Source of the DNA: Lottia gigantea
Taxonomy: Eukaryota
Assembly: GCF_000327385.1 (NCBI RefSeq)
Contig: NW_008709540.1
Span: forward strand, 24,238-88,237
DNA length: 64,000 nucleotides
Reading direction: 5' to 3'
Shown here: one piece after another, positions 1 to 64,000 of the stretch
Layout: every line of letters begins with the position of its first letter
How positions within the stretch are numbered: the first letter of the stretch is position 1
The notes under the pieces: generated by a model
Database searches by the model: none
Told to the model about the DNA's origin: nothing
Seen by the model: the letters and a program-made list of their open reading frames with translations, nothing else
Program-made: the position numbers and the translations under genes

Positions 1-2039
1 TTGACATGGGGCCCTGGAAAGATACCAGGGTTTATTGTGTTCTAGGCGAGGGTAATTAATATACTCTTCAAAACGCTTCTAAAATAAAACTATGTATTAT
101 AACCAAAGCAATTGTCTTATTACAATAAAAGGGGTTAATAACAGTAATTCAAGGCCTGTCCATATCTCCAGTACAATTAGTAATGTAATAATTGTGAAGC
201 CAATTTAAATAAAAGTCTCTTACCTACAAATTATTTGGAATTTTTTATGTAGAGGATCAATATCTGCAGGGAATAATGGAGGCCGAGTGTGCTCAATATA
301 ATCTGTACAATTCCGTACTGGACAATTCACCCCGTTCTCGTCTCTTTTAAATACTCCAAAAACACTGGCTTCTGTCAAATATATAAAGTTGATTGTATGC
401 GATCTTATTGAACGACCTGTGGAGTGGCATCACACGATATGATTCGAGTTTCGGTTCCAAAGTAGGCCGTCGTCACGTCCGGGGCTTAATTAACATACTA
501 ACGGAGAGTTAAAACGCCACAAGATAGTAAATAACTGTAAATAGTCCTAAAATTGACAAAAGTTGGTTTTAGCTAATGAGCTACATAAATAATTGACATA
601 ACAAAGGCACGTGGACCATTGTTTGAGTAACAATATTCCCCTCTAAACCGACATCTGACCGGTTTACTGGAGTTAATTCTATCGATATAAGGAAATATAT
701 ATAAAGAAACGATTTCATTCTTTATGTGATCCAAATCGGCGAACATGTCATAAAAACTGCATATATAATAATATGAACTGATCTATATGTAAAACCATAA
801 AACTTACCCATTGTCGTCACCAAACATAAAACTGAAAAAAACAGGGAAATACTGTGACTAAACATCTTGAAGATGGCGGTGATTCACTGCTGGCTGGTCA
901 AGTACTCGGGTTTCTCGAGATACTCGGTGGGGTTCGTTTGCTGTTATGGTACAAGGTTCCTACACGGTAAATGATCCCTTAACGCTGATTCTTGTTGTGC
1001 TGAATCTAGTAAGGTATAGAAGCTGGATCTCTTCAGGTTAACGGTGTCGTCTTATGATTACCTTGGATTTCTACTAACAAGGCACTGACGGTTAAGGAAT
1101 ATGTTCTTCACGTTGAAGTATCAAGAGTTAATTGCCTTGAAGTCCACCACTGGATCCGATGAGTGCGTGACGGTACGCGATCTACAGAATATGTTTATAT
1201 AAGATCTGATGTCGGTAGAGTTTTATACACTGTACACCAATTATATAACCACCAACAAAAGGTTAGATTCGAATCTTCATGAAGGCTTATCACAGACGTC
1301 ATATTGGGCCTCTTCCTCCGTTGTTTTTTCTCATTCAAAGTTCACCTCAAATTACTTCCGATAAAGAGAGTCTTCTGGTACGTAACGATGGTACAGTACA
1401 GTACGAACATACGACAGGAATCTGGATAGTTCTGCTAGTCAAGCTGGTGTCTTCTAGCAAATACAGCCACTCTCAACTGAAAGACTAAAAAAAACTGTCG
1501 AACTGGACAAGATTTGTCGGCACTCCCTTCGTAAACATGGCCAAGAGTTGATGACTAGTTTGGCTTTACGTAGGGCATCATGGCATCATTAATGCGTCGG
1601 CCTTATTGAATCCAGAATGAGACTCATAACGCAAACCTTGGAAAGGTAACATTATGTCACTGCATAAAATCGCCACCATGACGTCTTTAAAGCCTCCTTC
1701 TCCAATCCCACTAAGTCGAAACTGATCATGTTTTACATCATTAATATTGGAATTGATTAAGCTATTTAATTAGATGAAGTTTACCTTCACACATTTCCAA
1801 GAAATTTTCTTGTTGTTTAGCAAGTGTTTAATGACGTCAAATTGACTAAGGTTTATTGTTAACCCAGACCGGCATCTAGGGTCTTTTCATGAGAGATCCT
1901 CACAGTGTGTACATGATTTGACTCTTTACAAGTTTCATCTCGTTAACACCTTAATACAACCATCTTTACAATGTCAAGCTATTGCGAATTACGTTTAATA
2001 CCTTGAATGCAATAGCCACATATTTTGGTAACACAATAC

Positions 2040-2175
2040 AGAAAATACGGCGATTTGATTGGATTGTACGCTGGCGAATACAGCCAATCATAGCCCCTGA
2101 TAACCCGTGCAGGCAAATTGTTTAGTGTCTTTGGCTCTGATTGGTTGGCTGTATACGTTAATGTACAATCCAATC
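2040..2175. mobile_element. MITE-like hairpin element. A related full-length hairpin is at 59870-60045 and a half-copy at 10880-10960.
   Basis: Long inverted repeat …gcgatttgattggattgtacgctggcgaatacagccaatca…tgattggttggctgtatacgttaatgtacaatccaatcaaat…. The same arm sequence occurs as 'gcagcgatttgattggattgtacactagaaaatacagccaagc' at 10890 and as 'catttcattggattgtatgccagagaatacagccaatcag…ctgattggttgtaatcactagcgtagagaccaatcaaatc' at 59880-60030. Confidence 0.5.
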
Positions 2176-2339
2176 AAATAGTTGCATTTCAACGATTTTC
2201 TGTGATACAAGAAAGGTAGTAACTGCAGTGAAGGTATTACAAATGAATGGGAACACAGTCTGTCTGGTGTCGAATCTCTAATGGTAACATACAAACTATG
2301 ATATGACTGATTAATAAGAAATTCATTTCATTTCATTTT

Positions 2340-3010
2340 AACTGCGTGTTATAAATTATAAATATTAAATAACGGAACACAATTTTATGGTAACCTACTA
2401 CTTAGTTTTATTACACACGACGTTTCAACAATTTACATTGTCATCTTCAGGTGAAGTGAGGAAATATTGTAGCTAGGTAGGTAGATGACAAGTTAACGTT
2501 CGCTTCTTTTTTTTTTTTTTTTTTTATTGCACTCAGATACGGTGTCAGTGTCGGGATCTCATATATATATATAGGCCAGACACCAAGTACGCTTTCTCCA
2601 CTGAAGATGTGTTTTTTTCTAGCGGCTACTCGGCTTCGCCAACTAGAGTGTTAGGGGCTTTTGAAGTTTGCGTTCTTATGAATGGCTAGAAGGATCAAAG
2701 GGGGATTAGTGACCCTAACTCTAGACACAAGACTGTTACCTGTTATTGTTAGTAAGTTATATCAAGGGTGAGTTTTTTTTTTTAAAAGAAAGGTAGGTAT
2801 AGAAAACAATTTACATTGTCATCTTCAGGTGAATTGAGGAAATATGGTACAAGAAGGTATATATGTACACAAAAATATGATTGAAGTGACAGTAAACACC
2901 AGGGTGACAATAAGCAACTAAAGTGGGGGATTATCTTGGTTGATTATGATGACTAATAATAATAAAACTAAGGAGTAGTATACCATAAAAGTGTCTTCCG
3001 TTATTTAATG
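2340..3010. mobile_element. TIR-bounded non-autonomous element (~670 bp) with an internal direct duplication.
   Basis: Left end …aacggaacacaattttatggtaacctactacttagttttattacacac…. Right end (inverted) …ataataaaactaaggagtagtataccataaaagtgtcttccgttatttaa…. Internal 40-bp direct repeat 'caatttacattgtcatcttcaggtgaa[gt]tgaggaaatat' at 2431 and 2810. A related end sequence with a tandemly duplicated 'ctactccttagttttattacacac' lies at 27056-27180. Confidence 0.45.
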
Positions 3011-5150
3011 TGATCTCTACCCCTAAATGTCGCTAAGGATTAAAGTATAAATGAACTGAGTTGAACTATGGTCGGTTGAAATCTAAATGTCAAACTGAAA
3101 TCTCCACCGAGTCACAGTGGTCCGTTATTTAATAATATTCTTAATTTACAATAGTAAAATAATAGTTAAATCATAGCAAGTAACATTCTAATGGTTGAGA
3201 AGTGGACGGAGTGGTTTTCATATAATTATCCACAGGTCTTGGAATAGCAATCAGCTGCAATGTAGAAATGTAGATCAGAGATATTTTAAACTCCAATAAA
3301 CATAATATTCTACAATAGAATAAAATTCTCAATGAAATCACTAACGACTATCATGAAATCGTTCTGAAAAACACTTTGTTTAATATGTCGCCATATAAAG
3401 ATTACATGACAGTGGCTATAATACTATAGAGACTGGTTGAACCAAGGTGAAACCCAAAGGGAGGCTCTACCCCACGACTAAAAATACAAAATAAAAAAAT
3501 GGCCTAAAGTATACACATGTAAACCAACTAAAGCCCCGGTCCCACTGAGCATTTAGAAATCTGCGATGGTCTTGCGATTGTGCACTTTTGTCTTTTTCTA
3601 TCGCCAGTGTTCGCAAACCATCGCAAAGCCAAGTGGGGCTGGGGCTTAAGCAACCAGTAATATATATACATGAGTGAAATAGCATTAACTACAGACTGAA
3701 GGACTTTAAAATCTCCCATTAACAGACATTACATTGATTTACAGATGGGTCTCAGAATGGAAGAGAGCGTTTGTTAAATAAAAAACGGAAGGGCCCCAAC
3801 CTATATTAGTCCACGGCCTCCCTCTCATCTAGTTGAGTCACTGTGCATGATCTCCCATTAACATAACAATCTATAAAAAATATAGACATTTTATTACATA
3901 ACATTATTATATAAGTTAATTATATCACAATATATTTATATATACAGATATCACAGATAAAAAATAATACCTACATTCATAACTTTACACTTAAATATAA
4001 ATTATTTAGTAGGTCGGAAGGGATGAAGCGATTGGTCGTTCGAATTGGATAATCAACAGAAGGCCATGTGCCACAGGATGTGGACGTTAAATAGCCTTCG
4101 ACAGTTGGAAATCGAAAGAGAAGGCTAATTAATGTCCTACCCTCATATTTCACTACATGGCGCCTAAACAGGTTCAGAAAAGTTTTTAGGACTTTTAATC
4201 TTCATTTTATTTAGTGCTCTATTTATACCAATAGTATTGTTTGTCAAGTACGAAAGTGATTTTCTAGTCTTTTTATTAGCTACAGGTATTAACTATCAGA
4301 TCCAAACGTCCAGTTGTTCCCCATGGGCATAACGTAACTTTCACTTAATATACTTAAAGTGACACTACGTCTTAGAATGAACATAAAAGTTCTCAAGAAT
4401 GGTCAATATGAGTATATATTCATCTGTTAGTTTACCTGGTGTCATAAAGTTACACAAGAATCCCTGTCAATTCTGGAAAATTGGAAAATTCATAAAACTA
4501 AGTATTGATTGAGAAACGCTTAATCATAATATTAAGCTTTTTTCATTAGTTAATTGCATTTTTATGGATAATTACTAAGTTTTTTTGGATTTATCAGATT
4601 ATATCAGGATCCTGTTATGTTATTTATGACACCAGGTATATCTACTGATGAATATATGCTATTATTGGCCAAGTTTAAAATTCTTAAATTTTATGTTCAT
4701 TCAAAGACGTAGTATCCCTTTAACATTGAAATGGTGTTAACAGAAGCTACTTCGATGAACAAAACTTAAAAGCTATCAATCTCCATGCGAGAGAAACAAT
4801 ACTATTGGATTCATTTCATGAATAATTTCAGCAAATATAACCTCAGACGTGTTTCACTAGAGTGACAAACTTCTCTGTGGCTCGGTAATTAATATTAGTG
4901 AACTCGTTTCACAAATAATGTTAACAAATATCTCAATATGGGTTGACAAAGCATCTTGTATCACTATAACATTTTCTCGTTTCCTAAATATTTTTCACTA
5001 TCACTATCACTACAGGCTCGGCAAGTATCAGCATTGGACTCGTTTCATGTATAATGCATATATATTTCACTATGGATAGATCAGCGTTTGGACAGGTTTG
5101 ATTAATGATATTTTTAAATAGTTTATAATAGCCTAACTAATAACATGATG

Positions 5151-6167
5151 TCAAGGATGAAATAAATCCCTGATCATATCAACTCGTCCATCCGACTCGA
5201 TATAACCACGTCGTAGATTTCTCTCCGTATAGCGAGTCGGAGATCTGTAGCGTACACGCCGTGGACTCGGAGCTAGTCGTGTTGTTCGGACATAGTTGGC
5301 ATACATCCGAGGTGGTTGTGGCGTTAGAGGTACTTCTTCTACGACTAATGGCGACGGACTCCGACGTACCACAACGCGTTCTCTGATCGGAGCAAGTGGT
5401 AAAGGCGGAGACGGACTTAGTCGCATCACTGGAGAGGAACTACGGTACACTCGATGATAATTGGACGCTCTAGACAAATTGACAGATCCAAAAGTTTCAC
5501 TGAGTCCAGTCAGGGGACGAGGAAATCCAATACCCCGACGCACTGGCATGGGCAGATGATGAAAACGCGGTCGGATTACTGGAGGTAATTGTTCTACGGA
5601 CACACCGTTACGAATGATCGGCGTTGCGTACAGATGATAACGTCCATCATTGACAACGATTTTCACATCCGTCCTTGGATACACACCGTACGTTTCACGC
5701 AACTCTGACCGTAGATTAACTGGTAGCGTGTCAAACTGCCCGATGTATTCGTTCGTTGGAATGAAATCCCCGTAGACCAGTGTTCCGTCAATGGTATACG
5801 ACCCGCCTTGGAGCACAGCTGGAGAGCTTTCAATCCGTACTTGGCTGGCCGCAGCAATCGGAGGCAGGACTGGCATGGATTTATAGGGTGGAGGATATTT
5901 TCCGACCATCGAGTGATAAACGTTTGGTGCGTACGGTGGTGGGTTATAGTGTCCTATAACAGGCTGACTGTCAAAACCTACAGCATCTGCTACTGGGGTG
6001 GAGTAGTAGTCTCCGAACGGTAACATACCCTCATGGTGGTAGGTCATCTGGGAGGCAGTGACGGGATCTAAGGGTGTTACATACGATGCAGCCCCACCCA
6101 CGCCTTCCCCATAATGCTGTTGATAAACCGGTTGAAGTTCAGGCGGGAGGAGAGAATTGTAGGCCAT
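5151..6167 (-). CDS. Single-exon ORF of 338 aa encoding a Pro/Tyr/Arg/Ser-rich, Cys- and Trp-free protein with two PPPY (PPxY) motifs and a basic RS/RY-rich C-terminus. No recognisable domain.
   Basis: An uninterrupted 1017-nt ORF in a region where random ORFs are short. It is visibly more GC-rich than its AT-rich flanks and shows coding-like codon periodicity. The ATG is at 6165-6167 and the TGA at 5151-5153. A TATA-like 'tatattcattatatcaag' lies ~100 bp upstream on the minus strand. There are no internal GT-AG signatures interrupting the frame. Confidence 0.55.
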   Translation of the reverse strand: MAYNSLLPPELQPVYQQHYGEGVGGAASYVTPLDPVTASQMTYHHEGMLPFGDYYSTPVADAVGFDSQPVIGHYNPPPYAPNVYHSMVGKYPPPYKSMPVLPPIAAASQVRIESSPAVLQGGSYTIDGTLVYGDFIPTNEYIGQFDTLPVNLRSELRETYGVYPRTDVKIVVNDGRYHLYATPIIRNGVSVEQLPPVIRPRFHHLPMPVRRGIGFPRPLTGLSETFGSVNLSRASNYHRVYRSSSPVMRLSPSPPLPLAPIRERVVVRRSPSPLVVEEVPLTPQPPRMYANYVRTTRLAPSPRRVRYRSPTRYTERNLRRGYIESDGRVDMIRDLFHP

Positions 6168-9009
6168 TTTGGATGTTTCTTATTTGTTAAGTCAAATTAC
6201 AAATCCATTGTGCAGAATCAATAATCACCAGAATCACCACGACAGCAACGTTAGTTTACTGTCTTGATATAATGAATATAACACTGTTCCTATGGAATAT
6301 TTCAGACGCAGAATTCAATTGTAGGGGAATGGATATATCGACTTAATCCAAAAGCACAGAAACAGCGTTCAAATCGAAGAGTATCAAAAATTACAAAGTA
6401 CACTTTTTGAATACCGTACACTATCTCAATCAAGATGTTCCTTGGAAGGTTTTGGAAGATTTTAGCTGTTGATAAGGTAAATACAAATCAATGCGTCTTC
6501 TATTGCTGGACAAACCTTCCCCTATCGATTAATTCCTTCCACAAAAATTTCTGAATTTACTTCCACGTGGTACTCCGAATCGTTCCAGGAATAATTCACG
6601 CGTTTCTGATGATGCGGGAACAATTTAAACTTTGATAATGGCACAATTGATGAAATAATGTTACGGAAACCCTAACAAATCGTCCATTTTGTTTGGGTGT
6701 TGTGCATTATGTCAAGTTGTAACCAACCAACGCTGGTCGTAAACCATTGTCAGCTCTCAATACCCATCGACTCAATAGCAACCAAACGACTTGTACAACA
6801 CGACAATGAAAGGGTTAACCTATCAATAAAAGAAGGGTTTTGCTGAACAGTTAAATGTATTTCTGAACAATGAGGCGTTTTGTTCGACTACATTCTATTA
6901 GATATAACTAGAGTAAATAATATATAGTATTAAAGGCCCGTGATTATTAGCAATAATATACAAATAGGGGTGTTTATTAAAGGGAATGCACCGTTTGGTA
7001 TTTTCATAGTGTACTACAGTATATAGGGTTTAGGAAATAAAAGGGTTTTCAAGTTTGGGTTAATGAACATTTGCCATGTGAAGTAGTGGGCAGGTGTAAA
7101 ATGTTGCAAGAACAGCTTCATTAGTCTATTAGCTCTCGCTTTTCCTCGTCAGTTCCTACTACCATTAGCCCTGCAGGGTAAAGAGGGCCTGGAAGGCATC
7201 ATGTCGGAATCTAGCCCACACCCTTTGACTAAAAAACAGCTGAACCACCCGATTCCTTTGAGTTTTGGAAGCTGTCTTGTTCTTCATACAGAACAGTTTC
7301 TTATCGCGTGTATTAATGAGTCATGTCTCTCAAGTCAGAAATATTTTCTTTGTTGATGCAGTAGTTGGCCTGAAAATGTTTATCACATATCCTTGATTTT
7401 CCACTCGATCCTGTCCATTTTGTCTGTAAGTAGTACAGTCAAAATGAACCACCTTGCATTCCAAAACCTCTCATTGGTTTAACAGAGAAAATGAACACGA
7501 TAGGATGTTTATTCCCATCTATCTTGATAAATACAGGAATATTACTCGGCTTATATTGAAATCTCATTGATTTTGTCTGCGTTTTGTGCATTTGGGGGTG
7601 TTGAACATAACCCTTCGTGATACTAAACATGTTTTATCTTTCGTATTATGATATCAATATTCTACTTTTCTGTCCTCCTCATTACAAGAAGACTGTACCC
7701 AGACCTCGAGGGTAGAGAGCACGAGTCAAACTGGGGGCAAATAGAAGCATTACAATAAAGACCTTCCAAAATGGGAGCAGTTAAACTGACCATATTTTGA
7801 TGTATTTGGGCTTTTGTTACTTTATAATTGCAGATGACCTGATCAGAACCATGGTGCAGCTGAATTGGAGAAACACTTTTGTGTGCCCTTTCCATGTTCT
7901 GTTATCGAGTCTCTAGGGCATGACCCAGACCCTGTCCCATTCATATGACTCATGTGGTCAAGTCTGCTTTTCGATATCAACATCCCCTGCAAGTGTTTGT
8001 ATGACTCGGAATGCTCTGTGGTAAGAGTTCCCTGAATACTAGTGTTTAACAAGGTACCCTATGCTCTATCCTGCCCAAACCAGTGGCCTCTTGTTTTCTA
8101 TAAGTACTGACGGCAGTGGTGGAGCCAGGTTTACGTCCGAGGGAGGGGGGCCAAATATCTGAGATTGCCAGATTTTCTAACCAAGTTATGAGATTTTTGC
8201 CTGAAAAACTTGCTTTCGGGGCTGCGAGGATGGGGGGTGGGGGTGGTCTCCTTTGGCTCCGTCACTGACTGACGGCAATTATTGAGCTACAGCATTCCAT
8301 CTAAAAGGTGCTGTTGAGTGGACATGCTCCGTCGGAAAGCTCCATTGGAACTCGGAGGTTTACAGAAGGACCCATTCTTCCCTCAGTTCCTTTCGTTTCC
8401 TTTCTCTTAAATGTACGTTAGGAACTCTGATACAATCTTTGGCTTTATGGGAGTCCCAGGCCTGAAATTGATTTTAAAATGATGATATACAGCTTTATTT
8501 CAAAACGTTTAAAATATCACAGTAGTGGGTTGTGGTATAAAAAATGATAAATAACAATTCTCAATAAAATAATCAATAAATAGAAAATCAAGCGACGTGG
8601 ATGTGAATGGTTTAGACGTAGAAAAAGTATTATTTTATTTGAATACCGGTGACATTATTCTTTACAGGGATTTGAAAGGGGTTTGTATCCTTTTGAATGT
8701 TTATTAAGACCTGTATATGTCCAACATGGCGGTCAAGCCTCGATAATGATACCAATATGGGTGGATGCTGGATATAGAAGTAAACCTGAATCAATACACT
8801 AACAAAACAAGAGAGGCTTGACAATTTCTTTTTAATCTATGATAAGTTGGGTCACCGTCTGGTCATTAAGGGTGAAAACAGGTTGCTAAATATCTGACTT
8901 GTTTCACAGACTTAAGAATTAGTATTATTTGCCCACTGTATAGTGTATTGTAACAAGAGAATATACTGTCTGTGTGTTGCACTATGTCTGTGATATGATA
9001 CAAGACTGA

Positions 9010-9179
9010 TCAATGTTCCACCTGAACTAAGGCAGGGAAAGTTCTCATTCTTAACCGTTCTACTTCAGCACGTAATACAGCCACTTCCTGGGCCTGTGCC
9101 TTGGCTAAATCTACTAATTTTCGTCTCTGTACTATTTCTTTATATCTTTTCTCTGCTCCTGTATCTAGTCTTCTTTCAG
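9010..9179 (-). CDS. CFAP57-like terminal coding exon encoding ERRLDTGAEKRYKEIVQRRKLVDLAKAQAQEVAVLRAEVERLRMRTFPALVQVEH*.
   Basis: Acceptor tttacag| at 9180. The TGA stop is at 9010-9012. Confidence 0.55.
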
Positions 9180-12100
9180 CTGTAAATAAATCAAATTAGG
9201 ATTAATGCCTGTTCTATATCTTGTTGGTCCAATAAAATTTAGTTTTATACTCTCCTGTTCTGAATCAAATATGGCCAACAAGGCATAACTTATTGGGCCA
9301 AAGAAATTCCATGGAGTATTAGAGGCAACTCCCATTATTCTGTACCTTAATGTACTAAAATGTTGTTCTAGCAGTGCATCTTTTAAGGGTAATGAAGCCA
9401 GCAGTGTGTAGTGAGAGAATATTGTCCAATATTGTGCATTAAGTTCCTTAGATATTTCCCAAGCGTTGACAGATCTTTATCATGCACATCCTGCATCACA
9501 TAGAACCCCCTTTTTACCTCGCCCTTTTTGTTCTGCATGAATAATGGAAAAACAGAAGCAAGTGATTTGTTGATTCCCCACAGATCCTTCCTAAAGCAAA
9601 GGGAGGTAACTTATCATTCACAAATCAGACCTACCATTAACATCATCAATATGTTTTCTTTCATTAACTGAAACATTAATCTCAGTCAGTTGACTATCTA
9701 GGTCTTGATTAGAAGATTCCTTAGTTCGTATCGTCTTATTTAAATCTTTTAATATTTTTCTTTTTTCACTGACGTTCTTCTCATGTGTCTGAAATAATTA
9801 TAATAATAGATCTGTAAGGGAGGCTGTCAGTCAAGCAAAATGCATACTTTACAAAATGCTTTCTGCCACTTGGAGAAGTGAGCTCGACATCTTTCAGAGG
9901 GCAACATGTTTCTAAGTTTTGCCTTTTAAATTTGCTATCATTTTACATAGTAAAAGAATAGTCTGTGGGACCCCTGGATTAATTTGTGACCCCCTCACCT
10001 AATGTTTCCTAGATACTCCACTGCAAAAGGGTCCACATACATGTAGTTTAATAATAACAATTTGGTAACTGGGTTTGTTAACCAAGTCATCTTCAACAGA
10101 AAGCCATATATTGTCTTATTAAAAGTCTATAACAACTGTAACAGAGCTTTTATTTACCTTTTTGAGTAGTTGTAAGGTTTGCTCCAAAATTAAAATATCT
10201 TGAGTTTTCTTCGATACATAATCTTTCTCACTCAGATACTATAAATATATATATATATACATTGGATTAGTATCAAACATAATTATTACTATTTTATTTC
10301 TATATATCACAGAGTATTTTAAAATGACGAGTTGTCAATTTAACATTCAAACACAGATAATTCTAGACACACATGTATTTAAAGGTTCAAATTTCGATGG
10401 AGAGCTGTGAACACTAACACTGATTGGCTTAGCTAAATTCCTGTTTCTGAGACAAAAGTATGATTGGTCCAAAAAAATGATGCATCTGTCCCTTTAACCT
10501 CCTCCTAAGCAGAAGCAGAAATGTAGACGTAAAACTCCTGGCCTTGTAGTTACATATCAAGGGTAGGTGTTGGAGTGGAAAGCGCTCCTTAAAAGTGAAA
10601 TTGAGGCCAGTGAATGAGTACAATTAAATTGGTCAGGAATAATTACCAGTGTTCTCTCTAATTCAACGCTACAATAAAAAATACATGTGCATTTTCATAA
10701 TAATGATTGGGATAACTTACAGCTTGTATTTCTCTAGTAACCTTCATAAACTGTATATCTTTCATTTTATTCTGTAGATCATCCATTTCCATTAACATTC
10801 TCTTGTGTTCCCTGCAAGTACAATAAACATCTTAAACCCTCTAGTCTGCTAGACTAATACCTTGCCTGCAATAGCCACCTTCTTTGAAACACAGAATGCA
10901 GCGATTTGATTGGATTGTACACTAGAAAATACAGCCAAGCAGTCTGTAAACAATAAGCCATAATGTTTACAGTCTGTCTGTATGAAATTGCATGTCCTTT
11001 TCATTTACCAGTTGTTGCTATATACAATAATGCTACGAAGTGCAGGTTTTGTATTGACTGAAGTCATTTCAATTCGTACAATTCCATGGTGTACTCTGTA
11101 AGTGAAACATGCTTTTAAAGGAGTAATAATTTGACACAGTAGAAGTTTAAAGTAAGATAGACATAAATAATGGATATTGGCAGTTTACCATTCTAACTGT
11201 ATTATTCCTTTTCTAAAATCTTTACTGTCCATCATACTAGCTATCTTCTTCTCTCCATATTGCTAAAAACAAATCATTAGTTTCAGTTGATAGATGTAGA
11301 ATGTAGTCAATAAGAATATATTTAGTTATTTTAAACATAAAATGTCTTCGATATTAGTTTCGATAATGAATGGAGGTTCAGATTGCAGTCAAAGACATGT
11401 CTTAACACAAATTCTAAACAAAAATTGCTTCTATATTAGTTTCAATAAAGAATGACAGAGACAGAATGCTATACAAGAACATATTTTTACAGTTGTTTTA
11501 AAGGATAGCCTAGAAAGACAATCAATATACTGTAAGTTGTCATGTTTTCAGAATTCAAACTTTCAAAATGGATTTAAATTGTTCCTATCTTGTTTTGTTT
11601 GTTAGATGACATCATTCCTCACTATTCCAGTCAATTAAAGTAAAAAGTACAAATTTTCAGTAAAGTACAATTCTTTTGAAATATTCTATTGATAAGTTTA
11701 TTAAGTATCTGAAAGTATATCTTACTTTAATAGTTTTATTCAGGTCTTCTACCACACTGCGATGTAAGAGAGCACTAGGTTTAAAATCATGGACAAATCT
11801 TCCTGCATCAACTTCTACTTGACCTTGTTTTAATAATAACTGAACTTCTAAATTAATTGTAAATCTTTGACGGTCTTCTCTTAATCTGAAATAAATAACA
11901 TGAAAATATCTTAAAATGTACTGACAATAATTAAATTAAGTTAATGAAACAGTTTGGCCAAGGACTAGCTGGAAGAAAAGATCTTCATACACCTAAGTGC
12001 TTATCCTTGTAGAATATAGTTGTATTTGTTTCTTTCCAAGTTTTTGTAATATTCTATGTAATGGTTCTTTCTTTCTTTGAACCCTTGAGCACTCTCAATC

Positions 12101-15100
12101 GTGCAGCTGTAAATGGGTTTGTATCATCAAGGGAAGATCAGTGGCAAGAGGTTTGGTCGTGGACGAACATCTGGTAGAAAATATCCTTGCCAATTAATAA
12201 GTGACACATAATGCTTATTGCCATAAAAGTAAGTAAATAAATATAAACTGTGCTAACCTGTTTATTTGTGTCATTATATCTTCAGTTTCATTTCTCAAAC
12301 TATCTTCCTCTTCTTGTCGTTTTTGTAAAAATGCATTCATTTCAGCTAGAACTAAAGCTTTAGTTTTTACCTGTAAATACGAACAAAAAAAAAAACTTAA
12401 TACATTTACAAAACAGGCTTATCACATTGAATGTCATTTTTCTTATCTTCCCCTCAACTGAAGGTTGATTTTATTCCAATTTGAATTAGAAATTTGAAAA
12501 CAGTGAGATAACAGTGTGGTATTGAGGAGGAAAAAGAAGGATTTATTGATCCTGTATTGAATACAGTGTATTTATAATTTCAACATAGTAGGATAAATAA
12601 TGACATTGGGATCATGTTTTTCCACCAAGAACTGCCAAAATCCAACAACATCATAAACAAATTTCAAGATTAATTGTAGGGTAAGTGTTAAAAAGATTTG
12701 ATACTCACCAGTTGTTCACTCTCTATTTTTTCCCGTCGATAATGACAAAGACGTTCCCAGATCTGGACTTCCAAGTTCTCTGGCATGTTAGATTGTCTGT
12801 CCAGTTCCTCTATAGCTTGTTCCATGGCTATTTTACTCTGAGCATTTTGACGTGCTGTAGATGGTCGTTCAGCGAATGGATTGGGAGCTGACGGATCTAA
12901 AACTGGTGTATCTGCTCCTTTAAACTTCTGACCTCTATAATATTTAAATTGACACAATTGTATTTATACTCTCACATCAAATAGTCTCACATATTGTTGT
13001 TTTGAAGAGGAAGGGGGGTGGGGGAGTGGTTTAAATTCATCAAATAGTCTCACATATTGTTGATGCTGTTAGACAAAGTTTTGAGAGGGTGGGGGGGTGG
13101 GGGGGAGGGAGGAGGGGGGAGTGGTTTAAATTCAATTGTTTTCAGACTCCCACATGAAATATGGGAACAAATTTGTTTTGCCCCTGTTAGTCAGTTTAAT
13201 AAAGAAAGAGTTGTTTTGTTGAAGTAAAAGAACTATGTGATTGTATAATAGAAATTGGCAAGTTAAATCATCATGATTCATGTTAATGAAAGAATTATAT
13301 AAATTCAACCTCCAGTTGTCTTGAATAAAGAGTTAACCTACCTAGGCCTCTTTTTAAATAATTTAAATAAAGTATCAGCCATTACAGCAGAAACATCGTT
13401 AAATTCTCTTCGGAAAGTTTTATCCATTAATTTATCTTCCGCCAACAATCGATCATAATCGTCGCGGAATTTCTCCAGGTTTTTCTTCGACTCATTCACA
13501 GCTTCTGTAGTCAATTGCTAAAATGGTTCCATTTTCAAATTTCAATAAAAAATCTAGTAATGGTTTTTTACTAATTTATCATTTCATCGAAACAACCTTA
13601 CAGAAGATGGTTGGTTGGTAAATGACATCTGCTTCCTGTTAACACATGGCTGATATCACAGACTACCCCCTCATAAGACAATAACGCCCTCTTCCCTACT
13701 CATTCTTAGCATTATTGACCAGGGGAAACCATACTTGAATATCCATACTTTCTCAAATATTTATTTCATTTCTCCAAATACACTCTTCTTAAACTTTTGC
13801 CTCAAACTGGAACCTTAGCATCTAAAACTGTAGCTTACCTTCAAAACTCTCTTGTGTTCTAATTTAGCATTTAGTTCATGTTCTTGTATTTCTAATTCCT
13901 CTTCTAATAATAAATTATACCTCAACCTGTTGATCTTTAGATCTTCCTATAATTAATATAAAACATTCCCTTAACCCTTTTCACAGAGAAACACAGAGTC
14001 CTTGATTCAACAAATTTAAACAAAGATAAAACCAGATTTTAAAATATACGACAATTTGTTCATTATGATTGAAATTGTTTTCAAATATTGATTAAACACC
14101 AACAAAAACTGAGTCTTTGATAAGTATTAATTAAAACTAATAAAGTTATTGTCTATTTCATGCATTTCCAATGTAGTATTTAAAAAAGGTTTTGAGGTTT
14201 TGAGACAAAAATTCTTAGACCATTCTTCTTCAACCATGACAAATGATTCTCTATAAAAAATAATAAAGATTTCACTAGACTTAAAATCAACAATACTGAT
14301 TATAATTTCTGTATATACCTGATATAAAACCATCATAACTTTCACTTTCTTCATAAACAATTGATTTAAAACTTCATCAAAACCAGTCATATTATCAGCT
14401 ATCACCTGTTCTAATTTACGTAACTCTGTTTCTAATTGCTGAAAAATAAGATTTTACCAGTCGATTAAAACATAAATATAAAAAGCAAAAATTGTCTAAA
14501 ATATTGCTTTCTCAGTTAGAGCCCCTAGAAAAATGGTTTGTACCCCCATTTGATTTTCAAAAATATAAAATGTGTTTTTTACTTGTTTTTGCACAGAAAT
14601 ACAGGTCAAAATGCACCAAGTGTATTCTATCATTAAAAAATTTTCTTTCGGGACACTAATCTTAATATTTTTTTTTATCTCAACCTTGACAATATTGTAT
14701 CTCAATTAAAACAGTATGCTCCTGACCCTGTCATTGCAGTTTGGGTCTCTGTTTATTGTCTGGATGGTAACAGAAGACAACTGTAGAAAAATGAAATAAA
14801 ACCTAACACCTGTCTTTAAATCAGAGAGTTTAGATTCCTACCTTTCTGTATTTTTCTCTTTCTTCCTTCAAATCCTGAACTTTCTTTTCATATTCTTTAG
14901 CTGATTTCACCTCCTCTTCTGTCCATTCTTCAGACTCTTTCGTTGTCATAAATAATGGTTTAGGGACATCCTGTAAAATATATATATATAAATTGAATAA
15001 CCTTAGTTGTAGATTATATTCAAATAAAGAGTTGACCAATTTACCAAAAATAAATGCATTACAAACTCTCTGTGGATCCTCTGAAAGGGTGGACTCTCTG

Positions 15101-18100
15101 AAAGAGATTCCAAGTTAACAAACCCAAATATAAAATAAATGTTACTAGCTAAGTGAATGCTGTGAATCTGAAAGGGATGTTGACTAACATTAGCAATTTT
15201 TAAAAGTTAAATCTTGTTACTTCAATATAAACCTAGCAAAAATTTCAATCCCACCTTTTTGAGTTCATCTTCTTTTTTAATTTCCAGTACTCCTCCCATC
15301 ATCATGTCTAACGCTCTCTCTCGGATATTATCTCCCTTTTCACGAAGTTTTCTTTCTTCTTCTGCTTTCTGTTTGGCTTCAGCTTGTTTCTTCTGTTCAG
15401 GAGTCAGGAACTTCTCCACTGTAACCTAAAATGCAAAAGAAAAAATGAAATGAATTTTTTAATAATCATAATAAATTTACAATTTAGAAATGTGGACTCC
15501 TAAAAGTGATGCTGAGATGGCGTACTCATATACCATGCAGAACCATCTCTGAAAGGGATATCCTGTTACAGAATTAAATTATCCAGGAAAGATCAATGTC
15601 AAAGGTTTGACCAGGGATCACCTGCTTTGCTAGTTGTTATTCTTGTAAAGTTATTGCCAGGAGTTTTGATCAAGGTCCAGCTGATAGACAGAATCCTTGA
15701 GAACTTAACTTATTATCCTTGTAAGTTAACTATGGACGATTATTTACAAAATTTCTGATTTACAAAATCAAATCATCGTACATGAAAAAAATTGGACTGA
15801 AAAAATGAAAACATTCAAAGCATACCTCGGAATCTTTGACTGTAAGAAGTAATTCTGGTTTTTCTAAAACACCCAGTTCAGGTTCGACTACTGTTTCCTT
15901 TAAATCTAAATCTTCTATAATTTTCTTTATTCTTTTATTTTTATCTTTTATTTTCTGAATTTCTTGTTCTTTTTTCTGGTAAACTTCATCAAATTCCTTG
16001 TTAAATGTTACTTTTATTCTGTACAGAGCATCCTACAATCAGAAAAAATACAGGTGTTAATAGTTATGTTGTTGGACAATAATATTTCCAGACACTTGAA
16101 GTTCTGAACTGCAATATGAAACCTGAAATCCCCAAAAAAGTTTGGCTATAAATTGGTAGCAGCTAATGAACTTTTCATAATGAAGTATATCAAATTGAAA
16201 AATGGTATCAGGTGTCTAGAAGAGTAAACATACCATGCCTTGCACCACACCTGCCTTTTCTGAAATTATTTTTAAAAAAGCATCATTTCAAGTAAAGCTT
16301 ACAAATAATCTATATAATTTATAGTAGCTCACCTCCAATAGAACTATCTGTGAAATCTTCTGTTCACGACTGTGTAGATCAAACTGACTATAGAATAAAT
16401 CACTACCTCCACCATACAGGGCACCCAGACTACCAGTTGTAGACGGTTGTTCTGTATTATTCTCCTCCAATTCTTCTCCTTCTAAAACCTCTTCATCCTA
16501 CAGCAATAATAATAAAATATACCCAGGGGAATAGGTTGGGGGAGGGACGTTGATACAGATAGACCCCCTCAATTTCTAAATGTTTTTAAGGCAACCTCTT
16601 CCCAAAAACATGAATCAACTTTTCAACATTTTTGCCAGGCATACAAAAGCATTTCAGTTTCATGCAAGATAAGTTTCTGTGGTCACTGGTCAGAGAAACC
16701 TTCATTTCATTTCATTTCACATCTACCCAAGGATACAAAAGGGCTCATCCCATTTGAATAATTTGAAGAATGCATACAATAAAATAACAATGACCTAATT
16801 TCTGTACACTAAAAGCAGGAACACTGAAATACTAATAGATCTAAATCTAACTGATAAAATACTTTAATATTATAAACCCAACAGATGCCTAAAAGTATAA
16901 CATTTAATATATAGAAACTGGAGTATTATTGTTAAACTCTGAAGCTATGACAATGTAGATGTTTATTATCATACAGGTGAGTAAAAAAGGCACTGAATAT
17001 AAACCTTAACACATCATATACTGTAATACCTACAACATCATTTATGGTGCCGTGACATCATAGCCATTACCAGTTGCGTATGGTTGTGAATAATGAAAGT
17101 GGACAGAGTTTCGAACACAACTCACAACTCAGTTAAATGAGAATTCTTTTTTGCAACCATACGTCACGGTGATCACTCTGGTGTGAAGACACCTAGTGTT
17201 TAGTGAACATGCTTGACGGTAATTTTAATACTTCATAGTTCTCAATAATGAATTATGTTTAAAAAACAAAATAATAGGTCTACAAGCCTTAAAAATGAAA
17301 GGTAGAAAAATAAGCATTGTCAATGTAGGCAAATTAAGTCCTTTTTGTTACTTAGTTTTTGAAGTGTGTCCTACCCCTTATATAAGAATTGTACCCTGTC
17401 ATGAAGTAAATATCAGTCCCTATCCTCCCCTGCAAACTTCTAGCTTTTCATCCATAACTTTGTCATATATGATAAAATATCACCTTCAGAAATTGAAATA
17501 CGTCTTATATATTTCTCAAAAAAATTAAGATAAAAAACAAAGCTGACTAAAACAATAATGGTACAGGTACTTGTAAAAACAGCTGTTTGTCTATAATATT
17601 CTATAAGCTAGTGTCAAAATAAATAAAATATAAAGAATGGACAATATCAAAACTATTCTGTTGTTTACAATATCAATATCTAGGCCTGTTATCATCAGAT
17701 GATTTTTTCTTCAAGAGTATTTACATTCTGCATTTCTTTTTTTTCACTTTTATGACAATACTTTCAAGTACAAATATTCAAATATCAAGGCTCAGACTTG
17801 AAAAAATCATCTGATTGAAAACAGGATTTTTAACTTACTGGAGATTTACTTTCGCTAAAAGCACTCTCAGAACCACTGGCTTGCTTTTAAATATTTAAAA
17901 ATGACAGAATTTTACAGTCAGATAGTAAGAATAGAAAGATCAAATCAGTAGACTTCTGTCTCTTAAAGATATTATCAAAATTTATTGTCACAGTAAAATT
18001 TCTACATGGCAATATTTTAATCACAACATTGTTTATGAAATTGGCTTATGTACCAAAATATCTAAAGTGGAATGTAGAGTTAAGTTTAAGTATCAAAAAC

Positions 18101-21100
18101 TCAAAATCAACACCAAGCAGTGTCGCCAGCTGGTAAATAGGATCCTCATGAACCTTAGTTGTTATCCTTGTAAAAGCATTATCGAGAGGTTTGGCCAACT
18201 ACCAGCTGATAAACGGTATCCTTGTGAATCTTCTCACCTGCATTACTGACAAGGAGACAGCAGAATATGGAATATCATAAAATATAAAAATTTCTCACTG
18301 CCAGAGAAACAATAGGAATAGAAATGAAATGAATGGAGTTTTACTTCCTACTTTTCTGCACCATGTGGGCTAATGAAGACGGGCAACGTCATGCAGGGTG
18401 CAATGAGGAAAATTTTGCCAGGACAGTGGCATAAGCCTTCTCTTTTTTTTGATTTCCAAATGTAGAGGGATCTTTAATGTACACAGTCTGTATCAGGAAT
18501 AGAAGACATAAGATATAAATCATTAACTTACTGCAGTAGATGTTGATTTTAAAGTTGGTTCTAAAACAGCTTTAGTTGCCTAAAATAGAAAATATTCGTT
18601 GTCTTGATGTAACAAATATTACTAAAAAGACTCATAAATACAACATATCACAATGTATTCATTGGTCAACATATCCCATTGTATTCATTGGTCAACATAT
18701 CCCATTGTATTCATTGGTCAACATATCCCATTGTATTCATTGGTCAACATATCGCATTGTATTCATTGGTCAACATATCACAATGTATTCATTGGTCAAC
18801 ATATCACATTGTATTCATTGGTCAACATATCACAATGTATTCATTGGTCAACATATCGCATTGTATTCATTGGTCAACATATCCCATTGTATTCATTGGT
18901 CAACATATCATATTGTATTCATTGGTCAACATATCCCATTGTATTCATTGGTCAACATATCGCATTATATTCATTGGTCAACATATCACAATGTATTCAT
19001 TGGTCAACATATCGCATTGTATTCATTGGTCAACATATCCCATTGTATTCATTGGTCAACATATCGCATTGTATTCATTGGTCAACATATCACAATGTAT
19101 TCATTGGTCAACATATCCCATTGTATTCATTGGTCAACATATCACAATGTATTCATTGGTCAACATATCGCATTATATTCATTGGTCAACATATCACAAT
19201 GTATTCATTGGTCAACATATCACATTGTATTCATTGGTCAACATATCACAATGTATTCATTGGTCAACATATCGCATTGTATTCATTGGTCAACATATCA
19301 CATTGTATTCATTGGTCAACATATCCCATTGTATTCATTGGTCAACATATCGCATTGTATTCATTGGTCAACATATCACAATGTATTCATTGGTCAACAT
19401 ATCACATTGTATTCATTGGTCAACATATCACAATGTATTCCTTGGTCAACATATCACATTGCTTTAGTTCCCAGTCATGAGTCTAAAATACTTACCTCTG
19501 CAGCAGATATTTCCATCTGTCTCCTGGTCTGAACTGTTTCTAATAACTCCAGGCTTTCCTTACGTCTATCTTTCAGAGGAAAGTTAGCCACCTCCAGCGA
19601 GGAATTATACGCCTGCAAATAACATATACAATAATAATATATTTATAGATGGAAACTATCTTATACCATAATTGGTCTCATGGGTAACCCAGAATCACAC
19701 TCCCTGTGCATCGAAGGAATTTAGGGAAATTTTGTAGCTTTTGTATGTGGATCATCCATAGTTATACGTCATATTTACAGAATTTTGATTTTCTAGTCTT
19801 TGTATGTGTATCAGGTACACTTATAGCTTCTATTTACACCATTCTGATTTTCTAGTCTTTATATGTGTATCAGGTACACTTATAGCTTCTATTAACACCA
19901 TTCTGATTTTCTAGTCTTTGTATGTGTATCAGGTACACTTATAGCTTCTATTTACACCATTCTGATTTTCTAGTCTTTGTATGTGTATCAGGGACACTTA
20001 TTGCTTCTATTTACACCATTCTGATTTTCTAGTCTTTGTATGTGTATCAGGGACACTTATAGCTTCTATTTACACCATTCTGATTTTCTAGTCTTTGTAT
20101 GTGTATCAGGGACACTTATAGCTTCTATTTACACCATTCTGATTTTCTAGTCTTTGTATGTGTATCAGTGACACTTATAGCTTCTATTTACACCATTCTG
20201 ATTTTCTAGTCTTTGTATGTGTATCAGTGACACTTATAACTTCTATTTACACCATTCTGATATTCTAGTCTTTGTATGTGTATTAGAGACACTTATAGCT
20301 TCTATTTACACCATTCTGATTTTCTAGTCTTTGTATGTGTATTAGAGACACTTATAGCTTCTATTTACACCATTCTGATTTTCTAGTCTTTGTATGTGTA
20401 TCAGTGACACTTATAGCTTCTATTTACACCATTCTGATTTTCTAGTCTTTGTATGTGTATCAGTGACACTTATAGCTTCTATTTACACCATTCTGATTTT
20501 CTAGTCTTTGTATGTGTATCAGGGACACTTATAGCTTCTATTAAAACATAAAATATTGTTACCTGTATAGAGCGACCTTTAACCTTCATATCTTCCCAGC
20601 ATTCCTTGTAAATCATTTCACGTAGATACATCTTCGCCAGATTCTCAAATTCTATTTCCTCACGCACCTATATCAAAAAAATACTTTCATTTGAAAAATA
20701 TGACTAATTATCTAAATAGGACAAACCTAAAATAAAATCAGGTTCTAGATATATGAGAACATTCTTGTATATTCCTAATGGACAATGGCTCAACTTGCAT
20801 CTTTCTGACATACAATCATCATCAGTACAGATGATTTTTAACTTTCCAATAGGATCTTTAAGTGTGTGGGAACGAAAGGGAATGAGCAAGAGTTAGAAAT
20901 CAGTTGCAGATGTTTAGACACCACAAAACTTGGTATTTTGCGCCTATGAATGGCAAAAACTTCAATAAATATTCCTTCATTGTATGCAAGTCTCAAGAGG
21001 CCATGAAAATTCTCGAGATTTTTTTTAAGTGCATAATTTCATTGACATTGAAAAGGATAGATTGATCAATCAGATTACATGCAGATAACACCAAATCATC

Positions 21101-24100
21101 AGCCTGTCGAGATTATAACGTACCCTTTGAACTTCTGCCTCTCCCAGTGCCTGTAGTCGTGTCTGTTCATCAATATCAAGATCAAATTCATGTCTGTTTA
21201 GTTTCTCAATGTCTGGTTGTGATTCATTCAATAACATCATTTGTTGAATCTAAAAAAATACAAGGAAAGAGTGAAAAGATGAACAATACAAGCTAATAAA
21301 AATGAAGAATGCCAAGCAATGTGCATTAGGAAATATTTTATGAGCACCATTTTACCTTAAAAAGATATCCCTACCCTTACTTTGTGTGCACTTCTTTTGT
21401 TGAAGTGGTTTCATCTAGTATAATACAGAGAAAATAATTTATTCTTCACCAACTGCTGAAAGATCTTTAATGTGTAGTAACTTTAGAGCAAGAAACCTCT
21501 CCTATCACCGAATTATGACAACTACTCACTGATTTTCTGATGTCTCTAATCTGACATCGTAAATTATGTTTTTTATCTGCGTATTGTTTATCTTCTTCTA
21601 GTATAGCCTAAAATAGAAATATTTTGACTGCAAGTTTGGCTCGGAATACCCCTAAGGACCTAATAAGCATTTCCTTCAATGCTTAAATGATTACTGATTT
21701 TTACTATTGTTTATTTGGTTATGTTATCTTAAATAAATACTGAGATAAATCTTGTGACGATTTAGAAAAAATAAGGAATTGAACCAAACATAAAGTTCTG
21801 TGTTAAAAATATGTATTTCTTTTCAAAAAGAGTATGTCTATTTCAGTTAGTGTTTGGTAAGAAAGATTTGTTATTAGTATCAAGTAATTAATAATATTTT
21901 ACCAGAATTTGGTTATCCTCTAGCCAAGTATTATCAATACGTTTTGTCGGAACTGGTGTCGTAAATATTTCTTCATTTTCTAAAGCTGCCTGTTTCTCTT
22001 GTTCTATCTTCTCCTGAAAATAACAATTCATATATTGATGAAAATACAAAATAAACATAGATATATTGACCTCTTTTAAGAGCCAATTAACCCAAATAAT
22101 AATAAATATATTATAAAATATAGAATAAGTTGTAGATATATAATCATTCACATGCAATATAAAAGCAAGGCATGGCATGTAGATAATCAACTCAACACAT
22201 AAATAGCAAACCAATCTGGACTAGCATGGTGGCTTTCTTACTGACTACCCCATAATACAACATCAGAGATAAAACCTACACAGCAGAAGCTTTAAGTAAA
22301 TACTCACAAAATAACATACCCTTTCTTCTCTATCTAAAGTAGAGTTAGTTCTAGAGGCTGAGGCAGGATGGACCCATCCTGTCATGGCGGCCATTGCTGC
22401 ATCTTCCTGTTGTTGGGGTCCCATCAATCTCATCTTTCTACTTCGAGCATTTTCTATCGCTGATTTTGCTTTCGTCATTCCAGTTGACGTGAAACTAGAA
22501 ATTTCAAGTTGATAAATAAATTTAAAATATATATGAAAGAGAAAATATAGACCTATAGAAATTGTCATTCATGTAATGGTTAAGTTCTTCTTTACATCAT
22601 GATATCAGTTGAATTCTTGACATAACAATTTAACCAATCGAAAACTTTGTTTTTAGGGGGCTGACAATTAATATCCAATGCTTAACAAATATCTAAAAAT
22701 TTCTCACACAATCAGTAACCTCAATCTCTAATCAAACAGAGCATTTGATTGGCTGAATATTCTATGACCTAGAACATTTATTACATGATAATGTCATGAG
22801 ATCATGGATGGCTAGTGGAGTCGTCCACAGAAAAAAAACACAAAAACGTCCTCTTAATCTGTTTTATTTTTATCAAGATATTTTGATATAAATTGAAATT
22901 AATATTCTATATGGACTTACTTCCAGAAAGAGGCTGTCAGGACGCCATCGAAACCGACAGTAAATAATTTCTGTCCGTCCTCAGAGAAACAGATTTCACG
23001 TACTCCATTATAATTATATTCATGTGGTGTTATATAAACTGTTTTATCCTGTAAAATAACATACACATAGTCAAGAGCAAGAGTTATTATGACAGCTGAT
23101 AATGATATCTATTGTTAAATATTTCTAGAGATATGGGATCAATCAAGCTCCATCCTTGTTTTGCTCCTATTAGATAAGAAGACCTATAGTAGACCTTGTT
23201 GGTATATAATTTATGTTTTATTCTCTTGCCATTACATCTGATGACGACACGTGTATATTGTGTTGAAACGTTATGTGCCCAACCTTATTAAAGAAGTGTG
23301 TTATATTCCATAATATTGTCTTGTGTTTTTGTTATATGTGCTCCTCGATTCTATATGTCGTTCTAATCTTATATCTATAGAATCAACGAGTTTCACCAAT
23401 TTCAGGAAAAAGTCATATTTGGCTGATATTTCACATCACTTGATATCTTGACAACAATTCTTGAAACAGAGAGATACAAATATAAAGATAACATACCATG
23501 GTTCCAATGGATCTGAAGATGACGTTCCCATCAGTGCTGTATGATGCCAACCATTTCCCATGTGGTGAGAGAACCAGATGTCCTCCAGGAAGCTGATGTC
23601 CTGGCACATCACTAGCTGGTACTAAATACGATTCAGGACTTGTCAACTGAAAACAAAGATTAATGACATTTTTTTAATGGTATTCTTTTTTAATTTTCAG
23701 TTCATGTTTAAAAAAAGAATGAGTTATCCCCAGACATCTGAGTTTGTATTCTTGTACAAAACTGATTGTGTTTTTGTAGTGTTTTCAAGTAAAAACAAGA
23801 CTGGTATGTAAAAAAACTAACCTTTTTGGGTTTGACATCAGGTAAAGCCATGGAGATGATTTTTTTAGAGTTTTGTGAGATGGTGTAGAGAGTGTTATTT
23901 TCACCAATAGAAGCTCCGTATGAAGGTATGGTGAGATGGAGGTTCATCTTCTTGATAGCCTCATCTTTAAATCTTCCCTTTAAACTTTCATGTTTGTCTT
24001 TTATATCTTCAATAAAATAAATAGAAATATAATAATAATACAAGTAATATATCTGGAGGGGCAATTTTGTGTTTAGTTGCAGTTTTGATTTGATATAGGT

Positions 24101-27100
24101 CAGCCACGTTTTCTGGAGGGCAATCAATAATTTTGGGGGAGCTATGACCCCCTCCACCCTCCCTGTAGCTATGGGCCTGGAATATACTACTCCTTTCTTT
24201 AATTTTAGATAAATAGGGTGCAAAAATTAAAGGAAGGAGCCGTGTATCCATTGTAGTGCTTCATTTCCTATTGAGATAATATGTTCGTAAGATTCACTGA
24301 AAATCATGGCTTAGAGAAATAGGCGTACCTGTAGTAATATCAGCAGGAATGGTAAAATATATTAGTTTATTGGCACCAGATCGTTTATCAGTATGGGTAC
24401 TGGTTGTCACGACAACTTTTACATCTTTATTACTGTTTATACACGTCATAGCTATAATATCTCCTTCAAATTCTACAATATATAAATACAGTCATAGCTA
24501 TAATATCTCCTTCAAATTCTACAATATATAAATACAGTCATAGCTATAATATCTCCTTCAAATTCTACAATATATAAATACAGTCATAGCTATAATATCT
24601 CCTTCAAATTCTACAATATATAAATACAGTCATAGCTATAATATCTCCTTCAAATTCTACAATATATAAATACAGTCATAGCTATAATATCTCCTTCAAA
24701 TTCTACAATATATAAATACAGTCATAGCTATAATATCTCCTCCAAATTCTACAATATATAAATACAGTCATAGCTATAATATCTCCTTCAAATTCTACAA
24801 TATATAAATACAGTCATAGCTATAATATCTCCTTCAAATTCTACAATATATAAATACAGTCATAGCTATAATATCTCCTTCAAATTCTACAATATATAAA
24901 TACAGTCATAGCTATAATATCTCCTTCAAATTCTACAATATATAAATACAGTCATAGCTATAATATCTCCTTCAAATTCTACAATATATAAATACAGTCA
25001 TACCTATAATATCTCCTTCAAATTCTACAATATATAAATACAGTCATAGCTATAATATCTCCTTCAAATTCTACAATATATAAATACAGTCATAGCTATA
25101 ATATCTCCTTCAAATTCTACAATATATAAATACAGTCATACCTATAATATCTCCTTCAAATTCTACAATATATAAATACAGTCATAGCTATAATATCTCC
25201 TTCAAATTCTACAATATATAAATACAGTCATAGCTATCATATCTCCTTCAAATTCTACAATATATAAATACAGTCATAGCAATAATATCTCCTTCAAATT
25301 CTACAATATATAAATACAGTCATAGCTATAATATCTCCTTCAAATTCAATAAATATATAAATACAGTCATAGCTATAATATCTCCTTCAAATTCTACAAT
25401 ATATAAATACAGTCATAGCTATAATATCTCCTTCAAATTCTACAATATATAAATACAGTCATAGCTATAATATCTCCTTCAAATTCTACAATATATAAAT
25501 ACAGTCATAGCTATAATATCTCCTTCAAATTCAATAAATATATAAATACAGTCATAGCTATAATATCTCCTTCAAATTCTACAATGTATAAATACAGTCA
25601 TAGCTATAATATCTCCTTCAAATTCTACAATATATAAATACAGTCATAGCTATAATATCTCCTTCAAATTCTACAATGTATAAATACAGTCATAGCTATA
25701 ATATCTCCTTCAAATTCTACAATATATAAATACAGTCATAGCTATAATATCTCCTTCAAATTCTACAATATATAAATACAGTCATAGCTATAATATCTCC
25801 TTCAAATTCTACAATATATAAATACAGTCATACCTATAATATCTCCTTCAAATTCTACAATATATAAATACAGTCATAGCTATAATATCTCCTTCAAATT
25901 CTACAATGTATAAATACAGTCATAGCTATAATATCTCCTTCAAATTCTACAATATATAAATACAGTCATAGCTATAATATCTCCTTCAAATTCTACAATA
26001 TATAAATACAGTCATAGCTATAATATCTCCTTCAAATTCTACAATATATAAATACAGTCATAGCAATAATATCTCCTTCAAATTCTACAATATATAAATA
26101 CAGTCATAGCTACAATATCTCCTTCAAATTCTACAATATATATACAAACATCTTGTCATTGATCTTTGCAATTGATTTTACAAAAATTCCAGTTAGATTC
26201 TTTAAAAAGCTGAGTTATTATTGTCCTTAATAGATTTGAGAAATTCTCCCTTTCTTTCCTAGTGCTGTACTACTGTATGTATCATTCCATCTTTACATTA
26301 TATGCTGTTAGAAAATCAATTCGTTTACATGAAAGAAATATTGTCAAATTTTGAAATGAAAACTTAATAAATTCTCACCAGTATATCCTAATACATCAAA
26401 CCTAGTAGAGGGTCTACCATCTATAATATAAACATGTTGATCATTACCAGCTACTAATAAATAGTCTCCATCAGATGAAAACCTGAAAATATTACCAAAT
26501 TTAATATTCTATAGTTTTACACCTTACTGGGCTGGGGGAATGGAGTTTTACACTACATTTAAGATTTACTATGTTTCTTGTTCCAGACCAGAAATACTGA
26601 TCTACACCTCTGATTTTATTTGGGTTTATGAAATAAACAATTATTTAAATAATAAGAATCTAACATTCTGCTGTTCACAGCTCTTTGGGTTGAAGACAAG
26701 AAATGAAGTTTAAATAACAACAAACAGGGCTCCATATGCTAATCTAACCAGCCCAATAGCTGATGATATGAAATGAGGTTTTTACAAGATACTTCAATAA
26801 ACTTACTGTAAATGTGTGATAGGAACTCGAGCCATTCTGATTCTATCTACTATACGAGGAGACTGGAAGTTAGTGTAGTCTATAAAGTAGACAAATCCAG
26901 TCTGTGTTCCTACTGCTACCAGATGAGTCATTGGACTACATGATAAACTAACAGTCTGAAATAAAGAGTATGTATTTAATGTTATTTAATGAGTATGTAG
27001 ATCAGACAACAGAAAGTCTAATGTAAGTTTTTTGTTCAAGAACCATACATCTGATTAAATAAAGGAACACAATTTTATGGTATACTACTCCTTAGTTTTA

Positions 27101-30100
27101 TTACACACTACGTTTCATCACTCCACATTGTCATCATCATCAGACTACTCCTTAGTTTTATTATACACTATGTTTCATAAGCTGTTATATCAAACAACAA
27201 TGAAATAGATCTGGTCATCAAAAGCCTTTATAAATGAATTTTATGTCCAACTTTCTATTCCAGTTTGGGTTAATGAAGATGGACAACAGCATGCAGTGTG
27301 CAATGTGGGCATTTTGCAAAAATAGTGAGAGCGTGAACTTGTAGCGTCTTGGTTCATTGTCTCATTGAATGACCAATGGATAAAAAACGAGCGTGATAGC
27401 TAGAATTTAGCTCTATCAGCTGGTGAAGCAAACTAATATTCTGCGTTCCATTAAATGGGAATATTTACCGTAGTTTCCAGAGACAGAGTTGATAATAACA
27501 TTCCTCTATCATACGACCATGCCTGTATTTCACCATCTTCTCTCACACTCTGAAATATATAGTAGTTAATAACATCATTCATCTTTTATAATAATAAATA
27601 TCTTCACTGTTAATAATAGTGCTCAATACACTAGTATAGCAACAACCACTAGGTCTAACAATTGTAGTCTAACTAATGGAATGTTTAACTATTGGAATGT
27701 CTAACTAATGGAATGTCTAGCTTTTGGAATGTCTAACTAATGGGAGAACACCCATGAAAACATCAGACTATTTTGTTTCTGTGTGGTTAAAACCATGCCC
27801 CCTTAGCAATAAAAAGATGGAACCGTGGTTCACTTTATCTAAAAATCCTCTTGAAGGAATCTCAATTCTTGCAATTTCTTTCCCCTGACCATTCCACAAA
27901 TTCTTTGAATAAGATTTAATAGGTTAATAACTTTCCCCCCTTTCCTACACCCAACAAAACTATAAGTATACTTACAATCAGAATATCTGAGGGTGTGGCT
28001 AAACACCCGATTCCCACAAACTGACCAAAGTGACTTGATTTTAATCTATTGGCACAAGTAGATTCATCAGGCGTATACAAGAATAACGAGCCCTGAAAAA
28101 TACAAAAATGGGGTTGGTCATTCTTACTGTGTCTTAGTGGAAAAACATGATGGTTTATTTTTTCCGACAATTGTTTTGAAATTTATGAATGGAGCTTTAT
28201 TGGACATGATATGAAGTTTCACATCAAATTGTTCTGAACCTTAGTCGAGATGAATTAGTTGTACAGTTCTGTTTCTTTTTGGGATAAAATATTGAAATGG
28301 CTTACTACAGCCTTTTTTTCTCCTGTTAGCTTATGAGGTATTGACAACAAATGCACATATAACTATATTTTTGAAGACTTTGCCTAGCGAACAAAACACA
28401 AGGTGTCTGATGTGACTATTTTATAAAATCAGTAATCAAATTTCAATCTTTACCTGACTAGAGCCGAGCACTATATTTTTATAAGATGGATTAAAACTCA
28501 TACTGGTAACTGGTTCACCGATAACACAATGTTCTAAGATACGGAATTCATTTCCTTTAATATCAATCAATCTCAGTACTCCATCCTGTAACAACAGAAC
28601 ATATTATACAAACTTTATTTTGAGTAATTTAACACTAGACACCACTCTTCCTGCCATATGACAAGCTTTCATTTCTAGATGATGTTGTGTAAATATTACA
28701 CCTTTCGGCTTCTGGTTGATAAATCCTAATATCAACTGTAACCAAATATCATGAATTGTTTATGAGTGCTTACCTCGCCTGCAGCGTATAGACCTTTTCT
28801 ATGTAAGCCTAGTGTAGTTAAACAGCCTTGTAATAATAGATTGTCATCCTCTTCAGCTGAAAGACAGACAGTAGCAGATTAAATACAGGAATCAGGTCAA
28901 ACAAATAATGTTAAGTAAAGAATAATTGACAGAGAAATTATTTCCAATTGACGAGGGATCTCAAATTTGCATAGCCTGCAGCACATAGGCCTCAATTTAT
29001 AGTCTTATTTAGATGCTTTTTCATGTCAGCCCCTCCAGCTGCATACCCGACAGTTAGAAAGGGGTTTGAACATCTGTAGGTATTATCTGGATTATTTTGG
29101 GATAGAATCCCTGATGTGATTTGATATAAATGATTATAAATCCTTTCAACCCTCGACAGGTTCACCTGCCACAAACTAATGCAATATATACCCGAATGAT
29201 GTCATTTTACTTTTATTACTTGGAGTTTATCGTACCTATTGGTTGTATATCTGTTAAAGTTGTTTTTCTACTACCAGGTTCTACGGCACTAGATGCTCGG
29301 GTATGAGCTGTTTCTGGTCGTTTTGGTGGATAATACATAACTCTAGCTTTAAATACTTCATCATTTACCTAAACATAGAGTGAACAATCTATATAAATAT
29401 ATCTCTAACTACCAATTAAGATTTGAGTTCAATTCTTCTAGTAAGTCATCAGTGGACATGGGTAATATATATATGTTTTGAACCCTTTCAAGAATATGGT
29501 ATAAATATTGTTTTGTATTACATGTAAATCGAAATTCTTTGGATTAATCTAATTGTTATTATGATAAACATTGCTTGTTAATCCGTTAACATCCAGCACA
29601 GTACTAAAGTGTTTACTTACTTTCAATAGTTGTCCCCCTTGACAGCCGATAAAAACATCACCTGTTGGTGTCCAGGCTTGTGAAACAGGTGAACATCGTT
29701 CTAGTTTATCTTGTATAGTTTGTAAATATTCTGTATTATCTCCTATCAGACCAGCAATGGCCGCTTTCGGTACGTCGACTGTATATCGACTCATTCTAGT
29801 GGAGGCCCGAGTTGGTGATCTATCTTGATCCTTTTCATCATCAATTTCTTGTGAGGGGTCAGCCACCGGTACTCGCACTTTACTATAATATAAAGGAATT
29901 TTATATACAACAAGTTCTAATTAAATAGAATGAATATAGACTACCAGTACCAAATAAACATCATAAGTCATGTGGACTATTAAAAAGATATGGAAACTTG
30001 ATTAATCAAGTCGCATAAACAGAAACCAAACCAAATCTTGCCTCAAAAAAGAAATGTGACTAAATTAAACTTCTAGATATTATTTTAGAGAACTGACTTA

Positions 30101-32416
30101 CTGTGGTAAGATGACATATTGATCATTACATTGTTCAGTCTGCCAGATTGTAATGGAGTCGACTGTAGTTAGACAGAGTTGACGCCAGTTACACGGATCA
30201 AATCCTAAACTGGTTGGAACTTCTGATCCAATATGAACTGTGGCTAGTTTGATTCCTTTCTCATAATTCCTGAAATTAATATCAGGCATTTCATTGGAAC
30301 AGGACTTTCTCAAAGGTTTACTACAGGACTTTCTCAAAGGTTTGGAACAGGACTTTCTCAAAGGTTTGGAACAGGACTTTCTCAAAGGTTTAGAACAGGA
30401 CTTTCTCAATAGTTTAGAACAGGACTTTCTCAAAGGTTTAGAACAGGACTTTCTCAAAGGTTTAGAACAGGACTTTCTCAAAGGTTTAGAACAGGACTTT
30501 CTCAAAGGTTTGGAACAGGACTTTCTCAAAGGTTTAGAACAGAATATTCTCAAAGGTTTAGAACAGGACATTCTCAAAGGTTTAGAACAGGACATTCTCA
30601 AAGGTTTAGAACAGGACTTTCTCACAGGTTTAGAACAGGACTTTCTCAAAGGTTTAAAACAGAACTTTCTCAAAGGTTTGGAACTGGACTTTCTCAAAGT
30701 TTTGGAACAGGACTTTCTCAAAGGTTTGGAACAGGACTTTCTCAAAGGTTTATAACAGGACTTTCTCAAAGGTTTATAACAGGACTTTCTCAAAGGTTTA
30801 GAACAGGACTTTCTCAAAGGTTTAGAACAGGACTTTCTCAAAGTTTAGAACAGGACTTTCTCAAAGGTTTGGAACAGGATTTTCTAAAAGGTTTGGAACA
30901 AGACTTTCTCAAAGGTTTGGAACAGGACTTTCTCAAAGGTTTGGAACAGGACTTTCTCAAAGGTTTGGAACAGGACTTTCTCAAAGGTTTACTACAGGAC
31001 TTTCTCAAAGGTTTGGAACAGGACTTTCTCAAAGGTTTGGAACAGGAGTTTCTCAAAGGTTTGGAACAGGACTTTCTCAAAGGTTTACTACAGGACTTTC
31101 TCAAAGGTTTACTACAGGACTTTCTCAAAGGTTTACTACAGGACTTTCTCAAAGCAGGTAATTTTTGAAATTTTTGTGGAAAAAATAAGGTACTTTGTAG
31201 TCTAGCAAAAAATAAGGGAGATAATTTTCAATAACAAGTTTAAAATTTTGATCTTCTTAAGATAATTTGATAAATATTAAATTAATAATAACAAAATATA
31301 CATAAAATATTTAATTTACAAAATATTAGACTATTTCAATGAGCTATTGTGGTAAAAACTCTTAAATTTCAATTGAAATGATGTGTCAAGGGAGATAACT
31401 ACAATAAAAAATAATTTTGTGTCTTAATATAGTGATTAGAGATATGGCAAGCAAATTGCAATGAAGAAATAGCTAGGAAGACAACAGTGTAGATAATCTT
31501 GCCTATTCTCTACCGAGTGTTCGAATAGGTGATTGTATGTAGGACATGGGGCTTGTTGAAATTAAAGAGTTGCAGAATTATGCCTACCATAAAATAAGTT
31601 CGAAATCTGGTAGTCCAGAAATAGCTGCTAAATATTCACTGTTAGAGAATGTCAATTTCTGATATTCTAACTTGGCGCCATCTGAAATAACAAAATTATA
31701 AAAAATAACTTAAACATAGTAGGTGGGTATGTCTATGTTTCAACTAAGCTTATAATACAAAAATTCAATAGATACTAATCAACATATTTCAGTTTTCAGA
31801 AAAATGTAAATCTTACTCAATAAAAAAATTATAAGATTTAGAAGTACAGTACAGTAGTAAGAGTAACCATATGTTTGAAACATACATTCTAAACAATTTA
31901 TTCCTGATACTGGTGCCTTGTCTATAAATAGAATTCAATAAAAAAACCAAACAGTTTAGGCCAATGTAAGAATTCAGAAACAATGGTTTGAAGCCTTCAC
32001 ATACCAAAAAATAACATGAATAATGTAAAATCTTTTCCTGCATCAAAATTTAAATGTCAAAGCCTAGAAAAAACTTGGTAGTGCTTTTCATGAGTTCTAA
32101 ATTTATTTCAAAATCTGTTTCTTTAAAATAACAGTAAAAACACAGAAGAATATATTATAACTAACCTTGTAAGACCATATGTTCTCTAAATGTAGGGTAG
32201 GTATAAATATAGATTTTAGGATTTATACAATATTCAGCTATTGCTATGTGTTTGTTTAATTTATGAACAGCTATGGGTCCTACACCTTGTCCTTTAAAAG
32301 CGAACACTGTTTCCACTCCATCTTCAGCTATTATTTTAATATTCCGACCACATTGATAACATAGAACATCACCGTCGATATACTGAGCTTCTCCACCATT
32401 GTACCCTTGACACCAC
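9010..32416 (-). CDS. Multi-exon gene for a WD40-repeat plus coiled-coil cilia/flagella-associated protein, CFAP57/WDR65-like (the CFAP43/44 family is not excluded). This is the gene-level span. Most of the locus is intron.
   Basis: The N-terminal exons translate to ...VFAFKGQGVGPIAVHKLNKHIAIAEYCINPKIYIYTYPTFREHMVLQ|DGAKLEYQKLTFSNSEYLAAISGLPDFELILW|NYEKGIKLATVHIGSE... This is co-linear with the human CFAP57 N-terminus (…GMLALSISPNRRYLAISE…ITIYELSS…[31 protein letters not shown]…). Downstream exons encode WD-repeat-like and then E/K/R-rich coiled-coil segments, for example 'EKFLTPEQKKQAEAKQKAEEERKLREK'. All junctions examined have canonical GT donors and AG acceptors with consistent phases. 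The terminal exon ends ...LRAEVERLRMRTFPALVQVEH*. Exons upstream of 32416 (the ATG exon) were not resolved. Confidence 0.6.
12709..12940 (-). CDS. CFAP57-like exon encoding ...ADTPVLDPSAPNPFAERPSTARQNAQSKIAMEQAIEELDRQSNMPENLEVQIWERLCHYRREKIESEQL. The 5' boundary is uncertain.
   Basis: Strong donor |gtgagt at 12708. There are two candidate acceptors, near 12935 and 12943. Confidence 0.45.
13010..13135 (+). repeat. Local tandem duplication carrying long G-tracts (…gggggggtgggggggagggaggaggggggag…). It is a strong G-quadruplex-forming motif on the template strand of the CFAP57-like gene.
   Basis: Direct repeats 'catcaaatagtctcacatattgttg' (two copies) and 'agtggtttaaattca' (two copies) flank G-runs of 6-7 residues. 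Similar G-rich palindromic patches occur at 8100-8260 and 24060-24180. Confidence 0.5.
14841..14970 (-). CDS. CFAP57-like coiled-coil exon encoding DVPKPLFMTTKESEEWTEEEVKSAKEYEKKVQDLKEEREKYRK. Boundaries are approximate.
   Basis: Acceptor ttttacag|. Donor |gtagga. Confidence 0.45.
15255..15425 (-). CDS. CFAP57-like coiled-coil exon encoding VTVEKFLTPEQKKQAEAKQKAEEERKLREKGDNIRERALDMMMGGVLEIKKEDELKK. It is 57 codons long, phase 0 at both ends.
   Basis: Acceptor attttag|. Donor |gtggga. Confidence 0.5.
18335..18440 (-). mobile_element. Partial (3' part) copy of the same SINE family, in a CFAP57-like intron.
   Basis: The reverse complement matches the SINE 3' region (…ggcaaaattttcctcattgcaccctgcatgacgttgcccgtcttcattagcccacatggtgcagaaaa). 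Confidence 0.5.
18640..19465. repeat. Minisatellite with a 26-bp unit (CATTGGTCAACATATC[ACG]CA[AT]TGTATT) in about 31 copies, in a CFAP57-like intron.
   Basis: Period counted directly (18661 to 18687 to …). Variable positions are confined to 2-3 sites per unit. Confidence 0.9.
19790..20545. repeat. Minisatellite with a 59-bp unit (…TTCTAGTCTTTGTATGTGTATCAG[GT][GT]ACACTTATAGCTTCTATTTACACCATTCTGATT…) in about 13 copies, in a CFAP57-like intron.
   Basis: Period 59 counted from 19791 to 19850 to 19909. Confidence 0.9.
24450..26145. repeat. Minisatellite with a 46-bp unit (ACAGTCATAGCTATAATATCTCCTTCAAATTCTACAATATATAAAT) in about 37 copies over ~1.7 kb, in a CFAP57-like intron.
   Basis: Period 46 counted from 24451 to 24497 to 24543. 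Very high inter-unit identity with scattered point variants (agct/acct/agca). Confidence 0.9.
27240..27335 (-). mobile_element. Diverged partial copy of the same SINE family, in a CFAP57-like intron.
   Basis: …gttaatgaagatggacaacagcatgcagtgtgcaatgtgggcattttgcaaaaa… resembles the reverse complement of the SINE 3' region. Confidence 0.35.
29621..29882 (-). CDS. CFAP57-like WD-region exon encoding ...RVPVADPSQEIDDEKDQDRSPTRASTRMSRYTVDVPKAAIAGLIGDNTEYLQTIQDKLERCSPVSQAWTPTGDVFIGCQGGQLLK. Boundaries are approximate.
   Basis: Acceptor ttatattatag|. Strong donor |gtaagt. A GC-rich island within the AT-rich locus. Confidence 0.45.
30102..30269 (-). CDS. CFAP57-like exon encoding NYEKGIKLATVHIGSEVPTSLGFDPCNWRQLCLTTVDSITIWQTEQCNDQYVILP.
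   Basis: Acceptor aatttcag|. Donor |gtaagt. Lies immediately 3' of the 24-bp minisatellite intron. Confidence 0.6.
30290..31150. repeat. Minisatellite with a 24-bp unit (GGACTTTCTCAAAGGTTT[GA]GAACA) in about 36 copies, in the CFAP57-like intron between the exons at 31588-31681 and 30102-30269.
   Basis: The period of 24 is a multiple of 3 and the unit is stop-free on both strands. This explains the long 8-aa-repeat ORFs (SKPLRKSC and EQDFLKGL) in the ORF track. Confidence 0.9.
31588..31681 (-). CDS. CFAP57-like exon encoding DGAKLEYQKLTFSNSEYLAAISGLPDFELILW.
   Basis: Acceptor ttatttcag|. Donor |gtaggc. Phase is consistent with the flanking exons. Confidence 0.6.
32166..32416 (-). CDS. CFAP57-like coding exon, the most 5' exon resolved. 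It encodes ...WCQGYNGGEAQYIDGDVLCYQCGRNIKIIAEDGVETVFAFKGQGVGPIAVHKLNKHIAIAEYCINPKIYIYTYPTFREHMVLQ.
   Basis: Acceptor tattttag| at 32417. Donor |gttagt at 32165. There is no in-frame ATG and a stop lies upstream in frame, so an earlier exon must exist. Confidence 0.6.
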
Positions 32417-33746
32417 CTAAAATATAAATAAATTACCTAACTTACTGGTACAACCTTAGCTATGGCTAGACTGAAATATCAACATTTTTAGAACAATTTT
32501 TGATGTACCGTACAATAGATCTAATCTTGAAAATGCCAAGTAACCGGTAGACCAAAACATTTTCCTCTATTCCAGCCTCTGATAAATTGAAAGATTTTTT
32601 TATTAGCATCACGGGGGTCACAGATTCACGTGATACTAACAATACGAAAGTTACGGTGAGTTACAGTAATCTAATATTATGTTACGTTAGTAAAAATGCA
32701 TCTTTGGAGGTGTGGGTAAATCATCATAACATAGGGCCTAGTTTTTCTGACTCTACTCCAACTGATAACTGTCAAAATATCACTGTCTGATTTTCAGAGG
32801 CTGGAATATTGGCACTCGGCAGACGTTTCGGACTAGGCCTAGTCTAAAGCTAAGTAAATCTTAACAAAGTTGCAGATTGTTTGCATAACCCCAAGGTAGC
32901 ATAGATCTATTTTGGTTATGGTAGGAATTTGTTGTTTTTTCAACAAACATAACTCTATAGTACTAGTACTCAGTAAAAGGGAAACCTGTCCTGTCCTGAG
33001 GCTGAATATGCAATCTTCTAAGTGGTTTGTTATTTTCTAATGAAAGGGTAGAGGCATAGCGATAACGGAATATATTCCTCAAAATTGTAATAATGTGTAC
33101 AGTTTATTTAGTTATCAAATTAGATCTAGTTCGATTTCTTCAGTTCAGTGATTATTTCGAATTGAATCTAAATGTAATGTCAGAATATCACCTGATTGAC
33201 AATGAAAATGTTAGAATTAAAATAAAAATCTACAAGAAAATTGACTCACGCAAGGTCCAAATTTCCAACGTTGTCCATTTTTGTGTAGATCTCAAATGAA
33301 GATAGTGATTACAATTTTTTTGCCAGACACGGCGGCCATATTGTAATTAAACGGTTGTCAAGGTGGAGATAACGGGAAATCTCATAATATCCCGTGCTGA
33401 CCTTCGTTTCTAGGGGGTCAAGGATACACAGAATAACGGAATAATTTCGTACAAGCCGATAAATATTTCAAGTTGCAAATTAAATTACTCTAACGTTGCA
33501 TCATCTAGTTTCAAAGAAACTTCAATGCCATTGACGTAAATTAGTCAAAAATCAATAAACATATATGTCTAAGAAATTACACTCAAGTAAATTGACCTAA
33601 TGAAAATATACTTATCGGTTAGGAAGCCTGAAGGTTATCGATTGTGACCATGTGCAACAATCGGATCATTTCGTAGTGACGATCTCTGTGTCTTTTTGAA
33701 GGATTTTTGTAAATTTTGGTGGATAAGTGTGTTGCAGTTGAAAGCC
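32417..33746. promoter_or_regulatory. Putative bidirectional promoter/5' region shared by the divergently transcribed CFAP57-like (-) and STARD7-like (+) genes.
   Basis: This is the head-to-head arrangement. A locally GC-richer patch lies at 33300-33440 (acggcggccatattg…). The CFAP57-like ATG exon is unresolved and may lie within this interval. A MITE is inserted at 32567-32812. Confidence 0.3.
32567..32812. mobile_element. MITE (~245 bp) with terminal inverted repeats 'ccagcctctgata…tcagaggctgga'. It sits in the putative bidirectional promoter between the CFAP57-like and STARD7-like genes.
   Basis: TIRs at 32569-32583 and 32795-32809. A second diverged copy lies at ~54280-54760 (shared core …ggggtcac.ga.t.acgtgatact.acaa…gcatctttggaggtg.gg.aaatc…ttctgactctactccaac.ga.aact…). 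Confidence 0.5.
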
Positions 33747-34165
33747 AAAATGTTTCAAAGAGTGACTAGAGTTCAACCCCAGTTATTCACAAACGGATTT
33801 GTTTCCAAAACGTTTTTATCGTCTGAAATCGGAACTGTCATTAGTCCAAAGTTCAAATATGTTGGAGAAACCAGGAATTTTTCTACTCGTCGAATCAATG
33901 AATTTTCAACAAAATTCAGAAACAATCTATTTCAGCTATGTAATGTGTTTAACAGACAATGCCAAGTGCTGGTGGCTCATAGAATAAAGAGATTGCATGA
34001 AACTGTGCAGTTTTATAGAAATTTGTATAAAAATCAGCTGTTTTCTAGATTGATTCAGAAAGGTGTATGTGCTGGAAGTGGAAAAAATCGAGGAGCTATA
34101 TATTTATTGGGGGCCAGTATGTTTTCCTGGCAGAAAGACAATATTACTAATGAGGATTTTGACAG
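33747..34165 (+). CDS. STARD7: STARD7-like (StAR-related lipid transfer / START domain protein) exon 1. It starts MFQRVTRVQPQLF... and carries a long N-terminal presequence.
   Basis: The segment NRQCQVLVAHRIKRLHETVQFYRNLYKNQLFSRL...SMFSWQKDNITNEDFDR aligns with the human STARD7 N-terminal region (QCRFVTGLRVRRAQQIAQLYGRLYSESSRRVLLGRL...VFVWDEERIQEEELQR). Donor AG|gtgtgt at 34166. The ATG at 33747 is chosen over the one at 33696 because 'MFQRV' resembles the STARD7 'M[LF]PRR' start; this choice is uncertain. Confidence 0.6.
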
Positions 34166-34371
34166 GTGTGTAATCAAGTCAAGAAGTCCAGGATTTTCAG
34201 TTCAGCTTAAATGAAGTACCACAGGCTGAGACGGATGAGTTTCAGGGCCTCCTAGTAGGGAACTCATGTACTAAATTGATGGGGGTTCTTCTTCATTATA
34301 TCTGTCTCATATTAACATAAAACCTACATTGTCTATGATGACATTGATTTTTAATTATCTCATATTTTTAG

Positions 34372-34538
34372 GTGTATAGATGAGATGGAAGAAGTTTCGA
34401 AGTTTGTGAATCAAGCAAATAGTTCGAAAGATAAAAATAAAAATTTACCTGGTGGCTGGGAATCAGTCATTGATAAAAAACATTTAAAAGTTTGGAGGAA
34501 ACCTATTGAAGAAAATAGTCATTTATATGAATATAGAG
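34372..34538 (+). CDS. STARD7: STARD7-like exon 2 encoding (R)CIDEMEEVSKFVNQANSSKDKNKNLPGGWESVIDKKHLKVWRKPIEENSHLYEYR.
   Basis: Acceptor tttttag|. Donor G|gtactt. Matches human ...SINEMKRLEEM...WEMVMDKKHFKLWRRPITGTHLYQYR. Confidence 0.7.
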
Positions 34539-35163
34539 GTACTTTTGAAACATATTGAAAATCTATAATTTAAGATTTGTTAAAGGGATTATAAAGAAGT
34601 GTTCTAAATTTTTTCAATTTGCACCATTTCAATTTTCATTCAGATGTCTGTGGTTCTTGCAGTTCCACTAATGCGCACCAGAGGGAACTACCAGAAGCTA
34701 CTATTGATATCTATATCTATATCTCTAATTGCAAGAACCACAGACAGCGACGTTGGAATGAAAATTGGAATGGTGCAAATTGTTAGGGTAATGTACTAAA
34801 ATCTCAATTTCAAATATCTATATGTTATCTCATTTTGGCACGAAAATCAAACATTGACAACTTACCCTTTGTAGAAAATTGATTGGTGATTAGAATACAC
34901 AAGCTTACTCAATGACCAGGAGGTCAACTCTTATCAAATATAGGTCAACTGATAACTGCACTTCATCTTTGATATGAGTATAGTATCTACAGATGAATTG
35001 ACATGGTCTAGTCTTTAGGATGGGGCAAGCAACCAAATCCTCAATATTGAAAAAAGCCTTTTTGAAAAATTGTTATATCTATCATTGCAAGGAAAGTGTC
35101 CCTGATTGTACACTGCATAGATTATATATACTGAATATCAGTTATGTTTATTATCTGTTATAG

Positions 35164-35213
35164 TGTATGGTACGTATGATGATGTTCCAGCTCGAGCTTT
35201 CTTTAATGTTCAG
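35164..35213 (+). CDS. STARD7: STARD7-like exon 3 encoding VYGTYDDVPARAFFNVQ.
   Basis: Acceptor tgttatag|. Donor |gtacgg. Matches human VFGTYTDVTPRQFFNVQ. Confidence 0.7.
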
Positions 35214-35680
35214 GTACGGTAAAATCATTAATACAATTCTCATTGGTAATTTGGGTCTCTTGACTCTGGACATCGCATCAGGCAATATGCTCCATCTCTT
35301 CTCACCTTGGTAGTATTTTGATTAAAGTTTGTTCATTGAAGAGTTCAATAATGGTGTAAGGGATAAAGGGCTGTTCACCATTCTTGATTGTTTTGTTATT
35401 ATGGCATTCCTTCAAATGAATTTGCATACTGCATAGCCTAACAGCCTAAAAGACATTTTGGTTTTGGTTTTCTAATTGTAGTGATTAACTAACTGACCTG
35501 ATTTATTTACAAACTTAGATTTGTATGATTTCTACTCGCAATCAAAGCTGCTGGTGGGCGTATTTCACCTTGCCTAGCTTTCTAATTTAAGCTTTGCAAG
35601 TCTATCTTTTTGTCTGATTTAAGTGACTAACTTACCTGTTTTATTTCTTACCAAGTCATAAAATATTTTCAAAATTTCAG

Positions 35681-35791
35681 GTGGATCTAGATTTCTGGCA
35701 GGAATGGGAGAATATGGCGCTCAGTATTGATATTATAGATAAACATAAAGAAACAGGCTCAGAGATAGTACACTGGTTAACCAAATACCCG
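35681..35791 (+). CDS. STARD7: STARD7-like exon 4 encoding VDLDFWQEWENMALSIDIIDKHKETGSEIVHWLTKYP.
   Basis: Acceptor aaatttcag|. Donor |gtaagt. Matches human LDTEYRKKWDALVIKLEVIERDVVSGSEVLHWVTHFP. Confidence 0.7.
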
Positions 35792-36183
35792 GTAAGTATT
35801 TCCCTCATTGTCCACTGATGGAAAATATTTTTGGACGAAGTTTTGACCATTCTGAGTGGGAAGTGTTCCTGTATAAAATAAATAAGTTTACATCTTAATA
35901 ATGATAATGTAAAATATGTAAAGAGCTTTATTTATGATATTTTATTTTAGACATAGACTAAGCCTGTAATTATTCAATTTTATATAGAAATAATGGGTTG
36001 AAAACCCACACAGAATAACTATTGAAAACAATGACCGTAGCACAGATTATTTCTAACTTTGAGAAGGTTTCAAACCCACAGCACCTAATCACTAGAAGGC
36101 ATGACAAATTTAATTTAGGGACAAGATGTTACTATTTTTATTTCTAGCTATAATTATTAGATTACTATATTTTATATTTATAG

Positions 36184-36228
36184 TATCCGATGTATAACAG
36201 AGAGTATCTTTATGTTAGGAGATATAAG
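36184..36228 (+). CDS. STARD7: STARD7-like exon 5 encoding YPMYNREYLYVRRYK.
   Basis: Acceptor tatttatag|. Donor |gtaaga. Matches human YPMYSRDYVYVRRY. Confidence 0.7.
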
Positions 36229-36660
36229 GTAAGAAATAAAACTGAGATATTCTCGCTGTAACAAGGGTACCGTATATTTCCGAATATAATGCGCACCCCT
36301 TCCTTTTCCCATTAAAATCGGGATTACCCGTGTATATTTGACGGTAGTCAAGTTTTCAACACTAAAACTCTTTCACTAACAAGCGTTAGACTTTTTTTGG
36401 ACTCTGTATCTCTTTTAGAGAGTTCACAAAGCCAATGTTTGTTTATTGGGTATTAGTTTGTCAACTTTGCAAATCTTTCATCCTTTCCGATTCAAATTTT
36501 AGATTTGTACATGTAGACAATTGATTCTTCTTTGATTGCAGACAAACCATACCCCATAATTTACTCTGAAAAATCCTACACATAACTGAAATTGTGCTCA
36601 ACTAGGATGTGAAAAATTAGACAATTCTATATATCTCATTAATGTTGTTTATTTTAACAG

Positions 36661-36798
36661 GAAGATACCAAGAGAAATGTATTAGTAGTAAACGCGAAGG
36701 CTATAGAACATCAAGATATTCCAATCACCAAGGAATATGTCCGAGTTAAACAATATCTATCTCAAATGGTTATAAAACCTCATTCTTCTTGTGATGAG
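36661..36798 (+). CDS. STARD7: STARD7-like exon 6 encoding EDTKRNVLVVNAKAIEHQDIPITKEYVRVKQYLSQMVIKPHSSCDE.
   Basis: Acceptor attttaacag|. Donor |gtaaga. Matches human ...VRVRSYESQMVIRPHKSFDE. Confidence 0.7.
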
Positions 36799-37134
36799 GT
36801 AAGAAATACGCATTTTATACATTGTGTTAATTTACCATGTTATATTTGTGCTCTGTGACATTTTTACCCTAGAAGAGCTGGCCAAGCTGGGGGTTGTGCA
36901 TTATAGACAGTGCCAAAAACTTGTGACTTTTTAATATAGACCCAATATTACGAGAATTAACAAATTTCATAAAAATATAAATTAATTCCAAAATGACCGA
37001 AAAAACACGTTTAAAACAGAAAACTTCATTAAAGAAATATTGTTTATAGTAACAAAAGGTAACATGCAAATTAATTTTTACTTTTGAAATATTTTTTCTC
37101 CACGGAACTTATGCTGTCAGTTTATTTCTTTCAG

Positions 37135-37219
37135 AATGGTTTTGATTATATTTTAACTTATTTTGATGATCCTCAGTCAGCCTTTCCTTCATTCTGCTAC
37201 AACTGGTTGGCTTCATCAG
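37135..37219 (+). CDS. STARD7: STARD7-like exon 7 encoding NGFDYILTYFDDPQSAFPSFCYNWLASS(G).
   Basis: Acceptor tttctttcag|. Donor G|gtatcc. Matches human NGFDYLLTYSDNPQTVFPRYCVSWMVSSG. Confidence 0.7.
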
Positions 37220-37490
37220 GTATCCTCTACTTTTACTTTCTAAATCTATTAGCGCTGTGGGTTCAAATCTGTATTAATTTTATCCTGTCATTTGTATTAG
37301 TCATAATTAAGCATCCAATCTTGTTCAGCGAGTTGTTTCACTCTTAAACCTGGAGTCTTATGTTCTTGTCAAATATGAATATCTGCAATGTTACAAGATA
37401 GAAGATGAGGTCCATTATCAGTTATTTTTGTCACTGTTATGAGATAAAACGTTAATTTTTATCCGTAATTATCATAATCTTATATTTCAG

Positions 37491-37738
37491 GTGTACCTGA
37501 TTTTGTCGAGAGGCTTCATAAATCTGCGATAAACATGAACAAGAAAATGAAAACAGGATATCGGCCCAGTTATATACCTTGTCGAAACAATATTAATAAC
37601 AATAACAATTACTCAGCCTCGGATAACAATCGAAAGGATAACAAATCTTCAACAACATCAGAAGGAAATAATAACAATAACGCTTCAATTCATAACAATC
37701 AAAGAACAAGTGGAACATCTTTGTCTCAATACGCTTAA
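37491..37738 (+). CDS. STARD7: STARD7-like exon 8 (last) encoding (G)VPDFVERLHKSAINMNKKMKTGYRPS..., followed by an Asn-rich low-complexity tail and a TAA stop.
   Basis: Acceptor tatatttcag|. Matches human MPDFLEKLHMATLKAKNMEIKVKDY. The joined CDS is 1263 nt (420 aa) with all phases consistent. Confidence 0.7.
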
Positions 37739-40078
37739 ATATCTCATGTTGGATAGAATTTTATATAATGTCTAGGGGCATTATTTTCTGGAAACTCTAT
37801 AGAAACACTTTAGACCATTCTGAGATTGTGGGAATCAACTGATCACATCTCTTTGAATGTAGATGTGCCAATTTGTATGCATTTAACCTGTTTAATGGCA
37901 TAAATTCAAGAAATAAAATGGCTGTGCATGCATAAAAAAATTGAATTTTTGTTGTTGAAAACTTTGTTCTATAAATCTGATTACTGATTGCTAGACTGCT
38001 GTTGGGAATTGCTGATTTATTTATACCAAAAAGTCAAGAAACTAATAAGCATTCTAAAAAAAAAAATATGTCAATATTGTGGAAGCTGTTAGTGATATCT
38101 AAGGGCCCTTGCGATAGCAACATCATAAAGCGCTTAGTTTGAGTTGAATGGCAGGAACCTCCAATAACTAGCTGAAAATTGGCCAATTTGATGATATCAG
38201 TGTCCCTGATATACATAACAAGTTTTAAAAACCTCTTTACTATCTATTTAAACAGTAAGAAAAACATTATTTTGTTAAATTATTTATTATGAACTTCAGG
38301 AAGGTGAAAATTATACAAAGTTATGAACAATGTGCGAACCAGAATAAGTTTTATTATTCAAAGTTATGATATTACACTTCCAGTACTGAACAGATATTAG
38401 TATTTGCTACAATATTAATGACAGAGAATGTATTTTAAGGTCTGTTTGTTAATGATTTTTCTGGTCATCCAGTTGTTAAATATAACAGTAGTTATTATGT
38501 GTGTCTGAATAAAATGATATTACCAGTACTATAAACAGGAGTGAATTTAATCATTGTTGTCTGGCAAATTAAGCCAAATCAACGACCCTCTTGCCCATAC
38601 AAATATCAGTTTACAGTTTCTATCAACAACACTCTTGCTATCTACTTTTATTCCAGAACTAATACATCGTGTGTCTCAATAAAAACGTACCAAAGTTCGA
38701 CGGGTAGTATCTCAGCTGGGGGTAAACTGATCTCTTTCAAAATTCTCACAGATATACTTCAAGATATCGTTGTCCAACTTGTATTTTTTGAGACACCCAA
38801 TATAGTTAGTCATTGCACACTGCATGGGGTGGTCTGACCTGTGTTTCATGGTTATATTATTGAGAGGTACTTTTATAACAGAAGGTGTATACCCTGTTTG
38901 CCAATGTGTCTGTTTAATATGGCTGATGGGTTTATTTATATAGTGCTTTCTTGGCAATGATGATGCTTAATCTTACATGATTGTGTTGCAATGGCGTTTC
39001 TATAAATCCTTTGGTGAGGAGCCCAAGTATAGCTACAGTATTATCAAGGGTAATAATTCTTTTCCAATGTAAAAATGATGTGATTAATTAATAGTGAAGG
39101 GGGTCTCTACAAAAACCCTTGTCATTAAATGCCATGGTTGACTATTTTTAGGGGTAGGTTTGGGTCTTCAGAAGAACTACAACTGCACAAAGATTGAATA
39201 ATCACTTCAAATATAAAAACTTATTTTAATTCTATTTTTATATTCAAGTTAACTGAAAAAACTGATATAAATGTAGGTAAAAAAATGTTTGAATAAAATA
39301 TTTCCAACATTTTACAACACAAATAATATTAGAATCTAATGAAGAACAATTATCACAGGAAATTTCAATCACATTTCTACTTTAAAGGTTAGTAATTTAT
39401 ATATAAAAAAAACATTAACCCATTCAACACTAGCAGTGGCTCTAACAGCTACATAATTATATGGCCTTTAACCCTTCCAACAGTAGCGGTGGTTTTACCA
39501 GCTAAATATTCATGAGAATAAGTTCTACTTGTCCAAATAGTCCAGTAGGGACGCAGGCTGAAATAGGTCAGGCTGAAGATCGTATAGAGTGAAACTCTGA
39601 ATAACAACATGTTTTTTTGGGTTTTTGTTTTAATATTTACAAGTTATATACCCAGGCTGAGGGAGCCATTGTTACCAAGTGACATGACATAATGTTAATA
39701 TAATACACTTGAAGTCTTATAACTTGCAGTTCAGGGTATATCATGTTTTTTTTTTCATCACACTCAGTGTTCAAAGGGTTAAAGAAGAATGATATAAATA
39801 AAAATAAAGTTACATTCATTTCACTGAAATAGCTTATATAATATAAGTTTCTTTGACTAAATCACATTTTAAAAATATAAAGAGTACCAGTATTTCTGAC
39901 AACTGTCTAAAAGATTTGTTAAATGTATGAAAAAGGTAGGGGGTTTATTAATGTAAATGCTATTGTTAATAATAACAAATAATGATGCAACTACAACAAT
40001 GGCAGGTGAACTACAAACAATAGTTATCAGAAAGCCACTGTTCTGTTTTCGAAAACTTGTGTTTTTTTAAAATTCTGT

Positions 40079-40192
40079 TTAACTCGTTTGACTGGCACCA
40101 ATCAATCCATTACTGGTATTGAAGAGGTTGATGGGATTGTTGCCATCGGTTACCAACATACTCTCTAAACCAACACTCTGTAGCAGTTTAAT
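40079..40192 (-). CDS. MVP: MVP terminal coding exon encoding [37 protein letters not shown].
   Basis: Acceptor tatttcag|. The TAA stop is at 40079-40081. Confidence 0.8.
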
Positions 40193-43100
40193 CTGAAATA
40201 AAATCAAAACATCATCAGTTAACATCAGATTAAACTGAAGCAGCTGAAGGATTTCATAATATACGTGAAATCATAAAATAAAAGGGATTGGTGTAGCCAA
40301 AATATATGAAAGTAGAATGCATGTTTGTAGGGATATGGCTTGAATAGGCTAAACACTGTGATATAGTGATACAACAGAAGTTAGGTGAAATGCAAGAAAG
40401 GCTTTTTAACCTAATTTCTTACGATAATAAAGTGATTATTATTAACAGTAATATTTTGGAATCTATCCCAATATAGATGAATTCTTTCGTCAATCCCCCA
40501 ATAGAGAGCTTAGTTAAAGTTCATACAATGCTTACGCCGATTTTTTGTTTTGTTAAAATATAAATAATTATCCTACCTTGGTTTCTGGTCCAGCTCGTGC
40601 CATGGCCTTTAATGTTTCTACTCCCAGAGCATTTACTTTATTTTCAAAGTTATTGATCTAAAATACAAAATAATATTGTGGTAATTACAAATACTCTCAA
40701 CAAAAATCATACATTTCAACCCTGTTGTGTTCATTAACTGGAGATTTGCCTTAAAAAATCTGGAGATTGGCCTTAATAAATTTGTGAATTATAACATCCA
40801 AATTGGTTTTTTTTCTTTTTTTTATCTTTTTTCTTTTAAATAAGCCTTAAGCTATGTAAATTATTTATGAAAGGCCTATTATAGGTCTATATGATGCAGG
40901 AAAAGTGAATTACAGCTACCCTTATTTTCAAACACACAAGACAGTCCATTGCAAGCTGTGTCAATAAATAAAGGTGACACAGTGACATTGAATGACTAAC
41001 CTACACTGATGTCCGGCAAAGGATATTCATCCTCGGTCATTTGAGCTGCCCTGCCGGTCATGTCTGGAAAATAGAGTCAAATAAATAACTGCCTAATAAC
41101 TCACCTCAATGGCTGCCATTCTCTTAGTTCTGTTTAATTCCAGTTCATTTTCTTTCCTTAAATAATCTATTTCATATCTTCTCATCTATAGAATCATATA
41201 GAGAGAATTAAATAATCTATTTCATATCTTCTCATCTATAGAATCATATAGAGAGAATTAAATAATCTATTTCATATCTTCTCATCTATAGAATCAAATA
41301 GAGAGAATTAAATAATCTATTTCATATCTTCTCATCTATAGAAATAAATAGAGAGAATTAAATAATCTATTTCATATCTTCTCATCAATAGAATCATATA
41401 TAGAGAATTAAATAATCTATTTCATATCTTCTCATCTATAGAATCATATAGAGAGAATTAAATAATCTATTTCATATCTTCTCATCTATAGAATCAAATA
41501 GAGAGAATTAAATAATCTATTTCATATCTTCTCATCAATAGAATCAAATAGAGAGAATTAAATAATCTATTTCATATCTTCTCATCTATAGAATCAAATA
41601 GAGAGAACTAAATATTCTATTTCATATCTTCTCATCTATAGAATCAAATAGAGAGAATTAAATAATCTATTTCATATCTTCTCATCAATAGAATCAAATA
41701 GAGAGAATTAAATAATCTATTTCATATCTTCTCATCTATAGAATCAAATAGAGAGAATTAAATAATCTATTTCATATCTTCTCATCTATAGAATCATATA
41801 GAGAGAATTAAATAATCTATTTCATATCTTCTCATCTATAAAAATAAAATAAGTGGTATGAATTAAATGAAATAAAACAGAAGCATAAGATATGACAATG
41901 TTTGATGCTATTGGGCAAATTTTAACTAAACGAGATTTCAAAAAGAATTCATGAGATTAAAGATGACCAGTGTAATAAACTGTCAATAATCAAAGAAACA
42001 AAACATCTAGATCTACAATGTAATCAGTTTGCAATGAGTTCATTCTGGAGTTAGTCTCGAAGATGAAGAATATTATCAGTAATATTTATATATCTAACTA
42101 ACCTGTATTTGAGATAGAAGTTTTGCATTATGTTCTATTGTCATTGCCTCCGCTTTTAATTTAGCAGCTGTAATATAAAACAAAATATCATGTGTAACTT
42201 TAATTAACATATATCATTACATTCTTTCAAATCAATCAAAATCTGTGATAGCTACATCATAAAATGCATTGTTTAAATGTAATCATAAAATCACAGGCAT
42301 CTGTCTGAAAATTGGAATTTGCAAATCGATACTACCACTTAATTTAAGAAATATCCGTGATGGACCCATTCAGGTAACCATGATTATATCTAAAGATTTT
42401 ACTTGATCAATTAAACCTTGAAGAAGTCTTTACTTATGATTCTAGTTCCAGTTGTAAATAAGTAAGGATAATCCAGGAAAGATCAATCCCTATAAGTTTG
42501 TCAAGTACCAGCTGGAATCCTTTTCTTTCTTTCAATCTTTTTCTACCTACCTTCAATTTCACTGTGACATTCTATCAGAGTTTTCTCAGCGTTGGCCTGG
42601 GCTTCAGCTTTCGCCTGCCCAGTTGATTCAACAGCTGCTGTCATTGCACATAATTCTAATAACTTTGTTCTCTCCCTTTCTGAGTTACGTTCATTAGCCA
42701 GTTTCTGACGTTCTAGGTTGCCCTTAGCGATTTGTTCGTTTCGTTGAGCTTCGTGTGATGCTGCTGCCTCCACAGAACTTGAAAACAAAACCAAGAAATA
42801 TCTCTGAAGTACATGTCTTTACCATAAAACAAAATATCTGTATCTTATTCTGTATTTTTACGAAAATTCAGTAATCTGATTGGATAATTAACTCAATTTG
42901 AAATCAATATCTATGATTGACATCTGTTTGAAGTTTTAAGAATAAGGTCCCAGAAGTTTACTAAAGTTATTGTATGAATATCATTATTATTCGGCAAGCC
43001 CTTTTTAGGATAAAATAGTCGTACCTAGTAGATATTTCTATAGCCATTTGAACTGATTTACTCAGTGAATCTCTCATCTTTCTATCAACAGGTTCAATAG

Positions 43101-46100
43101 ATTGAACATCTAAACTTGTTATTACCTGTAAATATAATGAAATGTTTTAATTTGGTCAGCCAAATTCACCATCACTGTGTAACAAATAAGGACTGCGAAT
43201 CCCCCCGCTTCAAATGTATACCTGAATATAAAGTGAAAGTAGAAATAATATAGTAAAAAAAAAAATTTGAACCTACCAGATTATTGACGTCAAATTGTAA
43301 TTTAGAACTATTAACACCAAAAACAGCATACTGTATAACTTGCAGAGAATTACGATGAAATTTATCAAATGGAACTTGTGCTATAGCGCCTCTTATTTTC
43401 CCTCCTGAAATAGAATAAATAACAATAAAATAACAATAAAATAACAATAGAATAACAGTAAAATAACAACAAAATAACAATAGAATAACAATAACAGTAA
43501 AATAACAAAAGAATAACAATAGAATAACAAAAGAATAACAATAACATTACAGTAGAATAACAATAACAATAGAATAACAATAGAATAACAGTAAAATAAC
43601 AATGAAATAACAATAAAATAACAGTAAAATAACAATGAAATAACAATAGAATGACAGTAAAATAACAATAACATAACAGTAAAATAACAATAGAATAACA
43701 ATAACAATAGAATAACAATAAAATAACAATAACAATAGAATAACAATATAATAACAATAAAATAACAGTAAAATAACAATGAAATAACAATATTGATAAT
43801 ATATGGCTATTGTAATTTTAATTCATAAAAAGAAGCTCTACAAGAAGTTTAAGAAATGGAGGTTTTAGATGCTGATTTTCTAATGTTCACAAATTGTGAT
43901 AAGATCATATTGTTTGTGTATAGAATGTTGTTTAAAATCAAATAAAAAAAAACACATACCTATTTGGTTACAAGCAAAACCAATAAAATCAGGAACAGCA
44001 AATATTTTCTCTTCATGTTCAGAATCAATCTAAAATATATTTCAAACAAACTTCAAAACAAACCTAACGTCCAACACATTGTGATATAAACTTGAATTAA
44101 TTACTGAAGATCAGTGGAGGTTAAATTATACATTGTCATAAGGAGGCTATCTGAAACAATTCAGATCAGAGAATTTCTAAATAGATTTTAAACACAGTGA
44201 TCTCTGGTTCCATCTAATATTCACAGCCTGGAGCACACGTGACCTTGAATTGCTCATTATACGTACAATATAGACCTATTCAAGATAAACTAAAACAACA
44301 TAAATATTAAAATCCCAACATACCTCAAAATAATTATTAAAAGCTATTTTTATTTGTAATCTGGCATGATCTGAAGTTTCAACCTGAAAAAAAAAAAAAT
44401 AGTTAAATTTATAAAAATACCATTGGACCATACAATTATAATTTGAAATGAATATTCATAGACTGATGATGAATATTAATGACCTACCTCTATAATGTCT
44501 GTAATAAAATCAGGACCTAACAGCAGACATAATGACTTTAATGCATTTGGTACTTTAGGTTTACCAGCTGGAATACAAGCAGAAATCACTTTCAGGAAAT
44601 CTACAGAAACATTTATAACAAAACACATACCTTACATACCTTATAACAGTTCTTAGAATTCAATGATATACAAAGGTGAAGTGCAAAGAATAATATCTTT
44701 TTCATGATGCAAAAAGCCAGTCCATACCACCTGCCTAAGTTCACTTACATGTACACTATTTGAAGAATTTAGTTCAGATTAACTGTGTCAAGAACAAGAA
44801 CCATGTTACATACCTCACAGCATCCCGAATACTTATAAGAAATATAATTCTATCAACTCACCACTTAAAGACAGGACATTGAAGTTTTCATGAGGGCCAA
44901 GAATAACTAAATCTGGTCCAAATATAACTCTAGCTGTCTTCTTCTGATAGTTATAAACCTATAAAACACAATGTTTCAATAACCTATAATCTGAAGTCTA
45001 GTTCTGCCGTGTATTTTGTATTAGTGTAAATTAGTAAATTATGTTATATTTAGTTTAAATATGGTGTATTTATTTTCTAATTTTATGGAGGATGTGGTGA
45101 CATATAAAAAACAATAATAAATATTACCTGTACAGCAGTATTACCAGGGCAACGATATGTAACAACTCTTGTTTTATTTCTTCCCTATAAATCATTGCGA
45201 GAGAAAAAAAAAAGTAATGTTTATACGTAATTAGATGACTTGGAATCTTGTGTTCAATTTCAGAAAAAAAACCACCTATAATAAAAATTGACAGTAAGAA
45301 TACTAGGAGAGGTGGGTTAAATAATCTTAAAATATGACTCAAGATGATATCCAACCCCAGATCTCAATTTCATCAAGCAAACAACTTGCTTATTAAGTCA
45401 GTGCAGCTTCCATCTAAATTATAAAACATATTATTACAGACCTTCCAGTGATTATGGTAGCTTTTAACTTCCTGAGCAAAAGAAGTTTCCAGTAAGAACT
45501 GTTTGTTGAAGTGAACAAAACTAAATGATTCAGTAAAGATGCCCCTAAATGACGATAACTTACCTGTAATATTTTAGGATCTATGGACTGTTCGTAATAA
45601 GCTAATTTACGAATCTCACCAGATCCGCTGCCACCACCTTGTCTAAAAATATATAAATAATTCTAAATACATAAACAGAGTTCAATTCTAATATTAGTCT
45701 TGTGTTTAAGTAAAAAACTCTGTTGAAACTTTACTATATTTATATGTGATATGGTGAAACTGGTGAATTGCTCATATATTATCATTTTAAAATTTGGGAT
45801 ATTTTTTGAATTTCTGATAGAGAACTATGTTTTGGGGTTTTTTCCATAAAATAAAAGTTTTCTATTTTGACCAATGCAAGATCTAAGAATATTATACAGG
45901 GTAAGATGAGCTGAATTAATCAAGGAAACACAACCTACCTTAACAATTCCTCAACATCATCTGAAAGTATTTTAGCCCAGAGTTCCTCCCATTCTTGTAA
46001 CATATAGGAACACTGTCCCATCACAGACCTTACTTCACCAGTTCTAATATTCTGTATATAAATACCTTCATTCTTACTTAACGGTACTGCCACTCTTGAA

Positions 46101-49100
46101 AAAATAACAATGGAATACTGTAGAATGATACTGTTATACAGTGTTAAATCCTATAGGTTTGTTGATGGGTTTTACCGTAATTAAAATCAATGCAGAACAT
46201 ATAAATACTTAAATAATAACTGGCAGCTGGCTCAAGTAAATTCTATGTTTACTCCTAAGCATATAATAATTCATTTTAACACAGGTTTACAAAATACTTC
46301 AGATTTTTTGCCCAGCATTAACGCAATAAGCCATACTGGTTTTCTTTCATCTTAAATATTGTAAGAAATGGTGCTCATTTGGTTTACAAGTCAGATAAAT
46401 TAGACTACAATCTGCCTCTCTCAGTCCTCTGTATATTTTCTATTTGGTACGAATCTTACCTCTGTGACAGTATTTTAACGTGTATCGGTGGAATATATTC
46501 TAATGGTCCCGTTATCATCCATCTATCTCCAGCCTTTCTTATTACTTCCTCTGAAAACACAACTATTATGATTATTACTAAGGATTGTCACAACATCATC
46601 ATTAAACTTAAATAGAAGAACAAAAAATATTTATGTTTACCACAGATCTTTACAATATCAAGCTATTACCAAACACTATACAATGTCAAGCTATTACCAA
46701 ACACTATACAATGTCAAGCTATTACCAAACACTATACAATGTCAAGCTATTACCAAACACTATACAATGTCAAGCTATTACCAAACACTATACAATATCA
46801 ACCTATTACCAAACCCTATACAATATCAACCTATTACCAAACCCTATACAATATCAAACCATTACCAAACCCTATACAATGTCAAGCTATTACCAAACCC
46901 TATACAATGTCAAGCTATTACCAAACCCTATACAATGTCAAGCTATTACCAAACCCTATACAATATCAAGCTTTTACCAAACCCTATACAATATCAAGCT
47001 ATTACCAAACCCTATACAATATCAAGCTATTACCAAACCCTATACAATATCAAGCTATTACCAAACCCTATACAATATCAAGCTTTTACCAAACCCTATA
47101 CAATATCAAGCTATTACCAAACCCTATACAATATCAAGCTTTTACCAAACCCTATACAATGTCAAGCTATTACCAAACCCTATACAATATCAACCTATTA
47201 CCAAACCCTATACAATGTCAAGCTATTACCAAACCCTATACAATGTCAAGCTATTACCAAACACTATACAATGTCAAGCTATTACCAAACACTATAAGAA
47301 GAAGTTAATAGTTTGACATTGTGTGCCACAAAGGACTTAAATGTTAATAATTCATGTCATTGTGAAAACAAACCTTCCTCCAGATCATCTGTAAAGTCCT
47401 CTATTGCCTGTAGTACTAGAGTTTCATCAGCTGATAATATTCTCGTATTCTGTATTCCACTCTCTAGTTTCTCTCCTGGAACAATAATAATATAGGTAAG
47501 CAAACAAGCATCTCTCTTGTTAACTTGAAATATTTCAGTTATAGACAATCTGTACAGAACCAGTGATTGTTCTTCAATATATCCAACCATCACTGATGTC
47601 ATTATGACACAAAAAACATTACTAAATTAATTAAATAAACCAATAAATTAATGGCACACTACCCTTCTCAATATCTCCTATAAATATAAACAACACAATA
47701 CTGTCCTTTGCTCAACACAGTCTTCTCTACTCTACTCAATATATCCTATAAATATAACAACACAATACTGTCCTTTACTCAACACAGGCTTCTCTACCCT
47801 TCTCAATATATCCTATAAATATAAACAACACAATACTGTCCTTTACTCAACACAGTCTTCTCTACCCTTCTCAATATATCCTATAAATATAAACAACACA
47901 ATACCATCCTTTACTCAACACAGTCTTCTCTACCCTTCTCGATATATCCTATAAATATAAACAACACAATACTGTCCTTTACACAACACAGTCTTCTCTA
48001 CCCTTCTCAATATATCCTATAAATATAAACAACACAATACTGTCCTTTACTCAACACAGTCTTCTCTACTCTACTCAATATATCCTATAAATATAAACAA
48101 CACAATACTGTCCTTTACTCAACACAGTCTTCTCTACTCTACTCAATATATCCTATAAATATAAACAACACAATACTGTCCTTTACTCAAAACAGTCTTC
48201 TCTACTCTTCTCAATATATCCTATAAATATAAACAACACAATACTGTCCTTTACTCAACACAGTCTTCTCTACTCTACTCAATATATCCTATAAATATAA
48301 ACAATACAATACTGTCCTTTGACATTGGCATTTCGCCTGGTTATCTGAATCAGATCACAAACTTAGTTAACACAGTATAAAGGCTTGACTCAAAATCCTT
48401 TTTCTAAACCTATGAATAAGCTAGTGTTTTAAATGCTGTAGTACTTACCACACCAATCTGAGGTATTATCAGATCTGTTTGTTCACCAGTTACTAACCAT
48501 GCTTCACCAGGTAATCTATAAATACAAACAAATCAGACTCACATTTGTAAGATAAACCTATAAATATGATGTTTGTAGTAAATCATTTAGTAAGAGAAAC
48601 CTAATAAATATTATGTCTTTAGTTAATCATTTAGTACGGGAAATCTAACAAATATGATGTTTGTAGTAAATCATTCAGTAAGAGAAACCTAATAAATATT
48701 ATGTCTTTAGTTAATCATTTAGTACGGGAAATCTAACAAATATGATGTTTGTAGTAAATCATTCAGTAAGAGAAACCTAATAAATATTATGTCTTTAGTT
48801 AATCATTTAGTAAGAGAAATCTAACAAATATGATGTTTGTAGTAAATCATTTAGAGAGAGAAACCTAATAAACATGATGTTTGTAGTAAATCATTTAGTA
48901 AGAGAAACCTTATAAATATGATGTCTATAGTAAATCATTTAGTAAGAGAAACCTAATAAATATTATGTCTGTAGTTAATCATTTAGTACGGGAAATCTAA
49001 CAAATATGATGTTTGTAGTAAATCATTTAGTAAGAGAAACCTAACAAATATGATGTCTGTAGTAAATCATTTACTAAGAGAAACCTAATAAATATGATGT

Positions 49101-52100
49101 CTGTAGTAAATCATTTAGTAAGAGAAACCTAACAAATATGATGTCTGTAGTAAATCATTTAGTAAGAGAAACCTAATAAATATGATGTTTGTAGTAAATC
49201 ATTTAGAGAGAGAAACCTAATAAACATGATGTTTGTAGTAAATCATTTAGTAAGAGAAACCTAATAAATATTATGTCTTTAGCTAATCATTTAGTAAGGG
49301 AAATCTAACAAATATGATGTTTGTAGTAAATCATTTAGTAAGAGAAACCTAACAAATATGATGTCTGTAGTAAATCATTTACTAAGAGAAACCTAATAAA
49401 TATGATGTCTGTAGTAAATCATTTAGTAAGAGAAACCTATAAATATGATGTCTTTAGTTAATCATTAAGTAAGAGAAACCTAACAAATATGATGTTTGTA
49501 GTAAGAGAAACTTAATAACTATGATGTTTGAAGTAAACAATTTAAGAAGAGAAACCTAATAAATATGATGTTTGTAGTAAATCATTTAGTGAGAGTAACC
49601 TAACAAATATGATGTATGTAGTAAATCATTTAGTAAGAGAAACCTAACAAATATGTCTGTAGTAAGAGAAACTTAATAACTATGATTTTTGAAGTAAACT
49701 ATTTAAGATGAGAAACCTAATAAATATGATGTTTGTAGTAAATCATTTAGTGAGAGTAACCTAACAAATATGATGTATGTAGTAAATCATTTAGTTAGAG
49801 AAACCTAACAAATATTATCTGTAGTAAGAGAAACTTAATAACTATGATTTTTGAAGTAAACTATTTAAGAAGAGAAACCTAATAAATATGATGTTTGTAG
49901 TAAATCATTAAGTTAGAGAAACCTAACAAATATGATGTCTTTAGTTAATCATTTAGTAAGAGAAACCTAACAAATATGATGTCTGTAGTAAAAGAAACTT
50001 AATAACTATGATGTCTGTAGTAAACAATTTAAGAAGAGTAACCTAATAACTATGATGTTTGTAGTAAATCATTTAGTAAGAGAAATCTTTGAATATGATG
50101 TTTGTAGTAAAACATTTAGTGAGAGAAACCTTGTAAGAGAAACCTAATAAATATGATGTATGTAGTAAATCATTTAGTAAGAGAAACCTTTAAATATGAT
50201 GTTTGTAGTAAATCATTTAGTAAGAGAAACCATGTTATGTTCATAGTAAATGATGTAAGCATATCAACTGGTACCTGTGTTTTCCCATAAAGTCTGTGAG
50301 TCTTTCTGTGGCACCAAGATGATAGCCAGTGTCGGGGGTTAGGGTTATTTTTTCCTCCAGTCCAAGGAAGTTTTCATGAACTCCTTGTAGGTAGGCGCCT
50401 TGTTCTGTGATGTACCATTCTTCTCCTGTAACTCTCCTCCTGCAAATACAACTTTAGTCTATTGTCTACAAAACGATAAGAAATTTTGAATCAAGTTATT
50501 GCTCTATGGCAAGACAATGTAAACAGAAAAATTTATTGGTTATCGCCTTTTGTGTCAGTAAAAAAACCCTGAAAATGAACCTTTCGAGATCATTTTATGT
50601 TTTGGATATAAAATCCTCATCAGGACAGAGGTAATAATTGAAAAAGGAAGTTTAACTTACCTGCCACTACTATCAATACAGTCTTGTTTAGCAGATAGTC
50701 TTAAAACTTGATCCATTTTAATAACAACTGGTTCAACTATTTTATTTATTTCCTGTTTAAATATAACTTGTTATCATATACAACAATTCATTAAATATCT
50801 GGACATAGACAGGGTGATTCTAGGTGATCCAAACCATTTAGTTCAGTTTGCCACATTATTTTCATTACTTTGATATTTACACCATGTTTATACAAATTTT
50901 AGGAACAAACCCCCAGAAGCAGATAATATCTGTTTTTCATTCTATTTTCCCTTTCCCTGTCTTAAAGCATTTTGGATGTTTTAAAAACAAACCAACCCTT
51001 GTTTAACAGTCAGGTTTTAATAGATATAATACCTCCTTAAAACAAAAACTTAAATTTTCAAAAATTTGGCTGAAAAAATTGTTGTTTTGAAAGGGTTTGA
51101 CTGCTCTGTTCAACATCAGAACTATAAACTTAAAAATAAAAAGACAAAAGACTCACTGCCTCGACTGTAGGTATATAGGTGATGGGTCCTTCAATATGCC
51201 ACATATCTCCAGCACGACGGACCACACCTCCATCATCATGGTCTACCAGGGCTGTCACAGACAACGCATGATTAGCAGGAATTACTGGTAGAGGCTTGAT
51301 AGCACTGGAATAATCTTTGGATGTTTTACCAAAATTCTCAGCACCATACAGAGATTCACCTGGATACAGTGGAAATGGTTCCTGGAAGTGAAAAACATGT
51401 CTTACCTGTAAACCCTTCATTTGTAAATGAACTCATCAGAACTAAATTACAGTATACTCTGCGTAATCCGACATACATTGGAACCGCAAAAAAATGTCGG
51501 ATTAGCGAGAGTGTCGAAGTACTCAGAGTTTCAACATTTTTTAACATGTTACCATTTATAGCTCAATGACCCACATTCTATACACGGTACCTTTCTAATA
51601 ATAAGACAGTAATAAAAGACAATTCAGTTGTATACGTTACTATTATTTTGTACATTTTATCCAACTGATAGAAACAATGCCTGCTTGGACAGGTTCAATC
51701 TATGGAACAAGAGGTACAAGTATAATACCAACAAGATATAAGATGCTTCACTGACTGTGATGGTCTGAATTATTACTTGTAATGAAAAGTATACAAATTC
51801 TTACCCCATTCAGTCTAACTTCTGACTGACCCATTTTCAATTCACAGAACTTCCCAGCTTCATATTTACTAAAATATAACAAATTTATAGAATCAAATCA
51901 AAATTAATTTTACTTACTTTTTTTTGTAACTAATACTACTATAGCCCAACAAGGATCATGCAACAATACATGACATGATGCACAAGGGAATTCAGAGTTT
52001 CAAGTTTAAAATAGCCAGGAAAATGTTCCAATGATGTCAATATGTGGTATTTCCACCTTATTTCCATGATCTGAATAACTTGAATATACCTCATTGGATT

Positions 52101-52223
52101 CAGGATGATACAATAATGTCCAGGTGGAACTTTCACCATTGGACATGGTTCTGTTATTAAAACTTCATTGGTCTGCAGAGCAAAATTCTTGGGACCAATC
52201 TCAATCTGTGAGATATTGGTATT
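40079..52223 (-). CDS. MVP: Major vault protein (MVP) gene, gene-level span. At least 14 coding exons are resolved from the exon encoding the 'QNSNVSRVEVGPK' equivalent through to the stop. The first coding exon (the M...IPPYHY equivalent) was not found upstream of 52223.
   Basis: Exon translations are co-linear with human MVP along the whole protein. [43 protein letters not shown] matches [54 protein letters not shown]...[15 protein letters not shown] matches DPFPLYPGE...[32 protein letters not shown] matches [34 protein letters not shown] matches [44 protein letters not shown] matches [68 protein letters not shown] matches [39 protein letters not shown]. The C-terminus [32 protein letters not shown] matches [32 protein letters not shown]. 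Confidence 0.85.
40577..40657 (-). CDS. MVP: MVP penultimate exon encoding [27 protein letters not shown].
   Basis: Acceptor aattttag|. Donor |gtagga. Matches human ...IRDLAVAGPEMQVK. Confidence 0.7.
41150..41845. repeat. Minisatellite with a 50-bp unit (AATAATCTATTTCATATCTTCTCATCTATAGAATCA[AT]ATAGAGAGAATTA) in about 14 copies, in an MVP intron.
   Basis: Period 50 counted from 41161 to 41211 to 41261. Confidence 0.9.
42551..42777 (-). CDS. MVP: MVP coiled-coil cap-helix exon encoding [75 protein letters not shown].
   Basis: Acceptor ttttcaag|. Donor G|gtaggt. Strong match to the human MVP cap-helix region. Confidence 0.75.
43025..43125 (-). CDS. MVP: MVP exon encoding [33 protein letters not shown](S).
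   Basis: Acceptor ttacag|. Donor AG|gtacga. Matches human [36 protein letters not shown]. Confidence 0.7.
43277..43404 (-). CDS. MVP: MVP exon encoding (S)[43 protein letters not shown].
   Basis: Acceptor atttcag|. Donor |gtaggt. The 9-bp-unit repeat array lies immediately 5' in the upstream intron. Confidence 0.7.
43395..43800. repeat. Degenerate short tandem repeat with an AATAACAAT / AGAATAACA / GTAAAATAACA unit of about 9 bp, in an MVP intron abutting the exon at 43277-43404.
   Basis: Visible periodicity. It produces the Leu/Phe/Tyr-rich ORFs on the minus strand in the ORF track. Confidence 0.85.
46460..46550 (-). CDS. MVP: MVP exon encoding [30 protein letters not shown](R).
   Basis: Acceptor gttttcag|. 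Donor AG|gtaaga. Matches human [32 protein letters not shown]. Confidence 0.75.
46640..47300. repeat. Minisatellite with a 28-bp unit (TATACAATGTCAAGCTATTACCAAACAC) in about 23 copies, in an MVP intron.
   Basis: Period 28 counted from 46681 to 46709. Confidence 0.9.
47374..47590 (-). CDS. MVP: MVP exon encoding ...[72 protein letters not shown]. The 5' acceptor position is uncertain; tcag|TGATGG near 47590 is the likeliest.
   Basis: [23 protein letters not shown] is the same length as, and co-linear with, human [23 protein letters not shown]. Weak donor G|gtttgt at 47373. Confidence 0.55.
47640..48320. repeat. Minisatellite with a unit of about 67-68 bp (…TCCTATAAATATAAACAACACAATACTGTCCTTTACTCAACACAGTCTTCTCTAC[CT]CT[AT]CTCAATATA…) in about 10 copies, in an MVP intron.
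   Basis: Period counted from 47735 to 47802 to 47870. Confidence 0.85.
48449..48515 (-). CDS. MVP: MVP exon encoding (R)[21 protein letters not shown](V). The exact donor is ambiguous between |gtaagt and |gtgtgg one codon earlier.
   Basis: Acceptor tttatag|. Matches human [27 protein letters not shown]. Confidence 0.6.
48540..50230. repeat. Minisatellite with a 44-bp unit organised as an 88-bp higher-order dimer of two alternating variants (…AAATCATTTAGTAAGAGAAACCTAATAAATATTATGTCTTTAGTT / AATCATTTAGTACGGGAAATCTAACAAATATGATGTTTGTAGT…). There are about 38 units over ~1.7 kb, in the MVP intron 3' of the exon at 50275-50439.
   Basis: 'taagagaaac' recurs at 48591 and 48679 with the 'tacgggaaatc' variant in between. 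Downstream units (49500-50230) are more degenerate, with ~36-44 bp spacing. Confidence 0.85.
50275..50439 (-). CDS. MVP: MVP exon encoding [53 protein letters not shown](R).
   Basis: Acceptor tatttgcag|. Donor AG|gtacc. The 44-bp minisatellite begins just 3' of this exon. Confidence 0.7.
50661..50736 (-). CDS. MVP: MVP exon encoding [25 protein letters not shown](R).
   Basis: Acceptor aaaatag|. Donor AG|gtaagt. Matches human [32 protein letters not shown]. Confidence 0.7.
51156..51381 (-). CDS. MVP: MVP exon encoding [75 protein letters not shown].
   Basis: Acceptor cacttccag|. Donor G|gtgagt. Strong match to human MVP residues ~100-175. Confidence 0.75.
51785..51848 (-). CDS. MVP: MVP small exon encoding (S)[21 protein letters not shown].
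   Basis: Acceptor tattttag|. Strong donor |gtaaga. The phase links the two neighbouring exons. Similarity to human 'FDVTGQVRLRHAD' is weak, so this is the least certain MVP exon. Confidence 0.45.
52090..52223 (-). CDS. MVP: MVP exon encoding [44 protein letters not shown](R).
   Basis: Acceptor tattttcag|. Weak donor AG|gtatat. Upstream in frame there is a stop within 8 codons and no ATG. Confidence 0.7.
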
Positions 52224-54279
52224 CTGAAAATATAAATGGGTTGAAGTTACGTTATCAATAAAACCAAACTTTGTCTGAGGTTTTATCTGATGTCTTCATC
52301 ATTAGTAAAGGTTTGATCAAACTACTTGATGAGAAAAAAAACTTTTCAATCTGTGTACAGGCAAATGTTAAGATAACCCAAGATAAACCCTTTAAAAATA
52401 TACCATAATATCATTAAAGGAAAAAGTCTTCTGAATATTATGTTTAATTAATGACAAATAAGAATTAAAATTTCATCCAGAGAAATGGAATATTTATCTA
52501 CAACTAAGCTGTATCAGCTGACAACAATCATATTTCTAAGACAATCTGCCTTTTAAAATGGATTTAGAGAGTATAATGGCAATAAATACAGTTTAAAATC
52601 ATGTTTTTGAAACCTTTAGTTATTTGAAATCAGCAAATGTGTCATTTTGAATTCAGGATCTTGTATCATGAAGTGTTCCTTATTTAATTTAATTTTTCTC
52701 TGTTTCAAAGTATTTTCGACTGTGGCCTGGTACTGGAAACATGGCTCATACGTCATGAGATTTTAGATTTAAAGCCTTGTATGATGGTGTATATATGTTT
52801 GTATTTATATAGATTATATTATATTAATGTTATTTATCATTAATTGATTGTTGAGAATGCTACAAAATTAAAGTGACCTATAGGTCCATAGGGCCGGTTG
52901 TTTGTAATACTTGATATGCACGTAATATATGTATACTTATCATAACACATGTCACTGTAATAAACAATTACTTACTTACTTATCCCCTCATAAATGTGTC
53001 AATACAATTGATCTATTTGAAGTTTCAGCAGATTGGAAGAATTGCTATATGTATTGTTTTATGTTTGATAATTGAAACGTTGTAGAAATTAAAGAAAGGA
53101 GTAGTATATCTATAATAGTCTTCTTATTTATTTAATATAAATTGTTTTCATTTCTTATATAGAGTACAGATATTAACACTTCCTCAAGGTGGTTTAATAA
53201 TAAAGTAGGTCAAGAAACAACCAGAGCAGAACAGTCAATAATAGTAATATATATATCATCTAATCTTTGAATGATAATTAAAAGTAAAAGTACATTAGAT
53301 AAATATTGTGAGAGGTGGTCCAATATTCCTCCAAGTAGTCAGGTATTATTACACGACCAGTAAAAAACATAAGGGATTGAATATTGACTGTAGCTTTGTG
53401 AAACCTGGTAAATAATAACAGCAAACACCAAGAAAGGCAAAAAACACCGATCCAGTCAGTAATATAATTAATTATAGATAAACTACTATTAGACTGGGCT
53501 AAGATTTACTGCTCTTTGGACAATGTTTACAGAATTCAATAGAGGTATTCCTTTCCTTATGAATCTAATGAAAATGTCAACCATTGGAAAAGTTATTTGT
53601 AAATACGATTTTAAAGGAAAAGTAGGAAAAGTAGGTCATATTGATTTGATTTATCCTTAGGTTAGAGTTTAGAATCTAAGACAAATGGCATGCAGTTAAA
53701 CATTATATTTTGAATTTGTGAAATGAGAGAAAAAATATTAAATGCCATGCTTATAGCCTTATTTTAAACAGAGTAGTCGCCAGCTTATAAATATTGGACT
53801 GGTGTTATTGGAAATTTACATTGGATAAGACGAAGTACGAGACTTAAAATATCTATAAGAAATCACTTACATTGTTCAGAATATGAATGAAGGTGAAGGG
53901 AGGGACACTGATTACTCTACTCATCTCGACTTTCAGCCTGTCAAACTATAAATGTCCTCAAAAACTTCAAATCCTAGCCCCACAGTTCCTGGTAACAACT
54001 TGTTCTACTTTGTACCAACTTGTAAACAATCGAGTTTCTACAAATATTAACTCAAAATTCAACACAAAACGAAATTTCATCAAATTACGTCATTTATAAA
54101 AATAGTAACTTACAAAACGAAAGATTGAAAATACAGAAAAATGTCGATTAGGTTAATTTTACATTGACGTAGGTTTCTTGCAATTGACGTCAATGGTTGT
54201 AGCAGTACAAATTATAACATCTCACGGTATGATTTTTATCTTAAAGTGACTAGTAGAACGAAACATATCTGTCTCTATT

Positions 54280-54760
54280 CTAGCCTCTGATAGCTATTTG
54301 GATAGATTCGGCTGGTGTAGAGACAGAAAAAAACGTGTTAAATGGAAACTTTCCGAATCCCCGCAAGTGCTTGAGTTTTAAACCTTTTTAAATAGCCTGG
54401 ATCTGCAAAACCAAGATATATTTGGAAAGATGAACATTTTTTTAGTTCAGTAATGCCATCATGCCCTACACCATTTACGTTACGTTTCCGGTACCATCAA
54501 ATTTTTTTTTAAAGAAACTGATCTCGCATCGACCATCTGCGTGCACCGTTCAGGGGTCACGGAGTGACGTGATACTGACAACATAAAAGTTATGGTGATG
54601 CCCAACACTAATTTACAATCCTCTTAAAGGTAATTTAATATTTTGTTGGAAAAACGCATCTTTGGAGGTGGGGAAAATCCCCATTTAACAAGGCCTTTTT
54701 CTTCTGACTCTACTCCAACCGACAACTCTCCAAATATCAGGGGTTGGAATAGAGGCAGAT
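54280..54760. mobile_element. Second, longer and diverged copy of the 32567-32812 MITE family.
   Basis: Co-linear similarity to 32560-32820, including the E-box-like 'cacgtgatact' core. Confidence 0.4.
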
Positions 54761-55721
54761 GTTTTGAACTAAGTGACAAGGTGCGCTGATTTATAATACA
54801 TATATCAAATGTTTATTTTTCATAAGTAACGTAGGTTCGCCACTTTCATATCTTTATCCCTCTATGTGAATCCATAATCAGTCTTTGAACTTTAATCGGT
54901 ATTCAATTTATTTACAGGGGCATTACACACAATTTTCATTATCAAAAAACTTATACCTGAAAATATTTCTGAAATATGCCAAATATGCATAGTCATTAGT
55001 CCGAGTCTCAAAAAAGTGTGTTATAAAGAGTGGTCCAACTTTGTTTGGTCAGAGTTGTCATCATTTTAATTTAATTGTATTCGATTAAAAACAGAGTGTA
55101 CTAATTGTTAGTAAAACAGCTTTAGATTTTGGTATATAGTTTTCATAAATTGGCAGACTGTCTCATCAGGCGGAAAACTTAGGAGGTTGAGATTCAGAAT
55201 TCGACAGTTCTGTGGAAGCACATGAGCACAAACTTCCCCTGCTCTAGAGTTTGAGAGTGTTCTCCCACAAGACAATTAGGTCAAATCTGACACATTTTGT
55301 GGGACAAACCATTTATCTAGAGGGACATTACAATGAGAGGGGCCCCAACCCACTAAAGTCCGGGAACCCCCAATCATCTGGTTGAGCCCCTGTCCACTGC
55401 CTGTTTGTTTTCAGGTACGCCATGTGTTGTTTATAAAGATACACTTTGTATTAGGACTATAAAACTTGATCCCTAAAACTATCAAATAAATGGTATAATA
55501 TGAAGCCCCGAATAATAAAATAATGATGAAATATGGAATTCGATATTTTACTATCAAACTGTTGGTGAAATTAGATGATTTAATGTTAAAATCAATCTGA
55601 ACTAAATCTGTATAAATACTGGCTAGAATTCTGATGTGATCATCGGTTTGTGAAGATCAGTGTTGACTAACATCTAAATTTAACACAGAGTTAAAATCAT
55701 CTTCGATAATCCAATATCACC

Positions 55722-55896
55722 ATGTCTCGTCTAGTATTAGTTGGTGTATTTCTCCTAGTCCTGGCTAGTGTAGTTGATGGTAGTTCCAGTTCGTCTCGAA
55801 GATCAAGCAGAATTCGGCGTTTACCGAGTAAATCTATGAATCGATTCTTCAGAGGGCTGTGTTCAAGGTTCAGAGAGTCGGCTATAATAACAAATA
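55722..55896 (+). CDS. PAN/apple-like secreted protein, copy A, exon 1. It encodes a signal peptide (MSRLVLVGVFLLVLASVVDG) followed by a basic Ser/Arg-rich propeptide-like segment (SSSSSRRSSRIRRLPSKSMNRFFRGLCSRFRESAIITN).
   Basis: An ATG is followed by a hydrophobic core. Donor A|gtaagt at 55897 gives phase 1. The paralogous exon at 61457-61631 on the minus strand is ~80% identical at the amino-acid level. Confidence 0.7.
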
Positions 55897-56261
55897 GTAA
55901 GTAAAGGGCCTTTATATATTCTGTCATTCGCCGCTTCTTAGTTTCATCGTGTAAATTATACTGATCGGATAGAGGCAGATGTTTGAGATTATAAACATTG
56001 GTGATATCACTTGATTTGCAAACTGGCTAATCAACTCGCTTGTACGAAACCATTTTTTCGTTTTGTCTTGTAAATTTTAACACGACGCACGGAACTCGCA
56101 AAAAATATAAAAAAAGGGTTGTTTTACATGGTTGAAATTTACCGCCACATATGAAGCTATTTGTATAAAGTGACCCACAATCCTGGCTTTATATTAACTT
56201 GAGAAGGACAAAGTTTCTTTTTCACCATCGTAACCTGAAAGTTCCTGTTTATATTTTTTAG

Positions 56262-56740
56262 ATGAAGAGGAACCTATAATCACTGGAAGAGAGTCTGTAG
56301 TTCCCGAGATTACTTCAGCATCCCCTGTCACCGACCCTACTACCGTACCCCCTGCCACCGACCCCCCCACACCGAAAACTTGTGTGTATGTAATGAAGGA
56401 ATACCCTTCCACTGATGTCAAATCAGAGCTCGTTCTCCCGGAAATATTCAACATCACTCGAGAAGAATGTGAAGATATTTGTAAGAAGGACGCATCCTGT
56501 ATCGAAGTCGAATCCTTCGGCAGAACTCCAGTAAGGTGTACCCTTAATATGGGTCGTACCCGTCTAGCTGGGCTGAACGAGGCTATATGTTTATCTTCCT
56601 GTAAAACCAGACCCGAATGCTTTGCAATAAGTATACGTCAGATGAAATGTCAACACTTCAATCGTCTTTTCAACTCATCTGAGTTAATACCCGACGAAAC
56701 ACATTTGTCTAAGGTTTTTATGAAAGTATGCCAACATTAA
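56262..56740 (+). CDS. PAN/apple-like secreted protein, copy A, exon 2. It encodes a Thr/Pro-rich linker (TSASPVTDPTTVPPATDPPTPKT) followed by a Cys-rich domain: CVYV...EECEDICKKDASCIEVESFGRTPVRCTLNMGRTRLAGLNEAICLSSCKTRPECFAISIRQMKCQHF...KVCQH*.
   Basis: Acceptor tttttag| at 56261 with phase matching exon 1. The TAA stop is at 56738-56740. The joined CDS is 654 nt (217 aa). The Cys spacing and the hydrophobic/Gly pattern are PAN/apple-like. This domain assignment was made by eye and should be confirmed by a profile search. Confidence 0.65.
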
Positions 56741-57947
56741 TATAAATATCAGACTAGGGTTTTTCATTCAAAGCATGCATGACTTTCGGGAAATGCTAAA
56801 ACATAAATATCAAACTGAATTTATTGTTTCGAACGCCAAACACCATACCAGATTTGAAAAGTTAGCCCCAGTTTCAAAACTTGCTATCCTGACGAAGATT
56901 GTGTATCAAAAACACATCAGCCTAGACAGCATGATATCAGCTTAAATCAATGAGCTAACTTTAAGTCATTTAATGAAAGGTTAACCCCTTTCCAACACTA
57001 GCTGTTCTGACGAGGACTGTGTATCTGAAACACATGTCAGCAGTATGATCTATGAACTTTAGTCAAATAATTCCAGAATGTATGTATTTAAAATGTTAAT
57101 TATGAAGAACCCACAACTGATATTGTTGTCTACCAAAATAAATTATGTATCTCAGATATAAGCGTTTTATTTTTTCCAAAAATCCGCTGTCGAGAGCTTT
57201 GTCATTCCCAACTCAAACAACACTGGCAATAATGTCGCCTGGTCAATCGTGGATCAGCTATCATTATGTCATGCACCAGGGTAATGTTTTCCGGAATGAG
57301 TTACTGTTGAAAGCCTTCCTGGACGTAGAGATCAAGTCAGTATGTTTCTTTGTTGGATTTCGGGAAAGGGAGGGTTTGATTCTCCCAAATATACAGGCCC
57401 AGGATGGAACAAATACTTCATTTACAACTTGGAATAAATGGTCTGGAACTGCTGGGAATTTTTCTTAGTTTTTGATCTAAAAACGATAAGATAATATATC
57501 ACCCAAAGGCGAGAGATTAGATTGTTATATACTAATGGGCTTTAGTTTGCTATGAACAAGGTATTCATATACATCTTGTTTTTTTATATGCGACAATTAT
57601 TTTTTGTTGAATTTCTCTTGTAGACCTTCATAATGGACATGGACTATTTTACTTGCTGGTGGTATAGAATGAGATAACAAAAGGTGCGTTAACTACATTA
57701 TGGTGAAAATTCAGTCCTATAGGCCGTGGCTATTAAGCGTCTGAATCCAATGGGCCACCCTGGCCTGACAGAATTTCATAGTTTCATCTTCTGGTAGGTC
57801 AATTAATATGCGCTAATGAAGGTTAGAATAAGATCTTCTAATGAATGGTCGTCCAAGTTTAAATGATAAGAAACGGGTTTGTCTTTCTTTAATGTGATAT
57901 CTGATCTATGAGCTTTAAACCGAATGTCTAGATAATACATTCGGATT

Positions 57948-58170
57948 CAGTGATGCAGGTAAGAGGGGCTGACATACAAAAAACGTCTAGCCGTTCGGGT
58001 GGGACAATAAACCAAGACCCGTGTGCTACAGGCTGTGCACATTAAGGATCCCTCGACAGTTGAGAATCGACAAAAAGCAGCTGTTGTCTTGGCAAAATTT
58101 CCCTCATTGCACCTTGCTTGGCGTTGCCCGTCTTCAGTTGCCCACACAGAGCAGAAAAGTAAGACGTAGA
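57948..58170 (+). mobile_element. 5'-truncated copy of the same SINE family. It has no tRNA head.
   Basis: Co-linear with 61165-61385 at high identity. Confidence 0.55.
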
Positions 58171-58599
58171 GATCAAGTCAGTATGTATCTGTGTTGGATT
58201 TCGGGAAAGGGAGGGTTTAATTCTCCCAAATGTACAGGGAATGGGAACTCCATTCATTTCATTTTGTAAACTTTGTTTGGATAAATTCTTACATGAAATT
58301 AAGTAAATTTTATTCGAGCATTCACAGGTAAGATGCTCCTGGATCAAGTATCTTTTCTTCATAGATTTATTTAAGAAATAGAGAGTTTCAGATATATATG
58401 AGCGCTTTTGCATCTATACGACAGACATAGGTCACTACTTATCGAGATATTTCGATATAAAGTCTATTCTTAGCTGATATCTTCGTTAAGGTAGAACTGT
58501 TTATGATTCGTAACAATCGTTTAGAGTACCCACGCTCTTTTAGTTTAAAGAAAACTAACCCTGGTAATAGTAAATTTATTTTTATACGCCCACATGAAA

Positions 58600-59000
58600 T
58601 AAGGTCGTATATTGTCGTCACCCACAATTGGTCGTAAACACTCTAGAAGGCACAATTCTTGACGAATTTTGACGAAACTTTGTATGATTGTCTATTAATG
58701 CCCAAAAATGAACCCTATTGAAAATCAGAAAAATTGAAAAATATTTAGTATGAATTATTGCCCTTGTTCGTAAAATGCTCGTAAACACTCTTGAAGGTGC
58801 AGTTCTTGACAGATTTTGATGAAACTGGGTGTGAGAGTTTGTAATCACCCAAGGATGAACCCTATTGAAAATCAGAAAAATGGAAAAATATTTAGTATGA
58901 GTTATTGCCCTTGTTCTTGAAAACGCGTTCAATTTTTAGCTCGTAAACATTCTAGAAGGCACAGTTCTTGACGGATTCTGACGAAGCTTGGTAATATTAT
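58600..59000. repeat. Tandem repeat with a unit of about 149 bp in about 2.7 copies, lying between the convergent PAN-like genes.
   Basis: 'ccctattgaaaatcagaaaaat[tg]gaaaaatatttagtatga[ag]ttattgcccttgttc' recurs at 58712 and 58861. 'ctcgtaaaca[ct]tct[at]gaaggc[ac]ca[ag]ttcttgac[ag]…' recurs at 58640, 58785 and 58940. Confidence 0.75.
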
Positions 59001-59869
59001 TCAGTATCCCCAAACAAAGTTCAAAAGAAGTGTATGACTGAAGGTTGAACATTTCATACTGGTGATTGTTACTGTACTGCCGAATATTTTTATTTAAAAT
59101 CAAAGCTGCCAGTGGGCGTATATTACCTTGCCTGGATATTATGACACATAGAATTCTATCTCTTATTACCCGGCTGTTAGTCTGTCATATACCTCCGGGT
59201 AAGCCCTGTATTCAGTGGTTCAACGAGATGAGTGATGGCCCAGGGACTTAAGTGGGTTGAGGCCCCTTCCCCGGGAAATTTGATTTTTAATATATGATTT
59301 CCTGCATTCTGAGTTACCTCTAGCTGTTGGTCAATTTAATGTAAGATTTAAAGATATTCACTCTGCAGTTAATGATTATTCTGGGAGTGGGGCCTCCTTA
59401 TGGGAGGGGGACGCGTGGACTTAATACAATCAGTCACTATAATAGTTGAGGCACTGCCTGTGTTGTTGAATGTTTATCTCTCTACAAGTGTAGACACCAT
59501 GTGTTCACATGAAGTATTCAGAAAACAGAAATAAATAAAAAATAAAACGCTTATTTGAGATAATTAATTTGGTAGACAACAATATCAGTTTTTGGGTTCT
59601 TCATAATTAACATTTTAAATACATACATAGTGGAATTAAATTGTCTAAGGCTTATATACACAATCCTCGTACAGATAATGATGAACATGTGGAATTATCT
59701 TGGGTAAAGTCATGTTCTTTAACAACGGTACAATGATTATTCACATCTAACTGATCATTATCATCGTACCGTTGCTAAAAGAACATGGAGTAAAGTATGG
59801 TTTCAGAACAATGAAATTAGTATCTTTACAATGTCGTCTTATACCTTGACTGTAATATCCACCTTACAT

Positions 59870-60045
59870 TGCGGAATGTAGCCATTTCATTGGATTGTAT
59901 GCCAGAGAATACAGCCAATCAGAGTCTCGATGGAAAGACTGTAATCCTTATGAATTATATCTACAGACTTTCAGACTTTGAGGCCTCTGATTGGTTGTAA
60001 TCACTAGCGTAGAGACCAATCAAATCTCTGCATTTGTTGACCCCG
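59870..60045. mobile_element. Second full hairpin copy of the 'gattggattgtac…acagccaatca' MITE-like family. It lies ~240 bp 3' of PAN-like copy B.
   Basis: See the 2040-2175 entry. Confidence 0.5.
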
Positions 60046-60281
60046 GTATTGTCAACAAACAAATTTCTATTTATGGGATAAGAAGGTTTGGTTGGCCTCA
60101 GGTTATACCTGTGGAAGAGAGAAATAACACAGTTAATTTCAATACAAGATCTTTTTTTTACACAGCATAACCTGTACCCGGTTACATTTTTACAAACTTC
60201 TGTAACACACGAAAGATGGCTATTGCAATCAAGGTATATAGCTTAACATTATCAAGATGGAAAATCCGAGACTGATATTCA

Positions 60282-60793
60282 TTATGCAGTTAGAGGTAGA
60301 CATATTTTGAGATACATGTACGAATCATTGCGTCGTTGTAAATCCGTTGTAAAGAAAGCACGGTTATAGTGTTTACATGTGATCCCATGCGAGCTAGCTT
60401 GAAGACAGGCAGGGTTGGCCATACAGGAGGATGCACACGAATCCGCGGACTCCCCAGTCAGACGGATAATACCCATGTTTAGGGTGCATCTTACTGGAGT
60501 TTTACCGTATGATTCGACATCGATACAGGATACGTTCTTATCACAAATATCTGTACATTCTGCTAAAGTGACGTTGAAGACTTCCGGGTTAATGACCTCT
60601 GGTAGTACTTCCGTATTGTTCTTCATCCCATAAAAACATCGCTTCGCTGCTGTCTCGGTCCCGTTAGACCCGGTGTCTATGATAGGCTCGGTGGTAGTGG
60701 GGACGGTAGAGGGCTCAGTAACAGGGAGCACAGTGGTAGACTCCAGACTAGTTTCGAGAACTACAGACTCTCTGCCATTGATAACAGATTCAT
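60282..60793 (-). CDS. PAN/apple-like secreted protein, copy B, exon 2. It encodes a Thr/Pro-rich linker followed by a Cys-rich domain: RCFYG...AECTDICDKNVSCIDVESYGKTPVRCTLNMGIIRLTGESADSCASSCMANPACLQASSHGITCKHYNRAFF...KICLPLTA*.
   Basis: Acceptor tttttcag| at 60794. The TAA stop is at 60282-60284. The core motif 'C.DIC.K..SCI.VES.G.TPVRCTLNMG..RL.G' is shared with copy A. Confidence 0.65.
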
Positions 60794-61032
60794 CTGAAAA
60801 AAAACCGAAACAGTAATATTGAGGTGTTTATGTAAAATAGTGGCGTATTACAAAACGTTACATATCAACCTTCGTCGTCGAAACATCTCCCTATAAGTGC
60901 ATAGATGGGACCGTGGTTCACATAATCCAAATAGCTTCGTATGGTTAGTTGAGATTTAAGCCAATCTAATTTTCACAATCGAAAGAACATGGGGCCTTGA
61001 AACATAGTCCCATCAGAATGACAAGGACCTAC

Positions 61033-61390
61033 ATCTCAGGGGTCAGGGGAAACACGGTTGCTCGGTTAGTTAGAAGCTTGCTCGTTAACCTGTAGGTCCA
61101 TGGTTCAATCCCGGCATTGGTCGAGATAATACCTTGGGATATTTCAACCAAGTTTTCCCCTGTCAGTGATACAGGTAAGAGGGGCTGACAAGGAAAAAGC
61201 GTGTAGTATGGGACAATAAACAGAGGCCCCATGTGCTACAGGCTGTGCACGTTAAAGACACCTCGACAGTTGGAAATCGAAAAAGAGCAGGCTAATGCCG
61301 CTGTTTTGGCAAAATTTCCCTCATTGCACCCTTCATGGTGTTGCCCGTCTTCACTAGCCCACATGGTGCAGAAAAGTAGTACGTAAATCT
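61033..61390 (+). mobile_element. tRNA-derived SINE, full-length copy, inserted in the intron of PAN-like copy B.
   Basis: The 5' head has pol-III box A/B-like motifs (…gctcggttagttagaagc… and …ggttcaatcccggc…). The body (…cagtgatacaggtaagaggggctgaca…ggcaaaatttccctcattgcaccc…tgttgcccgtcttcactagcccacatggtgcagaaaag) recurs at three other sites in the window. It is absent from the orthologous intron of copy A. Confidence 0.6.
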
Positions 61391-61456
61391 GATAAACACG
61401 ACCTAATAGACTTCAAATCCTCGTTAAATAAAAGATAGAGGGGGTCATTTACTTAC

Positions 61457-61631
61457 CTTCTGTTCTTATAGCCGACTCTCTGAACAGTGGACACAGCCCT
61501 CTGAACAATCCACTCATAGGTTTTCTCGGTGAACCCCGAATTCTGCTTGATCTTCGAGACGAACTGGAACTACCATCAACTACACTAGCCAGGACTAGGA
61601 GAAATATACCAAGTAATACTATACGAGACAT
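61457..61631 (-). CDS. PAN/apple-like secreted protein, copy B, exon 1. It encodes MSRIVLLGIFLLVLASVVDGSSSSSRRSSRIRGSPRKPMSGLFRGLCPLFRESAIRTEG, a signal peptide plus propeptide.
   Basis: Donor G|gtaagt at 61456, phase 1 as in copy A. The 5' flank (61632-61900) is an inverted near-duplicate of the copy A promoter region (55440-55721). Confidence 0.7.
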
Positions 61632-62882
61632 GGTGATACTGGATTATCGAAGATGATTTCAACTCTGTGTTAAATTCAGATGTTAGTCAACACTGATCTT
61701 CACAAACCAATGATCACATCAGAATTCTAGCCAGTATTTATACAGATTTAGTTCAGATTGATTTTAACATTAAATCATCTAATTTCACCAACAGTTGGAT
61801 AGTAAAATATCGAATTCCATATTTCATTATTATTTTATTATTCGGGGCTTCAATATTATACCATTTATTTGATAGTTTTAGGGATCAAGTTTGTGTGAAT
61901 AACAATTTTACTGCTCACAAATAGAGTGTACCTGGCGGCGACAGTGGGGGTACTGGGGCATTTACCTCCCTAGAAAAATGGTTTGCACCTCCAGAATTCA
62001 GAATACAGGAAAGGATATGTTAAAAATCAGATTTCCCGGGGAAGGGGTCCAAATCCACTGAAGACTACAGCCCTCAATAATATATTTGAGCCACTGAACA
62101 CTGAGCCCACGTAGAGTTAATGACAGATCAACAGTGGGGTACTAAGATATAGAATTCTATTTTTCATCAATATTGTATGAAATGGGCTGTATATTATCTG
62201 GGTTGGTGGAATAGTTCTCAGCCTAAATGGGATATCTTAATTGGATTGAAAAATTGGATTTTCCGGAAGCAATCAATGACATAAAAACAGTATTAGTGTC
62301 TTTGTACCACGACTGTACGATTGTTTTCTAAAAACTGAAAGAGCATGGATTCTCTAAACAATTTTTGAGAAATATAGAAAGAGATAGCAGCTAAGAACAG
62401 GCTTTATGTTGAAATATCTCCAAGTTTATAGAGTGCCCCATGTCTGTCAAATAGATGCAAAAGTGTTCATTTATATATCCGCAATTCACTATTTTTTAAA
62501 GGGACTAGTGCACTATTTTTTTTTGACCAATAATACTTTAGTCTCAGGAACGGGAATTTTTTAGCTAAGCAAATCAGTAAAAGCGTTCAAAGCTCATCGT
62601 CGAAATTTGAGCCTTAAAATCCATGTGTATCAAGAATTATCCGCGTTTCAATGTTAAAATGACGACTCGTCAATTTAAGATACTCTGTGATATATAGAAA
62701 ATATATATATAGAAATAGTGAGTAAAATTCCTAGTTTGATGTATTAAAAGGAATTATGCGATTTCATATATTCAAGACTAAAATCAACGCCCCAAAATAG
62801 CGCGTCTGTCACTTTAAGTATCTCAACGAAGAAAAGGTACATTATCCAGTAGCATCAGACATGTGAAGATTTACTTAATTTC

Positions 62883-63060
62883 GTGTCAAAATGTCCCAAA
62901 CAATATGTAGGAGAAACTAGAAATAATTTACTCACTCGTTTTACGGCTCATAGATCAGATATCAAGTTAAAGAAAGACGAGACAGTTTCTAATCATTTCA
63001 ACTTGGACGACCATTCATCAGACGATCATATCCTACCCCCCTTTGAGAGCATAGTAATTG
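62883..63060 (+). pseudogene. Fragment of a GIY-YIG endonuclease-like domain (…CPKQYVGETRNNLLTRFTAHRSDIKLKKDETVSNHFNLDDH…). It is probably a remnant of a Penelope-like or other GIY-YIG-bearing transposable element.
   Basis: The motif spacing Y-V-G-E-T…R…R…(E/A)H…(~10)…V…HF… is characteristic of GIY-YIG. The ORF is short and is not associated with an RT ORF in this window. Confidence 0.35.
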
Positions 63061-63935
63061 ACTTGCCAGAAGATGAAACTACAAAATTCTGTCAAGCTGG
63101 GGAAGAAATACATCCGATGTGGCCAAGTCAGACTTCCACCTGTTTCCCAAAATCAAAAAGGAGTAAGACAGTCGCCATTACCCTATCCTAGCATCGCTGG
63201 CAAAAGAGTGAAAGCCTTGGAGAAGCTCGTGTAGTGCTTCTCAATCGGGTTCCAAATGCATAGGTGTGGGGGTGGTTTTGGGGTACAGACTGGTTTGCCC
63301 GAAAAGGGTTGAGATGTTGGGCGAAGTCCGCTATTTTTCGGTGAATTTTCTTTCAGAACTTAATTATTTTTAGAACATCACCCAAAAACATTACTTGTCT
63401 GACCGAGATTTATGTCGGTGCCCGAAAAGATAATATTTAAGCTGTTCCTTGTTTTATGTTTATTCTAGGTGGTATTAATAAGAAACCATGGGTCCAGTTT
63501 TCAAAACACATCAATACATTTTTGGAAAAAAATAAAATTTGAGACAATTAATTTATTTTGGTAGACAACAATATCAGTTTTTGGGTTCTTCATAATTAAC
63601 ATTTTAAATACATACATTCTGGAATTAAATTGACTAAAGTTCATAGATCATACTGCTGACATGTGTTTCAGATACACAGTCCTCGTCAGAACAGCTAGTG
63701 CTGGAAAAGGGGTTAACCTTTCATTAAATGACTTAAAGTTAGCTCACTGATTGAAGCTGATATCATGCTTTCTAGGCTGATGTGTTTTTGATACACAATC
63801 TTCGTCAGGATAGCTAGTTTGAAAATGTATTGTCTTACAAAAACTGTCCAAATCTGGTATGGTTTTGGGCGTTCGAAACAATAAAGTCGTGCATGCTTTA
63901 TATGAAAAAACCCTAGTCTGATATTTATATTGAAG

Positions 63936-64000
63936 TTAAGGTAGGCACATTTTCATAAAAACCTTAGACAAATGTGTTTCGTCGGGTATTAACTCAGATG
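63936..64000 (-). CDS. Third PAN/apple-like family member, copy C, 3' end only: ...SSELIPDETHLSKVFMKMCLP*. It is truncated by the window edge.
   Basis: The reverse complement of 63936-64000 is near-identical to copy A positions 56680-56740 (SSELIPDETHLSKVFMKVCQH*). The downstream ~380-bp flank (63540-63935) is an inverted copy of A's 3' flank (56741-57140). Confidence 0.55.
   Translation of the reverse strand, partial: SELIPDETHLSKVFMKMCLP

Follow-up and report, generated by a model that had tools for sequence, protein, structure and literature searches.

Does a long uninterrupted reading frame in a stretch of 64,000 nucleotides from Lottia gigantea (hereafter the window) represent a genuine gene and, if so, where did it come from and what might its product do? 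The initial annotation had described a 339-codon open reading frame (ORF) without naming a strand, and had taken it for an intronless, GC-rich gene of possibly foreign origin that codes for a Pro/Tyr/Arg-rich protein free of Cys and Trp. The frame is present, and it lies on the minus strand:

5151-6167, minus strand: complete single-exon coding sequence (CDS) from ATG to TGA, 338 codons, with the stop codon at 5151-5153

Its translation is identical over the full length (100%) to LOTGIDRAFT_164164, a hypothetical protein of L. gigantea, and the residue counts of the 338-aa product (P 46, V 34, R 32, S 27, Y 26; Cys 0, Trp 0), corresponding to 14% Pro and 8% Tyr, agree with the composition described.

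With respect to the reading of this frame as a chance ORF or a decaying pseudogene, its length by itself is weak evidence. When the window was shuffled by single nucleotides (n = 200), the longest frame free of stops measured 125 codons in the median and 189 codons at most; with base composition set to that of the ORF, one would expect about 0.04 frames of such length per window, and in the minisatellite arrays of the window all three frames stay open for 230-318 codons, both of which leave some room for a chance origin. What rules it out is conservation in the limpet genus Patella. LOC126814330 of Patella vulgata, an uncharacterized protein of 380 aa, matches 97% of the query at 47% identity, and the two proteins are collinear, beginning at the initial Met (MAYNSLLPPELQ) and reaching to RYRSPTRYT in the C-terminal tail, with start and stop regions alike; in both species the ATG is closely preceded by in-frame stops, and the Patella CDS likewise is one uninterrupted ORF (positions 10001-11143 of the Patella locus L001). 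Both proteins have the same motifs, lack Cys and Trp and are encoded by an intronless CDS downstream of CFAP43, the differences being a 36-aa insertion in the N-terminal half, several indels in the tail and the loss of both PPPY motifs in Patella. In the codon alignment, identity amounts to 63% at first, 73% at second and 33% at third codon positions, with pN at 0.31 and pS at 0.82 (saturated), which argues that the protein has been kept by purifying selection while silent sites were randomised. The probability that the frame arose by chance or is in decay is therefore practically nil.

The genomic neighbourhood leads to the same result. Upstream of the ORF lies a multi-exon gene:

9005-13960, minus strand: 3' exons of CFAP43 (context, a separate gene), upstream of the ORF, with Pfam match CC_Cfap43 at E = 4e-138

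The window from 13960 to 9005 is collinear with positions 166-6851 of the Patella locus L001 by tblastx and blastn, gene order and orientation from CFAP43 to the ORF are identical in Patella, and the spacer between the CFAP43 stop codon and the ATG of the ORF, about 2.8 kb in Lottia, ranges from 2.8 to 3.1 kb across the two species. The conserved stop codon that closes CFAP43 shows the ORF to be a gene in its own right rather than the last exon of CFAP43, and the syntenic orthologue implies that this gene was ancestral at its CFAP43-adjacent site in Patellogastropoda. The full-length orthologue, the signature of purifying selection and the synteny thus bear out the proposal of a genuine gene, and the synteny comparison, which had been suggested as a means of deciding between an insertion and an ancestral gene, comes out in favour of the latter.

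More distant relatives were sought with a profile built solely from the Lottia and Patella orthologues, which was compared with 1.84 billion representative proteins at E <= 1e-3. This yielded 28 matches, about 22 of them aligning to a central domain segment only; P0003, P0006 and P0013 are repeat proteins and were discarded as false positives. Every family member that carries a source name comes from a gastropod (Patella vulgata, P. caerulea, Pomacea, Gigantopelta, Aplysia, Nucella with two genes, Arion and Batillaria) or from a bivalve (Mytilus edulis, M. coruscus, M. galloprovincialis and Potamilus); many other members derive from SRA or ENA assemblies. The members include a second Patella paralogue, LOC126815447 (P. 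vulgata / P. caerulea), located on the same chromosome as the orthologue at a distance of about 70 Mb, as well as Aplysia LOC101851692, Pomacea C0Q70_08619 and Gigantopelta XP_041370082. A word-index search with an alignment of the domain alone returned a single protein and is uninformative as to taxonomic range. In the opposite direction, reciprocal tblastn with about 40 family proteins found 5541-5903 as the sole matching region in the window, in which a second copy of the gene was not detected either.

Most of these proteins are annotated as uncharacterised or hypothetical, a few bear spurious automatic "-like" or domain names, and none has a functional annotation; no mention of the gene and protein identifiers or the UniProt accessions of the family was found in the literature searched. 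The original verdict of no recognisable homology accordingly holds for characterised families, none of which passes a membership test and which gave neither a Pfam nor a PDB match, but not beyond them, as uncharacterised homologues exist in molluscs; the suggestion of a lineage-restricted protein fits the fact that all named relatives are molluscs.

Family members have in common a central domain at 30-44% identity and, where checked, an intronless CDS. Their architecture comprises an N-terminal VVSxKFGxRPLLxxP motif (M-x-x-x-VV-S-x-K-[FY]-G-x-R-P-[LI]-[LI]-x-x-P), a Pro/Gln/Tyr-rich low-complexity region that often includes a YYGPNGExLPGPP-like motif, the domain of about 66-68 aa, and a tail whose Arg content is 10-25% in the majority and about 4-9% in a few members, often with Asp, Glu and Tyr mixed in. 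The query follows this layout, being poor in Cys and Trp with an aromatic/Pro/Gln-rich region, the domain and an Arg-rich tail in succession. The canonical N-terminal motif is absent from the query and its Patella orthologue, both of which begin with MAYNSLLPPELQPVYQQHYG; faint resemblances are seen in PVYQQHYG or LLPPELQ, the latter possibly being a remnant. The missing motif marks a divergent subgroup and is unnecessary for membership at the domain level. The Lottia/Patella pair further differs from the rest of the family in lacking the C-terminal RMIGFNEVR motif, in a 2-residue deletion within the domain and in a tail that exceeds those of the other members in length and basicity. Neighbour-joining groups the pair weakly with Potamilus-type members, with which it shares LPPxxRP[RQ]F right after the domain. 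We conclude that the frame is almost certainly a real single-exon protein-coding gene that belongs, as a divergent branch, to an old unnamed family whose named members are found only in gastropods and bivalves.

The missing introns and the contrast in base composition had led to the suggestion of a retrogene or of a recently acquired gene of viral or transposable element (TE) origin, either of which would explain both features. The CDS is indeed intronless, and the GC contrast was reproduced, with 50% in the ORF compared to 33% in the window and a GC3 of 0.42 compared to 0.26 in the adjoining exons of the multi-exon gene CFAP43. However, GC1 and GC2 mostly reflect a protein rich in Pro, Arg, Gly and Ala, and because the Patella orthologue shows a weaker form of the GC3 contrast (0.35), the latter is a property of the gene itself and no sign of foreign origin. 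A recent acquisition is also at odds with the syntenic CFAP43-adjacent position in Patella, with the saturated dS and with the spread of the family over gastropods and bivalves. As to retroposition, the CDS is intronless in all four family loci read (Lottia, the Patella orthologue, the Patella paralogue and Mytilus edulis), and since the three CDSs other than that of Lottia lack introns as well, intronlessness is ancestral to the family; the intron-containing parent that the initial annotation had proposed to look for was not found among the homologous loci read (two in Patella, one in Mytilus). Neither an LTR or TIR pair, short chance inverted repeats apart, nor flanking target site duplications, direct repeats, a poly(A) remnant or an A-tract were seen around the ORF. 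Likewise, Pfam domains of Gag, reverse transcriptase, integrase or other TE or viral proteins were found neither in the query nor in 27 family members, and the protein has no fold match in BFVD and no match in IMG/VR. Taken together with the single copy in the window, these results make a retrogene or a recent viral or TE-derived acquisition highly improbable.

The part of the protein which defines the family is its folded centre, for which a more globular-looking middle between a Y/P/V-rich N-terminal half and an RS/RY-rich basic C-terminus had been described:

5610-5807, minus strand: folded family-defining domain, aa 121-186; about 22 distant relatives align here and nowhere else

This description is in line with the models, in which aa 121-186 are predicted to be folded and the flanks to be disordered. 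In the Lottia protein the domain follows the pattern GSYTIDGTLVYG...LPxxLRSELRETYGVYPRTDVKI..GRYHLYATP, and the family signature opens with F-x-[LIV]-E-G-x-L-E-[YF]-G, continues with LP-x-FL-x-x-EL-x-K-T-Y-G-x-Y-P-x-T-[DE]-[VI]-[KR]-[IV] and ends with G-E-[YF]-H-[IV]-Y-A-x-P; the query has every one of the invariant columns L10, G13, Y40 and T46 and reaches 79.9 bits (E = 1e-26) with the family domain HMM. When modelled alone with an alignment of 25 sequences, AlphaFold2 (AF2) predicts the domain with a pLDDT of 84 and a pTM of 0.66, the layout being a beta-hairpin (E4-11 and E14-17), a helix (H30-40) and a second beta-hairpin (E45-53 and E56-64). The full-length model from two sequences has a mean pLDDT of 41 and is structured only at aa 118-183.

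This small folded domain has no counterpart in Pfam, in the PDB or among known folds. Pfam gave no domain match in the query and 27 family members, the best E-values against PDB sequence profiles were 0.68 with the domain alignment and 0.93 with the full-length alignment, and Foldseek of the domain model against PDB and BFVD returned nothing at E <= 0.001 (best about 0.2); the best fold matches are generic two-layer alpha/beta resemblances that do not speak for homology. A POTRA domain, as which a Batillaria fragment (P0008) is labelled in UniRef, was rejected, as the Pfam POTRA model matches 0 of 27 members at E <= 0.1 and the modelled order of elements is b-b-a-b-b instead of the b-a-a-b-b of POTRA. 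Throughout the family the charge of the domain ranges from acidic to neutral, which makes contact with protein more likely than contact with nucleic acid.

The two flanks, whose disorder is deduced from low pLDDT and from composition, are likewise conserved in part. The first of them precedes the domain:

5808-6167, minus strand: N-terminal region, aa 1-120, Tyr/Pro-rich, pI 5.3, predicted to be disordered

Here, AF2 assigns aa 22-125 a pLDDT of less than 50. Conserved linear motifs comprise MAYNSLLPPELQ, ASQMTYxHEG, SQPVxGHYNP, MPVLPPI and SSPAVLQ, and identity to Patella is 62% in the N-terminal half compared to 58% in the domain; as its conservation thus equals that of the domain, this half, though predicted to be disordered, appears to hold functional linear motifs. 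Its 14 Tyr/Phe residues are evenly spread, and aromatic residues stand at 11 of these 14 positions in Patella.

The N-terminal region also contains the two PPPY motifs that had been interpreted as ligands of WW domains:

5931-5942, minus strand: PPPY motif 1, aa 76-79, aligned with PQPF in Patella
5883-5894, minus strand: PPPY motif 2, aa 92-95, aligned with PPPF in Patella

On a reading of this sort, the protein would be an adaptor that brings in ligases of the Nedd4 type or WW proteins of the YAP type through these motifs, and two canonical motifs do occur in a region that is predicted to be disordered and hence accessible. In this respect the Lottia protein resembles PPxY adaptors such as arrestin-related proteins, Ndfip and the late domains of retroviral Gag; it differs from them in that its motifs are conserved neither in the orthologue nor in the family and in that it has no arrestin, Gag or transmembrane module, searches of the query by Pfam and hydropathy having found no Gag capsid or zinc knuckle, no arrestin fold and no membrane anchor, nor any other adaptor domain in Pfam. 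Both Tyr residues are replaced by Phe in Patella (NPQPFAP and IPPPFKP) in an otherwise conserved context, PPxY is absent from 18 of 27 family members and found at non-homologous positions in the others, motif 1 aligns to a family motif [YF]-[AP]-[GP]-x-V that is not a WW ligand, and chance occurrences of PPxY are to be expected in a protein with 14% Pro and 8% Tyr. While the presence of the motifs is thus confirmed, a conserved role as WW ligand is unlikely, and a function as WW-ligand adaptor is improbable.

The second flank follows the domain:

5154-5609, minus strand: C-terminal tail, aa 187-338, Arg/Ser/Pro-rich, predicted to be disordered, strongly basic

It contains 26 Arg residues, 18 of which are kept in Patella, has a net charge of +16 and a pI of 11.7, and includes seven SP but only four RS/SR dipeptides. 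The conserved motifs are LPPxxRPRF, FPRPxTG, SVNLSRASNYH (5454-5486) and RYRSPTRYT (5226-5252). Tails of the relatives are R/D/E/Y-rich or made of GGRE[YF] repeats, with 10-25% Arg; several gastropod members, however, have short acidic tails, which makes the basic tail an elaboration of the subgroup and rules out RNA binding by the tail as the core function of the family.

With regard to function, neither a hydrophobic N-terminus nor a transmembrane segment was found in the query (maximum KD19 hydropathy 0.73), and the product is therefore likely to be intracellular. This bears on the notion of a secreted structural protein of the shell matrix, the periostracum or an adhesive, which would accord with the Pro/Tyr-rich composition known from other Pro/Tyr-rich mollusc proteins. 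However, a signal-peptide-like hydrophobic start is lacking in the query as well as in the canonical N-terminus of the family (MVDPVVSSKFGKRP...), and the gene identifier did not turn up in the literature searched, so that a secreted structural role is very improbable.

The product might rather act inside the cell as a scaffold or adaptor that is disordered over most of its length. Its small folded domain, near-neutral to acidic, would make a specific contact, with protein more likely than with RNA, and the Tyr/Pro-rich acidic N-terminal half and the Arg/Ser/Pro-rich basic tail would supply multivalent contacts, which would probably be directed at RNA or RNPs and may be phospho-regulated at the SP sites. 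In support of a scaffold, the aromatic and arginine positions are themselves conserved. A grammar of Tyr plus Arg is known from condensate-forming RNA-binding proteins, and tails rich in R/D/E/Y or made of GGRE[YF] repeats are typical of RNP and nuclear-body proteins. Against a role with RNA is the fact that Pfam recognises no RNA-binding domain in the query and 27 family members. A multivalent intracellular scaffold or adaptor that is mostly disordered, probably RNA- or RNP-associated and phospho-regulated is therefore put forward tentatively, as a reading that may well turn out to be wrong. The absence of a strongly basic tail from some members of the family also speaks against the RNA/RNP part of it. 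An SR- or RRM-type RNA-binding protein in the strict sense was considered and rejected, given the lack of an RRM in Pfam, the E-value of 1.9 for the best match to a PDB RRM profile (1ufw) and the small number of RS/SR dipeptides.

The main alternative to the scaffold is a nuclear transcription or chromatin co-factor, whose linear motifs would dock on DNA-binding partners and whose domain would serve as a protein-protein module, with no role in RNA binding or condensates. The many short and highly conserved linear motifs in the predicted disordered regions would suit such a protein, the basic tail could hold nuclear localisation signals, and nucleic acid is an unlikely ligand for a domain that is acidic to neutral. 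However, Pfam and PDB profiles revealed none of the motifs or domains known from co-factors, and the present data do not separate the co-factor from the scaffold; we regard the former as unlikely, if less so than the adaptor and secretion models discussed above.

If the scaffold reading is pursued, a likeness in possible working may be drawn to prion-like or Arg-rich RNA-binding scaffold proteins with a FUS-type Tyr-Arg "sticker" grammar and to the lineage-restricted granule organisers Oskar and Bucky ball: in the Lottia protein, conserved and evenly spread Tyr/Phe residues occupy one predicted disordered half and conserved Arg the other, and a small domain predicted to be folded is combined with long predicted disordered regions in a lineage-restricted protein. 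The query differs from them in having no RRM, RGG, LOTUS or other recognised domain, and there is no relationship in sequence or fold. A more far-reaching idea would be that the module of about 66 aa is a new domain of early molluscs and that its carriers are mollusc-specific organisers of RNP condensates, e.g. of maternal or germ granules, and thus functional analogues of Oskar in insects and Bucky ball in vertebrates while being unrelated to both; this is a long shot.

As a whole, the account of a single-exon gene, an old mollusc family and a scaffold or adaptor is the best explanation for the locus, although we would give it somewhat less than an even chance in its entirety. By kind, the family is probably a lineage-restricted orphan family that combines a small novel domain with long predicted disordered regions. 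Its members can be compared to lophotrochin and trochin, spiralian-restricted motif genes of which lophotrochin carries DUF4476 (PMC7441323), in that both are old, confined to a lineage, marked by a conserved motif or domain of a new kind and without homologues elsewhere. A relation to these genes was rejected, as the query has no Pfam match and its Lottia identifier is absent from those supplements of PMC7441323 that were consulted.

The gene as such is already known, having been deposited in GenBank as a hypothetical protein, while the definition of the family and of its domain, together with its age, is new, this being an old intronless family never named or studied before. On present evidence it is one orphan family among many and challenges nothing in current understanding. 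However that may be, the domain of about 66 aa gives a clean definition for a new family entry, and lineage-restricted families are candidates for phylum-specific biology.

The 3′ exons of the gene coding for cilia- and flagella-associated protein 43 (CFAP43), the neighbour of the query gene, can be found at

9005-13960, minus strand, CFAP43 3′ exons (Pfam CC_Cfap43, E = 4e-138)

and are collinear with positions 166-6851 of L001, the Patella vulgata locus carrying the orthologue of the query gene, with an exon nucleotide identity of 69-86%; the CFAP43 gene probably extends past window position 13960. The two loci also have in common a short sequence that adjoins the first minisatellite array (18641-19461):

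18317-18419, sequence of about 100 bp

It matches L001 twice at about 76% identity (11495-11592 and 6445-6543), one of these Patella copies being located directly 3′ of the orthologue, and may be a short interspersed repeat common to both limpets. About 430 bp 3′ of the stop codon of the query ORF there is a further element,

4354-4723, self-complementary palindromic, MITE-like element of about 370 bp

in which the nested inverted arms are 89% (4354-4391/4686-4723) and 82% (4400-4448/4623-4671) complementary.

Two short ORFs overlap the query gene, one antisense to it and the other in a different frame:

5808-6023, plus strand, 71-aa ORF
5663-5857, minus strand, 64-aa ORF

Both arise as a side effect of the higher GC content of the coding region, and neither has independent support. 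Minisatellite arrays are unusually dense across the window:

18641-19461, 19729-20542, 24439-26142
30297-31154, 41158-41840, 43417-43792
46651-47296, 47659-48320, 48542-50231

The repeat units of these arrays are 11-132 bp long and present in 10-37 copies that match at 78-97%. The arrays produce a strong local GC skew as well as stop-free stretches of 230-318 codons in all three frames, which could be mistaken for ORFs.

The canonical Patella paralogue,

L003 9660-13128, LOC126815447 (Patella vulgata chromosome OW026350.2, about 89.95 Mb)

shares its chromosome with the orthologue, at a distance of about 70 Mb, and is adjoined by a DDRGK-domain gene.

As for the names given to family members, the 107-aa fragment KAK7494927.1 of Batillaria attramentaria is called 'POTRA domain-containing protein' in UniRef. 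However, none of the 27 family members matches the Pfam POTRA models, and the strand/helix order of the predicted family domain differs from that of POTRA; therefore, the name is apparently a false positive of automatic annotation. Likewise, the NCBI names 'SEC31-like' for the Gigantopelta protein and 'splicing factor 3A subunit 2-like' for the Pomacea protein seem to stem from proline-rich composition only.

Follow-up and report, generated by a model that had tools for sequence, protein, structure and literature searches.

The window analyzed here is a stretch of 64,000 nucleotides from the Lottia gigantea reference sequence (contig NW_008709540.1), and its minus strand carries the gene LOTGIDRAFT_123412 (CDS 53924..40079), which is named "Major vault protein" in UniProt. 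Members of the major vault protein (MVP) family build the shell of the vault particle. The exons in the window, the N-terminal one among them, agree exactly with the annotated LOTGIDRAFT_123412 protein at 788 of 795 residues, and the full-length match has 94% identity. The locus is thus the already-annotated MVP-like gene, and the gene model is not novel. The initial annotation of this DNA had considered a well-resolved model in this lineage useful in itself, but the public entry has an identical N terminus and dozens of mollusc MVP models are already in the databases. The MVP identity that it proposed was confirmed: PDB MVP chains match the minus-strand gene with an E value of 5.8e-42, and the assembled protein scores above the curated Pfam cutoffs for Vault (PF01505, 157 bits in four stretches), Vault_3 (PF17795, 116.5 bits), Vault_4 (PF17796, 52.4 bits), and Vault_2 (PF17794, 43.8 bits), as well as above the cutoff for MVP_shoulder (PF11978, 134.4 bits). 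Exons 20 to 24 align to human MVP residues 667-850, which cover the shoulder and then the cap-helix and cap-ring C terminus. On these matches, the gene belongs to the MVP family.

The exon chain was derived from spliced protein-to-genome alignments with human MVP (sequence identical to PDB 11dr_A) and Patella vulgata MVP, the exon structure of the latter being taken from Patella's own locus. There are 24 coding exons on the minus strand, 23 intact and one (exon 8) partial, with GT-AG introns throughout, where 20 or more had been expected. The intact exons are as follows.

53871..53924, minus strand: exon 1, 54 nt, ATG at 53924, MSRVISVPPFTFIHILNN, donor AAT/gtaagt, phase 0
52090..52223, minus strand: exon 2, 134 nt as in Patella, donor GAG/gtatat, phase 2, PWM score 9.4 bits
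51805..51868, minus strand: exon 3, a micro-exon of 64 nt, as in Patella exon 3
51157..51381, minus strand: exon 4, 225 nt as in Patella, acceptor ttccag/GAA, starts EPFPLYPGE
50661..50752, minus strand: exon 5, 92 nt, from spliced alignment and Patella structure
50275..50439, minus strand: exon 6, 165 nt, equal to Patella exons 6 and 7 (70 + 95 nt) without the intervening intron
48449..48515, minus strand: exon 7, 67 nt, donor GTG/gtaagt, phase 0
47374..47475, minus strand: exon 9, 102 nt, acceptor ttattattgttccag/GA, phase 1, 12.1 bits, length and phase as in Patella exon 10
46550-46460, 46094-45939, 45642-45564, and 45184-45128, minus strand: exons 10 to 13, GT-AG
44958-44862, 44567-44488, 44383-44324, and 44029-43960, minus strand: exons 14 to 17, GT-AG
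43404-43277, 43125-43025, 42777-42551, and 42167-42103, minus strand: exons 18 to 21, shoulder and cap-helix region
41105..41185, minus strand: exon 22, 81 nt, the first 28 nt being part of the last 50-bp array unit
40657-40577, minus strand: exon 23, from spliced alignment
40192-40079, minus strand: exon 24, including the TAA stop at 40081-40079

Exon lengths and phases correspond one to one with those of Patella, except that Lottia lacks two introns, has 9 nt deleted from exon 17 (70 nt versus 79 nt in Patella), and ends in a longer last exon. Exon 11 (46094-45939) equals 61 + 95 nt of Patella, and the remaining lengths in exons 10 to 17 are the same in both species. Apart from exon 8, all exons are open, without stops and about 72% identical to Patella, and no other defect was found across 2,390 coding nt.

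Exon 1, which the initial annotation could not detect, lies outside the interval that it covered and is already part of the public model. It was found by tblastn with human MVP residues 7-24, together with the spliced alignments to human and Patella MVP; 12 of its 18 residues are identical to Patella exon 1, with equal length and phase. It forms the N terminus of the annotated Lottia protein and has an in-frame stop immediately upstream. Intron 1 measures 1,647 nt, as anticipated by the prediction of at least 1 kb, and the end points given for the rest of the gene (the stop codon at 40081-40079 and the exon 2 start at 52223), as well as its strand, were exact. Spliced alignment of a mollusc MVP had been suggested as a check on the micro-exon. 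With Patella MVP, the 64-nt micro-exon is indeed used, as in orthologues, whereas its position shifts by 20 nt (51868-51805 instead of 51785-51848). At the start of exon 4, the human-guided alignment overran into the polypyrimidine tract.

Five of the introns contain minisatellite arrays.

41158-41840, minus strand: 50-bp array, 13.7 copies
43417-43792, no strand assigned: 11-bp repeat, 35 copies, 80% matches, 68% of intron 17
46651-47296, no strand assigned: 28-bp minisatellite, 23 copies, 96% matches, 78% of intron 9
47659-48320, minus strand: 68-bp array, nine full copies
48542-50231, no strand assigned: 44-bp minisatellite, about 36 copies, 78-80% matches, 96% of the 1,759-nt intron 6

Together they total 4,057 nt and occupy 68-96% of the five introns, in agreement with the five arrays and about 4.1 kb counted previously; the periods of 50, 28, and 44 bp were also correct, while those given as about 9 and 67 bp are 11 and 68 bp. 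The reported proximity of arrays to exon edges was reproduced, as the 11-bp repeat ends 12 nt short of the exon 18 acceptor (43404) and the edge of the 44-bp array lies 23-43 nt from the exon 6 donor (50275). The arrays had all been described as intronic, which does not hold for the 50-bp and 68-bp arrays. These two are amplified acceptor-plus-exon-start segments, each seeded on a stretch that runs across a 3' splice site into the beginning of the following exon. The description of the gene as unusually satellite-laden found weak support: array coverage is 29% in the gene versus 9% elsewhere in the window, and the gene holds 5 of the 10 arrays found in the window (binomial P = 0.045), but the Patella orthologue has 12 arrays making up 14% of its gene span. 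Because satellite-rich introns are common in both the window and the Patella orthologue, they are no MVP-specific peculiarity; they are a limpet trait rather than particular to LOTGIDRAFT_123412.

The unit of the 50-bp array consists of 22 nt of the 3' intron end and the first 28 nt of exon 22 (ATGAGAAGATATGAAATAGATTATTTAA). Among its 14 copies are 10 intact decoy acceptors, all upstream of the authentic exon 22 acceptor, and 3 in which AG is changed to TG at 150-nt spacing; the last copy holds the authentic acceptor at 41185, which scores 7.4 bits versus 7.4-12.7 bits for the decoys. Entry at any upstream copy gives the same 13-letter translation, as read directly from the sequence. Exon 22 still runs on directly from the last copy, leaving the gene intact here. 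Exon definition would be expected to pick the last acceptor, probably because no other acceptor is followed by a frame that stays open as far as the donor, 81 nt on; a transcript spliced to a decoy would acquire a premature stop and be degraded. Such arrays may have arisen by local tandem duplication, through replication slippage or unequal exchange, and may persist because copies on the intron side of the authentic splice site would be nearly neutral.

The arrangement at exon 8 is different. The 68-bp unit comprises the last 11 nt of intron 7 (TATATTTATAG) and the first 57 nt of exon 8 (the peptide starts DIL[R/S]), and its translation is the start of the orthologous exon, Patella exon 9, which is intact, 142 nt long, and begins AIVREVYKTVLSKGKYCV. 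A profile hidden Markov model (HMM) of the orthologous exon, built from more than 40 non-Lottia species, matches all nine copies with E values of 1.6e-7 to 1.5e-5. The 49-nt core matches of copies 1 to 9 start at 48288, 48220, 48152, 48084, 48016, 47948, 47880, 47812, and 47745, the copies are 95% alike, and every full copy has an acceptor of 8.8-12.1 bits. Missing from the window are the donor and the last 85 nt of exon 8 (VLDPVD...SFFLHP; about 28 codons, orthologous to Patella residues 287-314). The genomic sequence holds no segment matching human MVP residues ~285-311, which correspond to repeat domain 6 in the rat structure. The remainder of the exon would be expected before the following stretch.

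47476..47658, minus strand: unique 183-nt stretch between the 68-bp array and exon 9

In an alignment counted by hand, only 4 of 29 residues translated from this stretch match Patella, versus about 72% elsewhere. An HMM of the second half of the exon gave no match across the whole window (best E > 0.4), and no DNA remnant was seen, similarity to the Patella exon being only at the level of other intron ends. If exon 8 were skipped, translation would end after 3 codons (...IGVERN and a stop), and no in-frame route was found across the region with splice sites that equal even the weakest real sites in strength. Since the exon 8 remainder and its donor are missing, the locus as assembled cannot yield a canonical in-frame MVP mRNA. 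The coding sequence, previously described as recovered almost end to end, therefore lacks these codons, and the repeat-domain set is interrupted; the fault may lie with the assembly and not with the gene. A targeted protein search found no Lottia transcript fragments over the exon 7-8-9 junction.

The edges of the 68-bp array are irregular: the first copy begins 36 nt into the exon part and the last ends 17 nt before a full unit. They do not fit a one-step duplication, which points to a more complex history than the one proposed above. A secondary deletion at the edge of the array may have removed the exon 8 remainder, whether in the haplotype that was sequenced or in the course of assembly.

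In the public LOTGIDRAFT_123412 protein (836 amino acids), the gap is masked by translated intron sequence, as exon 8 is absent and replaced by about 30 amino acids from the 183-nt stretch. This is one of four joins that differ from the orthologue-guided model. The others are 11 extra amino acids from an exon 2 donor at 52057, 33 nt beyond the one listed above, 4 additional amino acids (VVFS) where exons 9 and 10 join, and the lack of 5 amino acids (RQGGG) at the start of exon 12.

LOTGIDRAFT_123412 falls in the more divergent of two lophotrochozoan MVP clades, judging from a quick neighbor-joining distance tree that was midpoint rooted and drawn from a biased sample. Identity to human MVP is 44% for the annotated protein and 44-48% for the other members of its clade. 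It reaches 65% for a full-length paralogue encoded by another Lottia gene, LOTGIDRAFT_214098, and this paralogue groups with human MVP in the tree. One-to-one orthology of LOTGIDRAFT_123412 with vertebrate MVP, including the human protein, was therefore rejected. Protein identity between Lottia and Patella is 70% in the LOTGIDRAFT_123412 clade versus 90% in the other, which suggests that the former evolves faster.

Taken together, we consider it likely (probability of about 0.85) that the locus is the MVP-family gene LOTGIDRAFT_123412 with five minisatellite introns, two of whose arrays were seeded across 3' splice sites, and that the remainder of exon 8 has been lost. As to the origin of the gap, the account that survives best, which we put forward tentatively, is an artefact of assembly or haplotype: the last 68-bp unit would then continue into the remaining 85 nt and the donor, in the true genome or on the other haplotype, and the gene would be intact. 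The piece could have been dropped when reads were joined across the repeat, or the reference could represent a defective allele of a very heterozygous animal. The other 23 exons, being clean and conserved, count against a long-standing pseudogene and keep this explanation alive. The similarity among the 68-bp copies indicates a young or homogenized array, its irregular edges are as expected from a mis-join or deletion, and the 50-bp array displays the intact arrangement that would be expected here. However, the window has no N gaps, the 662-nt array is within reach of single reads, and the public protein model rests on the same sequence, so that the structure is reproducible at least within the reference.

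It is possible, if somewhat doubtful, that the lesion is real and that Lottia gigantea carries this MVP-like paralogue as a pseudogene or null allele of recent origin. The absent remainder and donor, the frameshift to a stop on exon skipping, and the lack of an in-frame path with splice sites of normal strength all agree with this, as does the faster evolution of the clade. The lesion would be tolerated because the canonical paralogue LOTGIDRAFT_214098 is intact. Against it, the otherwise undamaged coding sequence would require the loss to be very recent or polymorphic.

That the gene functions as assembled, through an unusual splice path whose protein product would have its sixth repeat domain altered or shortened, seems improbable. 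One option is that of the public model, from donor 48454 to acceptor 47571, and another joins one 49-nt array copy to acceptor 47592; in both the frame is open to the normal stop, and the frame at 47626-47360 is open for 89 codons. These joins, however, rely on acceptors of 0.1 and -2.1 bits and, within the unit, on a donor of -3.2 bits, far below real sites (minima of 3.6 bits for acceptors and 3.2 bits for donors in the Lottia and Patella genes). The resulting segment has the poor Patella match noted above, in a part where the family is highly conserved, and gives no match to the exon HMM. Mutually exclusive alternative copies of exon 8 are highly improbable: the nine copies have good acceptors and variable peptides (R/S, S/C, Q/W, L/S, and T/P), but they hold just the first 57 of 142 nt, contain no usable donor (the best in phase being the -3.2-bit site), lie only 11 nt of intron apart, and differ mostly by nonsynonymous changes, as expected without selection.

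Compared with the human and rat proteins (PDB 11dr, 4v60, and 7pkz), the Lottia protein has the same domain order of repeat domains, shoulder, cap-helix, and cap-ring and aligns over human residues 7-850, although human MVP belongs to a different clade from the Lottia gene. Another comparison is with the orthologous Patella vulgata gene (OW026350.2), whose protein is 70% identical and whose exon lengths and phases are shared. It differs in having 26 coding exons, with two extra introns, a longer span of 26 kb, and an intact 142-nt exon in place of Lottia exon 8. Its introns also carry minisatellites, but at other positions and with unrelated units; one is a 50-bp array of 10.7 copies consisting of the last 24 nt of exon 6 and the donor.

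A similar structure is found in intron 7 of human F7, where the first unit of a 37-bp variable number tandem repeat spans the exon 7 donor and makes silent pseudo-donors (PMC1557585). As in F7, the units of the Lottia 50-bp and 68-bp arrays contain an exon-intron boundary, and each array forms a run of near-identical pseudo splice sites, with the authentic site of F7 likewise standing beside identical pseudo-sites. The F7 exon is intact, whereas the Lottia exon 8 array is without the rest of its exon, and the silence of the decoys was shown by experiment in F7 and is only inferred in Lottia. The repeated site in F7 is the donor, of which the first copy is used, whereas the Lottia arrays repeat the acceptor and splicing has to take the last copy.

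The DNA of this region is AT-rich and eukaryotic (GC 0.27-0.41), and its minus strand holds, between 40.1 and 52.2 kb, stop-free stretches that translate into peptides resembling major vault protein (MVP). Four such peptides joined together matched the MVP chains in PDB (E 5.8e-42) as well as MVP fragments with Pfam vault domains. In a protein search, the best match of the assembled protein was LOTGIDRAFT_123412 of Lottia gigantea (UniProt "Major vault protein", 836 aa, 94% identity, full coverage), followed by the Patella vulgata MVP (70%) and, at 45-59%, dozens of MVPs from molluscs, annelids, brachiopods, echinoderms, cnidarians, and sponges. The exons in the window agree exactly with the LOTGIDRAFT_123412 protein at 788 of 795 residues, which places the gene in the existing public annotation; the 6% shortfall in identity comes wholly from differing exon joins. 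The Pfam domains Vault, Vault_2, Vault_3, Vault_4, and MVP_shoulder all scored over their cutoffs, and these searches show the product to be an MVP-family protein. The gene is ordinary and previously annotated, sitting in a minisatellite-rich genome. With mollusc MVP models abundant as well, it adds nothing new as such. A literature search on Lottia minisatellites and Lottia MVP found nothing specific, and Rfam and tRNA scans across the window gave zero matches. One MVP fragment encountered in the searches, labeled [quoted passage not shown], shows 52.6% identity with human MVP and seems to reflect contamination by eukaryotic DNA, or mis-binning, in a metagenome bin of a cyanobacterium.

We derived the exon chain with a custom spliced protein-to-genome aligner (GT-AG introns, three phases, affine gaps), using human MVP and Patella MVP as queries. 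The human reference sequence is identical to PDB chain 11dr_A over all 893 residues; the Patella locus was retrieved, and the exon structure derived from it has 26 coding exons. The Lottia gene has 24 coding exons (the initial annotation had expected at least 20), and every intron is GT-AG. Exon lengths correspond one-to-one to those of Patella (54, 134, 64, 225, 92, ..., 81, 81), with four exceptions: two Patella introns are without a Lottia counterpart, at 50275-50439 (70 + 95 nt becoming 165 nt) and 45939-46094 (61 + 95 nt becoming 156 nt); exon 17 is 9 nt shorter in Lottia through a deletion; and the last exon, counting the stop codon, measures 114 nt where the Patella alignment has 105 nt. 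The two introns lie between Patella exons 6 and 7 and exons 12 and 13, and both loss in Lottia and gain in Patella are possible. A 64-nt micro-exon proposed earlier exists, although its true place is 51868-51805 and not where it had been put. Coordinates for the 5' part of the gene are as follows.

53924-53871, minus strand: coding exon 1, ATG AGT AGA ... AAC AAT followed by the donor gtaagt, encoding MSRVISVPPFTFIHILNN
52090, minus strand: end of exon 2
51381, minus strand: start of exon 4, ttccag followed by GAA

Human-guided starts of exon 4 at 51431, 51414, or 51405 were ruled out, as the orthologues and the Patella gene give 51381; the "VRHVFHFQ" in the human-guided exon is the polypyrimidine tract translated. 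The public Lottia protein, from which UniProt and comparative data sets draw, has four incorrect joins, and this matters to those who use it for structure or phylogeny.

The first coding exon, earlier undetected in 52224-53000, is present further upstream, and the predicted long first intron (at least 1 kb) was borne out, with intron 1 measuring 1,647 nt. There is an in-frame stop upstream of the ATG, and the donor is in phase 0, the phase of the exon 2 acceptor at 52223. By tblastn with human residues 7 to 24 the exon is weak on its own (E 1.7); compared with Patella exon 1, 12 of 18 residues are identical, with equal length and phase, and the encoded peptide is identical to the N terminus of the annotated Lottia protein. 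A candidate acceptor on the minus strand at 53937, 13 nt upstream of the ATG (ggacatttatagtttgacag followed by GCT, 6.4 bits), hints at a possible noncoding exon upstream of exon 1. Human MVP has a noncoding first exon.

Tandem Repeats Finder recovered all five minisatellite arrays previously reported in the introns of the gene, 4,057 nt in total, and they fill 96%, 68%, 78%, 68%, and 71% of their introns. Of the ten strong arrays in the window, five fall in the gene, which takes up 21.6% of the window's length (P = 0.045), and array coverage is 29% within the gene versus 9% outside it. The Patella orthologue has 12 arrays over 14% of its span, at differing positions and with unrelated units, so intron satellites look like a fast-turnover trait of limpet genomes that is not specific to MVP. 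The earlier description of the introns as unusually satellite laden is only weakly supported within the window and does not identify a peculiarity of MVP. In the array that takes up nearly the whole of intron 6 (48542-50231), the 44-bp unit contains CTTACTAAAT and pyrimidine-rich runs followed by AG, which amount to repeated branch-point-like and acceptor-like motifs. The remaining strong arrays lie outside the gene.

18641-19461: array with a period of 26 bp
19729-20542: array with a period of 59 bp
24439-26142: array with a period of 46 bp
30297-31154: array with a period of 24 bp
58632-58916: array with a period of 147 bp

The 24-bp array sits within a minus-strand open frame that continues into a WD/beta-propeller-like peptide (...ATVHIGSEVPTSLGFDPCNWRQLCLTTVDSITIWQ), and it may thus touch an exon of a neighboring gene. 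Two similar cysteine-patterned open reading frames (ORFs), at 56384-56740 (plus strand) and 60282-60731 (minus strand) (...VSCIDVESYGKTPVRCTLNMG...), gave weak, subthreshold PAN-domain matches (E 0.004-0.03); upstream of MVP there may thus be two paired PAN/apple-domain genes to which these exons belong. The longest nonrepeat ORF in the window, at 5151-6167 on the minus strand, starts with ATG and encodes 338 proline-rich amino acids; a Pfam search with it gave no match.

Two of the five intronic arrays span a splice junction. The 50-bp array at exon 22 (41158-41840) has 14 copies of a unit made up of the last 22 nt of the intron (TTCTCTCTATTTGATTCTATAG, printed in register) and the first 28 nt of exon 22, and the remainder of the exon is joined to the last copy only. 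The unit has no GT inside, and a start from any earlier copy yields a 13-letter peptide. Scored with a matrix from 47 real acceptors, the ten earlier copies with an intact AG reach 7.4 to 12.7 bits, versus 7.4 for the authentic acceptor; the last acceptor would presumably be chosen via exon definition. In three copies (41385, 41535, and 41685), spaced 150 nt apart, the acceptor AG is TG. This regular recurrence of TG, once in three copies along part of the array, suggests a higher-order repeat of 150 nt, and selection against certain decoy acceptors could be an alternative. The ten decoys would provide a natural test case for 3' splice-site choice among identical copies.

The 68-bp array at exon 8 (47659-48320) is built in the same way, with a unit of 11 nt of intron end (TATATTTATAG) and 57 nt encoding DIL[R/S] and 15 further residues. 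The 57-nt part corresponds to the beginning of Patella exon 9 (AIVREVYKTVLSKGKYCV...), which is 142 nt long, and a profile of the orthologous exon from more than 40 non-Lottia species, run against the 4,697 peptides from six-frame translation of the window, matched all nine full copies (E 1.6e-7 to 1.5e-5). For the second half of the profile (VLDPVD...SFFLHP) there was no match in the whole window, where the best hits had E values above 0.4 and lay in irrelevant places, and the earlier statement that the MVP coding sequence was recovered nearly whole fails at this point. Exon 9, at 102 nt, corresponds exactly to exon 10 of Patella, and its acceptor at 47475 scores 12.1 bits. The public protein model conceals the missing segment by translating intron: it joins a weak donor within exon 7 (3.6 bits) to an acceptor at 47571 (0.1 bit) and continues for 31 residues, which agree with Patella at 4 of 29 positions, versus about 72% elsewhere.

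Several ways of restoring the exon were rejected. A profile match at 28668-28618 is a chance hit inside the WD/beta-propeller-like neighbor. No frameshifted remnant was found in the other two frames of 47476-47658. The copy with a unique flank, at 48344-48308, is four residues short as exon 8, and only its KGQYCIV matches the profile (E 0.16), while the array units match over 19 residues. A remainder that had diverged and become continuous with exon 9 through loss of the intron ("QSLVLYRL...LTYIIIVP") gives no profile match and is at odds with the strong acceptor at 47475, which yields the exact Patella length. Over the 100 nt preceding that acceptor, similarity to the last 85 nt of the Patella exon does not exceed that of the ends of the other 21 introns, so the likeness of LTYIIIVP to LTSFFLHP is that of a mere pyrimidine tract.

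The window's gene is the divergent one of two Lottia MVP copies. Its annotated protein is 44% identical to human MVP (clade mates, 44-48%), and the other Lottia gene, LOTGIDRAFT_214098 (860 aa), shares 65% identity with human MVP and 90% with its counterpart in Patella caerulea. A neighbor-joining tree groups human MVP with the second copies of Lottia, Patella, Haliotis, Solemya, Owenia, Lingula, and Watersipora, and the window's gene with sponge, cnidarian, echinoderm, and hemichordate MVPs and the lophotrochozoan first copies. The tree was a quick one with midpoint rooting only and sampling biased by the search, which makes the two-clade picture a lead and not a result. Two deeply diverged MVP genes were seen within one species in Lottia, Lingula, and Owenia and as congeneric pairs in Patella and Haliotis. 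A 2024 paper describes a single MVP in most eukaryotes (PMC11219742), and two MVP genes in many marine invertebrates sit awkwardly with that statement.

Three readings of the exon 8 loss stand: a recent real lesion, an assembly or haplotype defect, and an unusual splice path. The clean state of the other 23 exons favors a recent event or an artefact, and the window is without gaps. As for splicing, the 68-bp units have good acceptors but lack a usable donor, the best in-phase one scoring -3.2 bits versus a minimum of 3.2 for real donors. Enumeration of splice paths over exons 7 to 9 gave no in-frame route via sites matching the weakest real ones; the paths found used nonsense micro-exons or sites far below any real one, and skipping exon 8 leads to ...IGVERN*. 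A targeted protein search for Lottia transcript fragments gave no match. Our confidence in the structural description of the gene and its arrays is high. That the structure is real in the animal is a more tentative reading, to which we assign a probability of roughly 0.3: the minisatellite at the exon 8 acceptor would have expanded and a deletion at its edge taken the rest of the exon, leaving the divergent paralogue in the course of inactivation or surviving only as a polymorphic null allele. If real, the loss would be an example of a minisatellite disabling a gene. One worthwhile new point is the junction-spanning arrays; where one of them lies, most of an exon has been lost and the public protein model is faulty.

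The arrays probably arose via local tandem duplication. A duplication over an acceptor and exon start would leave the last copy intact and push the others into the intron, nearly harmless, while selection would remove one lying entirely within an exon. No dedicated mechanism for starting arrays at splice junctions need be invoked: with these unit sizes and 46 internal exon-intron boundaries, chance alone would place two of the five founders across a boundary with P = 0.13. Junction arrays could reveal how the splicing machinery selects one among ten identical sites. A known and well-studied parallel is the variable-number tandem repeat (VNTR) in intron 7 of human F7, in which the exon 7 donor lies within the first unit and the identical pseudo-donors are silent (PMC1557585). 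That repeat is on the donor side, and the two junction-spanning Lottia arrays are its 3' splice-site counterparts. The P. vulgata MVP locus (L001) has a donor-side array of its own at exon 6/intron 6 (L001:16241-16775), in which a 50-bp unit comprising the last 24 nt of exon 6 and the donor GTAAAC... is present in 10.7 copies. The intron bearing it is wholly absent from Lottia, and the layout of the array, with about ten decoy donors behind the real one, is that of the human F7 VNTR.

Follow-up and report, generated by a model that had tools for sequence, protein, structure and literature searches.

Mosaic divergence in a small family of predicted secreted PAN/apple-type protein genes of the limpet Lottia gigantea

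Gene models and layout of the locus

The DNA analyzed here, a stretch of 64 kb from a Lottia gigantea scaffold (hereafter the window), contains three two-exon paralogues that we rebuilt from the sequence. Genes A and B are complete, and gene C is present only as its 3′ tail. The coordinates of the three genes, the protein lengths of 217 and 228 residues and the core motif given in the initial annotation all match the rebuilt models. A and B are inverted relative to each other and lie 5.5 kb apart; the remaining 55 kb of the window contain no further copy. The features of the locus are the following:

55722-55896 and 56262-56740, plus strand: gene A, 217 aa, with its ATG at 55722
55462-55721, plus strand: promoter and 5′UTR of gene A, part of the block common to A and B, with TATAAATA at 55611-55618, 104 nt upstream of the start codon
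55722-55896, plus strand: gene A exon 1, predicted signal peptide (residues 1-20) and basic Ser/Arg-rich segment (residues 21-58) with one Cys
55897-56261, plus strand: phase-1 intron of gene A, 365 nt long, GT..AG boundaries
56262-56740, plus strand: second exon of gene A, coding for residues 60-97 (Thr/Pro-rich linker) and 98-217 (10-Cys domain with two putative PAN/apple-type modules), stop
56741-57183, plus strand: gene A 3′ flank, probable 3′UTR, with AATAAA at 57137-57142
59537-59656, minus strand: element in the gene B 3′ flank common to A and C, with sequence identity to both
61631-61457 and 60793-60282, minus strand: gene B, 228 aa, donor GTAAGT, same intron phase as A
60282-60793, minus strand: gene B exon 2, linker and 10-Cys double PAN-like domain, stop
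60794-61456, minus strand: phase-1 intron of gene B, 663 nt long, containing an interspersed repeat (about 61121-61390) that enlarges it
61457-61631, minus strand: gene B exon 1, predicted signal peptide and basic segment, RIRG where A has RIRR
61632-61892, minus strand: promoter and 5′UTR of gene B, part of the block common to A and B, with TATAAATA at 61742-61735
63518-63935, minus strand: 3′ flank of gene C, a copy of the gene A 3′ flank in inverted orientation
63936-64000, minus strand: last 21 codons and stop of gene C (stop codon 63936-63938), the remainder lying past the window edge

The motif TATAAATA, read directly from the sequence, is a TATA motif. The phase-1 intron of gene A has a GTAAGT donor and a T-rich tract before its acceptor. 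The repeat within the gene B intron has other copies at 58024-58168, 18337-18495, 28940-29091, and 4044-4129. The element in the gene B 3′ flank is 84% identical to positions 57051-57175 of A and 92% identical to 63553-63645 (family D3); the last 125 nt of the gene A 3′ flank are also found in the 3′ flank of B, at 84% identity. Insertions of transposable elements (TEs) are dense around the locus.

The protein of gene A is 100% identical to LOTGIDRAFT_233800, gene B corresponds to LOTGIDRAFT_233801, and gene C corresponds to LOTGIDRAFT_164172 (P0002), whose C-terminus matches the translation of the tail in the window. The three public entries carry the label hypothetical, and in UniRef A and B go under the name "Apple domain-containing protein". 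The public model 233801 splices out of exon 2 of gene B, where we observe a 170-codon open frame that aligns with A throughout and keeps 10 of the 10 cysteines, and the public model of C (164172) is annotated without exon 1. Since the genes are already annotated, the family is better described as uncharacterized than as undescribed, as had been proposed.

We searched 5.8 billion clusters and 1.84 billion representatives for members of this family and found three proteins, all on this L. gigantea scaffold, with no homologues outside it. The family thus appears restricted to this scaffold, in agreement with the lineage-specific cluster suggested initially. The N-terminal cassette was likewise found in no other Lottia protein searched. 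We found no mention of 233800, 233801, or 164172 in the literature; the three identifiers are absent from the supplementary files examined for the two papers on the shell proteome of L. gigantea, and the report on pedal-mucus proteins of Patella vulgata (PMC7333891), with the supplement examined, mentions neither these identifiers nor an apple domain. The architecture of these genes had been likened to that of venom, antimicrobial, and effector families, and we found nothing linking them to venom, immunity, or any tissue.

Predicted secretion and relationship to PAN/apple domains

The proteins have the secreted-type architecture that had been described, in which a hydrophobic N-terminal h-region is followed by a linker rich in Ser, Thr, and Pro and by the 10-Cys domain. 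In gene A, the mean hydropathy over residues 4-18, corresponding to the h-region, is 3.17, and residues 21-59 carry a net charge of +9. Two dibasic sites had been noted in this basic segment; the RR at residues 26-27 is common to A and B, but B has RIRG in place of the furin-like RIRR found in A. The number of cysteines, given previously as 9-10, is 10 in all three proteins, and they follow the invariant pattern C-x28-C-x3-C-x5-C-x12-C-x16-C-x3-C-x5-C-x9-C-x26-C, which is in register with PAN modules in the alignment; the core of such modules consists of two nested disulfides with an optional outer pair. The domain looks like two PAN modules, a clear one followed by a degenerate one. We infer disulfide pairing within the domain, the outermost Cys pair probably bridging both modules.

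The assignment to the PAN/apple superfamily, already proposed in the initial annotation, does not come from the direct Pfam search suggested there, in which the PAN matches of A, B, and C all fall below the gathering thresholds. The best scores are 13.7 bits for A (PAN_4), 15.6 for B (PAN_3), and 19.2 for C (PAN_3), against cut-offs of 21.1-27. Several Pfam PAN models match the three proteins weakly at the same positions. However, the nearest non-Lottia relatives of the family profile carry PAN_1 or PAN_4 well above the Pfam cut-offs (P0004, PAN_1 44.1 bits versus 21.4; P0005, PAN_4 41.9 versus 27; P0008, PAN_4 107.8 versus 27). Comparison with PAN by hhalign gives 96.4% probability (E 1.3e-9) for module 1 and 41.6% (E 2.7e-4) for module 2, with four Cys in register, and in A and B both modules are detected, with E-values of about 1e-10, by an HMM built from PAN modules of the non-Lottia proteins. 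The combined profile matches the solved apple domains of factor XI, kallikrein, MIC4, SML-2, and MIC5. There is some circularity in this profile evidence, since a match to the Lottia profile was what selected the intermediate PAN proteins.

The predicted order of secondary structures in module 1 (strand, helix, hairpin) fits a PAN domain, whose fold is an antiparallel sheet with a packed helix. The AlphaFold2 models are of low confidence (pLDDT 42.4 and 46.5), and a Foldseek search of the PDB with the predicted model returned only noise. Altogether, transitive profile evidence and the UniRef name support, indirectly, that the Cys domain belongs to the PAN/apple superfamily.

Divergence among the three copies

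The inverted-repeat arms at 55501-55910 and 61443-61852 are 94% complementary, which agrees with the inverted duplication reported for A and B. With gaps allowed, the block common to both genes (55462-55905 versus 61892-61448) covers 445 bp at 94.6% identity. Similarity ends abruptly upstream of 55462, and outside the block the flanking identity falls to 34-42%, as between unrelated sequences. In the introns, the only alignable stretches are 9 nt next to the donor and some 29 nt next to the acceptor. The 5′ flanks are near-identical, as had been noticed, with 97.3% identity over 261 columns of upstream non-coding DNA.

Exon 1 is less conserved than this flank, with 90.3% nucleotide identity versus 97.3% (Fisher p=0.002), corresponding to a 3.6-fold difference in divergence (9.7% versus 2.7%), a contrast which a strongly constrained promoter and 5′UTR could inflate. 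Codons are identical at 44 of 59 positions (75%), so that the amino-acid identity of exon 1 is high as claimed, although below the figure of about 80% given. All 17 nucleotide differences in exon 1 are non-synonymous; the absence of synonymous changes has P=0.003 at the synonymous fraction of exon 2, and the number of differences has a Poisson p of 9e-6 at the upstream rate. By the Nei-Gojobori method, the A/B comparison gives a dS of 0.011 and a dN of 0.115 in exon 1, and a dS of 0.61 and a dN of 0.40 in exon 2, with ω around 0.66 for exon 2 and 0.93 for the C-terminal half. Exon 2 is far more diverged, as first described, with 68-77% identity in nucleotides and 44% in amino acids. All of these rate contrasts, and those with gene C below, involve small counts because they come from two full sequences and one protein, with the non-coding flanks as neutral proxy.

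The abrupt edges of the block, the 97.3% identity of its non-coding part, and the dS of about 0.01 in exon 1 versus about 0.61 in exon 2 point to recent gene conversion or partial duplication and not to purifying selection over a long time. As every difference in exon 1 replaces an amino acid, conservation of the so-called propeptide is not seen; compared with its neighborhood, no part is less conserved than this pro-region. The near-identical starts of A and B, initially interpreted as a conserved promoter, signal peptide, and propeptide, are therefore most likely the result of recent copying between neighbors and not of a specially preserved secretion cassette.

The 3′ ends and flanks of A and C also match in inverted orientation. 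The 3′ flanks are collinear, with about 94% identity in aligned columns (24 mismatches in 405 bases, 5.9%). The 65-nt coding tail contains four differences, all non-synonymous and all within the last five codons. There are two replacements in the 39 codons of the linker and 31 in the 118 codons of the Cys domain (26%), and the two proteins differ by a 9-residue repeat indel. The dN of the Cys domain is at least 0.146, a lower bound with C taken as a protein and its DNA from the window tail only; replacement change per site is thus at least 2.3 times the divergence of the 3′ flank. The comparison of this minimum with the flank value of 0.059 suggests a ratio above 1, and the contrast may reflect positive selection or another conversion mosaic. 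The diversified mature domain announced in the initial annotation thus finds partial support between A and C, where the Cys domain changes amino acids faster than the non-coding flank changes, but not between A and B, whose exon 2 has a dN/dS of 0.66 and not above 1.

Part of this pattern recalls the effector superfamilies of cone snails, with purifying selection on promoter, signal peptide, and propeptide, and diversifying selection on the mature PAN domain. This reading, that of the initial annotation, would account for the drop in amino-acid identity from 75% in exon 1 to 44% in exon 2, for an ω of 0.66 in exon 2 that is high for a pair at a dS of 0.6, and for the clustering and lineage restriction of the genes, and the at least 2.3-fold replacement excess between A and C is near that of conotoxin mature-region exons, which is 2.9-fold (bioRxiv 10.1101/107672). 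We nevertheless consider it unlikely: exon 1 diverges 3.6 times more than its upstream flank by replacements only, the block edges and the dS of about 0.01 fit recency and not constraint, the RIRR of A is lost in B, and ω stays below 1 in exon 2 of A/B. Furthermore, there are only three members, whose N-terminal cassette occurs in no other Lottia protein, and we know of no venom or gland context for a grazing limpet.

The copies might instead be ordinary duplicates, young and old, drifting under relaxed constraint, some of them perhaps becoming pseudogenes, and the replacement excess would then be noise from small counts combined with a constrained promoter. The ω values of 0.66 and 0.93 between A and B are compatible with such drift, as are the loss of the furin-like site in B, the mis-spliced or alternatively spliced public model of B, the annotation of C without exon 1, and the crowding of TE insertions. 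However, open frames, 10 cysteines, an FN[IV]T sequon, and consensus splice sites are kept in A, B, and C, along with the TATA box in A and B, and relaxed constraint, with an ω of 1 at most, cannot yield 17 replacements and no silent change against 2.7% flank divergence. This scenario appears quite improbable to us.

The L. gigantea assembly was made from a heterozygous animal, and mis-assembled haplotypes, or open reading frames that are not genes, could in principle mimic a small gene family. Differences in 56% of exon 2 residues between A and B, and in 26% of the Cys domain plus a 9-residue repeat indel between A and C, are far past allelic variation. Introns, flanks, and TE content differ among the copies, and conservation is seen in the two-exon structure, the phase of the intron, and the register of the cysteines, which makes an artefact of assembly or annotation very improbable.

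Proposed history and comparison with known systems

We propose, as the probable explanation, that these genes form a family of at least three secreted glycoprotein genes, restricted to Lottia gigantea and shaped by local duplication and inversion, recent exchange between paralogues, and fast protein evolution. A and C would be the close pair and B the old member (dS about 0.6). A resembles B only in the 445-bp block from promoter to exon 1, and C in the linker, C-terminus, and 3′ flank; this mosaic would have arisen by recent non-reciprocal exchange between neighboring paralogues, through gene conversion or partial duplication. Selective preservation of a secretion and propeptide cassette would not explain the pattern, given the sharp block edges, the low dS, and the replacement-only changes in exon 1. 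Replacements would outpace nearby non-coding changes in the basic segment between A and B and in the PAN domain between A and C, so that these would be fast-evolving extracellular proteins.

Exon 1 would encode the signal peptide and the cationic Ser/Arg-rich segment, and exon 2 a Thr/Pro-rich, mucin-like stalk followed by the 10-Cys domain. The glycosylated stalk would display a PAN module locked by disulfides, and this module would bind an extracellular ligand, either a carbohydrate or a protein. The PAN/apple domains of factor XI and prekallikrein bind proteins and heparin. That of the small secreted leech protein LAPP binds collagen (PMC7191736). By analogy with these domains, we infer extracellular ligand binding by the limpet module.

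A bolder hypothesis, which seems rather doubtful at present, is that of a limpet-specific family of secreted PAN-type binders, of which the three genes would be the visible part, with recurrent positive selection at two separate sites, the cationic N-terminal segment and the PAN domain, and with a module for expression and secretion kept uniform by exon-scale gene conversion. If true, it would be an arms-race family, involved in immune recognition, interaction with microbes or algae, or gamete recognition, whose modular evolution resembles that of toxin superfamilies. Should the replacement excess hold, the locus would offer a compact lophotrochozoan case of gene conversion and positive selection acting on different segments of the same genes, and a model limpet would gain a candidate for a fast-evolving binding protein of the PAN type. 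The present gain is an uncharacterized, lineage-restricted PAN/apple family and the correction of one public gene model. No major question is opened or settled. As recent copying, and not a preserved cassette, is the most likely reason why the genes start almost identically, we regard the locus as a modest evolutionary curiosity and not a new kind of system.

Regarding known systems, the limpet proteins share with the PAN/apple superfamily (factor XI, prekallikrein, the N domains of plasminogen and HGF, MIC4, SML-2, and EtMIC5) a C-x3-C-x5-C-x9-12-C core with outer Cys, the predicted strand-helix-hairpin order of module 1, and an extracellular location, predicted in the case of the limpet. Tandem modules also occur in SML-2 and MIC4. 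They differ in their sub-threshold direct Pfam scores and in packing two modules into some 120 residues, the second module having no N-terminal Cys of its own. LAPP, from another lophotrochozoan, is also a small secreted protein of similar size in which a PAN domain comes after a non-globular N-terminal part, and indicates that a lone PAN module can act as an effector (PMC7191736), but it contains a single PAN domain, and PDB sequence searches gave no match between LAPP and the limpet proteins. A limpet, being a grazer, is also not known to have any anti-haemostatic need.

As in conotoxin superfamilies, different exons encode the signal and mature parts, the paralogues form a cluster, the cysteine framework is retained despite rapid replacement, and the mature domain is more diverged than adjoining non-coding DNA in the A/C comparison. 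Conotoxin signal exons, in contrast, are more conserved than adjoining non-coding DNA (10.1101/107672), whereas limpet exon 1 is more diverged than its flank. The limpet family also differs by its three members, its mature domain of about 120 residues instead of a short peptide, and its lack of a conserved processing site. Gene conversion between close inverted paralogues would account for further features, namely a sharp-edged, near-identical 445-bp tract that runs over non-coding and coding DNA, in two inverted paralogues that are otherwise old and are separated by 5.5 kb. The A/B tract differs from ordinary gene conversion in its unexpected excess of replacement changes.

Gene models and their surroundings

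The cluster consists of two-exon PAN/apple-like paralogues, of which A and B are complete and the third, C, contributes its 3' end. The models of A and B combine a reading of the sequence with rebuilt splice junctions, and, together with the end of C, they agree exactly with the copies reported in the initial annotation.

Genes of the cluster
55722-55896 and 56262-56740 (+): gene A, exons 1 and 2, separated by a 365-nt phase-1 intron with donor GTAAGT; 217 aa
61631-61457 and 60793-60282 (-): gene B, exons 1 and 2, separated by a 663-nt phase-1 intron with donor GTAAGT; 228 aa
64000-63936 (-): gene C, final 21 codons and stop of the third copy

Searching 5.8 billion protein clusters returned three proteins and no more, all on one 2.16-Mb Lottia gigantea scaffold: LOTGIDRAFT_233800, which is 100% identical to A, LOTGIDRAFT_233801, which corresponds to B but is spliced differently at its 3' end, and LOTGIDRAFT_164172, which is C, annotated with exon 2 only and showing 75% identity to A. 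The genes are thus publicly annotated yet uncharacterised, and the family is not an undescribed one, which had been raised as a possibility, the PAN assignment already being present in UniRef, where A and B are named 'Apple domain-containing protein'. No mention of the three locus tags was found in a literature search.

In the public B model (LOTGIDRAFT_233801, 198 aa), exon 2 is cut short by a GTAAGA donor within it (60493-60495, -), made by conserved Pro-Val-Arg codons, and is spliced to an exon further downstream (59774-59652, -). This exon codes for a tail of 40 unrelated residues, and five of the ten conserved cysteines are lost. Unspliced, B exon 2 keeps an open frame that can be aligned with A and C over its full length, so that the public model represents either an alternative isoform or an error of annotation.

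Repeats and other features of the window are listed below.

Other features of the window
61121-61390, 58024-58168, 18337-18495, 28940-29091, 4044-4129: interspersed repeat of ~160-270 nt, with five or more copies across the window
55338-55392, 59213-59315, 61995-62063: short repeat 'ggggccccaacccactaaagtc...', immediately upstream of the promoter block in both A and B, and present between the genes as well
62883-63191 (+): ORF fragment with a weak GIY-YIG nuclease match (E 0.0057, under the Pfam cut-off)
57763-57926: second, inverted copy of the GIY-YIG-like fragment (83%)
58626-59017: 147-nt unit in the A-B spacer, two tandem copies and a partial third, 74-82% identity
18641-19461, 19729-20542, 24439-26142, 30297-31154, 41158-41840, 46651-47296, 47659-48320, 48542-50231: minisatellite arrays
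5151-6167 (-): 338-aa ATG-initiated single ORF, rich in Pro, Ser, Arg, and Tyr

One copy of the interspersed repeat, at 61121-61390, is inserted in the B intron and accounts for much of its extra length; ARAGORN tRNA and Rfam scans of 55000-64000 gave no match, so this copy cannot be classed as a tRNA-derived SINE. The GIY-YIG-like fragments are probably remnants of a transposable element bearing this nuclease, perhaps Penelope-like, that flank the gene cluster. The short-repeat copies beside A and B point the same absolute way despite the inversion of the genes, and thus fall outside the duplicated block. The minisatellite arrays (periods of 24-161 nt, 10-37 copies, 78-97% matches) are long, well preserved, and strikingly dense; they take up much of the sequence between 18 and 50 kb and are a source of long spurious ORFs. 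The 338-aa ORF, which has no Pfam match, may be an exon or a gene that lacks introns.

Protein architecture and PAN/apple assignment

In both A and B, an initial MSR leads into a hydrophobic stretch of 15 residues (mean hydropathy ~3.2) with VDG at its end, and this into a cationic Ser/Arg-rich segment with one cysteine and a net charge of +9 in A and +6 in B. Exon 2 encodes a linker in which Ser, Thr, and Pro make up 41-54% of residues, and a C-terminal domain of ~120 residues with ten invariant cysteines, spaced C-x28-C-x3-C-x5-C-x12-C-x16-C-x3-C-x5-C-x9-C-x26-C. An FN[IV]T sequon is kept in all three proteins. Because neither the A nor the B protein has a hydrophobic tail at its C-terminus, their natural reading is as soluble secreted glycoproteins.

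The C-terminal domain had been called PAN/apple-type. Tested directly against Pfam, it gives only sub-threshold matches to PAN_1, PAN_2, PAN_3, and PAN_4, the best scoring 13.7-19.2 bits against cut-offs of 21.1-27, but the call is upheld by indirect profile evidence. When 1.84 billion representatives were searched exhaustively by HMMER with a three-sequence domain profile, the Lottia proteins ranked first and were followed by three metagenomic proteins, P0004 (E 2.8e-8), P0005 (1.5e-7), and P0008 (2e-4), with no closer relatives outside Lottia. The family is therefore apparently lineage-restricted, as initially proposed, the protein searches returning the three Lottia gigantea proteins. The three metagenomic proteins score 44.1, 41.9, and 107.8 bits, respectively, with PAN_1 or PAN_4, far over threshold, although evidence obtained through them is partly circular because they were selected by their match to the Lottia profile. 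In profile-profile comparison with their modules, the first Cys core of the Lottia domain matches with 96.4% probability and the second with 41.6% (E 2.7e-4), all four cysteines of the latter being in register. A model built from the non-Lottia modules alone finds two modules in A and two in B, and a combined profile matches apple domains of known structure from factor XI and plasma kallikrein, as well as the microneme proteins MIC4, SML-2, and MIC5. Given the consistency of these indirect profiles, the domain is likely to belong to the PAN/apple superfamily, its first module being probably clear and its second probably degenerate; the outermost cysteines may bridge the two. AlphaFold2 models reached a pLDDT of 42 with a 3-sequence alignment and 46.5 with a 12-sequence alignment, and a Foldseek search of the PDB with the latter returned noise only.

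Similarity mosaic and rates of change

The initial annotation read the promoter, signal peptide, and propeptide as a conserved cassette. A and B share a block from promoter to exon 1 (55462-55905 versus 61892-61448) with 94.6% identity, whose edges are abrupt in a gapped alignment, identity being 34% upstream and 42% on the intron side, past the first nine intron bases. Elsewhere the introns cannot be aligned, that of B carrying the interspersed repeat, and the second exons show only 68-77% identity. Nei-Gojobori dS is 0.011 in exon 1 versus 0.61 in exon 2, about 50-fold apart, and the non-coding part of the block (~260 bases) is 97.3% identical. Constraint does not account for this pattern: purifying selection on the signal peptide and propeptide cannot yield near-identical silent and non-coding sites beside saturated introns. 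A recent non-reciprocal transfer between the two paralogues, which are inverted and 5.5 kb apart, could explain the block, either by gene conversion or by partial duplication, and the apparent cassette is best explained as recent gene conversion. TE-like sequences upstream of A and B were also considered as part of the duplicated block; these copies share the same absolute orientation though the genes are inverted, which places them outside it.

Within the block, divergence is greater in coding DNA: exon 1 has 17 differences over 175 nt, the upstream part 7 over 261 nt (Fisher p=0.002), a rate that would predict 4.7 for exon 1 (Poisson p=9e-6). All 17 change an amino acid, in 15 codons, and the chance of finding no silent change among them at the exon 2 silent fraction is 0.003. 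Three of the replacements lie in the signal peptide and the remainder in residues 33-59; charge is altered by 8 of the 15, and the furin-like RIRR of A is RIRG in B. Patchy old divergence was rejected as the origin of the exon 1 differences: with silent sites as diverged as those of exon 2, the 26 most diverged codons should contain about eight silent differences, and they contain none. Given this excess of replacements, the 'propeptide' is not conserved, and relative to its surroundings no stretch changes faster.

For exon 2, ω between A and B is 0.66 overall, with values of 0.47 for the core and 0.93 for the C-terminal half, which is high for an old pair and not above 1. Between A and C, the linker shows two replacements in 39 codons and a 9-residue repeat indel, the final 16 shared codons are identical in DNA, and the 3' flank has ~94% identity in aligned columns (5.9% divergence). 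The Cys domain, between linker and C-terminus, has 31 replacements in 118 codons, with a minimum replacement divergence of 0.146 per non-synonymous site, at least 2.3 times the divergence of the 3' flank and six times the linker value (Fisher p=0.002 versus linker). As most of the C DNA is outside the window, this contrast could alternatively be a conversion mosaic. The family shows signs of rapid protein evolution.

Possible function and comparison with conotoxins

Neither the supplements of the two L. gigantea shell proteomes nor a Patella mucus adhesion study list the identifiers of A, B, or C. By analogy with PAN/apple modules of other proteins, most likely a glycosylated secreted stalk would present a disulfide-locked PAN module, which would bind an extracellular carbohydrate or protein. 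Microneme lectins bind carbohydrates. The PAN/apple domains in factor XI and prekallikrein have proteins and heparin as ligands, and that of leech LAPP binds collagen (PMC7191736). More speculatively, the rapid replacement may reflect pressure on an interaction interface, in immunity, from microbes or algae, or between gametes.

What stands of the initial interpretation is a real family, of secreted type, PAN-like, apparently lineage-restricted, and with signs of rapid evolution; the apparent cassette is best put down to recent gene conversion, and the toxin-like model fails in two of three testable features. In a conotoxin study that serves as benchmark (bioRxiv 10.1101/107672), signal exons diverge less than the non-coding DNA beside them, and divergence in mature exons is ~2.9 times greater. 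Exon 1 of the limpet genes shows the reverse, being more diverged than its flank, whereas the mature domain compared between A and C behaves like that of conotoxins.
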